Translations under genes and position numbers: made by a program | Source: Setoptus koraiensis | Taxonomy: Eukaryota; Animalia; Arthropoda | Direction of reading: 5' to 3' | Assembly (NCBI GenBank): GCA_048013815.1 | Contig: CM106586.1 | Coordinates: 12,214,001-12,278,000, forward strand | DNA: 64,000 nucleotides | Notes under the pieces: generated by a model | What the model saw: only the letters and a program-made list of their open reading frames with translations | Told to the model about the DNA's origin: nothing | Database searches by the model: none | Shown: positions 1-64,000 of the stretch, one piece after another | Layout: the number at the start of each line of letters is the position of its first letter | How positions within the stretch are numbered: the stretch's first letter is position 1

Positions 1-866
1 TTAATTTATAGCATCACTCCTAATCTGACATTCGACATTTCTGGCGTCATTATGTTGTGTCGCCAGCGACTCAATTAGCTTAGCTCAATGTGGCCCACCT
101 CGCAAACGCCCAGCTACAATCGGATCATACTGCCCCTCGTGTATCAAGGCTTTATACCTAGCAGCTCCTCATATCCAATAGATAGAATCCGAGTGGATTA
201 GATTAAATCAGTCGTATCACCGGAGCAATTGTTGTTCATGTTCATCGTTGTCTCATTAAGCAAAAACATTGCTGATTATTAGTAGAAATATGAGAGGCAG
301 AGAAAGAGAGAGAGAAATTATAAGAACAATTATTTTACACTTATATAGCCATGATATACAATGTCACTGTTCAGAAAATTCTGCACAAACAACTGTAACA
401 TTGCCATAGATCACACAACTCATTGTAAACAACAAAATACCTATATAGCTGGATGGCAGCAATCGACAACCCAATGACAACATAGACCAGATATTGATTT
501 TATTTATTTGAACCACGTTTTGAGATTGCAAACGAATGCAACGTTGTACAATTATTATTAATAAATGTTATGTTTTAGTACGACCAAAACTGCTTTGTGT
601 CCCATCATATCCTTTGCATTCATGGGTCAGTCATCGGTGCTCGAGGTTACGCTACGCACCCAAGCCCACAATAAATGACAAATACAGTGGCAGTCGATTG
701 AGGAAGTCTTCAAATCAATCATGCAGTTTTAATGATCTATATAGCTACGACAAAAGAATACCCGACTGTGGTGCGGATAAAGACAATGGCTATACGATAA
801 ATAGATTGAATATTATCGTGTGTAAAGATGATGTAATGAATTGATTGCCTCAGAAATTAATGTTTA

Positions 867-1935
867 TCAGATATTAATTATAGGTAAACCGTCAATCAAA
901 TTGTCCTTCCTACGGCCCTGTTGCTGTTGTTTAGTGAGATCTCTCATTGGGGCGCTGTTAATATTGTTTTCTTGCTCTGCGATTTTGCGTACTTTTGTCA
1001 TCACACCATACTCTAGTGCGTAACAAGCAAAACCATTTATAAGTAATAGTGTAAATATAAACAATGTCAGAACTCTCAGATTGAAATTTGATATGTCCTC
1101 TCTGTCGATTAGAATGGCGCGACAACCTAACGCATAATCGGGACGCTCACAGTAGAATATGGAATCGGTTTTTGATGATCTATGAAGATATTTTTGTTTG
1201 GGATAATTACAGCAAGACGGTGGATACAATCCATAGAAGGTATTATATGATTGCCAATCCTTGGGCTCCATTATGCCGCAGCATTTGAGCACTTGTTGTA
1301 CCCAATCTATAGGCTGAGTGTAGTGATAATTGGTGTCTCCTGGAAACAATCCGTTTATATCCAGGTTGTTGCTATCGTACGAGTATCTGTTGAGTAATGT
1401 GCGCCACGTATTTACGTCCACTTGATGATTCAATTCGAGCTTGAATGGATTAAACCACAAGCAGATTAGCACAAGAAGAAACGTTGTCGATAATACTAAG
1501 CTCAGGATGGTGTATACTCTTAGCCACTTAAATCTCAGTCTGATATCAACCACCAAGAGGCCCAACAAAGCCAGTACTGAGAGCAATATTAGAGCCACAT
1601 TGAATAGTATTATGGCCATCTTGAAGCTGTGAGTATAAAGTATGACTCCATTGTAGTCTCTGATGAGGTCAGCTGAATTGCTGGCGGCTTTCAGTATGTT
1701 AGTGGAACATATCAACTGATTTGTAACGGTTTAGTGATGAAATAAAATGAAGTTACACAATAAGCGATTTTGAGCATAACTTTTTAACGTGGTTGATTGA
1801 GGCTACAAGTTGTATACTAACCAATGTCAATGAGTTTATTATAACAAGATAAATGAAAAACAAGTTGGTCATACCAAAATATTTGAGAATTTTTGTCGAG
1901 TTGCGCTCTCGACACCCATTATCGGACAGCTCCAT
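867..1935 (-). CDS. Tetraspanin, 2 exons (1935-1789, 1715-867)
   Basis: Large extracellular loop with CCG (VLKCCG), PxSCC (YPPSCC) and a pre-TM4 Cys (YALGC), plus four hydrophobic segments. The track ORF begins at a TTG right after a CAG acceptor. A 73-nt phase-0 intron (1788-1716, GTTAAA...ATCAG) joins it in frame to an exon starting MELSDNG at ATG 1935 that supplies TM1. Confidence 0.88.
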
Positions 1936-3458
1936 AGTGCAAACAATTATGCTGTCGTCGTTATCAGCGGTAATAATAATCCTATGATTATTACTCTGAG
2001 TTCTCGTAACAATACAAATAAACACCCTGCCAAAAGTGCCCGGTCCAATGAAAGTATTTCATAAATAATGATGCTAATGATGTAAGATGTAAGATAATAT
2101 TTATAAAATGTTGTCGAAACGTGTCAATGTAACTCTTATTTTATTCACCTAATTTCCCTGCTTATCGTCTACACAAAACAATGAAAAGAGAATGTTAATG
2201 TTGAAATTATCCCCGCAAGACTTTTGCACAGTCAGCCAATTGAGATCATGGCAAAAATTGCGCAATTTCTCTATTTGGGTGGTAGCAGTTAGGAAGCCGC
2301 TCGATGCAATTTCATATTTTGTACAACCATTGTATGTGTATTAGTTGAGCTGACTCCCATCAAGTCAATCAGATCTTCTGATCAATCTAATCTTGATATA
2401 TATAGTTACTATATATCCACTGCAAAAAAAATGGTGTTGCATATATTGTGTACGTCTTGTTACTGTGTGACCATCTTGTTCACGTGAATGGATTAGACAA
2501 AGTCATTATATCAAATTAGAACAGGTGGATAAAATCTCCAGACAAACAGAAATGGCTGTGGTAGTATGTAACTGTGTGATTGGTTTGGTCAAATTTCATA
2601 CATTGCTCCTTAGAATTTTATTGTCCCTATACTCATCAAAGCGATAAATCTATCAAAGGTTACAAACAGACAATGAGGACTCGTACCCAAGTATTGACAC
2701 AATAAGATTAAAATGACCCATTGATAACATATTTTCAATCATTAGATCTTGATCTACAGATGTTCAATCGCTTTTGAACGAAGCAACAAACATGGACGCT
2801 AGTTGAAACTGATTATCTCCGACTTTTCAAGTTCACTGCGACTCCTTTACCTGTGATGCGCGCCCAAGACAAAAACCGTCCGATTTTGGTGACTCGGGAC
2901 GGAAGGCATCATAAACCGCATATTGTACGCGGTCGCCACACCCCTTCTCTCGGTGTAGCGCTCCGGAGTCCGGATTGTTTGTGATTGTTTGTGTCGGGTG
3001 CAATCATTGAGCGCTTGAGTCCGGCTAGGCGGCAATCAAGAACAAAAGAGTTGCGTCATGCAGGGTCATTTTAGATTTCAACTGTGAGCAACATTGAGAT
3101 GACCGGCGTGGATATTATTCCGTTTAGTGTATTATCAGACGAGGCATTCAACAGTTGCACCCAACACAAAATCTTATCTAATTTCCATCAATGTACACAC
3201 GATGACTCATTCATAGTAGGTTCTAGATGCATAAACGTCACATCGTTACTGTTATCAGTGAATAGACCGAATCTTGAAGAAAAAAATCGACAATCTCTGG
3301 GATATCCTTGAACGAGACAGCGTGATTTATTCTACCATTATTGTGATATAATACAAAATCCACTCATAACTCACAGAGTCAACAAATTTTCAACTCAAAA
3401 CCCATCATCGAAGAAGAAGAAGAAGTTTTCTCCACCAGCTTCCTTTCGTGCACTCCTA

Positions 3459-4385
3459 ATGTATTCACAAAACCAATCCAATCCTCAGGGGGGACCCATT
3501 CAACAAGGCTACCAGGCTGGCGGTCACCCAAACAATCCACCAGGTAACAAGACCATTTCCATCTCTGAAATCTTTATCCACTTTACACTCTACTCTAAAG
3601 GATATTAATAATTTTTTATTTTCTTATTTTTCTCCCCTCATCTAAACATAACATTTTTCACAGTTTCAGTTTACATTGATCTCTCCGCAGATTCTGTCGG
3701 CAACGGCAGGCTATTCTCTGACAAGAAAATTAGAAATGCTTTTGTGTCGAAAGTTTACATTATATTATCGGCGCAACTTTTGTTCGCAACAGCACTGATT
3801 GGCATATTTATCTATAATGAGGATATCAAATTGTATTTCGCCCAACATCAATTATGGTTTTTATTGGGCTCGCTTGTATCCTTTATCCCGCTTCTCATAT
3901 TGGGTTGTGTACAATCAAGCAGACGATCATTTCCGGTAAATTTTGTACTACTGTCAATAGTAACTATTGGATTTGCCTTCATGGCTGCCGTTATATCATG
4001 TAGATATGACACGAGCACAGTATTGTATGCAGCCGCAACGTGTGCTTTATCCACCATCTTAATAACCTTGTTTGCCAAGTTCACACCACTTGATATGACT
4101 TCCTGTGGAACCGTGCTGTCTATTTTAGGTTTAATGCACATATTTGTTGGCCTGATCCTTATCATTACATTAGGTCCTTCAGGCGCCAAGACGAGCTCCT
4201 TGATATTATCAGTATTCGGAGCCTTTTTGGTGATGCTTTATTTAGTATATTACACACAGCTTATAATGGGCGGAAGAGATGAAGAAGTTAGTCCCGAGGA
4301 GTACATTCTTGCTGCGATATTGTTGTATACGAACATTGTGTACTTGTTCATATTTCTATTGGAGATATTCGCTAGAAGAGGTTGA
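3459..4385 (+). CDS. Lifeguard / TMBIM (Bax inhibitor-1 superfamily) protein, 2 exons (3459-3543, 3691-4385)
   Basis: Spliced N-terminus is Pro/Gln/Gly-rich (MYSQNQSNPQGGP...), typical of Lifeguard. It is followed by FSDKKIRNAFVSKVYIILSAQL, RRSFPVNF, TQLIMGG and SPEEYILAAILLY motifs and seven hydrophobic segments. Intron 3544-3690 is GTAACA...CCGCAG, phase 1. Confidence 0.93.
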
Positions 4386-4821
4386 TAGAATTCTGCAAAA
4401 GAGAGTGACTTATGTAGTGATAAACAGGTGAATAAATGCAAAAACGAGTCGATAAACACAGATACAAAAATAAAATAAAAACAAAACTTTACATGGTTCA
4501 AAATTCGCGCAGTGTTTGAGTCATCGAGCATGCGCACAGTGGAGGATTTTGGAGATTTTCAGCTGGTTCGTTGCACTCACAATCAATAGTGTACTGGTGG
4601 TGGTAGTCGATACGAAGTGACATAGTTTTCCGTAACAGATTATCATCTGACACACCTCGATCTTCATTGTTGATAATATGTGTTATAATAGTCTAGAATA
4701 AGGGGGCGATTATAACATTATTAGACAAATTGACTACAATTGTCATTTAAATCCACATTATTCCCTATCGAGCTACTTATTATTTGAACAAACTATACCA
4801 ACAGAAACAACAATAACAACA

Positions 4822-6486
4822 ATGAGCGAGGACAACGAAAGCCAGGTAGCCATCACTGTGGCCACCAATGTCCCCAACAATGTCACCACTACCACCAATC
4901 TCTCCACTAATATCGCCACCGATATCGCCGCCTCCGGCGCCCCAACCAATGTCGCCTCTAATGCCACCTCTAGTGATGTCGCAGCCAGCAATTCTACTGC
5001 TACCAAGGTTACTAGTAATGTTGTTGATGTTACCAACAATGTCGCCACAAATGTCCCCAATTCGACTGTTACCGCCACCAATGCTACTGACTCTACGTCC
5101 ACCAATAGATATCTGATTGTTGACATTAGTGATGTTCTCAGCGAACGGGACCGAGTTAAATTCACAGTACATACCAAAACAAACGAACCGGATTTCGCCA
5201 AGCAACAGTCGTCCGTTGTTAGACAGCATGAAGAATTTGTCTGGTTACATGATTGTTTAGAGGACGACGAAAGGTACGCTGGCTATATTATTCCGCCCGG
5301 ACCACCAAGGCCAGATTTTGATGCCTCAAGGGAAAAATTGCATCGTTTAGGCGAGGGAGAAGGCAATATGACTAAAGAGGAATTTGACAAAATGAAAGCA
5401 GAGCTAGAGGCCGAATATTTGGCTACATTTAAAAAAACTGTTGCAATGCATGAGATATTTCTTCAGCGTCTTGCGTCACATCCAAAATTTAGATACGATT
5501 CAAATTTGAGAATATTTTTAGAATATGAAAATGAATTATCTGTTCGCAACAAAAGCAAAAAGGAACGATTAGCTGGCCTAATCAACAATATTAGCCGTTC
5601 GGCACAAGATCTAGTTATAACTACTTCACAGGCGGCTGCCTCGTCGGCAGCCAGGCAACGCCAGCTCACGTCAAGTGGTGATCAAAATGTTGGCGGTAGC
5701 AGTAGTAGTGGTGTTGGTCACTTGAATGTCTTTGGAACAGCATCACAAAACATTAAAAACAACAACAACAACAACAATATTAGTGATATAAATGATAACG
5801 AAAGCAAGAGCTTCGATCACAATAGCAGTGGCACTGGCGGAAGCATGAACAATGGCGATTTTTTCGAAAGAGAACGCCTATTCTTGGCTTTATATTACAA
5901 CAGTATTAAGGAAACAACTTTGCAAGCAGATAAAATGACCAGGGCACATAAAAATGTTGCGGAAAGCTTTCTACATCTTTCATCTCAGATTAATAAACTG
6001 GCCACAATGGAGGATCATGATCCCAGCCTTAATCAACTATTAACGAGGTTCGCCGACTATTTAGACAGGGCGAGAAAGATTGAAAATCGTATAGCATCAG
6101 ATGAGGACCTGAAATTGTCTGATACTTTTCGTTATTATAAGCGGGATACGGCAGCAGCGCAAGATCTCTTATCACGCCGATTGCGCTATCACAATGAATA
6201 TGAGAAGGCCAATAAGGCCTTAGATGCAGCCAGAAGTAGAAATAAGCAATTACAATATGCGGATGTCATCCAGAAACAAGCATGTGAAAACTTTCAAAAC
6301 ATATCGAAGCTCGCTAAACAAGAGCTTGCCGACTACAAGCAAAGACGAGTTGCAGCATTCAAGAAAAACTTTAGTGACCTAGTTGATCTCGAATTGAAAC
6401 ATGTTAGGTCTCATACACAATTGATCAAGGGTTGTCTAGATTCGTGCAAGGGTATTACTTCGTCCACATTCGTTCAAGCAATTTAG
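4822..6486 (+). CDS. SNX6: Sorting nexin 5/6/32 family PX-BAR protein, intronless, 554 aa
   Basis: Diagnostic PX segment VKFTVHTKT...[13 protein letters not shown]...[22 protein letters not shown]...[28 protein letters not shown], then a BAR segment [12 protein letters not shown]...[20 protein letters not shown]. Confidence 0.95.
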
Positions 6487-6502
6487 GGAACAAAAGAGGA
6501 TT

Positions 6503-6611
6503 TTATTATTATTATTACTATTATCATTATTACCAATGAAATATATATATATATATTTATATATATATATATATATATATTGAATATCTATATATATATA
6601 TATATATATAT
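6503..6611. repeat. Compound microsatellite: (ATT)n-like run then interrupted (TA)n
   Basis: Read directly: TTATTATTATTATTA at 6503-6532 and TA dinucleotide runs at 6541-6611, just downstream of the SNX stop codon. Confidence 0.9.
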
Positions 6612-7829
6612 GTATGATTTATATACTGCATACAAAGATTTATAAAAAAGAAAACAATCTATTACAATGGTCAGATTAGATCTATTATTAAATATATAAT
6701 TATATGTTCACCTCTTTGAGTATATTTACATTTGAGGAGCTACGAGGATAATTATATAGAGTTGATAATAATAATTACATAAGAGTAATATATAGATGAA
6801 TAAATTCAATACAATGTATTAATCAAGACGATGGCCTTCTATTGGGTGACGCGCTAATTCATTCAGTCCGCATCAACAACATGCCACTGCTATTCAGATT
6901 TCCTGAAAGGACCTGTATAGATAAACATGCTTATGTTGGTTAATGGTCACACCATAATGTAGCTCGTCATCGTGTCCGTCTATAGGTATATATAGGTTGT
7001 CCTTTAATGAGTTAAGATTATGCTTTGTGAGACTGCGCAAAGGTATTCATTGAATCGTTTTGTTACATAACCCGAGCAGTTTGCTTGGCCATAGACAAGA
7101 CGAAGATAGTGATCTAGCCACATAGATTAGATAAGAAGATCAAATGTTAAGTGTTACGTAGTGTTGTGCTTTCGTGTGTCTTATGCTCGATTGAATAAGT
7201 TGAAAGATGTATCAATAAAAGCTAGTAACTTTTTGAGATCTATCAGCAGAAGCAGCACCAACAAACACTACTGTAACAGTAACTTTGTTGTCTCATTCAT
7301 CAGAGATATGTCACATGGCTTAAATATAGTTCCCACTAAAAGATCAGAGCCGGAGTGCGTAGTCATCATCTAGCAAAAACACACACACGTCTGCACATTT
7401 ATTTGGTGACTAGTAGATAAATGTAAATTTTGTTTATATCAAGCGTGAGAGAAAAGAAGAGAGAGAGAGAGCGCCACATTAACTATATTCAAGTAAACAA
7501 AAAAGAAGCCAACTAGCCAACTATTTAGCAAACACACTGGTTTTGAATGAGTCAGAGCGACCAACTTTGATATAGGCGATTGTCAACAGCTATCCAAATG
7601 CGACTAAAAAAGTTCAACACAAACAAATTTATTATTATCGTTATTGCAACTATTATTAGTGGTGCTTAAAAGTGGACATAATAATACAACAAAACAATAT
7701 TGCAATTATCATTGCATCGTAAAGTGACAAACAAAGAGAAAATAATAAAATTGAGCAAAGGGCGAGCGGTAAAAGTGTAATCATATTCTCTATATTGTGG
7801 CATAATTAAAACATAGAGTGGTTATAAAC

Positions 7830-9619
7830 ATGGTGATACTCATTGAGATATCACGTACTGCAACAATAATATTATTATTCCAATTGGAAGTACTACTATT
7901 CATAACTATTTGCCTGAATTGTGTATATAGCAGCTCTGTTCCTTCGGCATTCTCAAAACAAGATGCCCCCTTTTGGAAACGGCCCGGCTGTCATATAGTG
8001 GGTGAGTGTTAAGCCATGTGTCAATGTTAGCAGTGGGCGCAAATAACTAGATACTGGACGCATAGCGACTGTGCACAATGAAAAAATAAAGTAATTTGCA
8101 TGATGTTGTTGTTGTTGTTGTGGAAAATTGATTGAATGATCCTTTAAAACTTTCATCTATATATAAGGTCACACGCGAACAATAGCCATACCTGGCTGTG
8201 TCAAATTTGATCTGACAACAAACGCATGCAGGGGATATTGCCTGTCGTACTCACTGCCATCCATTGAGGATATCGGGCCAGCTTTTGGCGGCGACAATGG
8301 CAGTTCGGATGCAACGCTAACACCAAACACAAATGTTGCCGCTGTGAGTCGGAACAACAATCAGGGCCCTAATCGGGGTGCCAATCAGAGGTTAGTAAAC
8401 AAGCTGTGACTTTAGAGTTGTTGACGTGATCAACATAACAACAGTATTGAACAAAAAACTATGATTTTGATTTGAACTCAAAATATGCTTAAAATTCATG
8501 TAGCGATCAAGATGTTTCATTGGTTGATAAGATGATAAAAACACAAGCATTAAAACGCGAATATTTGGAATCTATTTTATCCTCGATATCCAACGTACAA
8601 AACACAAACAATACGGGAAGCAGCTCTAGTGGCACCATCAACAAAGATGCATCATTATCGGCGCAATTCCTCCAACTGGTGGCTTTGCAACAAGCACGTG
8701 AAAAATCGCACATGTTATCACCTAATTTAAACAGCGGTAGCGACATTGACAGCAGCAGCAGCGGCACCAGCAGCAGTAGTAGCGGTGCCGCTAGTGACAA
8801 TAATAATCATAATACTAACTATGATAAAATAAATACCCAATCAACGACGCTAAACGACGCACCGGAAATCGATCCTGATCTCATAACATCCACAGGTCCA
8901 ATAGAGGCCAATCTTGTGCCCTCAGGATCAAAGCAAGACATAATATCAATTGGACAATGTTGCAGTATGATAGAAACAGAATACGTGAGTACTAAAAGCG
9001 CAACTTGACTTGATTAGTCTTGGTGGGGGAGTTATCAAGAAAGTGCTATATTGCTTATTGCCTAATTGATATTTATTGTCGCATGGCACTGATATTGAGC
9101 AGCTATCAGAAGTCATCTTGCTTGCTGTTTACCCTGATTAGCTATACAGCTTAACAACAGATAAGCATCGTCACTATACTAATCTAATCTATTTATCCAT
9201 CCATCTTGACAATGGCTCTCCCTGGTGTCGCCATCAATGGTCATGACACGTCACTTATCGCGACGCGTCATGTATGGTGACGATTAACAATGCAAATGCA
9301 AACAAAACAAACAAATTATACAAAAATGAAATGAATGTGCATACTGTCGTCGTGTGGTCGTTGATCTTGTACTTATGTCATAATCGGGTTACGTTACTTC
9401 TCAATGTTTCGTTCGTTTTCCATTTGCATCTCCATGTAAACCATCACACATACTAAACACATCTGCATGTACATGACGCGCTTATCATGATGATCAATAA
9501 CCAAACACGAACAACAACAATATCAGATTAAGGTAAATGTCAGATGCGAAAATGGCCTAAGGGATTACATATTCAAATCAGCAAAGAGTTGCGAGTGTTT
9601 CTTCTGTAAGAAAATGTAA
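7830..9619 (+). CDS. GPA2: Glycoprotein hormone alpha-2 (GPA2, thyrostimulin alpha), 4 exons (7830-8001, 8168-8390, 8504-8984, 9527-9619), 322 aa
   Basis: Spliced protein: signal peptide, then FWKRPGCHIVG/HTRTIAIPGCVKFDLTTNACRGYCLSYSLPS, a long insert, QDIISIGQCCSMIETEY, and IKVNVRCENGLRDYIFKSAKSCECFFCKKM. This matches the invertebrate GPA2 pattern with all 10 Cys. All three introns are GT-AG and phase-compatible (phases 1, 2, 0). Confidence 0.95.
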
Positions 9620-12600
9620 TCTTAATATTGGCACTGTGTTTATCTGTTTGTTTGTGTGCACGTAGACACTCAAAGCACAAATGTACATTTACCTCGGATA
9701 TAACCTTTGCAAAAATCAGACACGAACTCCCATAGCGATAGGGATAGCTATAACACGTGCACAATGTGTCTAAATATAGTCTGCTATACATTATCCATGC
9801 GATGGAAAGGAACAATCACAACCACTAGTCTACTCCTACAACACAGTGTAAAGAAAAAGTAGAATAACGTCGAAAGAACCGACAGAGAAAGAGAGGGAGA
9901 GGATTACAGGTGCAGTCAAAATTGGGCAAACACGAGGCGAGAGAGCAACAAACAAATAACAGAAAAAAAAACAAACAGAATGAAAGAGAGAGAGAGAGAG
10001 CGAGCTGGCACCCAATTAAAAAATAAAACAAGAGTCATTTCTATATTTCACAAACCAGCAAAACAAAATGTGTGCTATATGTGTAGTGCCTCGCCAGTTA
10101 TGAATAATGTCTTAAAGCAAATAATTAAATGGAAAGTCATAATGACACTGTCTGAATTGTTCTCGCTGTCCTTTGTGTTTGTTTTGTGTGTTTGCCAGGG
10201 TTAGTGAGGCCATCAATTGCAAAATAAAAAAACCAACCAGCACCAAAAACAATCGCCATTTTTTCAGCCTCATGCCATATGGTACATGAAAGCATGATGG
10301 CGCCACCAGCACAATACATGTTATGTATAGAGTACAATAAAAACTCTAGTCTAGCTACACACTGGCAAGCTGTACGAACTGTAACGTAGCCCCACGTTGG
10401 GGTATCGTATGGGGTCCCCATTAAAGTTAATGTCGCTGTATTTGAAGCGCTGCAAAAGCGCTGTAAAGCAAACTAAAGAACATCATCTAAGGGCTAATTG
10501 AGTTTAGAGTGAAATTTAGAGAGATGCGTGAATATAAAATGCGCGCCAGATTGTGCGCTTGAGGCCGGGGGTTAGAGGAAGTGAACTTTACTTACGCTGA
10601 TGCATTCTAATAAGGTCGCGTCATTCTGAATATTCGCTCCACGTCAGACCCCATGTAAGACGTGTCTGACAGGTGGTAATTTGCACACCTTACATCATGT
10701 TCGGTTGTTGTGCAGCTCGTTGCCATATTTATTTTTCAGCATGTCATGTGGCTGGCCGAGAGCATGGGTGCAGCTTGAATTTGCAATGGCCCCCTTGTGT
10801 GTAACATGCGGCAGGCTATTTTTCGGTACAGTTATCAGATGAATCAGATCCCCTCAAGGGACCACAAAAACGCCCAAACCTCGCTGAAGGCCCAATACTA
10901 AATGTGGGCCCCGGTGCCAGCGCCCACACATTACACAACAACATCATCGCTGACGCTTGCTCTTTGGCATTGATTTCACCATTCCCGAAAGAGGCAGAGA
11001 TTCTCTCTTCCATTCCGTACAACATTTCTTTCGCTCAGTTTCGCTTCTCAATTAACATGCCAACTCGAAGGAAATCTGCATCTCATTCGACTACAAGCTA
11101 AAGGTTTACGTCACTGTTTTTTAGTGAGAACACACAACGAAATTGAACAATGAGCTAAATGAGAGATAAACGAATTATTCAAACCACCTATAACCACGGG
11201 GGGATAATTTACAGCGAAATCAGTGGTACGGGATCTCGAGTTAAAGCGCCGATGAAAGCTAGACGAGAGAAAATTCGTGCAGAAAATGTGCCTCCGAAAT
11301 GCTGTTCTTCAAGTGAAAAAAGGCCCCTTTTTCCTGTTCCTTCATGATTTTCCATGGAACTATTTCACTTGCACTAACCTAGCTAATGATCTGCATCCTT
11401 TATTTTTGCCTGAGTCTTATTCATCTTATCAAGTAAAGTTTGCACTATTTTAAGAAGCCCCCCCCCCTCTCCCCCCTAACTGGGCCACAGGAACTGGGCT
11501 GACATTTATCGAACGCCAAAAAATAGGCCCCTGCGTGAGACAGGAAGAGTGAGTGATGGCCGCCTTCTTTCTTGGCGGCGGCTGCTGCTATTTTTAACTG
11601 TTTTCTACTATTTCCAACCAGCATCTTGGCCACTTTTGAGACCATTTACCATCTACAGCACAGCAAATTTTGGTACTGAAATGATTGAGTAAGCCATTAA
11701 GAATATCTGTTAGCTAGTTAAAGAAAAAAGTTAGAGAGCGTTCTTTTCAAGACGCTGTCTAATATTGTTCTATTGTGTGGGCAAAACGGGAAAAAAGTAG
11801 TGGGCGTTCAACTTCATATCAAAGAAGCAAAGAAAATCCGTCTCGTGACATTATCATATGTTTTTGCGTTCCTCTACCAGCCAGTGTCGCCTATGGCTGG
11901 CCAAGTTAACCTGATATCTTTCGTGTTTGGGAGCTCTTCTATGGTTTCGTTGTGCATTAGCATCGATTGGTTGTAGGCGAGTGCTTCAGCGAGCCTGTGG
12001 GAAATTATCAAAAAAGAAAAACATGATGATACGATATGATAAGATCGCACGTTTGATATCGATATTGATATCGAATCATATTGTCGTTAACCTTTCAGGG
12101 GGGGGGGAAGTGATTTACGCAACTGTTCTTGTTGGATCTACAATCCTGAAGCAAGCTATTAGAGTGGTAGAGCATTCGAATGGTCATTTTTGGCAAATCA
12201 TCATCAGGATCGATGGCATAGATGGCATCTTACTTCCGTGCAGCTAACACTGTTCGCATTTCTATCACTTTTAATGGCAAAACTAATGGCCTTCTAATGT
12301 ATGTGCTAGACAGACTGATTGGAAATTATTCTCCTTTCCGCTAAATATACTAAACACGGTAGATCAATAATTGTCATTGGAGACTAGCTGTCAGCTCGGA
12401 TCATCATATAGCTCGATGTTTTTTTTTTTTTCGTACCACTAACTCGCGCAACAGCACCAGGCTCAGATTTGGCCGACTGACATTTACATCATGTTAGGGG
12501 CGACACACTAAATAATGTGCCAGTGACATCTCTTACAGATTGGCCAATGAACTCAAGATTGTGCGGACCCCGAAAATTATCATGAATCAAGGCTGTCACA

Positions 12601-15600
12601 CTGATTACGGCCGATGGTCATTCGAATATTCACCCAACACATTACTAACATTATTTGCATGCACGAATATCCATCACCCAAGTGTGCCATGAGCACTTTA
12701 GTCCGCTACAACGAATATCCTATTATGTGTAGGAGGTGTTAGTTGACAGCCTACAACTATAACTATAGCAATAGAAGCAAAATAGTAGAGAACAGTTATA
12801 ATGATAACTTTGATTCTATTACGTCACATGCAGCTAGTCAGTCTATCATGCCAACAGCAAACAATTTGTTTGTTGGAGATTTTCATCTCACTGGCAATTA
12901 GATTAAATCATTTAGCTTACCGTGTTTATTTATGAGCCTCTGCAATCTATTCGGAATGTTAATCAGTATTTAGTGCACCTGTGATAATGTATTCTATCTG
13001 TTACTGGTTTGTTGGTTAGTTCTTAGAGCAAGCCATCACATTAGATGAATTACTTTGTTAGAGTCCCACTAATACCTATTTGGGTCCTTCTTTGATGTGA
13101 AAAACCCATCGATCACCATCTTGGTAATTACTATCTGGCACTTCAGCAACGAACAAACAGACAAATTGACCAGCACAACAACATCGTGTAAGCGCCCAAA
13201 ATAGAGTATAGTTAATCAATATTAATGGGAAGATTATGGGGTGATCGAGTTTGCAGCTATAATTTGCATAATACTGATCATCCAATTGGCCCCTGGCTCA
13301 CAGACAGTTATCGACAACTATAGAATGCTTCGGCAATAGGTCAAACACTATCTTTCACCAGCCGTTTATATATGAACGACCTTTGCACACCCAATGACGA
13401 GTCAAGTCTTCGGAGTCTGGGGCTTTCGGGTTTGTCTGGTTTGTCTTGTTCCACGAAGCGGACCTCAACGAAGCTCCACACCGACCTATACGAACACGAT
13501 TGCTCAATACACTGGTGTATCCTAAAGCCTATTTTAGGATTTCCTCAGATAATTCATCATTTCTATTGAAAATACCAACCTTTATAGTATCACAGTATCT
13601 ATAACAATGCATATAATTGATGAGATCAATTTCGTAAATACAAACTGTCTGAAACTGTGCTGATTACATCATGCGGTAGTAGATATCACGATGATAGTAG
13701 ACATCTTAAGAAAAAATTGGTAACGTGGTTTTCCAAATTGACCTTCCTAGAACTACAATCACGAAAAAATCCATCATATTTTCCTTCACATACCACGCTT
13801 CAGTTGATTGTGTGCTTTCCATGTTCTCAACGGTTTCGAAAGACTTGACGAGAACTTTTCTCAATCATTTGCTTCAATATCAGATGTTACTTATACCGAG
13901 AAGTGCAGGCTATTAAGGTTGAGTATTCTAGGTCCGGGTCTTTTCATCGACGTTTACTTCATCTAGAGTATGCTAGGCATTCATTTCGAGCCATATCCTT
14001 CTTTCAACTCATTTCTGCCGTGCACTTTTTATAGATCGGATTTCTCGATGCAACTTCTTAATTTCCTTGGTGATATACTTGTGATACGCTCTTGCTAGTT
14101 ATTATGTATCGTTTTTCTGGTCTAGCTTGATGTTCATTATTAATCAGAAGCTGACGTATAGTAGTTTAAAGCACTCATTAGCCTCGGGGACAGAGAATTT
14201 ATTTTGCCGCCTACAAACCAATTCAGAGTCGTTCTTGATAGAACGCATACAGGTCAGTTGATCCCCTCACACCTATCTCCTATACAGTTTTTTAGTTCAA
14301 GGAAAAAGACTGGGGAACCCGATAACTTCAGGATAAGCTGAAGGAATCCGATCGACTGAAAATGTGCTGAATAAATTCCAAGAGATCATTTACTGCAGAA
14401 AAAGCAGAGATTCCACAAATCTCTCTTATTCTCAGTAACCGCTGAACGACTTATGACAATTTCTGATAAGGAGATTAGACATCAAAACATTCTGAGTCAC
14501 AAAATCGAACACCACCAGACGGAATTATTATCATTTTGGAAAGCTTTTCGAACACTGTAATAATTCTGAGAAAACAAATTCCACAAAATAAGGCGACTGC
14601 ATGATAATGTAAGGAGCTTTCGGAAGAACATCCGAACCAACAAAACTCAAGAAGCGATAAAAATCAACTATCCACCATCAACCATGGGTACAAAAAAAAT
14701 ATGAAAAAGCTAAATTGTCATGCTGGCGTCGAGCAAAGAGAGGCCCTCAGCAGAGCGACTTGCAATTGGTCTATTCTCGGCAAGGCAGAATGCCTGGCCA
14801 AGCTAGATGAAGTCGTTCCCATTATGGGTGGAACAAACTAGTTCCGAGGGGCGGTAAGCTTCCACCACTCACCATTGCCAACAAAAATGAGCACTCAGAG
14901 GAGAAAATTTTGGTTGCCGCCTCCATAGTGTCTCGATGAAGCAACCATTTTCTCCTTAGCGGTTTCAATGACTGACTATTCTATTCGACGATGGTTTGAA
15001 GTGTCTGGTGGTACCGAAAATTCCTCTCAATGAATCGGACAACTTTTGTCTTGTTGTCACAAAGAAATTTCGAAATCTTAATTTATTGAGAGAAGAAAGA
15101 GGTTTAGTTGGATTTTTGGAGGCTCTCTTTGCAGAAATTTATTGTTGGCCCGAGAAAAAATTATGAAAAAAAGTTTGCGAGTTCAGATCCAATGTGAGCA
15201 CGAACACACACCAGATGCTGGTCTGTTGGTATGAATATGAATGCGATCTTCATAACAGGGTTGTATTTTTCTATTAAAACTTGTTATAGAGCACGTGAGT
15301 CTCATAGTGTAATTCATAAAAGACCTCAAGAAATATGAACAAATAAAATTAAATAGACAGACATAAGGTCCGCACATCAATAAATGGAATACGTTTCAAT
15401 TCGTGGAATTCGAGAACTCGTCCCATCTATTAATGTGAAGACTTTATCTCCTCACTTAAGAAGTGCCTAGTGGTGGTAACCTCTCATGAGCATCTGACAA
15501 GTCGAAAAAATACCTTGCATCCAAACATGGTCGAGCAATCTCTATCTTACCATATGTCATGAAAACGATCTGAGTCATGCGTAATTTTGCTCATAATGGT

Positions 15601-16636
15601 AATTATTTTTTCAAGCAAGGTCCTATCTCCGAAGAATGAGACAATTTTCCTCCAACATGATTATGATACTGTATACTAGAGTGTTGCACCCACCCAATCA
15701 AGGGACCGTGTGCCTTTTTATATGCCCTTTCACATACTTTCATTATGATGTCCAAACACGTTAGGTGGACGACCTGCACGACCTGTACCCCTGCATTGTT
15801 TGTGTTAATCGGATCTACTGGTCAACACAATGACCATTTATCAAAATGAAAAAAGCAATCAAATAGATTCTCCGACTACAAGGTGTGTAAACAATGTAAC
15901 AGCCTCTTCCATTCTTACAACTGATTGCTTCAACACATGGATGAACTCTACGTGAGACTTAGATGTCTCATCATTTCTAGACGTTGATGATGTTTAGTCA
16001 CGTAGACTCAAGGTTTGACCTTTTTTCCCTTCAGAATTCACTCAGTTCACTTTTCTGAAATATAAATTGATTTTCGGGGTATTTTCGCCCGTCACGAAAG
16101 AATTTCTATACTCGAACACTACAAATAAGTTGTAACCAACCACCCATACCGGTACATGGTAACATTACACAAGCAACTAATACATCGATTTTTGGGACGA
16201 AAAAAATTAGTTTACAACTCGGGTTGGCTATATCATTTAGTCACATCATATTCGGCATCTATGTTATAGAGTTTAATCCATCAATTTTACACGTACACTG
16301 CATTAGCAGTAAGGTTTTTACAGGTGTAAAACTCGAGTTAGGTATGATATGAGTGTTATAGACATTTGATAACGGCGAAATGTGATCAACAACAACAAAA
16401 TCCACTAAGAGCTTACATATAATCCACTCTGGACATGACTTCAAAGCAGACGGTTAACATTTGTTTCTAGCCAACCGATGTTCTTATTTATCTGACCAAT
16501 TGATCTAAAGAAAGTTCTTTTTGTTTGTTTGTTTGTTTTGTTTGAAGAATTATCAGATTAGATACTTTCATAGCAGTACATTATGATGATTTAAGGTTGG
16601 TTAAGTTCACATTGTGAGGAGTCAGATAGATGATAT

Positions 16637-18944
16637 TTATGGTAACGACGGGGGCGGATCTACTACTAATCCGCCCCGACAAACAGCATTAGAAGAGGAA
16701 CATTTTTGACAAGCGCAGTTAACGGCATCCATATAGTGATACAATCTCAACTCGGGATCAACAAATGATGACGTGCATTGTGAAAGTGTCGTCCTTCTCC
16801 TGATCCTATCCTTGTGAACACAAACGTAGTGTATAGACTTTTTGTGGGGGAAAAGCCAATCCGCGATCTAGATGTGCAATATTATTATTGTTTGTTTTTT
16901 TTTTTTTAGAAAAATGTCGCATACAAAAAATGAAAGAGTTGTTATAATTTGAATATCAACGACGATGGTAATACTTTGTTATTGGATTTAGTCTGCTTTT
17001 TCATCTTTTTCAACCACTCATACTCCCACGAGTTTCGGTAAATTGAATTCGCTGTTAAGCCCATCGAGTCTACTTTGTTGCTCTCATCAAATGTTTCGTA
17101 GATTCAAATGAAAAACGAAATCATAGTAATGCGTCAGCCTCTACAGCAAAAAAAAATCTGCGATTCCAGATAGAATTATTTGTCCTATCAATAGATCACA
17201 AGTAAAGTAGAAGAAATCGATGTCGTTCAAAGAGAAGACCATTGTGTAGCAGGCTTACCTCACCAGAATCGCATCGGCCATAACAGACATTAGCAGTTAT
17301 CTGTCCCCAGCATTTGTTGCCTTTTGTATCTGTCTTGACCGCTCTGTAAGTATATTTTCTCGTTTTACAAAGCACAGGATCACCCGTTTCTACCTCGAAA
17401 CCCAGATTTGACATCGGTTTTTCTGTAGAAGATACAGGTTTCGGTTGAGGCTGTTGTTGTTGTTGTTGTTGCCATTCCAAGAGCCGATCAATGATTGCAT
17501 CTCGTTCGTTTTCCTTGTGTAAATTCGAGGCGCTGGCTAGCTGTGGGCCTTCATCAGATGATATCGATTGCTGTTGTTGATGTTGCGAATTATTGAATCT
17601 GTCCGATTGTCCAGTCTGCTCTGGTTCAGACAATTGATAGCTGCTGCTGATGATAGCATCAGGTAATAATGTCATAGATATATTATTGGTTCGATGATTG
17701 GGAGATGCCGAGTCTGGGTTTATAATGGCATCGCTCTGAATGATAGTTTGATCTTGATTCTTCGATGATCTATTACTTTTTCGATCGATATTATCATCGT
17801 CAGTTATCTGTATTGGTGATTGTTGCATGCTAGTGGGCATACCAATTGGAGGCACAGGCCACAATAAGCTAGATCTAAGCTGTCTGAGTGAAGATGGAAC
17901 GTGGTCTTGAGGTAATGAAGACGACGTGTCGAGTAGATCTGATTTGAGTGGTCTTCTAACACGAAATTTGATTATCTGATTGCCATGCTTTGTTTGTCTG
18001 ACAAAAGCCGGCTGTTTTTGATAATTATTCTTTTTATTGTTGTTATAGTAGCCGTTTCTCCATTGCAAATAAACATTGCGATTTCTGTTGCTGCTGCTGC
18101 TTCTGTCGTTGTCAATTATTTGTTTTGTGTGTTTTATATGTTGTTTATAGGGGTGCTGATTATATGTACTCGTTTCTTGCTGCTGTTCGCTCAATCGGTC
18201 AAACAATTCGTACCGATCGTCAGATTCTTTCATTTGAGCATAGTCTCCGTCATAAGCCGGCGCATAGCTTGTTGATGATCGTTGTGGGCGAGTAAACTCT
18301 TGCAATAAATCTGGATCTGTCTCTAGCAGATAATTCAGAATTGTCAATTTTTGTTGCTCTTCGCGGCCCATAAACGGATGATTCATTGAATTCTGCGAAC
18401 CCTCATTGTTATCATTACTGGTCTTTCTGTCGCTATCTTGATCAATTTGATAGTATGGTTTTGTTTCATAGTTGTTCAACCCTTTTTCTGCAACCAGTTG
18501 CATTGGATCTAGCACTCTCAATTGTGGGTCATGATTCTTCGTTTTGTCTGGACTGTCCAGAGTTAGAACTTTGAAACTGTTTAGTTTGATGTCGTCCAGT
18601 TTATTAGTTTTGTTTGTTTGTGAGGTAGGTTGTTGTTGTCGTTGGTGCAATAAATATGGAGTTTCGTCGAGTAACTGATACTCAAATGAATGAAAGTCGT
18701 CTCGTTTCTTGTTTTCATCGGTGCCGCTTATTCTTGTCGTGTCAATGTTGTTAAGAATTATCAGAATCAAAAAAGCAATTAACGACGATAGAATCCAAGC
18801 AGAAGATGTTGATCTAGCTCTAAGCAAATGATAATGAATGTCTTTTCTTCGTTTCAAACAACTTCTGGGTTTTTCCGAAGAATCGCACAAATCCATTAGA
18901 GTGACCGCTGCAAGGATAGAATGTTTTGTTGCAGAGAAAAGCAT
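16637..18944 (-). CDS. GPB5: Glycoprotein hormone beta-5 (GPB5, thyrostimulin beta) with very long N-terminal pro-region, 2 exons (18944-17259, 16867-16637), 638 aa
   Basis: Exon 1 ends CKTRKYTYRAVKTDTKGNKCWGQITANVCYGRCDSGE at a GTAAGC donor. Exon 2 (absent from the ORF track) follows a CTAG acceptor and reads IADWLFPHKKSIHYVCVH...QC...YHYMDAVNCACQKCSSSNAVC. This is the GPB5 signature with 10 Cys. Confidence 0.94.
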
Positions 18945-21900
18945 ATTGACTGATCAACTCATCGATTGTCTGTTCACTGAACTTGGCTTGAGGCTCGCTA
19001 GAATTGCTAGCTGATCAAATGTTTTGGGAAGTTTTTTTCGGTGTTTCTATGGCTGCTGACTTATGTTCAATCAAGTCCAAACTTTTGTCTCTCGGATTTT
19101 CTATAACGCTATGTTGAACTGCAACTGGAAATTGTACTATCTATATTTAATTTGACCTTTCAAGAAATCAATTGAACATTAGTTTCACACACTAAAGGTC
19201 TCTCATGATCTATTGTAGCTATAGGTTTTCTGGTATCCATATTGTACAAAACGCTTTGATTCAAGATGTTCTGATTTGCAGACAGAAAAGCTTGCGACGA
19301 ATTATGCAGAAAATTCAGGTGCTTCTAATGAAGAGTGTTTGTCGACGTGAACATGTGCGCAATTGTGCAAATGAATTGTTCACGATGGAAATGCGATTAT
19401 GAAATTCGTGTTATGATGTAGTAGTATATTCATTCTGTGAGCTATTAATAACTTGCGTGACACAAACAAATTCTTCTCGGATTTACTGAGAGAGGTGAAA
19501 TTCGAAAATTAAAATGATGTTCTATCCATGCGAACAATATCCATATGTAGAGATTCTAATGTTAATTCGCTGCATATGCTAGATATTTGACCAATGTGCC
19601 GCTATGTCGCATCATGTTGTTGTGTCTCTATTACGAGAATTCTTTTCCACAACGAATGCTACAATGAATTTGGGCTTTGGCTTGCTAGGTGGGGGCAAGT
19701 GGTAAATTGAATCACAGCGAATAGATGAATGAAAGCGAAACACGATCTACTAACAGGCACCAAGAAAACACAGTGCGCATGATCCTGTATGTGAATTGTT
19801 CCGACACTTTAGCAACAGAACTTGTTCACAAGTGTACGCCTTAAAGAATCACGACCACTCAACTGAATTGATTATATTGATGATAGATTGTTTGGAACCA
19901 TGGTAAGCTAAAATGATGCAATTAAACTTATTATTCACTCCAGCTTCTGTGATAAGCGCTGACGTCATATATACATGAATAGGCAATAGATTGTCATGTT
20001 GGCTAGAAACTGTCGTCTCGCTTCGCTCGGCATATAGTTAGCCATGCGCCAATTGTTCTTTTTTGTACCTCTTTGCTGTCTAAAAACTAAAAACGAGGCA
20101 ACATAGAAAAAGAAAAATCAATTATCCATGAATGATAGCAACAGCGGTGTTGCTTTGATCGAATTAAGATCTAACCATTAGATCGATGTAGAATTTCCTA
20201 TGTGGAGGTTCCCACTCGAAAAGTAACAGCCCCAGAATAAAACCAAGTATAGAGCGTTCTAATAGAAATTGACGACTGGCAGTGACTCTCTATAAACATT
20301 TCTAAACGTCGTTACTACAAGAATCCGATACTGTTCAACTAGAAGAGATACTTCTGAAGAAAAACGCTCTATATTAGTTATAGTAAATTAGTAATGCTAA
20401 GGTACATTTGTGCAAGACATGACATTGAAGCCAGGCTAGTGTTTGAGCAATCGTCGCACGAGAATTCCAATAGATATAGAATCCAGCCACGAATCATGAG
20501 GAAATTCTCTAGTAAGCAGAGGAATGAATTTACCGGAATTCATTAGAAAACAAAAAAAATAGCAAATGGTCGATTGTTCGAAATATTAAATTAGTGTCAA
20601 AGTTCAAGATCTTGGCACAACTGTCTCAACTGCAATCACTACTGTGTCGGTTGATTTGTTTGTTTTAGACACCTAGTGTACTAAAACCAATGTTAACTCC
20701 AATGTTGATGAAGATCGAAATATTAAAGATTTGCATTCGATGTTTAATATTCAACATTTTGAATTTCTATCAATTATTCGATTTCCTGATGCTCAACGTT
20801 CAATAAGAAACCAACCTGATGCTTCGTCGATATTGTGTGCTGTAGAGATTCCTAACGTTGACCGAACGAAAAAGCACAAATAATCTATTGATTGCTTGCT
20901 GATTTTCATTTACTCACTGTCACAATTTGAATAAATTCCTTTCTGACTAAATCTCTCGCGTCAGCTATTATTATATAACCATCATACTACCTGCATTCTT
21001 ACTGGAATACTAAATGATCTAAATCTCTTTAACAGATGGCGCCACATGCAACTTAGAAATATCTCCGATTTCTATTATATAATTGTATGATTATCAAAAT
21101 GCAGCAAGAATTCCAAAAGATTGTTTTCGGAATAGGTGTTAGAGATGTAGCGGACGACCACTTTCATGTCTATAAGGACGTTGAACGGTGTCACTACTCA
21201 AGGTTGTCGAGGTCGGAAGGGATGCCGAGTATATTGAGCAAAAATAGTAACCCTTATTACAGGCATATGTACAAGTTACTGAAACAACGAGGCGTGACAT
21301 ATAACTGAATTAATAAAGAACTTGTTTGTAACTTATGATTTCATTTTTCCATACAATATTCGTGAATCAATCATGTAGAAACGATTAGAAAAAGTTCATC
21401 GTCCGGTCCGCCTACCTACTACAAAGTAGTCACTGAACGACTTGGGGGGCGATTCTCCCCTATGTTCAAAGATATCTCTGAGTTCTTAAAACACAGAAGT
21501 GGTGTCTTTTGGCGAAGTTGGCGAATTCGTATTGGAAATATCCCATTTGGGTAGGCTCTCTGCAATCCTCAATGTTGCACATTTCTATAAATCATCTAAC
21601 CTACAAGGTTACCGCAATGTTCATTCAATAAGTCTCAACTGTGCTGAATTTCAACGAATTTCATTAATATTGTATCGAAAAATTCCGGTAGAATATTGCA
21701 AAAAGTCGGCAAAAAGCGGGCATGGGAATAGCGTATTCGTTCTCAGCTCGATCAGCCGAGAACAGATAGGCTATAGCCAGCCTCTTCTGACACTACCACC
21801 TAACTAGGTTACCTTGCTAGATAAAACATGCAACCCTCGCGCACACTTTGTTCAACTTGACTTGCCCCGCTGAAAAATACTTTCGCTGACACGATCTCCG

Positions 21901-22429
21901 AAAACAATTCTTTGGAAAGTAATCGCACCGAGACTTACGTCTCTGAAACGACCTAGCCAGAATCGGTCTTTTATTCTCTCGTGACGCTCGACAATAGATC
22001 AGCAAGAGAAACTGTTTTAAAGTGGTATTGTGTCAACTAGATGCACTTCGATGAGTTTGATCACATGGGTTATGTGCGGGATGTTATTCGCGTGCATAAC
22101 TTTGTCTATATTTTTATTTCAAGACGAAACAACATAATTTAACTGGTATGCTCATCCGACTCATTCTACCGTTCTGAACTGGACCAGGTTAGGTACTTTA
22201 GTCATGTTTACACATTCTAGAGGGCTGAAGATATGAAATTAACTATTGAAGCCAACTTGTATCACTACTGTGGCGATAGACCGACATTACAAATCTTCGA
22301 AGAAGTCGACATTCAAAAAACAAAAAGAAAACGCAAAAAGAACAAAGTTTTAAAGATTTCGGATCACCAGTAGATGTGACTGTCGTAGAATAAACGCATG
22401 ACCTCGATCAAATATTCAATGACAAGAGG

Positions 22430-23372
22430 ATGGACACGATCAAATTCAACATATTTCGACACGTAATTTTCATCTGTACAGTGGTCAACAGTTCAGTGAA
22501 TCTTCTCTCAGATAACGAGGAAGAAAAAGCGCAACTATCCAGCAATGCTTTTGGACCCATTCTCGGTAATCGTCGCTTGATAGATAGAATAAGGCTCAGA
22601 ATTGAACTATTTTTGAAAGCCAGGCAACAAAAACCATCATACTTGATATGGCTCATGATAGACTTTTCTATAGGGCTCTACTTATTATTCACTGCTATAG
22701 TGCTTGGCTTCTGCAACCAGAACGTTGGTTCAAGGTTAAAAGAAAAAAACATGGTAGTAGATTTTTTTGGTTATTTTAGCTACGCTCGCTTGATCTACCG
22801 GATCGGAGCGATACTCTTGATTGAAACTTACTTTCTTCGTTTGAGAAACTTCCGAAGAAACTTGATTCCGAATAATTCGGATGGACACTATAGTATGATT
22901 GACAAGACCATGACCTACTTCTCTTGTCTCAATTTAACTTTAAGAGGCTGGCTTTACATCATGGGTATCATCGATGCTGTTCAATATAAGGATGGTGTCG
23001 ATCGTTCAAAGATTAAATGCTCCACTCATGTTGACTGTGAAGCAACCGTTCGAAGACGAAGCAAGTGTATAGCGTCCGGTGAAGAAACGAATAAATTATT
23101 CGCCAAACAACGCCCTGAACCAAACAAACATGAGCAAAGAAGGCAACTGATATCTAGAGGTATAAGACAATATTATTGTGGCAATTATGATTATTACAAT
23201 TACAATTACAATTATTATTGTTACAAGTTTACATGCAGGAATGATCAATTCGACAATTCGGAAAAGACCAAGGAAGACTTGTTCGGGTTCAATAATGATT
23301 TCCAAGTAATCAATCATCAAATAAAATTTCCAAAGAAACTACTAGAAAACGGAAGTCCCCATATAATGGATA
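22430..23372 (+). CDS. Gustatory-receptor-like 7TM gene, copy 1 (5' part only, truncated by the assembly gap)
   Basis: Shares the paralog motifs MDTIKFNIF...VNSSVNLL, TYFSCLNLTLRGWLYIMG and FQVINHQIKFPKKL with the five complete copies. The frame is open up to the N-run. Confidence 0.8.
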
Positions 23373-23872
23373 NNNNNNNNNNNNNNNNNNNNNNNNNNNN
23401 NNNNNNNNNNNNNNNNNNNNNNNNNNNNNNNNNNNNNNNNNNNNNNNNNNNNNNNNNNNNNNNNNNNNNNNNNNNNNNNNNNNNNNNNNNNNNNNNNNNN
23501 NNNNNNNNNNNNNNNNNNNNNNNNNNNNNNNNNNNNNNNNNNNNNNNNNNNNNNNNNNNNNNNNNNNNNNNNNNNNNNNNNNNNNNNNNNNNNNNNNNNN
23601 NNNNNNNNNNNNNNNNNNNNNNNNNNNNNNNNNNNNNNNNNNNNNNNNNNNNNNNNNNNNNNNNNNNNNNNNNNNNNNNNNNNNNNNNNNNNNNNNNNNN
23701 NNNNNNNNNNNNNNNNNNNNNNNNNNNNNNNNNNNNNNNNNNNNNNNNNNNNNNNNNNNNNNNNNNNNNNNNNNNNNNNNNNNNNNNNNNNNNNNNNNNN
23801 NNNNNNNNNNNNNNNNNNNNNNNNNNNNNNNNNNNNNNNNNNNNNNNNNNNNNNNNNNNNNNNNNNNNNNNN
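23373..23872. other. Assembly gap (500 N)
   Basis: Run of N read directly; the round length suggests a placeholder of unknown true size. Confidence 0.99.
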
Positions 23873-26800
23873 AGGTGGCGGCGTTGCCGCTCTAGTCTTT
23901 GGGTTGGGTGCAGGACCAGTGAGGTGTGGGGGGTGAATGGGGCAGCTTGCACAGCATGCAGGATCGCGGCGGGGGAGGGGCGGGAGGTTGTGTGTGGAGC
24001 GTGGGTGGTGTGACGAGGGGTGCGGGCGGGGAGGGGCGGTGAGCAGGGGGCGTGGTGACGGGCGCGGGTACACGCACGTGTATACGGGCGGGTGGCAATG
24101 GGGTGATAGCGCAGGCAGTCGTGGGGCTGTGGCGGGTTGATGCTCCTGCGTGTCAGGATGGGTATCAGGGGGTGGGGGAGGGGTTGGGCGTGCGTAGCGG
24201 GTCAGAGCAGGGTCATGAGAGTGGTGGCAGGGGGGGTAGGGGCGGGTGGTAAATGGGCGGGCGTCTGGGTGTGCTGGGCTGGCTGGGGGGGTGGGGGGCC
24301 AGGGAGTGGGCTTGAGGCTGGGGACGGTCTGTCGCCAGTTGTTGGCCTCTGGTTTGCACAGCGGTGTGATCTTGGGGTGCTGGGGAGGGGGCGGTAGAGT
24401 CGTGTTTCCTCGATAGTTAATCTTCGTTTATTAGTGTGTTCTTCTTACTCGAAGTGTCTTTTGTTCTTTATGGTCTTATTGCAAGTCAGTTATTCTTTTT
24501 TGTGTTTATTCCTGATTCGGTGTTGTCCTTTTTCGTGTGTGCTACATGTGTTGCTGGAGTCGATATTTTTTTGAGTCGATCCGACGTGCTATGAGTTTTA
24601 CAGCTTCTTGTAGGCGCGGGTAGGCGGGACGGGGGAACGGATTGCGGGGGGTGGTCGCCCGGGCAAGTTAGGGGGATCACGACCATCGTTGGGGGGGACA
24701 GAGGGGGGTACGCAAGCAGGGGTTAGTTGGGCATGGGGAGTGGGGTGTAAGGTGGGGGGTGCGCGTGTGGGGGGTTGGTGGGAGATGGGGTGTGGGTGCG
24801 GGTGTCGAGGTACAGTGGAGTGCGGTGTGCTTCAGTCTTTTTTGCGATCTAATGTTTTTAACGTGGAGAATCGTGAGGGCTTGTCATGGCCGGTGTTTTT
24901 TGGTGAGTTTTACGTTGTCGTTGCAGTACTTTTTGTGCTTTGCTATCGTCCGCGTTGGGCGCTACGAACAGGGGGTGGGTAGCGTTTGTTTTGTTGTATT
25001 CGAGTTTGTGCGGCTTATTTTTAAATGGGGTACATGTATCCATCGGTTGTTTTCCCCTGCGTTCTTTTTTAACGTGTACTGGCGGATGTTCTCTCCGTTG
25101 TTTCTGTTTTCTTTCTTAGTATTGTTTCATTTCACTTTTGCTTTGCGTTTTTTCTTTTTGTGATTTTTACTACGGCTTAAGTTTTTTTTCTGCGTTGGTG
25201 TTTGTTTTGGTGCGGGGCTGGAGGGTGGGTGGTTTCGGGGGGCGGAGGGATGTGAAGTGCGCGGGAAGGGGGGGAAGGGAGGGTGCCAGTGGTGGGCGCC
25301 GGCTGGAGAGGGGGTGCGGGGGGCATGGTTGCGGATTGTTGTGGGGAGTGGTGCTGGCGCTGCACGGTTGGCGGGCGCGGGTTTAAGATGGTTGGGGTAA
25401 TTTGAGGGGGTAGGCGCCTGACCAGGCGGGGGAGAGAGGGGTCGGGAGCGCGGCTGTGTGGGTGGGTGGGTGTTGTGTGTCGTGGGTTTTGTTGAGTTGG
25501 CAGAGTTGAGTGCGGTCTGCGGAGGGAGCGAGGGGTGCAGGGATGGGGTGGGGCAGGGGAGTGGTTGGATTGCGTTAGTCGTGCAGGCACGGTGGGGTCC
25601 GTTTGTGTTCGTGGGGTCGGTGTTGTAGGGTGGGCTGGGCTGGGGGTTCGGTTGGGTGGGGTGGACTGGTTTTGTTGATAGGTGCGTGTGTCTAGCTCGG
25701 ACGTCCCTCGTCCGGGTGGGGGCGCGAGGGGAGGGTGAGTCCCCGGATGGCAGTAGTGGGGGGAGTTGGGGGGCGGGTGGGAATGTGGACGGGAGGGTCG
25801 GGGTTGTGTTGGGGCGGGGGGTGTTGGTGGGGTGCTATTTCGTTCTTCATTTTAAGTTTAAGCCCCGTTTTGAGTTGTAGTCGTCATGGCCTCCTTCGTT
25901 TTTGTCGTGAATGTTTATACACTTTTGACTTTTCGGTTTTGTTCTGCTGTGCGTCGATGTTTTGGTGTGTCTGTCATTCCGCTGATGCGGGGGTGACGTG
26001 GTGTGCAGAGAGGTGGGCTTATTTTGTGTGCTGTCTGTGACTTGAACTTGGCTGATTCTCGTCGTGGAGGGAGGGTGGTAGGTGGCACGGTGCGCAGGGG
26101 CCCAGGGGGTCTGCCAGGTGAGTGGTGGGGTGCGGGTTGGATCCGTGGGTAACCCTGGTTGGGCGACAATTACTGTGGTGGGGGGAGGCCGGAGGGTGCG
26201 TCGGAGGGGACGGGAATGGTGGCGGGCTGGTGGGGGGTGGGGGGGGGTAGGTGGGGTTCGTTGAGGCCGGGCGGGGGTGAGTAGTATGGGGGTGGGGTGG
26301 GTAAGGGGTTGTGGGGTAGGGGTGGGGGGTCGGGGAGTTGGGGGTGGGGGCGGGGGTGAGGGGAGGTTGGGACGGATGGCAGAGATGGAGGTATGATGGC
26401 GGGTATTGTGAGTGGACAAGGGCAGCCACAAGGGTAGGGGCGGGGGCACAATTGGGGGGAGTGGGTCAGGGGTAGGTGAGGGGGGGTAGTTGGTGGAGGC
26501 GCAGGGGATGAGTGGGGGGGGGAATGCGGGGGGGTCGGGAGGGAGAGTGGGGTGTGGGGAGATTAGGTGGGGGTCGGTGACTCTGGCTTCGATGGGACGT
26601 CCTAGTTGTGAGCATTGGCCGTCTAGTTCGTGGGGGAGGCTGTGTGGGCGTCCTCTGGGGGGCGGGGGCACATTGACTTCTTTGGGTTCGGGTCGTGGAG
26701 CTCTGGCACGGGTGACGATTCTTCGGTGGGGCTTTGGGGTTGCGTGTTTTTTTCGCCTGGGGGGCGAGTTGTGAGGCTTTTTTTGGTTGGTGTTTGGTCC

Positions 26801-29290
26801 GTCGCTATTTGTGCATCCGGCTGGCCGGTTCGTGTTCGGGTGTTTCGGTACTATAAAGCGTGTCCTGTTTGTTATTGTGTTGCACTTTCATTCGTGGTGT
26901 ACTTTAGGCTTTTGATAGTTCTGTTCTCGAAGGTGTTGAAGCAGGGTGCGGGCAATTCGTTCTTGATCCGTTTTTTGTTTTATCTTTATTACCCCTTTGT
27001 AGATAATATAAGGAGGGTGAGGGTGGAGCGTGAGGGGTGCGTCTCGATTTGGCACGGGGGAGGGAGATCGGAGCATTAATGTGTGCACACGGGATGGGCC
27101 GCGGTTCGCATGTACAGGGGGGGTTTCGATTGGCCAGCTGATCCTTATGCTGTTTTTTAGGGCTCGGGGGTCGGTTTGGAAGGTTCCTCTGCGTCTACAT
27201 TCCTTGGAGTTGGGTTTTAATCATGTATTTGGATACCCTAACGATAGCTTACCCTTTGGGGGTGCGATTTGGTTTAGTATTTATCTGTATTTTATGGTTG
27301 TCGGATCGTTCAGCGGGCTGAGTAGGCGGGCGAGGGATGGGGTGGGACATGGGTAGGGGAAGGTAGGAGGGAGGGTGGTTGGGGTGTGGTGGTGGGTGTC
27401 GGTATGACCACTGTGGGACGGGGGGTCGCAGGGCGGGGCAAGTGGGTGTTTAAGTGGGGGGGGGGGATGTATTGGGTGGGTTCAGGCGGGGTGGGCTTTG
27501 TCCGTCTCTCGTTGGGCAAGGGAGCTGCTTTGTTGTTTGATTAAGGCTTTTGGGATTGATCGGTGTGCTAAATATTCCCGTAACGTATGCTACGATTTAA
27601 TGTTAGTTAATGGTTGTTTTCGTGGTGGGGAGCCGGGGGGTTGGTCGATGGGGTGCGAGTTGTGATTCTGGCGTTTCATCGGGTGTATTGGGATGGTGTG
27701 TCTTGAATTTCACGTTATGTTGGTGCGTAAGCGAATGGGCCGTTGTGTGGACGTAGTTATTAGTTGGGCTGGTTTGCGGCGGTTTTTTGGTTTGTTTCTT
27801 TTTGTCTATTCTTAGAGATTGATTCTTTGTAATCTTTTACTTTTGTTTGTTGTCTATATTTTATTTTTTGGGCTGGTGTTTCGTGGGTGCGTAGTGTGAG
27901 GGCGAGGGCTGGGGCGGGGGCTGATGCTTAGCGCTGTTCCTAAGCGATTGGTCCGTTGTACGAATGTGTGGCGACCTCGGTGATTGGTAGGCGGTAAGCA
28001 CGGATCGCTGTGAGTGGGTAGAGGGGAGGGGGATAATTGGAGGGGCACGACGGAAGCGGTGCGTCTGTTGTGCGTGGATGGTCACGCCTGGGTTTATTGG
28101 TCCTGTCACGGGCAGGTCACGGGTGGGAGGGGTGGGGTGGGGACAAGGAGGAGGCGACGGATTGGGGGTGATGGTTAGGACCAAAGCGTAGTGGGAGCGC
28201 GGCGTAGTGAGGTCTGGGCGGGGTGGCTTGGGGCGCGATGGATGGGTGCGGGTGGTGGAGGGCCAGGCTGTCTTCGGGGGGGGAAGAAAAGGGGGCTGGA
28301 TGGGGGCTGGGGGGGGGATCGGGGGGAAGGGTGGTGGATGTGCGGGAGTTGGGCGGGGTGAGGTGTAGTCACGTGGCAGGCGGTGGGGGGTTTGTCGTGC
28401 AGGGCAAGTATGTGAGAAGTGGGTGTGCGGGCACAGGGGGGGGGGAGGTGGGGGGGGTTGCAGTGGGGTTATGCGTGGTGAGTGGGGGGGGGGAGGGTTG
28501 TGGAGGGTTTAGGAGGTGGGGTGGGTGTCGGGCGTGGTGGGGTTTACGTTTACGTGGTAGGGTGTCTGTCGGGCGTCTGCCGACGTTTGCGCGTGGTTTC
28601 GTAGGCTTGGTCTGTGTGCATGGGGGGTTTTGCGGGGGGGGGTCAGTTGATGGAGGAAGGGGTTTAGTGTGTGGGAACGGGGCACAAGGATTGGGTGGGG
28701 GGATGGGTGTGTGCATCGTCGGGGGGGGAGTGGGTGGGTGAGTGCGTCAGTTAGTCAGGTGGAGGGGGATGGATGGGTGGGTGTCGCGGTTCTGGTTTTG
28801 AGTACCCGGAGGGAAGGGGCGGCTGAATTGCCCGCTTAGTAGCGGCGTGTATACGGGGGGTCGGGTGCTGGGGGGTCGATAGTGTGGGTTGTGTGCTTTA
28901 TGTTATCTTGCGGTTTATAGATGTGTCGTGGATTTTTTTGTCGTTTTTCGTCCACGTGTGGCCTTATTTTGGAATATCGATCTTGAGCTGAGTGCTTCGG
29001 TTGTGGAGTGGTGTGCCGTTTTGGCGGTTAGGTCGGTCATATGTGGCCGGTCGATTTTATTTTGTTGGTCCCTTCGAGGTTATTGGTGGTGTATGAGGGT
29101 GTGTGAGCACGGAGTGGTTTGCCACTTTGTATGTCGTAGGGGTTTGAGTAGACGTAGTGGCGCGCAGCCGAGTGAGGGGGGGAGTCTCGGGGGGGCCTGG
29201 TGGAGTGGAGTGGTGAGAGGCACGGGAGATGCGCCGGGATGTTTCCGTGTTTTTTTTCGCTCTTTTTTTTTTCTTTTTCTTTTTTTTCAT
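23873..29290. other. G/T-skewed aperiodic low-complexity block, probably low-accuracy read or gap-fill artefact
   Basis: Composition switches abruptly at the gap edge to G-run-rich, A/C-poor sequence on the + strand. There is no repeat period, and only Gly/Val/Trp (+) or Pro/His/Thr (-) junk ORFs. It is unlike the AT-rich flanks. Confidence 0.75.
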
Positions 29291-29342
29291 TCTTTTAGCG
29301 GCTCTTCCTTTGGTTCTTTGTATTTATATTTGTTTACTTTCT

Positions 29343-29504
29343 TCGAAGTTGTTCCGATTGATGGATTTGGAAAGAGAGCGATACTCGGGAAGAATATCTT
29401 ATCTGATAAACGACACAAGTTTGGAGGACGTCTTTCTCACATTCGCCCGGTTTTTCGAGCACAATGGCGTAACAAATGACACGGTAATACCAATCGCACC
29501 ATGA
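29343..29504 (+). CDS. C-terminal fragment of an ABCA-subfamily ABC transporter
   Basis: SKLFRLMDLERERYSGRISYLINDTSLEDVFLTFAR resembles the conserved ABCA tail (LF..ME......Y.VSQTTLEQVFL.FA), followed by a stop at 29504. The upstream body is missing, replaced by the G-rich block. Confidence 0.65.
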   Translation, partial: SKLFRLMDLERERYSGRISYLINDTSLEDVFLTFARFFEHNGVTNDTVIPIAP

Positions 29505-30721
29505 CACTATATTCACACCACGAATCCTCATGTATAACAAATGAAAGCTCACGTAGATTCCTTACTTAAATTTATTGTTAACAGTTACATCTGCTTTATT
29601 CACTGATTGTTTGTGTTGTGGTAATATGTATCTCCCACAAGGAAATAATTTTCAAATTACCAATATAATCCAGTTAGAAACATTAAGAAAATTAAATATA
29701 GTAACAATATAAATATAAAACGGCACTATCGATCAAGATGGCGATACAAATATTAGTTACATTGATAGTATGGAGGGTAGTTTGTCAAAAATATATCTGT
29801 CAATATCTATCACTATTCTCTAATTTATTGTATTCTGCATCAGGCAGAATCTGTTGAACCTGATGGTCTTCAATCTCATCCATTTTTCACATTCTATTCA
29901 ATTGATTGTCTCCATAGTGTAGTTCGTAGCAATATATCATGCTCTACAGAATTTGATTATAGTTCATTCTTTTATGAGCAATTCGAACATGCAACGATTG
30001 TTGAATATATCGGAAGATTAACATTACATCAGTAATGCTATAATTTGTATCACACCCGGTATAATACTACTGACACAATTAGTATTGTAAAATCCTTTGA
30101 AAATATAGGCCGAGTCGCGCATTGCATTTCACTTCCGTTTACCTAACACAGAACCACAACTTTCATTGAAGCGCACAGAACAATTGTATCTCGATGTCAA
30201 GCTTCTTATGTAATGTATCATGACCAGACACATTAATCTTTCTCTCTGATACACTCTTTGTCTTTATTGACAATAGACTCATTCAAGCGATCGGCTGATT
30301 TAATGTGATCAAAATTCATCTTGTAGAGAAAAAAATTTCTGCTCGATCGATAGACTCACGCATGACGAAGCAGAGAAAAAAAACATATTGATTTGAAACT
30401 GACGTTCATGTTTATTTTTTGAATGTTCACCATGCGGTACAAGTGTACGATGGTTTACTTCGTAGTTGTAGATTCGTGGATTGATTATGCACCGTGGAAA
30501 GTCTCTAGTATAAAAGCAACTGCCACGAAGAATGAGGCACAAAATAATCGAAATACTGTTTCAATTTAATGAGACAACACAAAATGCAAGTTTGGAATTC
30601 TATTTCCTCTAGATGGAATACTCTTTACGGCATGGAGATCATGTACGTAAAGGGTTGATCATCAAAAAAATAATCATCGCCTTATTTCTAGAATTTGTTT
30701 CTAGACCATGGGCTATATCAG

Positions 30722-32882
30722 ATGGATTCAATAAAATTTAGTGTGTTTCAGTTGGTGATAGCCATTTGTGCAGTGATCAACGGCTCAGTGAATCTTTTAT
30801 CCGATAAGGACGAAGCAATATATCAGTCTGACAGACAAAATACGCCAATACCAATCAAGAGAAGACCAATAGAAAGAATTCTAGATCGAATAGTGTTATT
30901 TTTGAAGGTCAGACAACAAGGACCAGTATATTTGATTTGGCTGTTCGTTGATTTCTCCCTTGGATTTTACCTATTATTCAATTCGCTGGTTTACGGTTTC
31001 TGCAATCGAAGTGTAATTTCAAAATTGCACGAACTATCTCTGATAACGGACTTATTCATCCTTTATAAATTCTCGCACATGGCCAACAGAGTCATAGCTC
31101 TACTCTTGATTGAGACTTACTGGATTCGCATAAGAAACCTGAAAATCAATATGAGTAAAAATTATCGATACAGACATTATGATGAAATAATGACATACCT
31201 CAGTCGTCTAAAATTAACTCTCCGAGCTTGGCTTTACATTGTTGGTATAACTAATGCAGTTCGAAGCAAAGATGGATCAAACTGTAAGAATGCTAGACGC
31301 GACATGTGTGAGGTTGTCGCACCCAGTTCCAAATCGTCAGACGGTAGAGCTGATAGCCCATCCGATCATGACATTGAGAGAGTAAAAATCAAGAAGAAAA
31401 GTGAATCTCCTGCTACAAACAGCAGACAATCATATAGCATCTACAACCAAGTCAATCATAGAACTGAGAAACCGGACATAGCTGGTTCATTAGCAAATAA
31501 ATCGTGCGAAACATCTCACAAGAAAGGATTATTTTATTTCGACGATGAATTTCGTGAGATCAATTACCAGCTGCACTTTCCCAAAAAACTTGTAAAAACT
31601 CATCTATTGGATAAGGCTACCTTGAGAATTTCGGTCATCTTGGTTTTTTTATGTGTAACATCCATAGCATTTTGTGCGTTTGGACTGTTCCAAGTTTCAA
31701 TATTAGTAGAGTTCATCAACTGTCACTACTCTCTAAAAGTGTTCGTTGAGCAACGTCTCTTTTTTTATTCACTATTGTTCATCGTCATAACCAACTGTGG
31801 ATTTCAGCTAGCAGACATTGCTAAATTTGTTGTCAATTGTTTTGTCTGTTACTGTAAGATAAAGTACACGATAAAATTCGCATCACAAATCATTAGACTG
31901 TACAAACATCACTATAGGCGGACCAAAATAACAGAGATCGAATTCTCGAGAGATAATAAGGCAGCGTTTCCGCTCGATTCATTACTAACACCGGTGATTG
32001 CTAACGAGAATTCATATTATAACAGAAAGATATGCAAAAAATCGCAAAAAGAGGAATTTAACTGGCACTATCCTGACATAGTGCCAGCTGAAGCTGAGAT
32101 AGATTTGATTTGTAGACTCAACGACATAGATAAACTCATTAGGATGATAATGGCGACACGATCCGATCTGGATGTTTTGAAACAACATTTCACAATCTAT
32201 TTGAATCTAGATCTTTTCTGTAAAATGCCTTGTGTTATGCTGACCATTGCTACAATTATCAAAATGCGAGACCTGGACGAACTGCACATTAAGGCGATAA
32301 CTTTCCTATCAGCATCCTACTGGTTTCCGATTGTATTGACCTGTTTCAGTGCCGGCCTTATCCATAGCAAGGTAAAGACTGTCATGGATGTTGAATATTT
32401 GAAATTTCTTAGCCGGGAATCACGATCCTGAATCCTATGCCTACTATCCATAATATTAGCGTCGTAATATTGCAATCAAGATTGTAATAGAACCAATTGA
32501 TTAATATCTTTCTTTCAACACTGCTTTTATTCTTTTCTTACGCTCGATATGTGTATGTCTAGTTCAAAGAGATCCATCACACCCTAAATGATCTGATCCT
32601 TTATCAAACGCTTGAAGGAGGAAGTATATGGAACGTGAGACGATTGCTGCGAGTTTCGGAAGATTTAGGTGATACCAACAATATTGCCTTTGTCATTGCC
32701 AATATGTATCCAGTGACTCTCGGGAACTTGCCAATGGTGGGTGAATATACACGATTAGCCGATGATTATTTCAAATGGCCACATCATAATTTTTTGTCTG
32801 TTACAATCCTAAATTATACCATATACAGGTATTCGGATTAATCATATCAGGAATAATTCTATTACTGCAATTCGTACTGTGA
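30722..32882 (+). CDS. Gustatory-receptor-like 7TM protein, copy 2, 3 exons (30722-32371, 32563-32736, 32829-32882), 625 aa
   Basis: Seven hydrophobic segments and two phase-0 introns near the C-terminus, as is typical of arthropod GRs. The last exon VFGLIISGIILLLQFVL carries the TM7 hhhhhQF motif. Confidence 0.85.
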
Positions 32883-34059
32883 GTGTTTGTGATTGAATGC
32901 ACTATTCAAACATCTAGCGTGATCATTGATCAAAATCGAAAGGCTACAACATTTTACCGGACACCTACACTTTTTTGGTTTGAATTGGCGGAGGTGACCC
33001 TCGGAACGTGTTCGTTCATCTGACAGTACCGCCAGAACGAATCGAGATTAACAATGAATTTTTGCTGAATGTAGCCAATATATGTGGAGAATTTACAACG
33101 TATATCGTTAGCGTATCAGCACAGAATCAGCTCGTAAGAACAATATTCGAATTAGTGTGGTGGCTTTTAGTCAGAAGAAAGGCCATTAAAGCCACTTTAG
33201 GCGATAGGCCACTCTAGTTCAGACTGAGAGTCACATTTTGACCACTCTGAGCTCGAGTCAGAGGACTTCGGGAGCAAAGGTCGGAAAGCCCGATTCGGGA
33301 AAAAGTCGGACTTCAGAAGCCATGGGTTTGAACCAATAAAGCCGCCATCCCAATTGGAATGACAAAGTGTCCCAGAGGATCAACTGAACAAATTCTCAGA
33401 ATCGGTTCGTTACATTCATATTTTATCTCCCAAGGAAAAATGAGAATAGTAGATGTTGTGAGCTCGATTGGCTCACGTTTTTTAAATGCAAGAAAGAAAA
33501 ACATTAATCATCCGAGCTTAAATATTTTACTATTTTGACAACTTCGTAGAAACTACCAAAACCGATCTTGGTGCGTGGCGTGTCACATTGCGTGACGTGT
33601 CACATTTACTGCACAATTGTTTAGCTAGCAAGGCGATGAAATGTTATTTTAGTTTGGCACGAAGGTAAATAAGTTATTTTAGACGGTTCTCTTCGGATTC
33701 ACGAAGACCCAGCCCATTTTTCGCTAGAAAATACATTCAAACTAATTGATGAATTCTAGTTGCGCCGAATCAGTCTAGCAAAAGAACGTCTCTACACACT
33801 CATTATGTTAGAAATGATATGCAAGCGAAAAGACATAAAATAGATTAATTGAATAGCAAAGTGGCAGACATATTGAGGATCGGTAGATCGATTATTCATT
33901 AGAGAATACGAATGCCACGAAGAGTAAAGTACAAAATGCGTGTTAACGACCCTATTCTTCCTAAACGGATGACCATCGTACAGTTAAAGGATCTATCATC
34001 AGAGAAATAACAATTGCCTTATTTTTAGGATTTACTTGTAGTCCACCGACAGATATCAG

Positions 34060-36072
34060 ATGGATTCAATAAAATTTACTGTGTTTCAGATCATATTATT
34101 CATTAGTGTAACGATCAACAGCTCAGTGAATCTTCTACCCGATGATGAGGAAGTAGAACATCAGCCTGACACTCAAAATACGCCATTACCAATCAAGAGA
34201 AGACCAATAGATAGAATTTTAGATAGGGTTATGTTATTTTTGAAGGTCAGACGACAAAGGCCAATATATTTGATTTGGCCGTTATTTGATTTCGTCTTTG
34301 GATTCTACCTATTACTCAATTCAGTGGTTTACGGTTTCTGCAACCGAAGTGTGATTTCAAGACTGAAAGAACAATTTCCGATATCAGACATGTTTGTTGT
34401 CTATAGAATATCGCCCCTGATGAACAAGATTTTTACCTTTCTCTTGATTGAGACTTACTTTAGTCGCATAAGATACCTGAGAATGAGTTTGAGTAAAAAT
34501 TATTGTTACAGACATCTTGATAGGATAATGACCTATTTCGCTCGCCTAAAATTGACTCCTCGAGCCTGGCTTTACATTATAGGTCTGACCGATGAAGTTC
34601 AAAGCAAAGATAAATTAAACTGCAGAAATACCGGTGAGCCAATCAAAATCAGACAAATAAGTGAATCTTTCGCTTCAGTCAGCACACAAACATATAATAT
34701 TCATAATCATGGGAATCATGGAATGGTTGGATCGAACATGGCTTGCTCGTTAATAAATAAATCACGCAAAACATCTCATAGAGAAGGACTATTCAATTTT
34801 GATGATAAATATCAAGAGATCAATTACCAGCTGAAAGTTTCCGAAAAACTTTTAAGAGATAGCTGCTTTCACCTGCTGTGTAAGGAAGCATTGAGATTTC
34901 TAGTTTTAGCTTTTCTCGTATGCGTTTTAGCTATAGTGATAGGTGCGATTGGAGAGCTACATTCTTCACTATCAATCGAGTTCATCAACAGCGACTATTC
35001 TGTAACATTGTTCTGTAAGCAACGCCTTGGCTCTTATATATTATTGTCCATCGGCGTATTGAATAATATATGTCATTTGGCGGATATGGGTGTTCTTAAT
35101 GTTGGTTGCATTGTCTGCCACAATAAAATCGTGCATACTGTGAAATATGGCTCACAAGTAACCAAACTGTACAAGCAGCGTCACTATCGGAGCCAAATGA
35201 TAAACTCTGAGAATGTCAATACTGCACTAGCTGAGAGCGAAATAGATTCAGCTTCCATGTGCATCGATAAACTCATCAGAATGATAATGGACATGCGATT
35301 GGAGTTGGATGAATTGAAACGAGATTCTACGGCCTACCTTCATCTGGATCTCATTCTAAAAATGCCAGCCATCATGATGAATATTGCCACGATTATCAAA
35401 ATGCCGGACTTGGACTGGCTGCATATAGAGCTGATACTTCTTTACTCGGGGATTCTCTGGATTCCCATCGCAGTGACCTGTTTCAATGCCGCTCTCATCC
35501 ATAGCAAGGTAACAATTGTGATACATCTTAAACCTTGACGGTTCTTACACTTGGATCTTTATTCAGAATCGTATATTTATAATCAAACGTTAACATAGTA
35601 CTGCCTATCTTTTTATAGTTTGAGTTATAGGCTCGCTCATCGGGATAGTCATCATTTAATCAGTTCTATTTTATCTTTTCTGTGTTCTTTTTGTCCCGCC
35701 ACTACTTTCTTCCTTCGTTTGTTCCCCACGTTATGTGTGTCTAGTTCAAAGAAGTCTGTCACATCCTACAAAATCTACTTCTCTATCAGACGCTCGAGAA
35801 AGGAGGCTGGAACTTGAGACGAATACTGCGCGTCTTGGATGATTTAAGTGATACCAACAATGTTGCCTTCGTCATTGCCAATATATACCCAGTGACTCTG
35901 GGAAACTTGCCAATGGTAGGTGAATATAATTTATGAATATAGATTGATTAGCTTACAATCATTGCAATTGACTACATTATCGTCTTCCTCTATGAACAAT
36001 TATGAATTGCACGTGCAGTTGGTTGGAATAATCATATCAGGAATAATATTATTACTACAATTTGTATTGTGA
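34060..36072 (+). CDS. Gustatory-receptor-like 7TM protein, copy 3, 3 exons (34060-35508, 35745-35915, 36019-36072), 557 aa
   Basis: Paralog of copy 4 with identical intron positions (HSK/FKE and LPM/LVG). Last exon LVGIIISGIILLLQFVL. Frame intact after splicing. Confidence 0.85.
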
Positions 36073-36697
36073 GGTCTTATGAAAATATTGGAGAAATTTA
36101 CTATGTTCCTACATCCAAATATGCAAATATTCAAAATTGAAGGCCTACAAAAGATTACCAACTGCCTGCACCCCTGTGGTTAAAAATGGCGGAGGCAGTC
36201 AGAGGGACGCGTTTGAATTGCCAGAACGAGTCACGATGACTATTGAATTCTTCCTAGATGAATTCTCGTGCGAAGAAACCTGAACAGTCGATGAGCTAGT
36301 GAGATAAGAACGATCCATAATTGATGAGCGTCTCTCAAAAGAGTTAAAAAAATATCCGCATTTCAAGATAACCTTGTGCAATATTGATGGACAGTAGAAC
36401 GCAGCATCGAGCAGTGAATCTTTGATTCGTTCGCGACAACTATGCAAATATGCCAATATATCTGGAGGTGTTGAAATTGAAAATTATTCCAGTATCAGAG
36501 CAGAATCAGCTAGCGCCAGCTCGCGATCAATATCGCAACGACAATGTGTCATATAGGAATGATAACCACACATGAATGAGCACACATTTTCATGATAGGT
36601 TTGCCACAATCATATTGTATTCCATAACGAGAATAGTGTATGTTGCGCGCTCGATTGGCTAACGGATTACAAATCCAAGAAAGAAGATACCTATCAT

Positions 36698-36965
36698 TAG
36701 TGTGCCGGCTTAAATGGTTTGAACCACATGCCCTTTAATTTCAGAAATAAAAGGCATTTTCTGCCAATTGGCCTAGAATGCCTTTATGCCAGAAATAGAG
36801 GAAGGCATGCCTTAAAATGCCTTAAATTCAGATTAAAAGGCACATGATGCGAAAATGCGTCAAAAATGTTTCGAAATGCAATTTAAGGCATGCCCTTTTC
36901 TATTTCTGGCAAGTGCCCATTTGGGGCAATTGGCCTTCAATGTTTGAATTCACGCCGGCACACTA
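36698..36965. mobile_element. 268-bp MITE, probably hAT superfamily
   Basis: Perfect 12-bp terminal inverted repeats TAGTGTGCCGGC / GCCGGCACACTA flanked by an 8-bp target-site duplication CCTATCAT (36690-36697 and 36966-36973). There is an internal imperfect inverted repeat of about 30 bp (GCCAGAAATAG...GGCATGCCTTAAA) and no ORF. Confidence 0.88.
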
Positions 36966-37552
36966 CCTATCATTCGTGATTTCGTGCAATAGTCATTTTT
37001 TGTTGACAAGTTCGCAGGCACTACAAAAAACGACCTCGGTGCGTGCCGTGTCACATTGAGTGCAGAATGGTCTAGCGAGGCTAAAAAATGTTGTTTCAGT
37101 CTGGCAAAAATGTAAATAAATACTTCAGCTAGTTCTCTTCTGATCTACACCAACCCATCCTGTGTTTTTGCAAGATCTATCAAAATCAGTAAAATCAGCG
37201 CGATTCTGCGGTCAGTAATATTCTTTGCTTAGAGACACGAGTTTTATGCTTGAAAAATATTCAATTAGTTGCTATTGAATCAGTCTAACTAAACAACAAT
37301 TCCACTCTTCAGTTAGTTTGAAATTGACATGCGTTACAGAAAACTTAAGATAAAATACAAAAGATACATAAAATTACGCAGTGGCTAGTATATTGTAGAT
37401 CGGTAAATTGACCATTCGCCGTGGATGTCAGGAAGAATAAAGCTCAAAATAATTATATAATATTGTTTTGATATAATAAAACAACACAAAACGCAAAATG
37501 AAATAACCATCGTTCTAGTTCTAGAGTTTAATTGCAGATCACAAACAAAGAG

Positions 37553-39759
37553 ATGGATTCAATAAAATTTAGTGTGTTTCAAGGTATGATATTCATTTGT
37601 GCAGTGATCAACAGCTCAGTGAATCTTCTACCCGATGATGAGGAAGTAGAACATCAGCCTGACGCCCAAAACACGCCAATACCAATCAAGAGAAGACCAA
37701 TAGATAGAATTTTAGGTAGGGTTATGTTATTTTTGAAGGTCAGACGACAAAGGCCAATATATTTGATTTGGCCGTTATTTGATTTCGTCTTTGGATTCTA
37801 CCTATTACTCAATTCAGTGGTTTACGGTTTCTGCAACCGAAGTGTAATTTTAAGATTGGAAGAACTATTTTCGATATCAGACATGTTTATCGTCTATAGA
37901 ATATCGCCCCTGATGAACAAGGTTTTTACCTTTCTCTTGATTCAGACTTACTGGATTCGCATAAGAAACCTGAGAATGAGTTTGAGTAAAAATTATCGTT
38001 ACAACAGTTATGATAGGACAATGACCTATTTTGCTTGTCTAAAATTGACTCTGCGAGGCTGGCTCTACATTATAGGTCTGACTGATGCAGTTCGAAGCAA
38101 AGATAAATTAAACTGCAGGAATGCTCAAGACGACATATGTACGGTTGTCGTGCCGAATTCTGAAAAATCTAATTTGTCAGACGAACGAGCCGGTGAGCCA
38201 ATCAAAATCAGACATATAAGTGAATTTCTCGCTCCAAATTACATACAATCCTTTAATATTTACAAGCATATCATTCGTGGAACGGTCAGAACGGACATAG
38301 CTAGACGATTGACAAATAGATCGTGCAAAAAATCTCTTAGGGAAAGGCTATTCGATTTTGAAGATGAATATCGGGAGATCAATTACCAGCTGAAATTTCC
38401 CAAAAAACTTGCAGCCGATGGCTGCTTTCACCTGTTGGATATGGCGACATTGAGATTTGTAATTGTAGCTCTCATCGTCTGCGTTTTTATTATAATATTT
38501 TTCTGTTTCGGAGCAGTCCATTCTTCAATATTAATCGAGCTCATCAACAGCGACCATTCTAAAAGTGTGTTCTGTCAGCAACGTTTCTATGTATATTTAT
38601 TATTGTACTTCGGCACAATCACTTGTGCATTACAGGTGGCGGAGTATGGAGGCTTCCTTCTTGTTTGTATTGTCTGCTACAATAAAATGAAACACACTGT
38701 AAAATTTGGCTTGCAGGTAACTCAACTCTACAAGCATCGTTACTATCAAAACCAGATGAGAAACACTTCCAAGTGGCCGAAAACAAGCGAAGTAAAATTC
38801 ACAATACAACACTGCTCCAATTTATCTATGAGACCAGATATTTTTTGTAAAGATGCAGCTGGAAGCAAAGAGATACACAAAAGATGGCAAATTGGGAAAT
38901 TCAATCGGCAGAATGTCAACACTGCACTGGCTGAGGACGAAACAGATTCAGCTTCCATATGCATCGATAAACTCATCAGAATGATAATGGACATGCGATT
39001 GGAGTTGGATGAATGGAAACGATATTCTACGGTCTACCTTCATCTGGATCTCGCCCTAAAAATGCCAGCCATCATGATAAATATTGCCACGATTATCAAA
39101 ACGCCGGACTTGGACTCACTGCATATAGAGCTGATACTTTTTTACTCGGGGATTCTCTGGGTTCCCATAGTATTAACCTGTTTCAATGTGGCTCTCATCA
39201 ATAGTAAGGTAAAAATTGTGATGCATTTTAAATTTTGACCGTTCTTCCACTTCAATCATCATTTCAAATCGTATATTTGCAATTGATTGCGATGATATGG
39301 TATATCTTCCGATAGTTCCCGCTCATCGGGATAGTCACCATCTAGTCAGTTCTATTTTATCTTTTCTGTGACCCTTTTCTTCCATCACTACTTTCTTCTC
39401 TCTTTCATTCTGCACTATGTGTGTGTCTAGTTCAAAGAAGTCTGTCATATCCTAGAGAATCTAGTCCTTTATCAAACGCTCGAGAAAGGAAGCAGATGGA
39501 AATCAAGACGATTGATGTGCCTTTTGGACGATTTAAGTGATACCAACAATGTTGCCTTCGTCATTGCCAATATATACCCAGTGACTATGGGAAACTTGCC
39601 AATGGTAGGTAAATGTACGCAATGAATATGGATTGATTATCTGACAATCATTTTAGCTGACTTTCATCTTCTTTCATCGTCAACAATCATAAATTACGCA
39701 CGCAGTTACTTGGATCAATAATATCAGGCATAATATTATTACTGCAATTTGTATTGTGA
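37553..39759 (+). CDS. Gustatory-receptor-like 7TM protein, copy 4, 3 exons (37553-39208, 39431-39604, 39706-39759), 627 aa
   Basis: Same motifs and intron positions as the other copies. Last exon LLGSIISGIILLLQFVL. Confidence 0.85.
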
Positions 39760-40494
39760 ATCGTTGGGATTGAATGTACTGTCCAGGCACCCAGCACCAA
39801 TTAGCTTTCCAGGAGTATGAACATCGCAGAGATGAGACCGCACTCAAATTGCTGAGCACATCCCACATAATGATTGAAAAATTGCATCAGCTTAAGATCA
39901 CCTCGTGTAATGCCTGTGGACAGCAGAATGCGACATCCAACAGTGAATCGTTGACTCGTTTGTTAGCCAGTGATTTTGAACATGACTGCTGCGGGTGTGT
40001 TTTTCCCTGGAGAATCTCTCAGTGACCGATGGCGATGACGTGAATAAGTTTTATATTGTATTTCTGAACATGTATAACTGCGATTTGTATCCTCGAACTT
40101 CTATGAAGCAAACTGACAACAGTAGACACAGCTCGACGGAAATGAAAATGTCAAAAATATTCATCATTTGATCCATAGTAATGCAAAGGGATATGAATCT
40201 AGATCAGAAAGTTGTACATTCGTACATTTGCAGGGTTACTTCATACTGTATACACATCTCAATAATAGTGCAGCCTAGCGTTGTCAATTAGGTGTCTCAG
40301 TTTGGAGCTTGATTTGCCGTCATGTTTTCATGGTGTATCTATAGGGTATCCCATAATTCCTTAGCTTTAGTTGCTTTTATTTGTTCGATTTCGAAGGAAT
40401 CTTTTCTTGCATCCATTTCTGTGCTGTTCGTAATTAAACGAACTTTCGGGCGTCAATCTCTCCATGTCGTTGCAATACCTAAATTTTTCTGACA

Positions 40495-40770
40495 ATGGGG
40501 CGCTCTAATTATCGACACATAACCCCTCCAAGAGTGGCAAAAAAACAGTTGAGATGAACTATTACTTCAAATAAGTCTATCGTGATAAGAAGCAGAGCTA
40601 TTCGACAGTCAAACGCTGGTATGCACATTTTAAATTTCAGATTGGAAGATGAGCCCAACACTGGGCCCGAACCAGTGATATCGTCCTCTGATTGAAAATA
40701 TCGAGAAAATGGTTAGAGGGGATAGAAAGGTAAGTGTTCGATCTATTGCATCCGAATCAACGGTGTATAT
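40495..40770 (+). mobile_element. Degenerate mariner/Tc1 transposase fragment (N-terminal HTH region)
   Basis: Frameshifted pieces VYRDKKQSYSTVKRWYAHFK / LEDEPNTG / IENIEKMVRGDRKVSVRSIASE match the mariner HTH pattern (VYG...LS..TV.RW...FK...LEDEPRSGRP...DRR.T.R.IA). Stops and frameshifts present. Confidence 0.75.
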
Positions 40771-42288
40771 TTTCGGATTGTTTTTGAAGAATTTCCCCTA
40801 GAGACTAGAGATCTATTTTGGAACGAGTTTTTGGAGTCGTCCTATTTTCGCAATTTTTCGGCTACTCTTTTAAGCTCACCAACGATTCCTTGTCTTCGAT
40901 GGTCTCTCAATCTTCTTCCCAGTCGAGTCACTGATATTGTTGAAAACTGATGAGTCGGAAATTTCCGGTTTTTGAGCTTTCCATAATGAGCTTTGACTGA
41001 TGCTCTGTAATAATCAGAATTACATTTTTCTCCAATTAGAAAGCTTGTCAATCAATCTATCATTCATCTATAAACAAAGTCAAAGAAAACTGCCAAAAAA
41101 CACGTGTGATCTATAATTACATGCACAATTTGGAGCTAGGACTTTCTTTCTATCATTTTATTATCCTAAATAGATCAGAGAAAACTCAACCTAATCGAAC
41201 CCTATTTTGGACAAAATAAGGTGTAAAAAATCTAAGTCTCCAACGATTGTAGGAGCGGAGATACTCACTGGGTAAACTGTTCTTGTCAACACTGTGGAAC
41301 TAGCGACTTTCTCACATCTTGCCGAAGCGCATCAACAAATCTGTGTCGGATTGCTGAGGCGCTTCGGAACAATTCGTCAAGCGGCCTTGTAGACTAATAT
41401 CATTTTATCATTCAATGTTGTGATTCTCGATGTTTATTGATGTCGCTCACTGATACGATTTCTGAGAGCTGGCCAATCATGTTATTGATTCATCTTTACG
41501 CACGACATCTTCTGACAATAGGCTAATGACTGATCGAAACTAGTTGATGGGTATATCAAACCTGTCATACAAAGCTTATTGATAAGAAAAGCTTTGAGTT
41601 TTGTAATCTTTCCTTATGCTGCGACTTAAACAACAGAAAAGTTTTTTGATAGCAAGATATTTTCGTGTGGGCCTCGCTTTAGAGAACTTAGAATTGAGTG
41701 TGCGTGCATTCATTTAAATCACTTTATTCAGAGTCAGATCAAAGTAAATAGCCAAATTTATTATATCTAATAAACTTGATTATCTAGTTAATGATATTTT
41801 GAATATCAGTCTAATCTTCATACAGATGAAAGAAAAAGATGAAAAAAAAAATTTGTGTTCGAGCCCGACGAGTGTTTATCCACCTAATCCGCGTGAGACG
41901 TTCAGATTGGATATAATGTCTCGATGAATTAAATAACTTACCGTCTACGAAGAGAAACCAATAAACTCAACTTCGTGACACTACTATTTATTCCGTCGTA
42001 GTTTTATTCCATCATCTATCATTATATACCCACACTATAGTTAATTGAAAGGCGCATGTTCGAATGGTTCAGCTAAATCCATGCTGCTAGGATCAATTAT
42101 CCGACACGAGTTAGTTGCCGAGTTTACTGTAAATATGGGTAATAATTTACATATATTATATGTGTGATGGCGCTAGAAAAATCTTGAGGTAACAGACGAT
42201 ATAAGATTGCGATGTAGTTGTCTGATGGCGAATATCAAGATACAAGTGCGTTGAAATTCGTCGTTTTCATATCGTGAGCAAACTAAAG

Positions 42289-44436
42289 ATGGATTCAATC
42301 AAATTCAACATGTTGCATCTCCTAGTTTCCCTATGCACAGGCATCAATGGTTCAGTAAATCTTTTGTCCAACAGCGACGGCGACGAAGAAGAAAACACGA
42401 AGCGACAGGCGAACGCTGAAACCAAGCAAGACCCATTGAAGATCACACTGATTAACAGAATAAAAACCCATATAGATCTATTTCTCACAATTCGACACCG
42501 GAAACATGTATTTTTAGCATGGATATGCCTTGATTTCATCTTGGCATCTTATCTCTTATTGAATTCAATCATATACGGATTTTGTTGTGCGAGAACCATT
42601 TCAATTTTCGAACAGAAGAATATTGTAGTTAGTCTGTTCAAGTATTACAAATATTCTCGTGAGGCTAACAGAATGATCACAATTATCTTGATAGAGACCT
42701 ATATTATTCGGTTCATAAACATAAGTAGAAATATGAATCGCAATGATCGCCTCAAGCACTTCGACCGAATCGACGAGACAATGACATACATTTCTTGTCT
42801 CAGATTGACTCCTAGAGAGTGGCTTTATGTCATGGGTTTAACTGATACAGTTCGATGTTGTGACAAATCAAAACGTGACTACACTTGCAAGGCTCATCAA
42901 TCTAGGTGCGAATTCAGAGTTCCGAATTCGGATTTGAAGAAGAACGAAGCGTCGAGAGGGAACATGGTCGATCGTCATCATATTGACTTTACTGAAGCTA
43001 AACAAAGTAGTCATGTGCGTTCAAAAAGAGATCATAACAATAAATGCAAGCCATGCGGAAAGACGTCAGAAGAGTCGAACTCTATGAACCTCTTCGATTT
43101 TGAGGAAGATTTTCGAGAAATCAATTATCAGCTGAAATTTCCAAAACAATTCCTTAAGAAAGACACCTGTCACATTTTAGATATGACGACTCTAAGAATT
43201 TTCTGCTACCTATATTTGACCGCTATTGTTTTAGCAACAGTTTGCTCAATCGGGCTGGTACGAGCTTCTCTAATAATTGAATTATATCACTGTAATTACT
43301 CATTTGTTATATTCTTCAAACAGGGTCTTCTCGAGTACTCGTTGCTGGCCGTAGCTGTTGTCATCTGCGGCTTTTATCTGGCCGATGTTGGTCAATTTCT
43401 TCTTCATTGTCTCGTGTGTCATAACAAGGCAAAACACACAGTGATTTTTGCTTCAAAGCTTGTTAAAATTTTCTGGTTCCATAGGAAGCGATCAGAAAAC
43501 ATTTCTGCTGAAGCGTATACTTTTTCGAGACGAAAGAACACCAACAATTGTCATCTGACACAACTGGAAATCATTTGCGCTATCACTAACAGAAACGAGA
43601 TTCACAGAGAAGTTCAGAATGAGGTCCCTGATTGCCCTGACATATATATAATCAGCGACATATACAGTGCTGATCTTTCTAAGGATATCGATCGACTAAT
43701 AGCAATGATTATGGAATTACGTTCGGACTTCACCAAATTGAAACGATGCTACAGGGTATATCTAAATTTGGAACTTTTTTGTAAAATGCCTTGCGTTATA
43801 TTAACTATTGCTACATTCATGACGATGCCCGACATGGATGATCTACAATTTCAAGCTGTAATTTTTTTTTCATTGAGCTTTTGGTTCCCTATAACAGTGG
43901 TCAGTTGCAAATTAGCTCTTCTCCATAACAAGGTAAAAATCATATAAGATTCGGGCGCCATTCATCATCCTCAGTAGTGTATCTTGCGTGCGCATTGGTT
44001 GATGTCTTTTTGAATGTTCACTGTATGTGTTCAATTGGCGCACACAAATTGAAAAACTTATTCAGCTCGACTAATTGCCTCCAAACTCCTCCACTACGTT
44101 TTATTTAATGTTTTTCATATAAAGTTCGAAGAAATATACTATATCCTACAAAATTTGATGATCCATAATACACTCATGAGCAGCTGGAGCTTGCAACGAT
44201 TGTTGTCTGTAGCGGAAGATTTAGAGGATCCCGAAAATGTTGCCTTCTTCATCGCCAATATGTATCCAGTGACACTCGCCAACTTGCCAATGGTGAGTCT
44301 ACTGGTGGAATTTATTCAACTTCCTTCTTCATGCATTATCTCTTCATATCGTATTTCTTTTCATTTCAAATATTACATATAGATAATTGGATGGATTGCG
44401 TCCGGTATAATCCTATTAGTACAATTCGTAGCCTGA
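42289..44436 (+). CDS. Gustatory-receptor-like 7TM protein, copy 5, 3 exons (42289-43932, 44125-44292, 44383-44436), 621 aa
   Basis: Shared family motifs, with phase-0 introns HNK/FEE and LPM/IIG. Last exon IIGWIASGIILLVQFVA. Confidence 0.85.
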
Positions 44437-45829
44437 TATTGTGTGAAAAAAAAAATCTATAATAAAATAAAAATTGCAATCATTTCCGCCGGATTCCTCA
44501 ATAGATCCCAAGAGGCTCCTTGAAGTGAAAATCACTTATACACTGATTTCAAGACGAAGGATAATTTGTTTTTATCATTATGTTAGTGATTATTATAACA
44601 TCATAATTTGTTGAATGGGTTCCAAGTTTTGATTTTTTCTCTCTTGACCCAGTGTTATGGAATTCTCGCGATGTTACCCCGTCACTACAGCGTACACTGT
44701 GAGGAATCGGATCGTAATGGATGTGTGGAGTGTTTGCGTTCCGGGAAAGTTGCACTATGTTGAAATTTTATACATGAAAAGAGAACGAAAGATAGAAAAA
44801 AGATGTCAAGAACTTCCGAAAAGTCAGTCCAGGAATAACCAATAATTTGGGAGGCTCCAGATCGTTCATGAAATTCATGAAGTTCAGGGAAAAATGGTAT
44901 GGATTGGCCGCAAAGTAGAGGCAACATTTCTAGATTCCACCAAAAGATTTCTCCCAGGTTCGGAGCTCCGCACGAATGATAATCAAAGTGTCTGAGTTAA
45001 AAATTATGTCTACACAACACTCACGCAATCGATATTTAATGAAGCTGCTAAAACTGAAATTTTCTATATTCGAGTAGTAAATTGTTCATGCTCGAGATCA
45101 GACCAATTAAACTGCATAGTGCAAATATGGGTTCGCGTGGATAATTTTGAATTAAGTTCCTATCATTCTTCGTTTATTACATTTGTGGATGTTCATTGAA
45201 AGATGATATTGTGTAGTAGAACTAGCGTGCTCAGCGAATTAATCAAGATATAAGCAAAAATGAGCTTATCATAGACTTCTTTCTATATCAACCACCCCAG
45301 ACATGTGAATATCCACTGTCTGAGATGGATAAGATAATGGGATGAGATAATAGCCATACCTCATGTTTCGAACAAATCTATCTTCCACTTGCAAACATTG
45401 GAAATTCTGAGTTTCGAGATTTCATCTACTCTAAGGTTGCAACAATCTTGGGTTAATGATGGCTGAGTGCTCAAATGGTATAAAAATACAGCTATTGGCC
45501 ATTTTACTTACAACCGAATGCGATGCAGGGTATAAAATAGAATGAATTGTTTCAAATCATGCAACAACCATGAATTTATAAAACAGTTGGCGATCGAAAT
45601 CGATATTGAATATAGCTAAATCAAGTTGAAGAAAAACACGGAACACGAATGCTCATCGCTGGAGAAACTAATTTTGTGTCCACTGAATGTCTCTAACGCA
45701 ACAATCAATATCGGATAAAAACAACAGACGATATAAAGCAACGAAAAGTTTCAAATATAGGATATTGAAACTTATTTTTGTATAAATATCTCCAGTTGTC
45801 ACAATTGATTACTAACAGGGAACTCCAAG

Positions 45830-47834
45830 ATGAATTCATTCAGGTTCAATATATTTGACCCCTTAATTTTTATGTGTTCATTCCTCAATAGTTCGGTGAA
45901 TATTTTAGGTGATGAAATCGACGACGAAAAACCAAGTGCAACTAATTGGCCGAACGGAACGAAGAAAAACCTCATATTTAGATTTAAAGATCGATTGGAG
46001 TTATTCCTTAAAGTCAGACAACAGAATGCCTTGTACCTACTATGGGTGATATGCGATTTCACGTCCGGATTATATTTTTTATTCAATTCTATAGTTTATG
46101 GCTTTTGTACGGATAGTGTTATCATGAGATTTGAAGAACGAAATTTGCTAATTAACATATTTGTTTGCTATGCGTACTCACGGACGATCAATAGAATTTT
46201 AACTATACTCTTGATTGAGAATTTCATCATACGTACTGGAAATATAAGAAGGAGTATAATACATCATCGTCGCCAATCGCATAGCGATAGAATTCACGAA
46301 ACTATGACTTATTTATCCTGTTTCAAATTAACTTTGAGAGAATGGCTTTATGTTATGGGTTTCACTGATGCAGTTCGCAACAGAGATCAGTCACAAATCA
46401 TGATTAAACAGAATCCAAGGAAGTGCGAAACGCCCGAAGAATTTTTCATCTGCCAACTTGAGTCTTGTACTATATGCAACGCTTGCAGGGAAATTGCAAA
46501 TCTATGCGATCGTGATTCTCATGGCGAGAATTCTAAGGAGAAAACGTTTGATTTCGACAACGATTTCCGCGAGATCAGTGACAAGCTGAGATTTCCGAAA
46601 AGACTCATCAGGAATGGCACCACTCACATATTAGATATGAAGACATTGAGATTGCTATGCGCCATATGTTTAATCTGTATAATCATCGCAACTATTGCCG
46701 GAATGGCCTTGGTACGGGCAGCTATAGTAACTGAATGTTATCGTTGCAATCATCCAAAGAGCTTTAAGATGCGTCTGTTTTATTTGTCATTGAAGGTAAT
46801 CATTCTCACCAATTGTGGAATTGTTCTAGCGGACATAGCAAGATACGTCATCGATTGTGTCATCCATCAAAACAAGGCTGGATATATAGTGACTTCCGCC
46901 TCGAAATTATCTCGACTGCTTCTGCGTCACAGGAAACAAACAACCGAGAAAGGATTTAAAAAGAAGGGAAACATAAAATTGCCAAACGAATTACTACTGA
47001 CTGAGCTATATCCTCGCCATACATCAGATAGAAAAAATCTGTCAGATTTACATAAGGATACAGACCGAGTAATCAGGATGATAATGGTATTGCGTTCAGA
47101 TCTGGACCAATTCAAGGAATACTTTACTATCTATTTGAACTTAGAACTTGTCTGCAAAATGCCATTTCTCATGTTAGTCATTGCCACGCTCATGGGAATG
47201 CCGGATTTAGATGGCGTGCAAATTCAGTTTGTATCCTTCTTTTTGTGTAATTTCTGGTTTCCCATATTCCTACTTAGTTGCAGTGCAGCCGTTATCAATA
47301 GCAAGGTAATAATCAGTATAGCTGTGTCTCTAGATCGAACATAAACTCTTTGCTATCTATCCAATACTAGACTAAGACCAAGTAGTGTATGGGGATATCC
47401 CAAATGTTGTATGAACGCCGACGAATTTTCGCTAAACGAATTCCAACTAACTGTTCTAATAAATTCTTCCACTGCACTACTGTTCCAAGAATAGTTCAAA
47501 GAAATCTATCATACTCTCCAGACAATAATGATCCACCAACCACTCATGAGTGACGAGCTCATGGAACAATTATTAGAAGTGTCGGAGGATTTGAGCGATA
47601 CTAGTAATATTTCTTTTATGATTGCTAATATGTATCCATTGACAACGGGCAATCTGCAAAAGGTAAGTTGATTACTGCCCTAGATTGTTACCAAGAATTA
47701 CAATCACTATCATCAGTCAGTCTAGTATCTCAGCTCAACTTATCTCACCTTTTTTAATTCCTATATTATACTGTCTGCAGTTTTTCGGTTGGGTTGCAAG
47801 CGGCGTGACAATAGCGTTACAATTTCTGACTTGA
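45830..47834 (+). CDS. Gustatory-receptor-like 7TM protein, copy 6, 3 exons (45830-47305, 47495-47662, 47781-47834), 565 aa
   Basis: Shared family motifs, with phase-0 introns NSK/FKE and LQK/FFG. Last exon FFGWVASGVTIALQFLT. Confidence 0.85.
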
Positions 47835-48284
47835 AATTTCGAAAAATTGCGAGGATACGTTCGTAACTTTGATGTGACCTTCAATCATATCTGCTAGCTT
47901 CACTCGATCCTTCATGGCAAAAACAAAACCCGTTTCTCTTGCAAAAAAAAACGGTTGAATATCTTTTTTTCATGTAACGAGAAAGTTAAACTAATTTACC
48001 ATATCATTTCGACGACATTGCGCCATAAATCACAACTTCATGAAGTAGCTGGCCCCACCCAAAGATGGCGGCACAAGTAATCACTATTGAACAACTGTAA
48101 AAGAATTTTAATGTTATTACCGGTACATTATTGATAGTACAAGAGCTTGCGTCATGTTCAACATTGCAATTCAATTGCGTTAATTTTCTAATCGTCTTAC
48201 GAGTCGAATTGCAAATTGTTTGGTTGCTAGCGACAATTGTTGACGCTATGAATGGGCGATGTATGATGTATCACGAATCGAAGC

Positions 48285-50891
48285 TCAGCTGGATGCATAC
48301 GGATTCTTGGTGCCTTTGCTGGCCTCATCTGTTTTTGGATAGAAGTTTTCTGCCTTGCTCTCGTCCGTTGCTCCTTTTTCATTCCTCATGTATGGATTAT
48401 TATCTTGATGGTCGTCTTCGTATCCTTCGTCGTCATCGTCGTCGTCATGGTGCTTGTTTCGTTCGCTTGACTTGGACTGCTTGTGATCTCGTGACCGATC
48501 GCCATGATGATCGTCGTCGTCGCTGTCGTCGAAGTCATCGTCAGATTCCAGATCAGAATCAGCGTCAGAGTGGCGGGCCTCATTCTTTAAATCATCTTCT
48601 TCATCGTCGTGTTTTGTTTGTTTGTTTTCATGTGGCTCGTCCTCATCGTACTCATCATCGTCATGGTGCCCTCGACGGTGGTCATGTTTGTTTTCCTCCT
48701 CCTCATCATCGTCATCACTATCATCATCATCATCAATTTCGCGCTGCTTATTGAACTTTTTGTTCGCATGATCGTCATGATGTTCATCATCGGATGAATC
48801 GTCGTCGTTGTCGTAGTCATCATCTTGATCATTATCATAACCGTTTCCTGCTTTCTTGTCTTTTAATTGCTCATCGATTTCATCGTCTCTCTCATCATCG
48901 TCATCGTCATCTTCATCATCATGATGAGAAGCCCTAATTCTGTTGGAATCTTTAGATCGCTCTCTGTATGGATCATTGTCATAGTGTTCGTCGGAATCAT
49001 CGTCATCGTCGTGCCCATCTCTATCCAGACCTTTTTCGGCAGCGTGCTCCAGAGCCTCTTCGCCGAAATTGTGCTCGTCGCGTCTCAGATGCTCGAGATC
49101 CTGGCGAAGTTCTTCTCGCGAATGCTCTTCCCTGAGGCGCTCGTTCTCTTCGTTCATGAGACGACGTTCATGGTCTTCGTCACTAAGATGCTCTTCATTA
49201 ATATTGTGCTCCTCGTCCTCCTGATGGCGACTGCGTTCCTCTAGATCCTTATGTCGCAATTCGTCCCCTCGATATCTTTCCCTCGCCAGCTCTTCCTCTT
49301 CGTCTCCTCCTGGTCGGGCGGCCCTGATGTTGTTGTCGCTTGTTCGGCGACCCTCACCATCGACGCGGCTCAATCTCGGTTCCTCCATCAACATCCTTTC
49401 TTGCTGTTCTCGGCGTCGCAAATCGGCCTCATTAGGCGACAATGGCACACGATCATTTGTCGCAAACGCATCGGCATTAGCATGGTCAGTGTATTGTCCA
49501 GCATCGTCGTCTTGTCTCAATATTGGGCCCGCTACTGGGTCCAGTGGCCTGGCTGTAATTGGCGCCGATTCAATAGGGAAACCAGCGTTCTCTGGAGCAG
49601 GGTAGCCTCTCCTGGCAAAGTCGTCATTATTGTACATTATCGGCATAGTGGCGGGCCCTCCTGCACTCGCTCTTATTCTATTCACCGGCTGCTCTAACCT
49701 ATCGCCGGCAACTGGCGCGGCAATGCCCTCTGGGTAAGCCTCATGATACCTGATACGTTCCTCGGGCGGCCCAGCGACGATATCTGGTCTCGGGTACTTA
49801 GCCATGGGGTCGCGATCGACGCCAATGTCAGCGGCGGGCGGCGCCAGTCCATCGTAGCCCGCTTGAGCTTGAGCACTCGACACACGCGGATCGAAACGAG
49901 CCTCAGGTCGGCCATAATAAGCAGCCGGCCCATTCTGAGGCGGCTCCTCTGGCTCGTGCAGCCAAACCGGATGGGGCCCAGGTGATGGGAGCTCGTCGCC
50001 GGCCACATATTGTTCCGGCTCGGGATAATGGGGTCTGGCCAGCGGTGACGGCTCCATTATGTTGTTGTGAGCATGCTCGAATTCCTCTGAATGGTTCTCT
50101 TCTTTTTCGTGACTGTAACTAGTCTGCTTCGATTTCGTCATTTGATTGCCGCCAATCATTGGTGGCGCCATCAATGGATCCTCATGAAGCGGGTAGCGCA
50201 CGGGCAGCTCATCGTGTGGCTCATACTCGTGCGGCCCCATTAGCTCTGGCTCAGGCTCGACCAATTGTGGACCGTCCGCACCCGAAGCGGCCGCCGCGGA
50301 AGCCGCTGCGGATCCGCCCGGTCCTGAAGCGGCAGCCGCAGCAGCAGAAGCGGGTCTCGGACCTCGGTACCGTCCGCTAGGTCTATGGTACAATGGCGGA
50401 TTCATTATGTACTGCGGGGGTAGGGGTGTCATGAGCTTGGGGGGCTTTTTTTTATTGAATCTGTGTTGTACTGCGCTAAATGTCGACTTGATTTTTGTCA
50501 TAAAGCCAGCTCCTTTTTTTGGTGTCGCTGCTGCATTGCCAGGGGGGCCTGGCGGCAATATCGGTGGCGGCGGCGGCTGCATTGGTGGCTGCGGTGCCAT
50601 TGGATTGCTGGCGAACGGGTTCGAATTCAGCTGTTGGTTTTTCGGCTGACCGTGATGGAAAAACTTGCTGAATAGGTTGGCCTCTGTCAAGGATGTGCCA
50701 CAAAGCATTGTTGTTAGTATCATTAGGCTTAATGAGATAATTAAAATGATGCCATTGTTCATCGAGGGTCGTCTAGCGATGGCGTTACGACCGTCACAGC
50801 GGCCATCATGCTCGTCATAATTATCATTATTATGATGATTGCTCTTGTTATTACTACTGTGCCCACAACGATAATTTCGCAGTCTGGCCAT
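48285..50891 (-). CDS. Large secreted, intrinsically disordered orphan protein (Pro/Gly/Ala-rich N-half, Asp/Glu/His-rich C-half), single coding exon
   Basis: Uninterrupted 2.6-kb frame with strongly biased coding-type composition. A clear signal peptide MNNGIILIISLSLMILTTMLCGTSLTEA starts at ATG 50762 (825 aa); the first in-frame ATG is 50891 (868 aa). No domain recognised. Confidence 0.85.
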   Translation of the reverse strand: MARLRNYRCGHSSNNKSNHHNNDNYDEHDGRCDGRNAIARRPSMNNGIILIISLSLMILTTMLCGTSLTEANLFSKFFHHGQPKNQQLNSNPFASNPMAPQPPMQPPPPPILPPGPPGNAAATPKKGAGFMTKIKSTFSAVQHRFNKKKPPKLMTPLPPQYIMNPPLYHRPSGRYRGPRPASAAAAAASGPGGSAAASAAAASGADGPQLVEPEPELMGPHEYEPHDELPVRYPLHEDPLMAPPMIGGNQMTKSKQTSYSHEKEENHSEEFEHAHNNIMEPSPLARPHYPEPEQYVAGDELPSPGPHPVWLHEPEEPPQNGPAAYYGRPEARFDPRVSSAQAQAGYDGLAPPAADIGVDRDPMAKYPRPDIVAGPPEERIRYHEAYPEGIAAPVAGDRLEQPVNRIRASAGGPATMPIMYNNDDFARRGYPAPENAGFPIESAPITARPLDPVAGPILRQDDDAGQYTDHANADAFATNDRVPLSPNEADLRRREQQERMLMEEPRLSRVDGEGRRTSDNNIRAARPGGDEEEELARERYRGDELRHKDLEERSRHQEDEEHNINEEHLSDEDHERRLMNEENERLREEHSREELRQDLEHLRRDEHNFGEEALEHAAEKGLDRDGHDDDDDSDEHYDNDPYRERSKDSNRIRASHHDDEDDDDDDERDDEIDEQLKDKKAGNGYDNDQDDDYDNDDDSSDDEHHDDHANKKFNKQREIDDDDDSDDDDEEEENKHDHRRGHHDDDEYDEDEPHENKQTKHDDEEDDLKNEARHSDADSDLESDDDFDDSDDDDHHGDRSRDHKQSKSSERNKHHDDDDDDEGYEDDHQDNNPYMRNEKGATDESKAENFYPKTDEASKGTKNPYASS

Positions 50892-53800
50892 TGTGGTGAT
50901 AAAAGAAAAAACAGTAAGTCTTTGTATGGTGTAGATATATTGCACTCGTTAGGTAGTATATTGAGTGCAGTGGTGTGTCAATCAACTAACGTTAAGTTAG
51001 TTAAGCGATCACGAAGTCACTGATCTGTTTGGTTTGGTGTACACTGTGCTATTGTATCGGTAAATCAATGATAATTACCAAGCGAATCTAGAGCGAAAAG
51101 AACAGTTCAACACGTATTTAGTGTAATGTATCTATGACAACTGACTAGTCAGTCGCTGCACAATTGCAATGAACGCTGTCGGGCTTGGTGCGGAACGCGC
51201 GACCTGGTTGACAGGATAGTGTGATGGGATTCTCTGTCGCTGTCACGACGTCACATGTAGGCATTTTTTTTTCTTCTTTCGACACAAACATTATTATTAC
51301 AGGTTGCTTTTCTATTTTTCATACCTGCTCGTGTCCGCATCGCAGATCGGCTGATGCGCGCTATTTCTGGCCACATTTACTGGTCTAAAAATAGACCAGA
51401 TACCCATGCACTGCACAGCAATATTTTCATTATTTTCATCATTTTCATAGGCGTGTAACAGTCGGAAAAATACATACTGCAGTCACTGGAGTCCAGTGAT
51501 CGGTTTTCACGCTGAAACGGCATGACAACGAAATGTTGCCGTTGGTGGTGGCCAGTTTCATCAAGTAATTACACTGACCACGTTTGTGAATTTGGCCGCT
51601 TGCGGACGGCCAGCATGGTCGCACACAAACACTGACAAAATGTAGATGAGACGAAAAATTAAATCTCGGTGTTTTGCGGCGACCTTTTAGACTTGTCACA
51701 GTGGCAGTCGTCATGCTGATTCGATTGGCCTGCTTAGCATTGGCGACACACTCCGACTTCTTGTGCCGGCGGAGTTTTGGTCCGGCCGGTCGGCCAGACC
51801 AGAACTTCCGCTGGCACAACGCTCTAATCTGACGGGACCGGCCGAACACAACAATCAGCTCGTTGTGGCTGCACCCAAAATGAGGTTCCCCGAGCACTTA
51901 TTTCGCGCAAATGCCAGCACAAGTGCGCGCGAGGCCCACGGCCCATCAAACGCAAACCAACCGTATAAACATTGGCGAGGAACGTGACCATTCGCTAATT
52001 ACCAGCAGACGTGCCCCATAATTTTGATGGTCGAGCTTTGTTGGGGCCCGGTTGTGGGCCGGCACACACACACACACATTATGCAAAGTAATGTCCGCTT
52101 GGCAAACACGCCTCGACAAGTATCACTAAAAAGTGCATGTTTGAACACTTTTCAGCTAGCTCATCCCAAACAGAATGGCGGCCCAACACTGTGACTTGCA
52201 TTCGAAATGCCAAATAGACTCAACATTTGCATAGCGTTGGCTCGCCAAGAAGCTGGCCAGATTGCTGCACCTGGCCCCCCCCCCCCGTTTGTTTAGATTG
52301 GGTTGGGTCGGATAATTTTGGCAGCCGTGCAGTGGTATGGTTTTTCTTGTTTTGTGTTGTGTTGTTGCGCAAATAAATGGCCACGTACCAATTGACGATT
52401 GTGTCTCTAAATGGCCCGACGGAGTTTGAAAAATTGCACCAGTTTCAAGAGCGTTTCAAGTATTTCAAGTGCCTCAAGTGTTTCAAGTGTTCCGGCTGGT
52501 CCGGGTGTTTGCTATCATGCATGGCTAGTTATCACGAGAGATCTATTTTTGTTGTAGGCCATCGAGTTTCGTTCAGGCATAATGGCATTATGGCCAGACA
52601 GTTTGCTCTGATTATTCGGCTCTCGCCGGCATTATGATGACCGTTTGCCTTTTCATAGGTCGAACGGAACAAACTTTGAACAATAACTCTGCTGCTGCTG
52701 CAATTTATTTTTCCTTCTCCTGTCAACATCATTTATGAACGTAGAGAGAGAATACGACATGTTTGAAATATAAGGGGATATTTCAAGCATGCTGCTAACT
52801 ATCGTGCCAGCCGTACTAATAACCGGAGGACACACAACGGCGCTGCAAACTATTTGTATCAGATTGGATTGGAATCGATCAAAACGTTTCTCAAAACTGG
52901 TGCTATTAGAAACTATTATTTACCATTAGCTATCAAGATGGAGATAAATCACATATCATACACACTGCAATCACTGTTGGCTCGGCCATTTCTCACTTCT
53001 CCCAAGTCCATCGTTGCTGGCAATACCAGTGCAGCTGCTGCCAACAGCCGCACTTTTCCAATGTATAAAGTCCGGCAAATTCAGCCAATGCAGTTAGTCT
53101 GAGCAAACGGACCTCTTTTCTTTCAACTTTCAACTCTCAACTCTCTGACAAAACAACTAACTGTGTGCTCGTTTGCAACAGACATCACGCGCAATTGAAT
53201 GTAGTTGTTGGAAAAAAATTTGTATTATTATTATTTGCTCTTGGCTTGCTGTTTGGCCGCAAGCAAACTTTTACTTTAAGTATGCTCAATGTTTTATGTT
53301 TTATGTTTTGTTCGCTTCTCATTTCTTTGTGGGCGCCCATTCACCCTTCGGCCTTTATTGCATGCATCCTTTCCGTTGCAAAGACCATCGTTGAAAGGAT
53401 TTCCGACCCTCACTTTCATAATGGACACTGGTTGATGCTAATGTCGGCCCTCTCGGAATAGCAACTCTAGCGACCTATCTCGGATGGGAAACCATCAGAG
53501 GCTATCGAGCAAGTGTCCAAGCATTTTTTTTCTAGTCTCAATCACAAATGGTACCAATTATATCCTTCGTCTTCTGGGATCATTTTTCTATGATGTAACA
53601 TGATGGGTTTAAGAACAAGACACGATTTGATTCCAACGCGACGCTTCTGCTGAAATTCTTCGATGAAGACACACTTCGGAGACCAGAATAAACCATCTAG
53701 CTAATACCCGGAGTGACATTCCGATTCAAATCAATGGTTTAATCAATAGAAAGATGGTCACAATTAAAATGTGATTTGAGCACTGTTTTAATAGTTTTCG

Positions 53801-53995
53801 GCGGCTGTTCTAAATCAATTTGGTTTTTATGTGGTTTCAATCGAATCAGATTTGAATCGAATCTATAAAAACTATCAAAACCATTGTATTCTGGCACATT
53901 GGTTCTATCGGTGTACAAAATTTGGTGTTGATAGCTGTTATAATTATTTATTTATTTTGTAAAAACTGGGCAAAAATTGGTTCCGAGATAAACGC

Positions 53996-54560
53996 CTAAA
54001 ACTGTCCGGCTTCATAAAACTGTTCTTCCTCGGATTCCGATCCTTCCAAGTCGGTGTTTTCTTCCATGTTCTCCTCGTTTCCTTCATTGTTTGGTCCTTT
54101 TATATGCTTTGAGTATCTTTTTCGTCCATTTGTTTGCAGAAATCTTCTAATCGAGATGATGTGGATAATCCTAAGTCTTCGCAAACATTGATGATCGCGA
54201 ACCAACCTTCGTTGCATGTCATTGCTGATATTCCAGTTGCTATTTGAAGAGTTTCTAGGCCACTAGAAGTAGATTCTAGAATTGAAACATTTATTTTGAT
54301 TCTGGCTGAAGCCGCCCTGGCATCTTTCAAGTAAATCTAATTTAGAGAGATCTCTCTCTATAAATTGGCTCTATCAGATTCCACGTTGACTCTGGTAGGG
54401 TTTTTTCGTGCTTGAATGTATCCAGACAGCTATCGTTTCTGGCTCGAATGTATTTGCAGAAGCTGTTTGGGTGTGTTGGGCATAATTGATGTTTCGGGTT
54501 TCTGTATGTTGATGACTTGTGATTGAAGCCAATCCACCCGATTTTTTCACCCCGAAAACC
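53996..54560 (-). mobile_element. Frameshifted C-terminal relic of a Mutator-like DNA transposase
   Basis: Pieces across three frames read HKSSTYRNPKHQLCPTHPNSFCKY...HEKTLPESTWNLIEPIY / LLERCQGGFSQNQN / GLETLQIATGISAMTCNEG...LG...D / FYEAGQF-stop. This follows the H.ST...PQH.LCP...WC.Y ... C..G.TQN.NE ... Y.AG.F pattern I associate with arthropod Mutator-like transposases. Confidence 0.7.
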
Positions 54561-57500
54561 TACATACCCCCTTAAAGGCCAAAATATAAGGCGATGGAGC
54601 CCCAGCCGAACATTCAATTATGATCCAGCTCGAGGCGAGTTACCTCTAGTTGAGTGCGACTGTAACGTGTAAACGATGACAGTTTGAAATAAGAGAGGAT
54701 GAAATCGAAAAATTGAAAATTCAATGATATAAAAATGTACATTTAACTTCGCAAACACAAATCAGTCACCATCATTAAAACATGTTCAAGTTTATTTTCA
54801 ATTTCTATAATCAGTCGAGTCTAGTCTTTCTGTTGTGAATGCCACGTTGATCCTGTACGGGATTCCTCCCGGGTCCCGTTCCGCCAGATTTTTCATGTAC
54901 GCTTCCGGATGTAATCGAGAGGAATTCCAAGTCTAAAAACGGATGAGAGGGGGCGGTGTCGTTGCTTGTTTCTGGCGAATGATCGAGTTGCGATTGGATA
55001 AGTGTGTCACACGGCCCAGAGGGCCGAGGATGTTTGCGAGATTGAGCAACGAGACGCACAATGCGAGCTTTTTAATTATTGCGACTCTCATTATTAGCGC
55101 GTCATCATGAGGAACACGATCACTCTCAGCTGGCACGCCGCGAGCCCCAGAAACGAGCCAAAAGAGTTTTTGGCGTCAGTGTGCCGTTGTGACTGGTCAT
55201 CGTTTCGAGCGAGTCCAGCTCAAAATGGTCAAACTAGCGCAACAACTAATAACACGGACCGAATCTTGTTGTTCACTAAATCGCTCGTGTTACGTGCTGA
55301 TAGCCGATAACGACACACAATACAATGAGTGGCACAACTTTAGAATATCCCCTTTCGAGCCTATTCTATTTGGCTTATTTGGCCATCTCGCTAGCCCAAA
55401 ATAGTCCACCATTGGACTATTTTCACCAATCACACCACTGGCTGGCCATCGGCTGTGTGCGAGACTGCAAGTTGGCTATTGGCTCGCCTGGTGGCCGTCA
55501 CTAGAATTTAGGCGGACATAGATGCCGCTTGATTAGCTTGACAAGCGGTCCAGTTAGTTAGTTGAGCAGCCGACGACACTGGCCAGCCAGCTAACTGGAG
55601 CGGCAATGGCAGTAATAATACTATCCATTGCTGGCCAGCTCCAAGGAAGCCTGTCCGGGCAGCATCTAGCTGCTTGTCACGTGGTGGCCACCAATCGATC
55701 TATGCTTTAATTTAGTCGATATTTAGTTGTCGCTCGCCCGGTTTTGTCCGTTTTGTTTTGATGATGACGCTCTCTGGCGAGACTGTGGCCGCCGCTGCGA
55801 GCTTCGTTTCTGGCTGTCTGGCCATCATCGCTCGTATGCTCGTCGGGTCTCGAAGCTGGCCCACAATTGTGTGCAAACTGTGTGTTTGTCACACAATTGT
55901 GACATAATTCGAATAGCTGAGCTTCGTGGCGGGGCTGCCGCATCAGCGCTGCACAGCCGGTGCCGGCCAATTTTATCCCCCAATTGAAACGGACCGATCT
56001 CATTCGATATTGCGCCCATTCGAATCTGTTGCAATTGGTTCGCGTTGGTCAGCATAAGCCGCCCGCCTAGAAGTTGGCGTGATTTCGGTGGGGCCAAGTC
56101 CGAACCAACACACAGGCACCATACTGAAAGCTATCGTCGCCGCTCTCATATGAATCAGAGCAAATCTCGTCCATTTCGCTCGCTATTTAACCTCGCCAGC
56201 CGGGGCAGTCTGGTTGCTGTTGTTCTAGTTACACTGCATTCAGTGTGCTCGTGTGAGGATAAAAGAAAGAGAATGATTATATGGAACAACAGTATCCACT
56301 CGCCATTAGCGGACACACTGAGTGTCGCGCACAGCGACAGCTAGAGGCAAACGAGTGAAAAGTTGGAATATAAAGATAAAGTTGGCAGCCAAATTATTAT
56401 AGATACAACATTTAGCAAATAGTGTATGGTGGCCGGCTCCTCACTTAGAGGGCCTGACCAATTTAAAGCACGCACCATCAGACGACAAAGAGGCGCGTAT
56501 AAGTGGCCCGTTGCGGTGGTCGACTGGCACGACGACGGGCTAAGCTGGGCGCGCTGGACAGCGCCACCTCTCATTCTAGCCGGCACAATCAACACACTGT
56601 GAAAGTTAGAGAACACACACACACACACGACAAAGGGCCCCCACACACAACAATGGCCACGCCAGTCAACAACAGCGACAACAAAACTTGCAAAAACGCC
56701 CGCCAGTTACCTACACAAAAGACACAGCACGGCCATTTATTCTAGTTATCGGCCATCAGCAACGGCCAGCTCGGCGCTTTGTTGTTGTCGCTGCTGCTGT
56801 TGTTGTCGCTGCTGTCGCTGTTGTTGTTGGGGTTGCTGTCGCCGTTGTTGTTGTTGTTGCGCCCGCTGCCGGCGCCGGAGTCCAGCGGCCAGCTTAATGT
56901 CGAGCTAACGGGCCCCAAAGAGCGCCAGCCATTTGGCCAGCGAGCCCAGCGACGTAATGATGATTATATTGTCATACGTTATCCAGCTAGATGACTGTCT
57001 ATTAATTGAGATCTCCACCGAGCTTTTACAATGTCCACACGCACGACGACCTTATTTGTGTACACTTGGCACGCGAGGCACCTAGGGGACGCTGGCCCCC
57101 TTGCCCGCTGGCTGGTCGTTGTGGCGCCAACACTTTCAAGACACTCTGGCTAAATTTATACTGCAATAAATTGTCTCGATGGACATTATTCTTCCATAAG
57201 CTCTGGTTGTCGTTGTTGCTGTGTCGTTGTTGAACTTTTGCCAGCCAGTCGGCGACAATTCTCTTCGCTCGTATTAGTGTTATGGGCAGGCGTTAGTTTT
57301 GGTGTTGCTAGGTGCGTTGAATAGTTTCAGTGAGTGATTTCCAGCTCTGCCGAATTCAAAAGATGTGAGCGCCTCAGTGTGGGCGCCGCGCAAACAGCAA
57401 ACCAAAGATCCAGCGAGCCAAAGAGTGAGAGAGCCAACGAGCCAAAGAGTGAAAGAGCCACGCAGAGAGAGAGAGAGAGCCGCTTAATTAGCCCGCTAGG

Positions 57501-59118
57501 TGAACTGAACCGCTGCGACTGTTGGCGACACGCAATGGCACCGAAATGGCTATACAACGTCACAAAAGAACGGCAAGGAAGGGGCCCCTTCGCAGGCCAG
57601 ATAAAAACAGCCGCTCATCACATACCACTTACTTAGGATGCCGATAATAACAAATGAGCCTGTCTGCCGGCAATGGATATACCGTCAGAACTGTTGGCAG
57701 GCCAACAACAAACAGGCTCGTCGTTAAATAAAGCATTAGATGTAAGGGGATTTGTTTTGTTCTTTTTTTTTGTGGCCACCTTCTCACCTTCCTCTGAGGT
57801 CTGTCAGCCCACCGGTGAGCCAATAAACGGAGCGGCCCCCCTTGCCGGGCAATTTTATCGTCGGGCCCCGGCAATGGGGCCGGTTATTAGATTGCAATTT
57901 GTTTAAAGATATAATAGCAGAGCGGCGCGCCATTTTGGGCTAAATTCAAACTTTTAACTTTTATTTTAGCCTCTCTAACCACTGTAGCGCTCTCACCCAT
58001 TGTCTGGTCTGGTAACTCTCGTCGTTTGGCAGCTTGTGTGAGCTGGCCCACTATTAACTGGCGACTATTTCGGGCAAGCGCCAAACGCCACACACCCACA
58101 CACAAAACCCGCCAGTCCAATATCAATGGCTCCGATGGCTGGGGCCAAATTAGCCAAGCGTTAAAGTGAAGAGAGTTTTGAGTGAATCACGAGATAGATA
58201 AAGGAAATGGATCTGCCCATTTGAGCCCTCTCTCCCTCTCGCTGTCTCTCTCTCTGCCCCCTCTAGCCGGTGAAATTAACTAGCCTTTGTATTCTCGGTG
58301 TGTTGCCTGTCTGTCTCTCTGACTCACTCACTCACTGGATAGCTTAAGTATTAGCTTTAAAAGACAACGGCTAAAGTGATGGGCGCGCCTGATTAGAGTA
58401 ACGGGCCGGCTGGCTGAGGGCCCCGTTAATGCATTAGACGCGCGCTGAGATAGGATAGATACAAATTGAACGAGCAGCGTACCGGTCATAGCCAATTCAG
58501 CTCACTCTAAGGCCTATATCCGGTTGTCTCTCGACAACGGCACCGGCAACAGCGGCCCTTTTTCAATTTAGTTAAGTTGCCAATTTTAACGGTAACGCAT
58601 ATCCGATGATGCAGTTTTTCACTGCGACCAGCAACAATAGACAATTGTTATACCATTATATCCGTCTCCTTCCTCTCTATCACGGTCCTCATAACGGTCG
58701 TATGATGATGCTGGCGTCGTTATGCATAAAACAGTATACGAACAACAGTTCAAAGTAACCTCGCTCGAACTTCGAACGAATTGCCTCCATTCCGATACCG
58801 ATATACTTTCGAAAGAGGCAAGTGAATCACGTTACTCTTATTACGATTCGCCTCGTTTCCAACATCTAAATTGGCGGAAAAAGACTTGTGTTTCATCGAT
58901 TCGAAAAAAACAGCGCCCCCATGGAGCTCGTGCAGTGAGCATTGTTCGGAAAATCCTTCGGTGTGGCCGCCAAATGTCGGAAAACTTTTCCAACACTTTT
59001 CCGAAATTTCACCCCACATTTCGGAAATGTGCACGAAAAGGAAATCGCCGGCTTCCGGTATCTAATCTTTTTCCAAATCTCTTTCCGAAATCGGATGCCT
59101 ATTGAAAAAGAAAAAAAA

Positions 59119-59224
59119 CTGACCGAAAAATGTCCGAAATCGGTTGCTGATTGAGAAAAATCTGACCGGAAAATGTCCGAAATCGGTTGCTGATTGAGAG
59201 AGAACTAACCGAAGAATATCCGAA
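59119..59224. repeat. 43-bp tandem repeat (two near-perfect copies plus one degenerate partial copy)
   Basis: CTGACCGAAAAATGTCCGAAATCGGTTGCTGATTGAGAAAAAT starts at 59119 and 59162, with CTAACCGAAGAATATCCGAA at 59205. Confidence 0.85.
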
Positions 59225-59369
59225 CCGAATTAACGTGACTCGGACGCGATTCTCCAACAGTGATTGTGATTTTATTCTGTGTAAGTATGTGTGTTGTATG
59301 AGCAAATTAGCTAGCTAATGTTTCACCTGAATTTTTCGGTTTGGTCGTTGTGTCAACGTCAACGTGAGA

Positions 59370-62300
59370 TCATTGATTTTTATTACAACGATAATAGTAG
59401 AAGCTGTTGTTGTCGGCGCCGTTGCTGGACGCATAAGCCGACGACTTGAGCTTGTCATCTTCTGTTAACAGTAAATTACCATAAATAGCCACAGATTTGA
59501 CCTGGTCACGGTGCTGATTTTTAGCTTGAGGAGAGTTGCCTTGGTTGCCGTTGGCGGCCAAGGCAGATATGGGATTGTTTTTGTTGGCGTTGCCATTAGT
59601 GTAATGCGCGTCAATATATTGGTACGTGTGATCGAGATCATATATATCGCGTTGTGGATCACGTTGGCCGGTTGCACTGCTAAATTGATTATATGGGCCA
59701 ATTATTTTTTCATTTGCCGCTCTAATGGCCGCTTGATACGAGGCCGGCTGATTGCCAGTGGCGCCTCTGGTGTGTTGTTGAGTGTACGCTTGTGATTTGT
59801 GTTGCTGTTTAGCGGTGGTTGGTGGCCTAGTTATTGTTGTTGTGAGGCCAGTTGCTTGGGGGCGCTGTTGGTCGGCCAAAACACTCTGAGCCAGATAGTG
59901 TCGCATGAGATCATCTGCCAATTTCAGATCTGCCATTCGCTGCTGCTGCTGCTGTTTGGGTTGCTGATGTTGTTGCGTATTTGCGGCATAATGGCCGACT
60001 GGCGGCGCTGTATTGGCGGTATCGATTTTGGTTAGTGGCTTGGCAAGAGTGTTTTGCTGGTTCGGTTGTTGTTTGTTGTTGCGCTGATCTGTCATGGGCA
60101 TGCCGTCAGCGAGATCATCATTTGCACTTGTCGCGGTCGTCCTGTTCGACACCAACAACAGACCGGCGTTCGGCTGCTGCTGCTGACCGTTCGGCTGCTG
60201 CTGACCGTCGGCCGGCGCTTGACCGGCCGCCGTCTGCAAGTCTATCAAAGTAACGGCACTGCAGTGGTCATTTACATTTTGTCGCTGTTGTTGTTGCCGT
60301 TGTTGTTGTTGCCGCTGGGCGAGGGCCCCTTTCATTAGCATTGCCGGCGACAAGTTGCAGCTTATTAGCGGCGGCGCTGGCGCGCCTGTCGAACCCACTG
60401 ACGGGAGGTGTGGCGGCTCGCCGTCCGCGCACCCTATTGGTGACAGATGGCTTAGGCCCGGGAAAAAATTGCCCGCCACAGACCAGTGGTCAGCGGCACC
60501 CGCGACAGCAGGAGGGCCCGAGCTGCTGGCGTTGACGTGCTGGCCCGAATTGGGGCCGCCACATTTGTCAGCGCCGCCGTTATTATTATCGGCGGCGGCG
60601 GCGCTATTAGCAGCGCCGCGATATTTGCTGATAGTTGCACTAGTGGTGCCAGTGGCACCCGAATTGCTGTCCGAAGAGCACGAGCCGGCCCCACAATGGT
60701 CGCCGCTGGCTGGGGCCCCAATGGCGCCCGCACCAACGCCGGCGCCAGCGCCAGTATTAGTGCCAATATTATCACAATATTCTAAATCATTACATATTAC
60801 ATCATAGTTGGCATAATGATCATCGGTATCGTCATCGTCGTCGTCGGCGTCGTCGTCGTTGTTGTTGTTGTCGTCTCTTCCACTACCTAGAAATTTCATT
60901 TGTTCCGCTGTGTTTGGCGCGTAGATGTCGCGGCACATCGTGGACGACTTTAAGCCGGCCCCATTCGAGTCACTCCTCTGCACCACTAATGATGCAGCTC
61001 CGGCTGGCGCGGGTTGCTTGGCCGTTGCCTTGTAGCGACGGCGCTCTTTTAATTTGAGCCAATGAAATGACATCAAATTTGTCAGCACAGCCCTAATATG
61101 ATTTGGGCCGCCTATAATATCATTATCATGGTTGCAAGCCGCCATGAGACTTCGACGGGGCCCGCCACAGTGGCCAATGGAGGCCGTGCGATTGTAATGA
61201 TGAGCATAGTTCGATAGATTTTTGTCTTGCTCGATTTCGATTCGTTTTCGATTACCATTGGCGCGATTATGCGAATCAATAGTGTGCGCACAAACGCTAC
61301 GATTTGATGAGGCGGAACTAGATGAACTAGAGCAACTACTACTCATCATGGACGATGATGATATAATTTTGGCCACTAATGAAGATGACGCAATTCTATT
61401 GCGCGCACTATCTCTCTTGTCTAATCGAGACAACTTGCTTTTACAACAAACGGTGCTGCTTTTGTTGGAATTTGTTTTCATTTTGTTGTTGTTGTTGCTA
61501 TTACAACAACTGTCGTTGTTGTTACGCAACTTGGCCTCATGGTAATGATGATGATTATTATTATTACCGTTATTATTACCATTATTACGCAACGACGACG
61601 ACGACAACGAAAAAGAAGACGTCTGCTCGGTTGTTTCGCCACTGTATTCAGCGGACGGTTTTGTTGCTGTTGCCGTCATTGTATCTGTATTTCTTTGTTG
61701 TTGTTGTTGCTGATGCTGCTGCTGTTGTTGTTGTTGTTGCAACATCGGCGGCAGTTGTTGGCCATTGTAGTAGATGCTGTTGCTGTTGGCGGTGGTGGTG
61801 GTGGTGGTGCCGTTGATTCGGTGCCACACTGCAGCCGCTCCAGTTCCGACCAAACTGCTGGCAGTCGTTACAGTTGTTAGCTGCGGGACGCCCGCCGACG
61901 ACGAATACAATGACGACGACGAGAATTGTCCTGGACTTGTATGTGTCTTGATGCGTGAAACTAAGTTTCCTGTTGCAACTACTTGTTTCTTGTTGTTTAT
62001 AGCCATCGAAATCATTGATATCAACATAATAAGCACTATAATGAACATTAGAATTGAAATGGATACAATTAAATTATTGCCCAGTTGTCCTACTTGGCCG
62101 CTGTTGGGGTCCGTGGCGCCCATGTTGCTGGCAATGTTGTTGGCGTTGCCGGCGTTTGTGGCCAGGGTGCCTATCGGCGAGTGGCCAGGCAGCGTGTAGT
62201 TTTTATTATTATTATTGTTAATATTAGTATTATATTGTTGTTGCTGGTTAATATAATCTTGCGCTGCGGTACCTAGAAACTGACGATGATCTCTGGGATA

Positions 62301-64000
62301 GGGATCGCGCTGGTTCGTTAGCAGCCAGGCGGGCAGCGAGCCCGCCGATATAATGGCGTCATTGTTGCTGCTGGCCTCATTTGTTGTTGTTGTTGTTGTT
62401 GCTGTTGTCGGGCTTTGTTGAATGGCGCCGGTTGTTTGGCGCATTAGAGAATTCCAGAGTTTTCTACCAATGAGATGATTATCGTGGCCGCTGTGATGCC
62501 GCTGCTGCAGCTCGTAATCAATTTGTGATTTAGAGCGTTGCTGTTGTTGTTGTTGCACCGTTTCCAACTGGTTCGCGGACGGGGGCGCCAATTCCGACAA
62601 CTCCGCAGACAACCAACCAATTGGCTGCTGCTGCTGCTGATTAGATCGATCAGGGGTGGCCTCAATAGAGGACGACGACGGCGAGGATAAGCTATGCGGG
62701 CTGTGACCATTCAAGTGGTGATGGCGATAAGCAGACAGCAGTTGCTTTGTTTCTATAGATGACGGGGCCCTTGCAGATAATGGCCAGCTTTGATAAGTGC
62801 CACTGCCAGACAAATAAGTCGGCTGAATAGAGGAAGATGTAGATTGAGTTGGAACGCCGCCGCCGCCAGAATTATCCAGATAATCACCAGCGGCAGCATC
62901 GTTAGGGGCGCCACTTGATTGGTGTTTGTCATCAGCGGCGATGCTGGCAGTGGCGCTGCTAATCCTATTGTGGTTGTTATTGTGGCTCATTTTACTTGTC
63001 GTGGTCGTTTTTGCAGCAGTTAGCTGGTGCTTGGCATTGTTGTTGGCGCTGTAATCACTATTATCACTATCGGTATCTATCATTCTGTTATTGGAAGTCG
63101 CTTGAAAAGAATACGAAGAGGAGCGCTCGTTGAAATTGCTGGAATTTGTCTCGGGTTGACTGTCACTGGCCGGGCTCGGGCTGGGGCTGGGGCCCGAAAG
63201 CTTCGAAAGATTATTACTGTTGTTGCTGTTATTATCATTATATCCCAATTTATCTCGATTTTCGCCAGACTCTGGCGTCCCGTGACCAGACTGGTCGGGC
63301 CCACTGTTGTGCCTCCAACTGGTCGGATTTGCCTGTTGTTGTTGCTGTTGTTGTTGGGCCGTTGTTGCTGGCCTGTCATGCTTGCCGTTATCTGGAGCAC
63401 CACTTGAGCCGAGCACAGAAAAATTGGGCGCTTGTTGTTGATCGACAATGTCGGACGACAATGTCATTATTGGCGAATCATCATCGTTATCATTGTTTGT
63501 GGTCGCTGTTGAATGCACTTGACCAGTTGCAGTGGACTGGCCCATCTCATTTAGATGAAAACTTTTGTCGTGGTTGTTGCACAACATGGCATGCCTATAA
63601 TCATAGCGATCCAATGACGCAATTGGTTTGTTTTGTAGCTCTAGTGGCTGCCGGCAGACAATATTATCGCTGTTGAATACAACGACATTGTTATTATTAT
63701 TATTATTATTATTGCCTTGTGTGACTGAATGCTGAACGCTCATGATGGGCTCATTTATTTGGCCCAACAAATTAGTGCCGGCCTGAATATATTGAGAATA
63801 AATAGGCATAAATTGACGCTGATATTGTTCGTCGTTCATTTGGGGCGTCTGTCTCCTCGGGACCCTTCGCAGCATCTTGTGCAGCCACCAGAGGTCGCAA
63901 GTGCAATTGAACGGGTTATTTGTTATGTCGAGAAAGTGCAATTGGGACCAGGGAAACAGTTTATCACTTAAATGGGACAATTGATTGTTTCGCAACGACA
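59370..64000 (-). CDS. Leucine-rich-repeat single-pass transmembrane protein, Tartan/Capricious-like (5' end outside the window)
   Basis: The frame is open at the window edge (..SLRNNQLSHL, LRR consensus). It continues FPWSQLHFLDITNNPFNCTCDLWWL ... IVCRQPLELQNKPI...C (LRRCT), a TM helix LIVSISILMFIIVLIMLISMISMAI at 62072-61998, and a low-complexity cytoplasmic tail of about 875 aa. Confidence 0.85.
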   Translation of the reverse strand, partial: SLRNNQLSHLSDKLFPWSQLHFLDITNNPFNCTCDLWWLHKMLRRVPRRQTPQMNDEQYQRQFMPIYSQYIQAGTNLLGQINEPIMSVQHSVTQGNNNNNNNNNVVVFNSDNIVCRQPLELQNKPIASLDRYDYRHAMLCNNHDKSFHLNEMGQSTATGQVHSTATTNNDNDDDSPIMTLSSDIVDQQQAPNFSVLGSSGAPDNGKHDRPATTAQQQQQQQQANPTSWRHNSGPDQSGHGTPESGENRDKLGYNDNNSNNSNNLSKLSGPSPSPSPASDSQPETNSSNFNERSSSYSFQATSNNRMIDTDSDNSDYSANNNAKHQLTAAKTTTTSKMSHNNNHNRISSATASIAADDKHQSSGAPNDAAAGDYLDNSGGGGVPTQSTSSSIQPTYLSGSGTYQSWPLSARAPSSIETKQLLSAYRHHHLNGHSPHSLSSPSSSSIEATPDRSNQQQQQPIGWLSAELSELAPPSANQLETVQQQQQQRSKSQIDYELQQRHHSGHDNHLIGRKLWNSLMRQTTGAIQQSPTTATTTTTTNEASSNNDAIISAGSLPAWLLTNQRDPYPRDHRQFLGTAAQDYINQQQQYNTNINNNNNKNYTLPGHSPIGTLATNAGNANNIASNMGATDPNSGQVGQLGNNLIVSISILMFIIVLIMLISMISMAINNKKQVVATGNLVSRIKTHTSPGQFSSSSLYSSSAGVPQLTTVTTASSLVGTGAAAVWHRINGTTTTTTANSNSIYYNGQQLPPMLQQQQQQQQHQQQQQQRNTDTMTATATKPSAEYSGETTEQTSSFSLSSSSLRNNGNNNGNNNNHHHYHEAKLRNNNDSCCNSNNNNKMKTNSNKSSTVCCKSKLSRLDKRDSARNRIASSSLVAKIISSSSMMSSSCSSSSSSASSNRSVCAHTIDSHNRANGNRKRIEIEQDKNLSNYAHHYNRTASIGHCGGPRRSLMAACNHDNDIIGGPNHIRAVLTNLMSFHWLKLKERRRYKATAKQPAPAGAASLVVQRSDSNGAGLKSSTMCRDIYAPNTAEQMKFLGSGRDDNNNNDDDADDDDDDTDDHYANYDVICNDLEYCDNIGTNTGAGAGVGAGAIGAPASGDHCGAGSCSSDSNSGATGTTSATISKYRGAANSAAAADNNNGGADKCGGPNSGQHVNASSSGPPAVAGAADHWSVAGNFFPGLSHLSPIGCADGEPPHLPSVGSTGAPAPPLISCNLSPAMLMKGALAQRQQQQRQQQQRQNVNDHCSAVTLIDLQTAAGQAPADGQQQPNGQQQQPNAGLLLVSNRTTATSANDDLADGMPMTDQRNNKQQPNQQNTLAKPLTKIDTANTAPPVGHYAANTQQHQQPKQQQQQRMADLKLADDLMRHYLAQSVLADQQRPQATGLTTTITRPPTTAKQQHKSQAYTQQHTRGATGNQPASYQAAIRAANEKIIGPYNQFSSATGQRDPQRDIYDLDHTYQYIDAHYTNGNANKNNPISALAANGNQGNSPQAKNQHRDQVKSVAIYGNLLLTEDDKLKSSAYASSNGADNNSFYYYRCNKNQ

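Follow-up and report, generated by a model that had tools for sequence, protein, structure and literature searches.

Few signalling proteins of bilaterian animals are as constant in size as the glycoprotein-hormone subunits, and the locus described here raises the question of whether both partners of one such hormone, GPA2/GPB5 (thyrostimulin), can be greatly enlarged and what the added segments would then do. The window, the whole 64,000-nucleotide stretch of Setoptus koraiensis DNA that was analyzed, carries both genes. Gene models rebuilt from the sequence place them as a tail-to-tail pair on opposite strands with a stop-to-stop distance of 7,017 bp, which confirms the genomic linkage claimed in an earlier sequence-only reading (Table 1). 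They likewise bear out the protein lengths given there, 322 aa for GPA2 (four exons, all introns GT..AG and in frame) and 638 aa for GPB5 (two exons), that is, 2.5-fold and 4-fold the usual subunit, with 10 knot Cys retained in each. Both precursors are enlarged, GPA2 by ~176 residues in loop 2 and GPB5 by ~500 residues before the knot. A receptor gene was looked for in the window and not found.

Table 1. Features of the GPA2/GPB5 locus and its neighbor, in positions of the window.
Feature	Position	Strand	Remarks
SNX6 (PX-BAR sorting nexin)	4822..6486	+	single ORF, 554 aa; S/T/N-rich inserts
GPA2 exon 1	7830..8001	+	start codon, hydrophobic signal region, knot Cys1 (..WKRPGCHIVG); donor G|GTGAGT
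GPA2 exon 2	8168..8390	+	Cys2-Cys4 (HTRTIAIPGC..NACRGYC) and first 36 loop-insert residues
GPA2 exon 3	8504..8984	+	remaining loop insert, then ..DIISIGQCCSMIETEY (Cys5-6)
GPA2 exon 4	9527..9619, stop included	+	Cys7-Cys10 (..VNVRCENG..FKSAKSCECFFCKKM, then stop)
GPA2 loop-2 insert coding span	8281..8936	+	split by intron 8391-8503
GPB5 exon 1	17259..18944	-	562 codons, one ORF; extension and first four knot Cys (residues 526-558)
GPB5 N-terminal extension	17370-18944 (residues 1-525)	-	inside exon 1
GPB5 exon 2	16637..16867	-	IADWLFPHKKSIH.. to stop; knot Cys5-10
GPB5 hydrophobic segment, residues 46-68	18741..18809	-	Kyte-Doolittle maximum 2.27 at residue 46; AF2 helix 48-71

The identity of the two genes was assessed from their cystine knots. 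Among 1.84 billion representatives searched, GPB5 exon 2 (76 aa) returned 112 family matches, including spider thyrostimulin beta-5 (P0027; E 1.9e-11, 48% identity), Bombyx GPB5 (P0030; E 4.2e-11) and the GPB5 of the mite Aceria (P0009; E 1.3e-17, 64% identity). The alignment with chelicerate and insect GPB5 that had been proposed as a check brings all 10 Cys (residues 526-625) into register with spider, silkworm and Aceria, and the same 10 columns are invariant when two further GPB5 sequences are included. Only 13 residues, free of Cys, follow Cys625, leaving no seat-belt, and exon 2 alone scores 23.9 bits with Pfam Cys_knot (PF00007) against a cut-off of 24. The Cys of the GPA2 translation (positions 54, 68, 78, 82, 284, 285, 299, 314, 316 and 319) all lie downstream of the signal region and form the CC doublet and C-terminal C-x-C-x-x-C expected of the family. 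By hand count, its knot segments share 52 of 83 residues (27/41 + 25/42, ~63%) with locust GPA as printed in PMC3061863, Table 3, with all Cys aligned, and a shrimp GPA2 fragment (PMC7212414) has ..PGCH.VGHTR.I.IP.C..F..TTNACRGYC in common with the translation. Other searches added little: Pfam on the GPA2 exons and the single-exon ORFs of relatives gave DAN (PF03045) at 15.4 bits (cut-off 22) and no Hormone_6, exon-level queries of the PDB, by sequence and by profile, gave chance matches only, and a word-index search found no match for the whole 582-aa ORF, where poly-Q/poly-S words dominate, and one candidate without a score for the last 114 aa of exon 1. An exact look-up of the ORF product found no record, an ESM Atlas feature search returned generic cystine-knot clusters at 0.83, under the trust level, and there is no GPA2 within 10 kb of the Bombyx GPB5 locus. 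Judged from sequence, these comparisons show the locus to be the thyrostimulin pair of S. koraiensis, with both genes orthologs of GPA2/GPB5 and both 10-Cys knots intact.

Enlargement of this kind could arise from faulty gene models, the inserts being intronic or untranslated and the true proteins of normal length. A strong acceptor-like site at 18905 near the putative GPB5 5′ end and an in-frame Met at GPB5 residue 511 would fit such an artefact, which we nevertheless regard as highly improbable. Across the 525-codon GPB5 extension there are no in-frame stops where 26.7 are expected (0/2000 dinucleotide shuffles), with 26-42 stops in each of the other five frames, and none occurs in the stretch of the GPA2 insert encoded by exon 3, against 7.0 expected (1/2000 shuffles); because these counts fall so far below expectation, a chance origin of the open frames is excluded. 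RNA-like contigs from two studies show two of the three GPA2 splice joints with the introns uncovered, 8390|8504 in an X7 contig and 8984|9527 in X2 and X7 contigs; X7 also covers 8183-8390 of exon 2, and X3 and X7 contigs cover 7700-7986 around exon 1. Since the contigs are spliced and retain the insert while leaving the introns uncovered, the loop insert is part of the mature mRNA. In five of six relatives, moreover, the insert lies within one exon together with both knot flanks, and a 557-aa Aceria GPB5 combines signal peptide, extension and knot in one protein. The claim that both subunits are enlarged at the protein-coding level is thus supported by the ORF statistics and the spliced GPA2 contigs. 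As for the predicted junctions, which were to be checked against RNA, the two GPA2 joints named above are confirmed; GPA2 8001|8168 and GPB5 17259|16867 are predicted joints that restore motifs unbroken in relatives or locust.

Two alternative gene structures were considered and rejected. Starting GPB5 at Met511 would leave it without a signal peptide, as no hydrophobic signal follows that residue. Skipping the GPA2 insert by way of 8343|GTGAGT fails because this donor, being in phase 0, meets no acceptor of matching phase ahead of the QCC segment; it looks the better donor, but the RNA contigs take 8390 instead. The contigs do reveal an alternative in-frame acceptor at 8624 (joint 8390|8624), which drops 40 codons and gives a 282-aa GPA2 isoform. 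The coding 5′ end of GPB5 is a provisional one, with the acceptor-like site close to it, and this counts against the explanation that we favor below.

Neither enlargement is peculiar to S. koraiensis; both are common to a whole clade of related, eriophyoid-like mites. Cys4 and Cys5 of GPA2 are separated by 201 residues here and by 113-190 in each of the six related loci that carry the gene. The insert exceeds 85 residues in 7/7 species, and the best ~25 of the 112 GPB5 matches are long proteins without exception (275-655 aa), their knot lying C-terminally. In the four relatives with both genes placed (L001, L005, L007, L012) the tail-to-tail pair adjoins SNX6. Long orthologs, whose spread among mites the sequence-only reading had named as the point that would tell against it, are the rule in this clade, with one in UniProt, which goes part of the way against that reading; no paper on enlarged GPA2/GPB5 of mites was found in the literature.

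The GPA2 insert is also constrained. Compared with a close relative (dS ~0.6), the insert has a dN/dS of 0.32 and the knot one of 0.012, the contrast between synonymous and nonsynonymous change is significant (p = 5e-7), and the insert-coding exon is 79% identical against 45% for the intron. The insert is therefore under purifying selection, looser than that on the knot. Conserved blocks stand out (LESILS, LQLVAL, DPDLITSTGPIEANLVPSG). Together with the insert dN/dS and the retention of an insert above 85 residues in all seven species, these blocks speak for a specific function rather than for passive tolerance. For the GPB5 extension, homology to the extensions of relatives was rejected, phmmer having found no match, and no alignment of the extensions holds across the clade.

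The sequence-only reading took the parallel expansion of both partners as a sign of a modified hormone system. Both are indeed enlarged, but the argument from parallelism loses weight because the housekeeping neighbor SNX6 also carries low-complexity inserts. SNX6 is a conserved neighbor (synteny in L001, L003, L006-L010, L012 and L013) whose product measures 554 aa in S. koraiensis and 570-690 aa in relatives, as against 385-430 aa in four other Acari, the extra length being due to S/T/N-rich inserts. Its 1.35-fold enlargement is far below that of GPA2 and GPB5, and the extent to which the hormone subunits outgrow it counts against the explanation that follows.

We consider it about an even chance (probability roughly 0.5) that the pair consists of ordinary thyrostimulin knots carrying mostly disordered, fast-evolving and weakly constrained segments at sites that the fold tolerates. 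Folding and pairing of the knots would follow the pattern of other animals, with an LGR1-type receptor as their target; that GPA2 and GPB5 pair and activate such a receptor in S. koraiensis itself is something we infer. The extra segments would act as rapidly evolving spacers, disordered for the most part apart from a few short helices, and would sit at the loop 2 tip, on the end opposite loops 1 and 3, and at the free GPB5 N-terminus. They may derive from a habit of the lineage of gaining low-complexity inserts, as in SNX6, with weak constraint acquired later. AF2 gave mean pLDDT of 42.8 and 48.2 and short helices only, among them residues 194-209 and 477-493 of GPB5 and, weakly predicted, residues 2-34 and 48-70 of GPA2 exon 3, the remainder of which is disordered; low pLDDT is weak evidence of disorder here because the input was single sequences. 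The GPB5 hydrophobic segment, either a signal peptide or a signal anchor, probably directs the protein into the secretory pathway.

The fate of the segments is the next point at which readings diverge. Convertases of the furin/PC type could excise them in the secretory pathway, leaving GPB5 at near-normal size and GPA2 as two chains joined by its knot disulfides, by analogy with the removal of C-peptide from proinsulin. Such a pro-hormone would account for the KR or KRR right before DV(I/V)SV(G/S)QCC in L001, L005, L007 and L012, for the conserved basic islands LLVVPKRT and ..RNxRR in the GPB5 extensions of relatives, and for the RVRR at 328-331 of GPB5 here. We judge it unlikely, given that the insert ends in KQ (..SGSKQD) in S. 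koraiensis and in KQ in its closest relative L009 and in ER in L010, that no species compared has a basic site at the insert start, and that the internal KR (ALKREY) is lost in L009. RVRR, the only furin-type site in GPB5, lies 195 residues upstream of knot Cys1 and has Pro after it; no basic pair occurs within 20 residues of that Cys, before which the residues read ..NLGFEVETGDPVL. RxxR or KR directly before the GPB5 knot or flanking the GPA2 insert is absent in S. koraiensis. Under the favored explanation of tolerated segments on ordinary knots, the additions would most likely remain on the secreted proteins, or be only partly trimmed, because no conserved cleavage site flanks them. The PKR-T, RNxRR and KR before DV.SV.QCC of relatives do resemble convertase sites, an observation that counts against that explanation.

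The hydrophobic segment of GPB5 allows for another outcome, in which it serves as an uncleaved type II signal anchor and a disordered stalk of ~450 residues holds the GPA2-bound knot at the cell surface, there to signal through LGR1 on contact or to be shed later. The stretch of ~20 hydrophobic residues sits behind a basic N-region of 45 residues (KRRK, RAR), no obvious small-residue cleavage site occurs within 7 residues downstream of it, and long N-regions recur in several relatives, P0007 (~73), P0045 (~46) and the L001 upstream ORF (~70). A tether of this kind still appears quite unlikely: other relatives (P0016, P0009 and the L005 upstream exon) have short N-regions with ordinary, cleavable-looking signal peptides (..CSAQ / ..CYAQ ends), the GPB5 start codon is a provisional one, and the basis of the idea is one hydrophobic segment.

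In the classical hormones a seat-belt wraps loop 2 of the alpha-subunit, near the receptor, and how GPA2/GPB5 remain paired without one is an open question. Helices of the GPA2 insert and the GPB5 extension might bind one another, stabilise the heterodimer and so substitute for the missing seat-belt. The predicted helices match the best-conserved blocks, both partners are enlarged throughout the clade, and the alternative splice removes the first GPA2 helix and could tune pairing. With helix pLDDT of only 50-65, extensions that cannot be aligned across the clade, and similar inserts in SNX6, which has no such need, we think this clasp very unlikely. It is decidedly unlikely, too, that the features form a joint device, with the helices clasping the dimer, the GPB5 anchor displaying it and splice loss of the first helix acting as a switch; if true, it would turn a diffusible hormone into a tethered or regulated ligand.

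Among known systems, the TGF-beta family, neurotrophins and Spaetzle are pro-proteins with a folded pro-domain and RxxR directly before the knot, and mucins and von Willebrand factor are C-terminal cystine-knot proteins. GPB5 resembles all of these in that its knot lies at the C-terminus behind a long N-terminal region, but its extension, unlike TGF-beta-type pro-domains, is predicted to be mostly disordered and has no RxxR adjoining the knot. With thyrostimulin, the ligand of LGR1/TSHR-type receptors in insects, spiders and vertebrates (PMC9545775), the pair shares the 10-Cys knots, the linked genes and a GPB5 in which no seat-belt follows the last Cys; over the knot, GPB5 here is 36-51% identical to named GPB5. 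It differs in proportions. Named GPB5 has 156-160 aa (silkworm 156, spider 160) with Cys1 at about residue 24-37, whereas here Cys1 is residue 526 of 638, a departure from the family pattern of a signal peptide with the knot close behind; in loop 2, the Cys4-Cys5 spacing is 25 residues in locust GPA (PMC3061863), against 201 in GPA2 here. The long Aceria tosichella protein named 'Glycoprotein hormone beta-5' (UniRef100_A0A6G1SNB4) has a signal peptide, a low-complexity extension of ~390 residues and a C-terminal knot, and matches GPB5 here at 64% identity in exon 2 and 51% in the knot. Its extension cannot be aligned with the one here and has YRV..EEA.R.. and LLTVPKRT islands and extra Cys that are absent here; the entry's name is automatic, and no paper discussing it was found. 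The C-terminal peptide of hCG-beta and equine LH/CG-beta, ~30 residues derived from read-through into the 3′ UTR (PMC8522476), offers a parallel in which a disordered, serine-rich stretch outside the knot makes the subunit longer. The additions here differ from that of hCG-beta in being 170-520 residues long and in lying at the beta N-terminus and inside a loop of the alpha subunit.

The enlarged pair is, on sequence grounds, a variant of ordinary thyrostimulin. A mite clade with an insert of 90-180 residues in alpha loop 2 and a beta N-terminal region of several hundred residues offers a natural test of how much addition the fold and its contact with the receptor can bear. The clade appears to be that of eriophyoid plant-pest mites, which also makes the hormone system a possible lineage-specific target. 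If the segments are functional, they would represent a new means of regulating or tethering the hormone. If they are merely tolerated, they would show how far low-complexity growth can reach into a compact disulfide-knotted hormone.

The enlarged GPA2/GPB5 pair is confirmed as observed. On rebuilt gene models (see table), the subunit lengths, strands, spacing and Cys counts of the sequence-only reading all proved correct. GPA2 (322 aa, with a hydrophobic signal region) keeps its frame across introns that are GT..AG throughout, and its ten Cys lie at 54, 68, 78, 82, 284, 285, 299, 314, 316 and 319. The long stretch between Cys4 and Cys5 corresponds to what we take to be loop 2 in the established glycoprotein-hormone alpha-subunit structure. 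GPB5 starts in a single ORF that reaches the beginning of the cystine knot and yields a 638-aa product with the knot Cys within 526-625. The two genes lie tail-to-tail with a stop-to-stop distance of 7,017 bp, in eukaryotic sequence of ~38% GC near the pair. An upstream exon could splice in at the strong acceptor-like site at 18905 inside the GPB5 ORF, so the start codon is provisional.

Features of the window
Feature	Position	Strand	Remark
SNX6	4822-6486	+	single 554-aa ORF, PX plus Vps5/BAR
GPA2 exon 1	7830-8001	+	DNA reading and candidate-exon translation
GPA2 exon 2	8168-8390	+	DNA reading and candidate-exon translation
GPA2 exon 3	8504-8984	+	DNA reading and candidate-exon translation
Alternatively dropped stretch of exon 3	8504-8623	+	first predicted helix of the GPA2 insert
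GPA2 exon 4	9527-9619	+	includes stop; DNA reading and candidate-exon translation
GPB5 exon 2	16867-16637	-	first residues IADWLFPHKKSIH
GPB5 initial ORF	17196-18944	-	582 codons
GPB5 exon 1	18944-17259	-	ends at GTAAGC donor after ..CDSGE
Acceptor-like site in GPB5 ORF	18905-18935	-	polypyrimidine tract and cag/C, codons 11-12
Six paralogous single-ORF genes	22430-47344	+	starts 22430, 30695, 34060, 37532, 42274, 45830; 492-578 aa
G/T-rich block	~24000-30000		strongly strand-skewed; GC 0.51-0.58
Low-complexity ORF	25847-26671	-	Pro/Thr-rich
Long ORF	48285-50945	-	886 aa, no Pfam match
Long ORF	59370-63995	-	1541 aa, no Pfam match

Elsewhere in the window, the six paralogs (pairwise identity 32-61%, hydrophobic N-terminal parts, no Pfam match) look like a lineage-specific tandem family. 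The G/T-rich block has a GC skew of +0.44 to +0.53 and an AT skew as low as -0.45, and TRF at score 200 found no tandem array in it. Both long ORFs sit in a GC-richer part (GC 0.46-0.52), the 886-aa one having a hydrophobic segment followed by Pro/Ala-rich low complexity.

A search of 1.84 billion representatives with the 76 residues of GPB5 exon 2 matched 112 proteins. Among them are a spider thyrostimulin beta-5 of 160 aa, a Bombyx GPB5 of 156 aa and an Aceria tosichella entry of 557 aa named "Glycoprotein hormone beta-5"; the ten Cys columns are invariant in the alignment with these. GPA2 gave a weak DAN match and nothing else in Pfam, and no match in PDB searches. Printed GPA2 sequences were located by a text search on the motif TNACRG, which led to a locust GPA sequence (Table 3 of PMC3061863) and a shrimp GPA2 fragment (PMC7212414). 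By hand count, 27/41 and 25/42 residues are identical to locust GPA in the two knot segments with every Cys aligned; the Cys4-Cys5 spacing is 201 residues in the window against 25 in the locust (PMC3061863).

A gene-model artefact, in which the extra sequence would not belong to the proteins, ranks last among the rival explanations. The 525 codons of the GPB5 extension hold 0 in-frame stops against 26.7 expected from dinucleotide shuffles (0/2000), with 26-42 stops in each of the other five frames, and the stretch of the GPA2 insert encoded by exon 3 holds 0 against 7.0 expected (1/2000). Contigs from the RNA-like run X7 match the window exactly and are confined to the GPA2 exons, the depth being zero across each of the three introns; they display the joints 8390/8504 and 8984/9527, both GT..AG, the latter also present in X2, a run that belongs to a different study and comes from a slightly divergent strain or species. 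Due to this cDNA-like pattern, the loop insert is part of the mature mRNA. Of the predicted GPA2 junctions, only 8001/8168 falls outside contig cover; joining there recreates ..PGCH.VGHTR.., which is uninterrupted in locust GPA. A 57-nt X7 contig also splices 8390 to an alternative in-frame acceptor at 8624, removing 40 insert codons to give a 282-aa isoform. The AG of this acceptor also occurs at the matching position in L009, the Logan contig of the closest relative.

The enlargement extends across a mite clade. The ~25 best GPB5 matches (50-64% identity) range from 275 to 655 aa, each with its knot at the C-terminal end, and normal-length proteins appear only further down the list. On the knot tree the long forms group together, with 7 changes where shuffled labels give 25.7, and they are the nearest rows to the window's GPB5, whose exact placement the tree does not fix. 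Equally long orthologs are general within the clade. In L001, L005, L012 and L013 the real GPB5 lengths exceed the ORF lengths, since a further upstream ORF carries the signal sequence. SNX6 adjoins GPB5 in all fetched relative contigs but L011, and in L001, L005, L007 and L012, the four loci with both hormone genes placed, GPB5 and then GPA2 stand tail-to-tail; the window order SNX6, GPA2, GPB5 is that of the pair inverted as a unit. Loop 2 is long in each relative with GPA2 found, with Cys4-Cys5 spacings of 145 (L001 and L005), 148 (L007), 120 (L010), 113 (L012) and 190 (L009). In all of these but L009 the insert and both knot flanks share one exon, which rules out an intron there. The SNX6 tree places the window and L009 as sister to 25 sequences, which occupy a long branch within Acariformes next to trombidiform mites, and Aceria (Eriophyoidea) GPB5 nests among the relatives' GPB5; we infer from both that the clade is eriophyoid-like. 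Two different SNX6-GPB5-GPA2 loci (L005 and L010, whose GPB5 ORFs span 493 and 367 aa) come from one Logan run, SRR29837433, which therefore sampled either a pair of related species or two copies that have diverged.

The extra segments are probably weakly constrained. L009 (SNX6 87% identical to the window's) carries GPA2 exons 1-3, and Nei-Gojobori estimates against it, with dS ~0.6 throughout, gave a dN/dS of 0.012 over the 63 knot codons, 0.10 over the signal region and 0.32 over the 169 codons of the insert, where the synonymous versus nonsynonymous contrast has p = 5e-7. All indels preserve the frame, and exon 3 is 79% identical where it encodes the insert, while the exon 2-3 intron is essentially unalignable (45%). 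The window's GPB5 extension has no alignable counterpart in any relative's extension. Among the relatives, extensions are 43-62% identical where knots are 86-91% identical and drop to noise (~27%) at 66% knot identity, with recurring islands (YRVSAEEAKRFL-like, LLVVPKRT, DLDGGQ, and PLEC ahead of the first Cys).

The parallel expansion of both partners holds in that GPA2 grew 2.5-fold and GPB5 4-fold, far above SNX6 (1.35-fold). However, SNX6 expanded too, by an S/T/N-rich N-terminal extension of ~90 residues and an insert of ~65 residues that separates the PX from the BAR domain, and reaches 570-690 aa in the clade's other members against 385-430 aa in tick, spider-mite, Halotydeus and house-dust-mite. 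The parallel growth may therefore partly reflect a general low-complexity tendency.

Single-sequence AF2 predictions per exon gave a mean pLDDT of 42.8 for GPB5 exon 1 (423/562 residues below 50). Its predicted helices lie at 2-17, 26-42, 48-71, 194-209 and 477-493, the third of them being the hydrophobic segment, and the first knot loop is a confident hairpin at 527-555. GPA2 exon 3 (mean 48.2) is predicted as disordered apart from two weak helices (exon residues 2-34 and 48-70), which fall on the blocks best conserved with L009. A dimer clasp is the third-ranked rival. A type II tethered ligand, ranked second, would draw on the GPB5 N-terminus, where a basic 45-residue region precedes a ~20-residue hydrophobic stretch (46-68); some relatives have similarly long N-regions, others ordinary, cleavable-looking signal peptides. 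First among the rivals is a convertase-processed pro-hormone. Four relatives have KR or KRR directly ahead of DV.SV.QCC at the insert end, but the window species is without the necessary cleavage sites at the GPA2 insert flank and the GPB5 knot flank: the former reads KQ in the window and L009 (ER in L010), no basic site lies near GPB5 Cys526, and the one furin-type site, RVRR at 328-331, is followed by Pro and lies 195 residues upstream of the knot. The processed or tethered pro-hormone of the sequence-only reading is possible.

We found no paper describing an enlarged GPA2 or GPB5; one long GPB5 (Aceria) is already on record in UniProt under an automatic name. The best reading is that this is an ordinary thyrostimulin knot pair bearing mostly disordered, weakly constrained segments tolerated at permissive sites, which would have been inherited by the whole mite clade.

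What the first reader, a model, noticed from the sequence alone, without database searches (positions are those of the whole stretch)
17370..18944. GPB5 carries a pro-region of about 520 aa with a signal-anchor-like segment and furin-type sites
The only strong hydrophobic stretch (AWILSSLIAFLILIIL, residues 49-64) follows a basic patch (KRRK...RAR), the layout of a type II signal anchor or very long signal peptide. The following region contains KKR, RPQR, RVRR (an optimal R-X-K/R-R furin site) and RQLR before the cystine knot. Inference: a membrane-tethered or latent pro-GPB5 released by convertases, like TGF-beta or neurotrophin precursors, possibly also releasing extra peptides. This is not how GPB5 is usually described.
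Basis: partly seen in the sequence, partly recalled or inferred. Interest (0 to 1): 0.72.

Follow-up and report, generated by a model that had tools for sequence, protein, structure and literature searches.

The report
Mite GPB5 hormone with giant N-terminal extension
This eriophyoid-type mite's only copy of the hormone subunit GPB5 (thyrostimulin beta) really does carry about 525 extra residues ahead of its cystine knot, a trait shared by a whole divergent clade of relatives, but the extra part looks like a fast-evolving disordered spacer, not a TGF-beta-like prodomain, and whether it is membrane-anchored or cut by convertases is still open.

Summary
A minus-strand frame of 562 codons (18944-17259) has no stop, against 27-45 in each of the other five frames (P about 2e-16). 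It ends at a GT donor. A cDNA-like contig from public run X4 joins 17259 to 16867 exactly. Other X4 contigs lie inside the long region, up to 18718.

The knot is GPB5. The profile hits named thyrostimulin beta-5 proteins at about 1e-45, and this is the genome's only such locus.

The only strongly hydrophobic stretch is residues 49-64, after a basic 32-48 residue head. KKR81, RPQR222, RVRR331 and RQLR357 are all present.

- The 460-residue spacer has no homologue among 1.84 billion proteins. It has no cysteine and is predicted disordered.
- Basic motifs are no more frequent than in shuffles.
- No basic site lies within 168 residues of the first Cys.

Long extensions of 150-530 residues are nevertheless a clade trait. 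23 of 24 divergent "Y-type" GPB5 sequences have one, including Fragariocoptes setiger, against 2 of 132 classical ones. Relatives mostly start with a classical cleavable signal peptide. This gene and P0005 instead have a long basic head, no clear signal-peptidase site, and a basic site 13-15 residues after the hydrophobic stretch.

Verdict: a new variant of a known hormone. Membrane tethering is plausible but unproven.

The parts
18801..18944 (-). Start codon (M1; alternative M17 at 18896) and basic, probably cytosolic head, residues 1-48, with KRRK31-34, RAR42-44 and two Cys (20, 29)
   Evidence: an in-frame stop lies 4 codons upstream of M1, and there is no Met between residues 17 and 148. 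No RNA contig covers this part.
18753..18800 (-). Hydrophobic segment, residues 49-64: the ER-targeting signal, either a signal anchor or the h-region of a long signal peptide
   Evidence: KD19 2.27, the only window above 1.6; AlphaFold helix 48-71; relatives carry their signal peptide at the equivalent place
17370..18752 (-). Cys-free, Q/S/D/N-rich extension, residues 65-525. It holds KKR79-81 (18710-18702), RPQR219-222 (18290-18279), RVRR328-331 (17963-17952), RQLR354-357 (17885-17874) and a short predicted helix 477-493 (17516-17466)
   Evidence: pLDDT below 50 over 68-192 and 213-472; no homologue outside the knot; X4 cDNA-like contigs at 18057-18248 and 18398-18718; the helix region aligns weakly with P0012
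17259..17369 (-). First half of the GPB5 cystine knot, residues 526-562 (Cys 526, 545, 554, 558), ending ...CDSGE before the GT donor
   Evidence: 63% identity to Fragariocoptes setiger exon 2; hairpin 527-555, pLDDT about 80
16868..17258 (-). Phase-0 intron (gt...ag), 391 nt
   Evidence: X4 contig 26 joins 17259 directly to 16867, and X4 has no coverage inside the intron.
16637..16867 (-). Exon 2: second half of the knot (76 codons, 6 Cys) plus the stop at 16639-16637
   Evidence: PF00007 Cys_knot, E 5.3e-05, 23.9 bits; 52% identity to F. setiger exon 3
16240..16433 (-). Probable 3' UTR
   Evidence: X4 contig 25, 100% identical, lies downstream of the stop. Contigs do not show strand.

Best explanation
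This is the precursor of the mite's single GPB5 (thyrostimulin beta-5) subunit. It belongs to a divergent 'Y-type' clade in which a long N-terminal extension lies between the ER-targeting signal and the ten-cysteine knot.

Shown:
- The 562-codon exon 1 is open, transcribed, and spliced to exon 2.
- The knot is GPB5, and this is the only GPB5 locus in the genome.
- The extension has no homologue and no Cys, and is predicted disordered.
- Relatives have extensions of about 150-530 residues with almost no sequence conservation.

Inferred:
- The segment at residues 49-64 inserts into the ER membrane with the basic head on the cytosolic side (positive-inside rule). The extension and knot therefore lie in the lumen, where the knot can pair with GPA2, which is encoded 7.5 kb away.
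- The extension acts as a fast-evolving flexible spacer or tail. It is not a folded, latency-conferring prodomain.
- Release step, my lean at about 55:45: in this species the segment is an uncleaved type II anchor. The hormone would then be freed by a proprotein convertase in the stalk, at juxtamembrane KKR81 or at RVRR331 or RQLR357. The alternative is ordinary signal-peptidase cleavage near T69-G74.
- Either way, the secreted subunit probably keeps at least the last 168 residues of the extension, because no basic site lies closer to the knot.
For: - Reality of the frame: 0 stops against 27-45 in the other frames, P about 2e-16.
- Transcription and splicing: the exact 17259|16867 junction, plus collinear contigs inside the extension at depths (5.4, 6.0) no lower than the knot contig (4.1). 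There is no coverage of the intron or of 18886-21000.
- GPB5 identity: exon 2 hits PF00007. The alignment A1 profile hits thyrostimulin beta-5 of ticks, spiders, insects and crustaceans at 1e-45 to 1e-35. It also hits the C. elegans Cys_knot chain 8enb_B and TSH/FSH beta in the PDB.
- Single locus in the 48.8 Mb genome.
- Clade trait: 23 of 24 Y-type knots have the first Cys more than 120 residues from the start, against 2 of 132 W-type. Y-type is one group with 100/99 support on a long branch. All 22 Y-type proteins score above any W-type against both exon halves.
- Relatives: the closest named one, Fragariocoptes setiger, has a signal peptide, about 200 residues, then the knot. P0042 is an intronless ORF in a genomic contig with signal peptide, about 230 residues, then the knot.
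- Disorder and lack of conservation.
- Anchor lean: relatives have C-x-A|Q-Y type cleavage motifs. This gene and P0005 lack them. Both have heads of 47-48 residues with no alternative Met and upstream in-frame stops. Both carry a basic site 13-15 residues after the hydrophobic stretch (KKR81 here, RQRR78 in P0005).
- Convertases exist: five P-domain loci in the genome.
Against: - No RNA contig covers 18719-18944, so the start, the head and the hydrophobic segment are not shown to be on the mRNA.
- X4 is called RNA only from its behaviour. Its contigs give no strand and no ends.
- 17376-18056 and 18249-18397 are uncovered, so an in-frame internal intron cannot be excluded.
- The strictly apolar run is 16 residues, which lies between typical signal-peptide and transmembrane lengths. 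T69, T70 and G74 could serve signal peptidase.
- Basic motifs are at chance frequency and their positions are not conserved.
- The clade motif R-x-x-R-S-[DE], found 51-60 residues before the knot in 7 relatives and at -128 in an eighth (8 of 22 in all), has no basic counterpart at that distance here (SNLHKEN). Homology of RQLR357 to it rests only on a MAFFT placement.
- Only two variant sites were seen in the ORF, one synonymous and one I380M, so selection on the extension is untested.
Confidence: 0.68

Rival explanations
1. Latent pro-hormone of the TGF-beta/neurotrophin/PTTH type. A functional prodomain would keep GPB5 inactive or chaperone its folding. Furin would remove it at RVRR331 and/or RQLR357, and the fragments between basic sites would act as extra bioactive peptides.
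For: - The layout is signal, then long region, then C-terminal knot.
- RVRR is an optimal furin motif.
- R-x-x-R-S occurs twice here. A related motif, R-x-x-R-S-[DE], is conserved in 8 of 22 relatives.
- MAFFT aligns LRQLRSSLL with RNRRRSELL, RSQRRSELL and LRWQRSELL.
- Convertase genes are present.
Against: - No site lies within 168 residues of the knot, whereas such proproteins are cut directly before the mature domain.
- The region is predicted disordered. It has no homologue and no similarity even to F. setiger.
- Motif counts are at chance.
- R-X-[KR]-R is absent from 13 of 22 relatives and varies in position in the others.
- There is no Gly-dibasic amidation signature.
Confidence: 0.12
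2. The extension is not part of the hormone. The functional mRNA would use another 5' exon with a short signal peptide spliced close to the first Cys, for example at the AG at 17424-17423. The long frame would then be 5' UTR, a retained intron or a minor isoform.
For: - A pyrimidine-rich AG lies 53 nt upstream of the Cys526 codon.
- X4 contig 26 stops at 17375.
- Nothing covers 17376-18056.
- About 3.5 kb of ORF-poor DNA lies upstream.
Against: - A 525-codon frame kept open in phase with the knot (P about 2e-16) would be unexplained.
- X4 depth inside the extension is no lower than on the knot exon, while the true intron has none.
- 23 relatives have the same continuous layout, including intronless P0042 and the 661-residue P0005.
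- No junction or loose end was seen at 17375-17423.
Confidence: 0.07
3. A classical secreted GPB5 with an unusually long signal peptide that is simply cleaved, leaving a soluble hormone with a long inert N-terminal tail. No membrane tether and no convertase step would be involved.
For: - Relatives (F. setiger, P0007, P0033, P0042) have ordinary cleavable-looking signal peptides at the same place.
- The apolar run of 16 residues is within the signal-peptide range.
- I67-x-T69 or I72-x-G74 could satisfy the -3/-1 rule.
- Basic motifs are at chance frequency.
Against: - The head of 32-48 residues is far longer than usual n-regions.
- The C-x-A|Q-Y motif of relatives is lost.
- AlphaFold draws a 24-residue helix at 48-71.
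- The parallel with P0005, which has a long head plus the juxtamembrane RQRR.
Confidence: 0.3

Closest known systems
Classical arthropod GPB5 / thyrostimulin beta-5 (e.g. Drosophila melanogaster Gpb5, 169 aa, P0094; Oppia nitens 156 aa, P0060; Ixodes 145 aa, P0047)
   Same: It has the same ten-Cys knot, with Y-x-Y after Cys1, C-x-G-x-C-D-S/T-G-E-I-A-D-W, V-C, Y-x-Y-x-[DE]-A-x-x-C-x-C-x-x-C. It has the same phase-0 intron after CDSGE. A GPA2-like gene lies nearby.
   Different: Classical proteins have a 20-30 residue signal peptide followed within about 20-100 residues by the first Cys. Here the first Cys is residue 526. The knot is of the divergent Y-type (C-Y-G-R-C, D-W-L-F-P-H-K-K-S-I-H in place of C-W-G-R-C, D-W-R-F-P-F-K), on a branch of length 1.7.
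Fragariocoptes setiger hypothetical protein KAG9510956.1 (P0004), an eriophyoid gall mite
   Same: It is the closest named relative: 63% and 52% identity over the two knot exons, with the same intron position. It too has a long extension of about 200 residues before the knot.
   Different: Its extension is shorter, is split by an extra intron, and starts with a classical short signal peptide (MRCHRF..., then the h-region, then VQYE). There is no detectable similarity in the extension. The deposited model appears to miss both the signal peptide and the true last exon (L005:7471-7668).
Unnamed 661-aa Y-type GPB5, P0005 (Logan contig of SRR10674624, L001)
   Same: It has the same overall layout: a 47-residue basic head with no other Met, a 15-residue hydrophobic stretch, a basic site 13 residues later (RQRR), about 435 further residues, then the knot.
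   Different: It is GC-rich and unrelated in the extension sequence, which contains Cys residues. The organism is unknown.
Cystine-knot proproteins cut by furin or other proteases (TGF-beta/BMP, NGF/BDNF, insect PTTH, Spaetzle); established knowledge
   Same: An N-terminal signal, then a long pro-region, then a C-terminal cystine knot. R-x-x-R motifs are present.
   Different: Those have a conserved, structured prodomain and a cleavage site directly before the mature domain. Here the region is unconserved and predicted disordered, and the nearest basic site is 168 residues from the knot.
Type II membrane ligands shed by furin in the stalk (ectodysplasin-A, BAFF, APRIL); established knowledge
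   Same: A basic cytosolic head, a single N-proximal hydrophobic span, a flexible stalk with R-X-K/R-R, and a C-terminal receptor-binding domain.
   Different: The fold family is unrelated (TNF homology domain). Membrane anchoring and shedding of this protein are inferred only.

Membership tests
GPB5 / glycoprotein hormone beta (PF00007 Cys_knot) | Match to the Cys_knot family model | tested here: met
   Exon 2 alone scores E 5.3e-05, 23.9 bits, against a cut-off of 24. Full-length Y-type relatives score 26.7-33.1 bits. The joined two-exon model was not scanned.
GPB5 / glycoprotein hormone beta (PF00007 Cys_knot) | Ten-cysteine pattern and GPB5 signature motifs, with named GPB5 as the nearest relatives | tested here: met
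   Both exon halves align in register in A1. The A1 profile finds 131 proteins; the named ones are thyrostimulin beta-5 or glycoprotein hormone beta 5, at 1e-45 to 1e-21. The best PDB hit is 8enb_B, then TSH and FSH beta.
GPB5 / glycoprotein hormone beta (PF00007 Cys_knot) | Conserved intron splitting the knot after C-D-S-G-E | tested here: met
   The splice 17259|16867 is seen in X4. F. setiger, P0025, P0159 and P0004 ORFs run into an intron at the same residue.
GPB5 / glycoprotein hormone beta (PF00007 Cys_knot) | Classical precursor layout: short cleavable signal peptide close to the knot | tested here: not met
   The first Cys is at residue 526, and the only hydrophobic stretch is at 49-64 after a basic head. 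This concerns architecture only; it does not argue against orthology.
GPB5 / glycoprotein hormone beta (PF00007 Cys_knot) | Single orthologue with a GPA2 partner gene | tested here: inconclusive
   There is only one GPB5 locus. GPA2-like exons (PGCH.VG / GHTR..IPGC....TNACRGYC / ..CC..) lie on the + strand at about 7806-9005. The Pfam Hormone_6 six-frame search found nothing, and its controls did not ring either.
GPB5 / glycoprotein hormone beta (PF00007 Cys_knot) | Heterodimer activates the LGR1 receptor | not testable with these tools
   This needs a receptor assay.
Convertase-activated cystine-knot proprotein (TGF-beta/NGF/PTTH type) | Basic cleavage site directly N-terminal of the mature knot | tested here: not met
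   The nearest R-x-x-R (RQLR354-357) is 168 residues before Cys526. The last 168 residues have no R-x-x-R; their only dibasic pair is RK388-389.
Convertase-activated cystine-knot proprotein (TGF-beta/NGF/PTTH type) | Conserved, structured prodomain | tested here: not met
   There is no homologue outside the knot among 1.84e9 representatives. pLDDT is below 50 over most of residues 68-472. E exceeds 0.5 against the F. setiger extension.
Convertase-activated cystine-knot proprotein (TGF-beta/NGF/PTTH type) | Cleavage motifs above chance and conserved among relatives | tested here: inconclusive
   Counts are at chance, and the position of R-X-[KR]-R is not conserved. However, R-x-x-R-S-[DE] recurs in 8 of 22 relatives: 7 at -51 to -60 and one at -128. 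RQLR-SSLL may be related to it.
Type II signal-anchor protein | Positively charged N-terminal flank ahead of the hydrophobic span | tested here: met
   KRRK31-34, R42 and R44 precede the hydrophobic stretch, and no acidic residue lies between residues 36 and 67.
Type II signal-anchor protein | Hydrophobic span long enough to cross the membrane, with no signal-peptidase site | tested here: inconclusive
   There are 16 apolar residues, about 20 counting S/T flanks, and AlphaFold draws a helix at 48-71. The C-x-A|Q-Y motif of relatives is missing, but T69 and G74 are possible -1 residues. No SignalP or DeepTMHMM was available.
Type II signal-anchor protein | Membrane association shown | not testable with these tools
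   This needs expression and fractionation.

The most novel reading that the evidence does not exclude
In a clade of acariform mites the thyrostimulin beta subunit has become a type II membrane protein. The cystine-knot hormone domain would sit at the end of a disordered stalk of 200-460 residues and would be released, or presented in a juxtacrine way, under convertase control. This would be the first membrane-tethered glycoprotein-hormone subunit, and this gene and P0005 would be its clearest examples.
Probability: 0.25. Interest if true: 0.72.

Novelty: new variant of a known kind. Interest (0 to 1): 0.5.

Why it matters
GPA2/GPB5 (thyrostimulin) is the ancestral glycoprotein hormone of bilaterians. 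It is always described as two small secreted subunits.

A whole clade in which the beta subunit carries 150-530 extra, rapidly evolving residues raises concrete questions about how the hormone is folded, paired and released in these animals. In at least two members the usual cleavable signal peptide is replaced by an anchor-like segment.

Two practical points follow:
- Length-filtered or signal-peptide-based neuropeptide annotation pipelines will miss or mis-model these genes. The deposited Fragariocoptes model seems to lack both the signal peptide and the second half of the knot.
- Eriophyoid mites are crop pests, so their endocrine ligands are of applied interest.

Tried and rejected
- Word-index protein search with exon 1. 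There was no hit at E 0.01 or better. The 8000 candidates scored were probably swamped by low-complexity words.
- Word-index search with exon 2 alone. There were no candidates; the length limits and divergence make this blank uninformative.
- Pfam on the raw 582-aa ORF. No family was found.
- Pfam Hormone_6 six-frame search for GPA2. It was blank, and the controls were blank too, so it is uninformative.
- ESM Atlas look-alikes. Only the knot was recognised, at scores below 0.8.
- Cluster look-ups for names. Only P0004 carried a name.
- Literature. No paper describes a long or pro-GPB5. SRR10674624 is in no paper.
- Selection from variants. There are only two differences in the ORF between the window and runs X2/X3, one silent and one I380M, which is too few.
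- The idea that this is a second, paralogous GPB5-like gene. Rejected, because the genome has one locus only.
- The idea that RVRR or KKR are conserved processing sites. Rejected on position.
- The idea that the F. setiger extension is homologous in sequence. Not supported.
- The joined two-exon protein was not sent to any search, fold or family tool. The exons were searched separately by reference. One local script placed the two exon translations end to end, only to number residues and compute hydropathy.
Full report
**1. What is in the sequence**

On the minus strand an ATG at 18944 opens a frame of 562 codons that runs to 17259 and ends ...C-D-S-G-E before gtaagc. An in-frame stop lies four codons upstream of the ATG. 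After a 391-nt gt...ag intron, a second exon (16867-16640, stop at 16639-16637) completes a ten-cysteine knot.

The long frame has no stop, while the other five frames over the same 1686 nt have 27-45. From the local base composition, 35 stops are expected, giving P(0) of about 2e-16.

- The only strongly hydrophobic stretch is residues 49-64 (Kyte-Doolittle 19-residue mean 2.27, next best 1.21).
- It follows KRRK31-34 and RAR42-44.
- KKR79-81, RPQR219-222, RVRR328-331 and RQLR354-357 are present.
- The first knot Cys is residue 526.
- Residues 65-525 contain no Cys and are rich in Q, S, D and N.

**2. Is it expressed and spliced as read?**

No run is catalogued as RNA. One same-species run, X4, behaves as cDNA:
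- Its contig 26 joins 17259 directly to 16867, exactly the predicted splice.
- Its other three contigs lie at 16240-16433 (beyond the stop, probably 3' UTR), at 18057-18248 and at 18398-18718. The last two are inside the long region and collinear with the genome.
- It has nothing in the intron, nothing from 15200 to 16239, and nothing upstream of 18886.
- Word depths inside the extension (5.4 and 6.0) are not lower than on the knot contig (4.1). The extension therefore does not look like intron or pre-mRNA.

The limits are that contigs give no strand or ends, and coverage is patchy. 18719-18944 (the start and the hydrophobic segment), 17376-18056 and 18249-18397 are not covered. Runs X1-X3 cover the intron and are DNA.

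**3. What the knot is**

- Exon 2 alone matches Pfam Cys_knot (E 5.3e-05, 23.9 bits against a cut-off of 24).
- An exhaustive phmmer search with exon 1 against 1.84 billion representatives gave 43 hits. Nearly all of them matched only through residues of about 490-562, the first half of the knot.
- Both exon halves align in register with these proteins (A1).
- The A1 profile retrieves 131 proteins. The named ones are thyrostimulin beta-5 or glycoprotein hormone beta 5 of ticks, spiders, horseshoe crab, sea spiders, crustaceans, insects and molluscs.
- In the PDB the best hit is chain 8enb_B, deposited as a Cys_knot domain-containing protein, followed by TSH and FSH beta.
- A six-frame search of the whole 48.8 Mb, two-contig genome with the Oppia nitens GPB5 finds only this locus. 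It is therefore the orthologue, not an extra paralogue.
- GPA2-like exons lie on the + strand at about 7806-9005.

**4. The extension is a clade trait**

Among the proteins gathered, knots fall into two kinds.
- 132 are classical 'W-type' (C-W-G-R-C, D-W-R-F-P-F-K). All but two have the first Cys within 120 residues of the start.
- 24 are 'Y-type' (C-Y-G-[GR]-C, D-W-L-F-P-H-K-K-S-I-H). 23 of these have the first Cys 150-530 residues from the start. The exception is a fragment from a 997-nt contig.

Y-type is one group with 100/99 support on a long branch. Every Y-type protein scores above every W-type against both of our exon halves.

The only named member is Fragariocoptes setiger KAG9510956.1, from an eriophyoid gall mite. 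Its knot exons are 63% and 52% identical to ours, with the same intron position. I could not name the species.

Reading the F. setiger contig shows a short classical signal peptide (MRCHRF..., then the h-region, then VQYE). About 105 residues follow, then an intron, then about 95 residues and the knot. The deposited model starts at an internal Met and misses the true last exon.

P0042 is a single intronless ORF in a gene-dense genomic contig: signal peptide, about 230 residues, then the knot. P0007 and P0033 are similar. A continuous signal-extension-knot precursor is therefore the rule in this clade. This argues strongly against the refuting scenario of a short signal exon spliced next to the knot.

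**5. What the extension is like**

- It has no homologue outside the knot in the exhaustive search, and no Pfam family.
- It has no significant similarity even to the F. setiger extension (E above 0.5).
- AlphaFold2 (single sequence) gives pLDDT below 50 for 68-192 and 213-472.
- AlphaFold2 draws a helix at 48-71, short helices at 194-209 and 477-493, and a confident hairpin at 527-555.
- The Atlas model of relative P0011 is equally poor.
- The helix at 477-493 aligns weakly with P0012.

This is the profile of a fast-evolving disordered spacer, not of a folded prodomain.

**6. The basic sites**

Against 5000 shuffles of residues 67-525:

| Motif | Observed | Expected | P |
|---|---|---|---|
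| R-X-[KR]-R | 1 | 0.16 | 0.15 |
| R-x-x-R | 3 | 1.4 | 0.16 |
| Dibasic pairs | 6 | 6.0 | not enriched |

R-X-[KR]-R is absent from 13 of 22 long relatives and varies in position in the rest.

A clade motif does exist. R-[LFW]-[HQ]-R-S-[DE] occurs in 8 of 22 relatives, 7 of them 51-60 residues before the first Cys and one at -128. The per-sequence chance is 3-9%. At that distance our protein reads S-N-L-H-K-E-N, so the arginines are gone.

Our RQLR357-SSLL lies 172 residues before the knot. MAFFT places it with RNRRR-SELL, RSQRR-SELL and LRWQR-SELL. That placement, and the low shuffle probability of R-x-x-R-S-[DES], are post hoc, and I rate the homology as possible only.

No R-x-x-R lies within the last 168 residues before the knot, and the only dibasic pair there is RK388-389. 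If a convertase acts, the product still has a long tail. There is no Gly-dibasic amidation signature. Convertases themselves are available: five P-domain loci.

**7. Signal peptide or anchor?**

Relatives with complete N-termini mostly show a hydrophobic core ending in C-x-A followed by Q-Y or Q-L, a textbook signal-peptidase site.

Our protein and the 661-residue P0005 differ from them in the same way:
- Each has a 47-48 residue basic head, with no Met closer than residue 17 here and none at all in P0005. Upstream in-frame stops were verified.
- The hydrophobic run is 15-16 residues. No small residue closes it in ours; P0005's ends in I-L-A, a possible -3/-1 site.
- Each has a basic site 13-15 residues later (KKR81 here, RQRR78 in P0005).

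By the positive-inside rule the head should stay cytosolic and the rest enter the ER lumen. I cannot run SignalP or DeepTMHMM here. I lean 55:45 to an uncleaved type II anchor with release by a convertase in the stalk. The mechanistic analogues would be furin-shed type II ligands such as ectodysplasin-A, not TGF-beta. Ordinary cleavage near T69-G74 remains quite possible.

**8. Verdict**

- The precursor is real and unusual, and an anchor-like signal is plausible.
- The TGF-beta/neurotrophin-like latent prodomain, the 'optimal furin site' argument and the extra peptides are not supported.

I found no description of long GPB5 precursors in the searchable literature. I file it as a new variant of a known hormone subunit, shared by an uncharacterised clade. 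The scan had noted this same stretch before, but not on other DNA.

**9. Procedure notes**

The two-exon protein was never sent joined to a search, fold or family tool; the exons were used separately by reference. One local script put the two translations end to end to number residues and compute hydropathy.

Noticed in passing
L005:5716-7668 (Fragariocoptes setiger JAIFTH010000047.1): The deposited model KAG9510956.1 (228 aa) seems mis-built. It starts at an internal Met, although the same ORF holds a classical signal peptide 73 codons upstream (MRCHRF...). It also replaces the true last knot exon (L005:7471-7668) with unrelated sequence.
   Followed up: partly
P0011, P0012, P0024, P0039, P0042, P0017, P0002 (Y-type relatives): A short Cys motif, R-[VL]-[IV]-C-[VL]-P-[FY], recurs near the start of many Y-type extensions, about 40 residues after the signal peptide in P0042. 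It is absent from the window's protein, whose extension has no Cys.
   Followed up: no
window 7806-9005, + strand: GPA2-like exons (PGCH.VG; GHTR..IPGC...TNACRGYC; ...GQCC...) lie convergent with GPB5, with an ordinary short signal peptide and a long S/N-rich stretch before the CC. The Pfam Hormone_6 six-frame search did not detect it.
   Followed up: partly
window 24001-30000: This block has GC of 0.51-0.58, GC skew of +0.44 to +0.53 and AT skew of -0.22 to -0.45, in an otherwise 0.38-GC window. Minus-strand ORFs at its edge are Pro-rich (PRPSPRP...). Bases around 23400-23900 read N. No tandem repeat scored 200 or more.
   Followed up: partly
window 18953-18961, minus strand: A two-codon upstream ORF (ATG AGT TGA) ends 6 nt before the GPB5 start codon.
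   Followed up: no
L002 (Logan SRR29837433 contig, 19.8 kb): In this relative the Y-type GPB5 (P0042) is intronless. It sits between a PX-domain gene and a 1214-aa Ig/FN3 (Dscam-like) single-ORF gene, which suggests a very intron-poor, compact genome.
   Followed up: no
runs X2 and X3: The two runs give identical contigs, depths and variants, so they look like one data set filed twice under different organism codes. They should count as one source.
   Followed up: no
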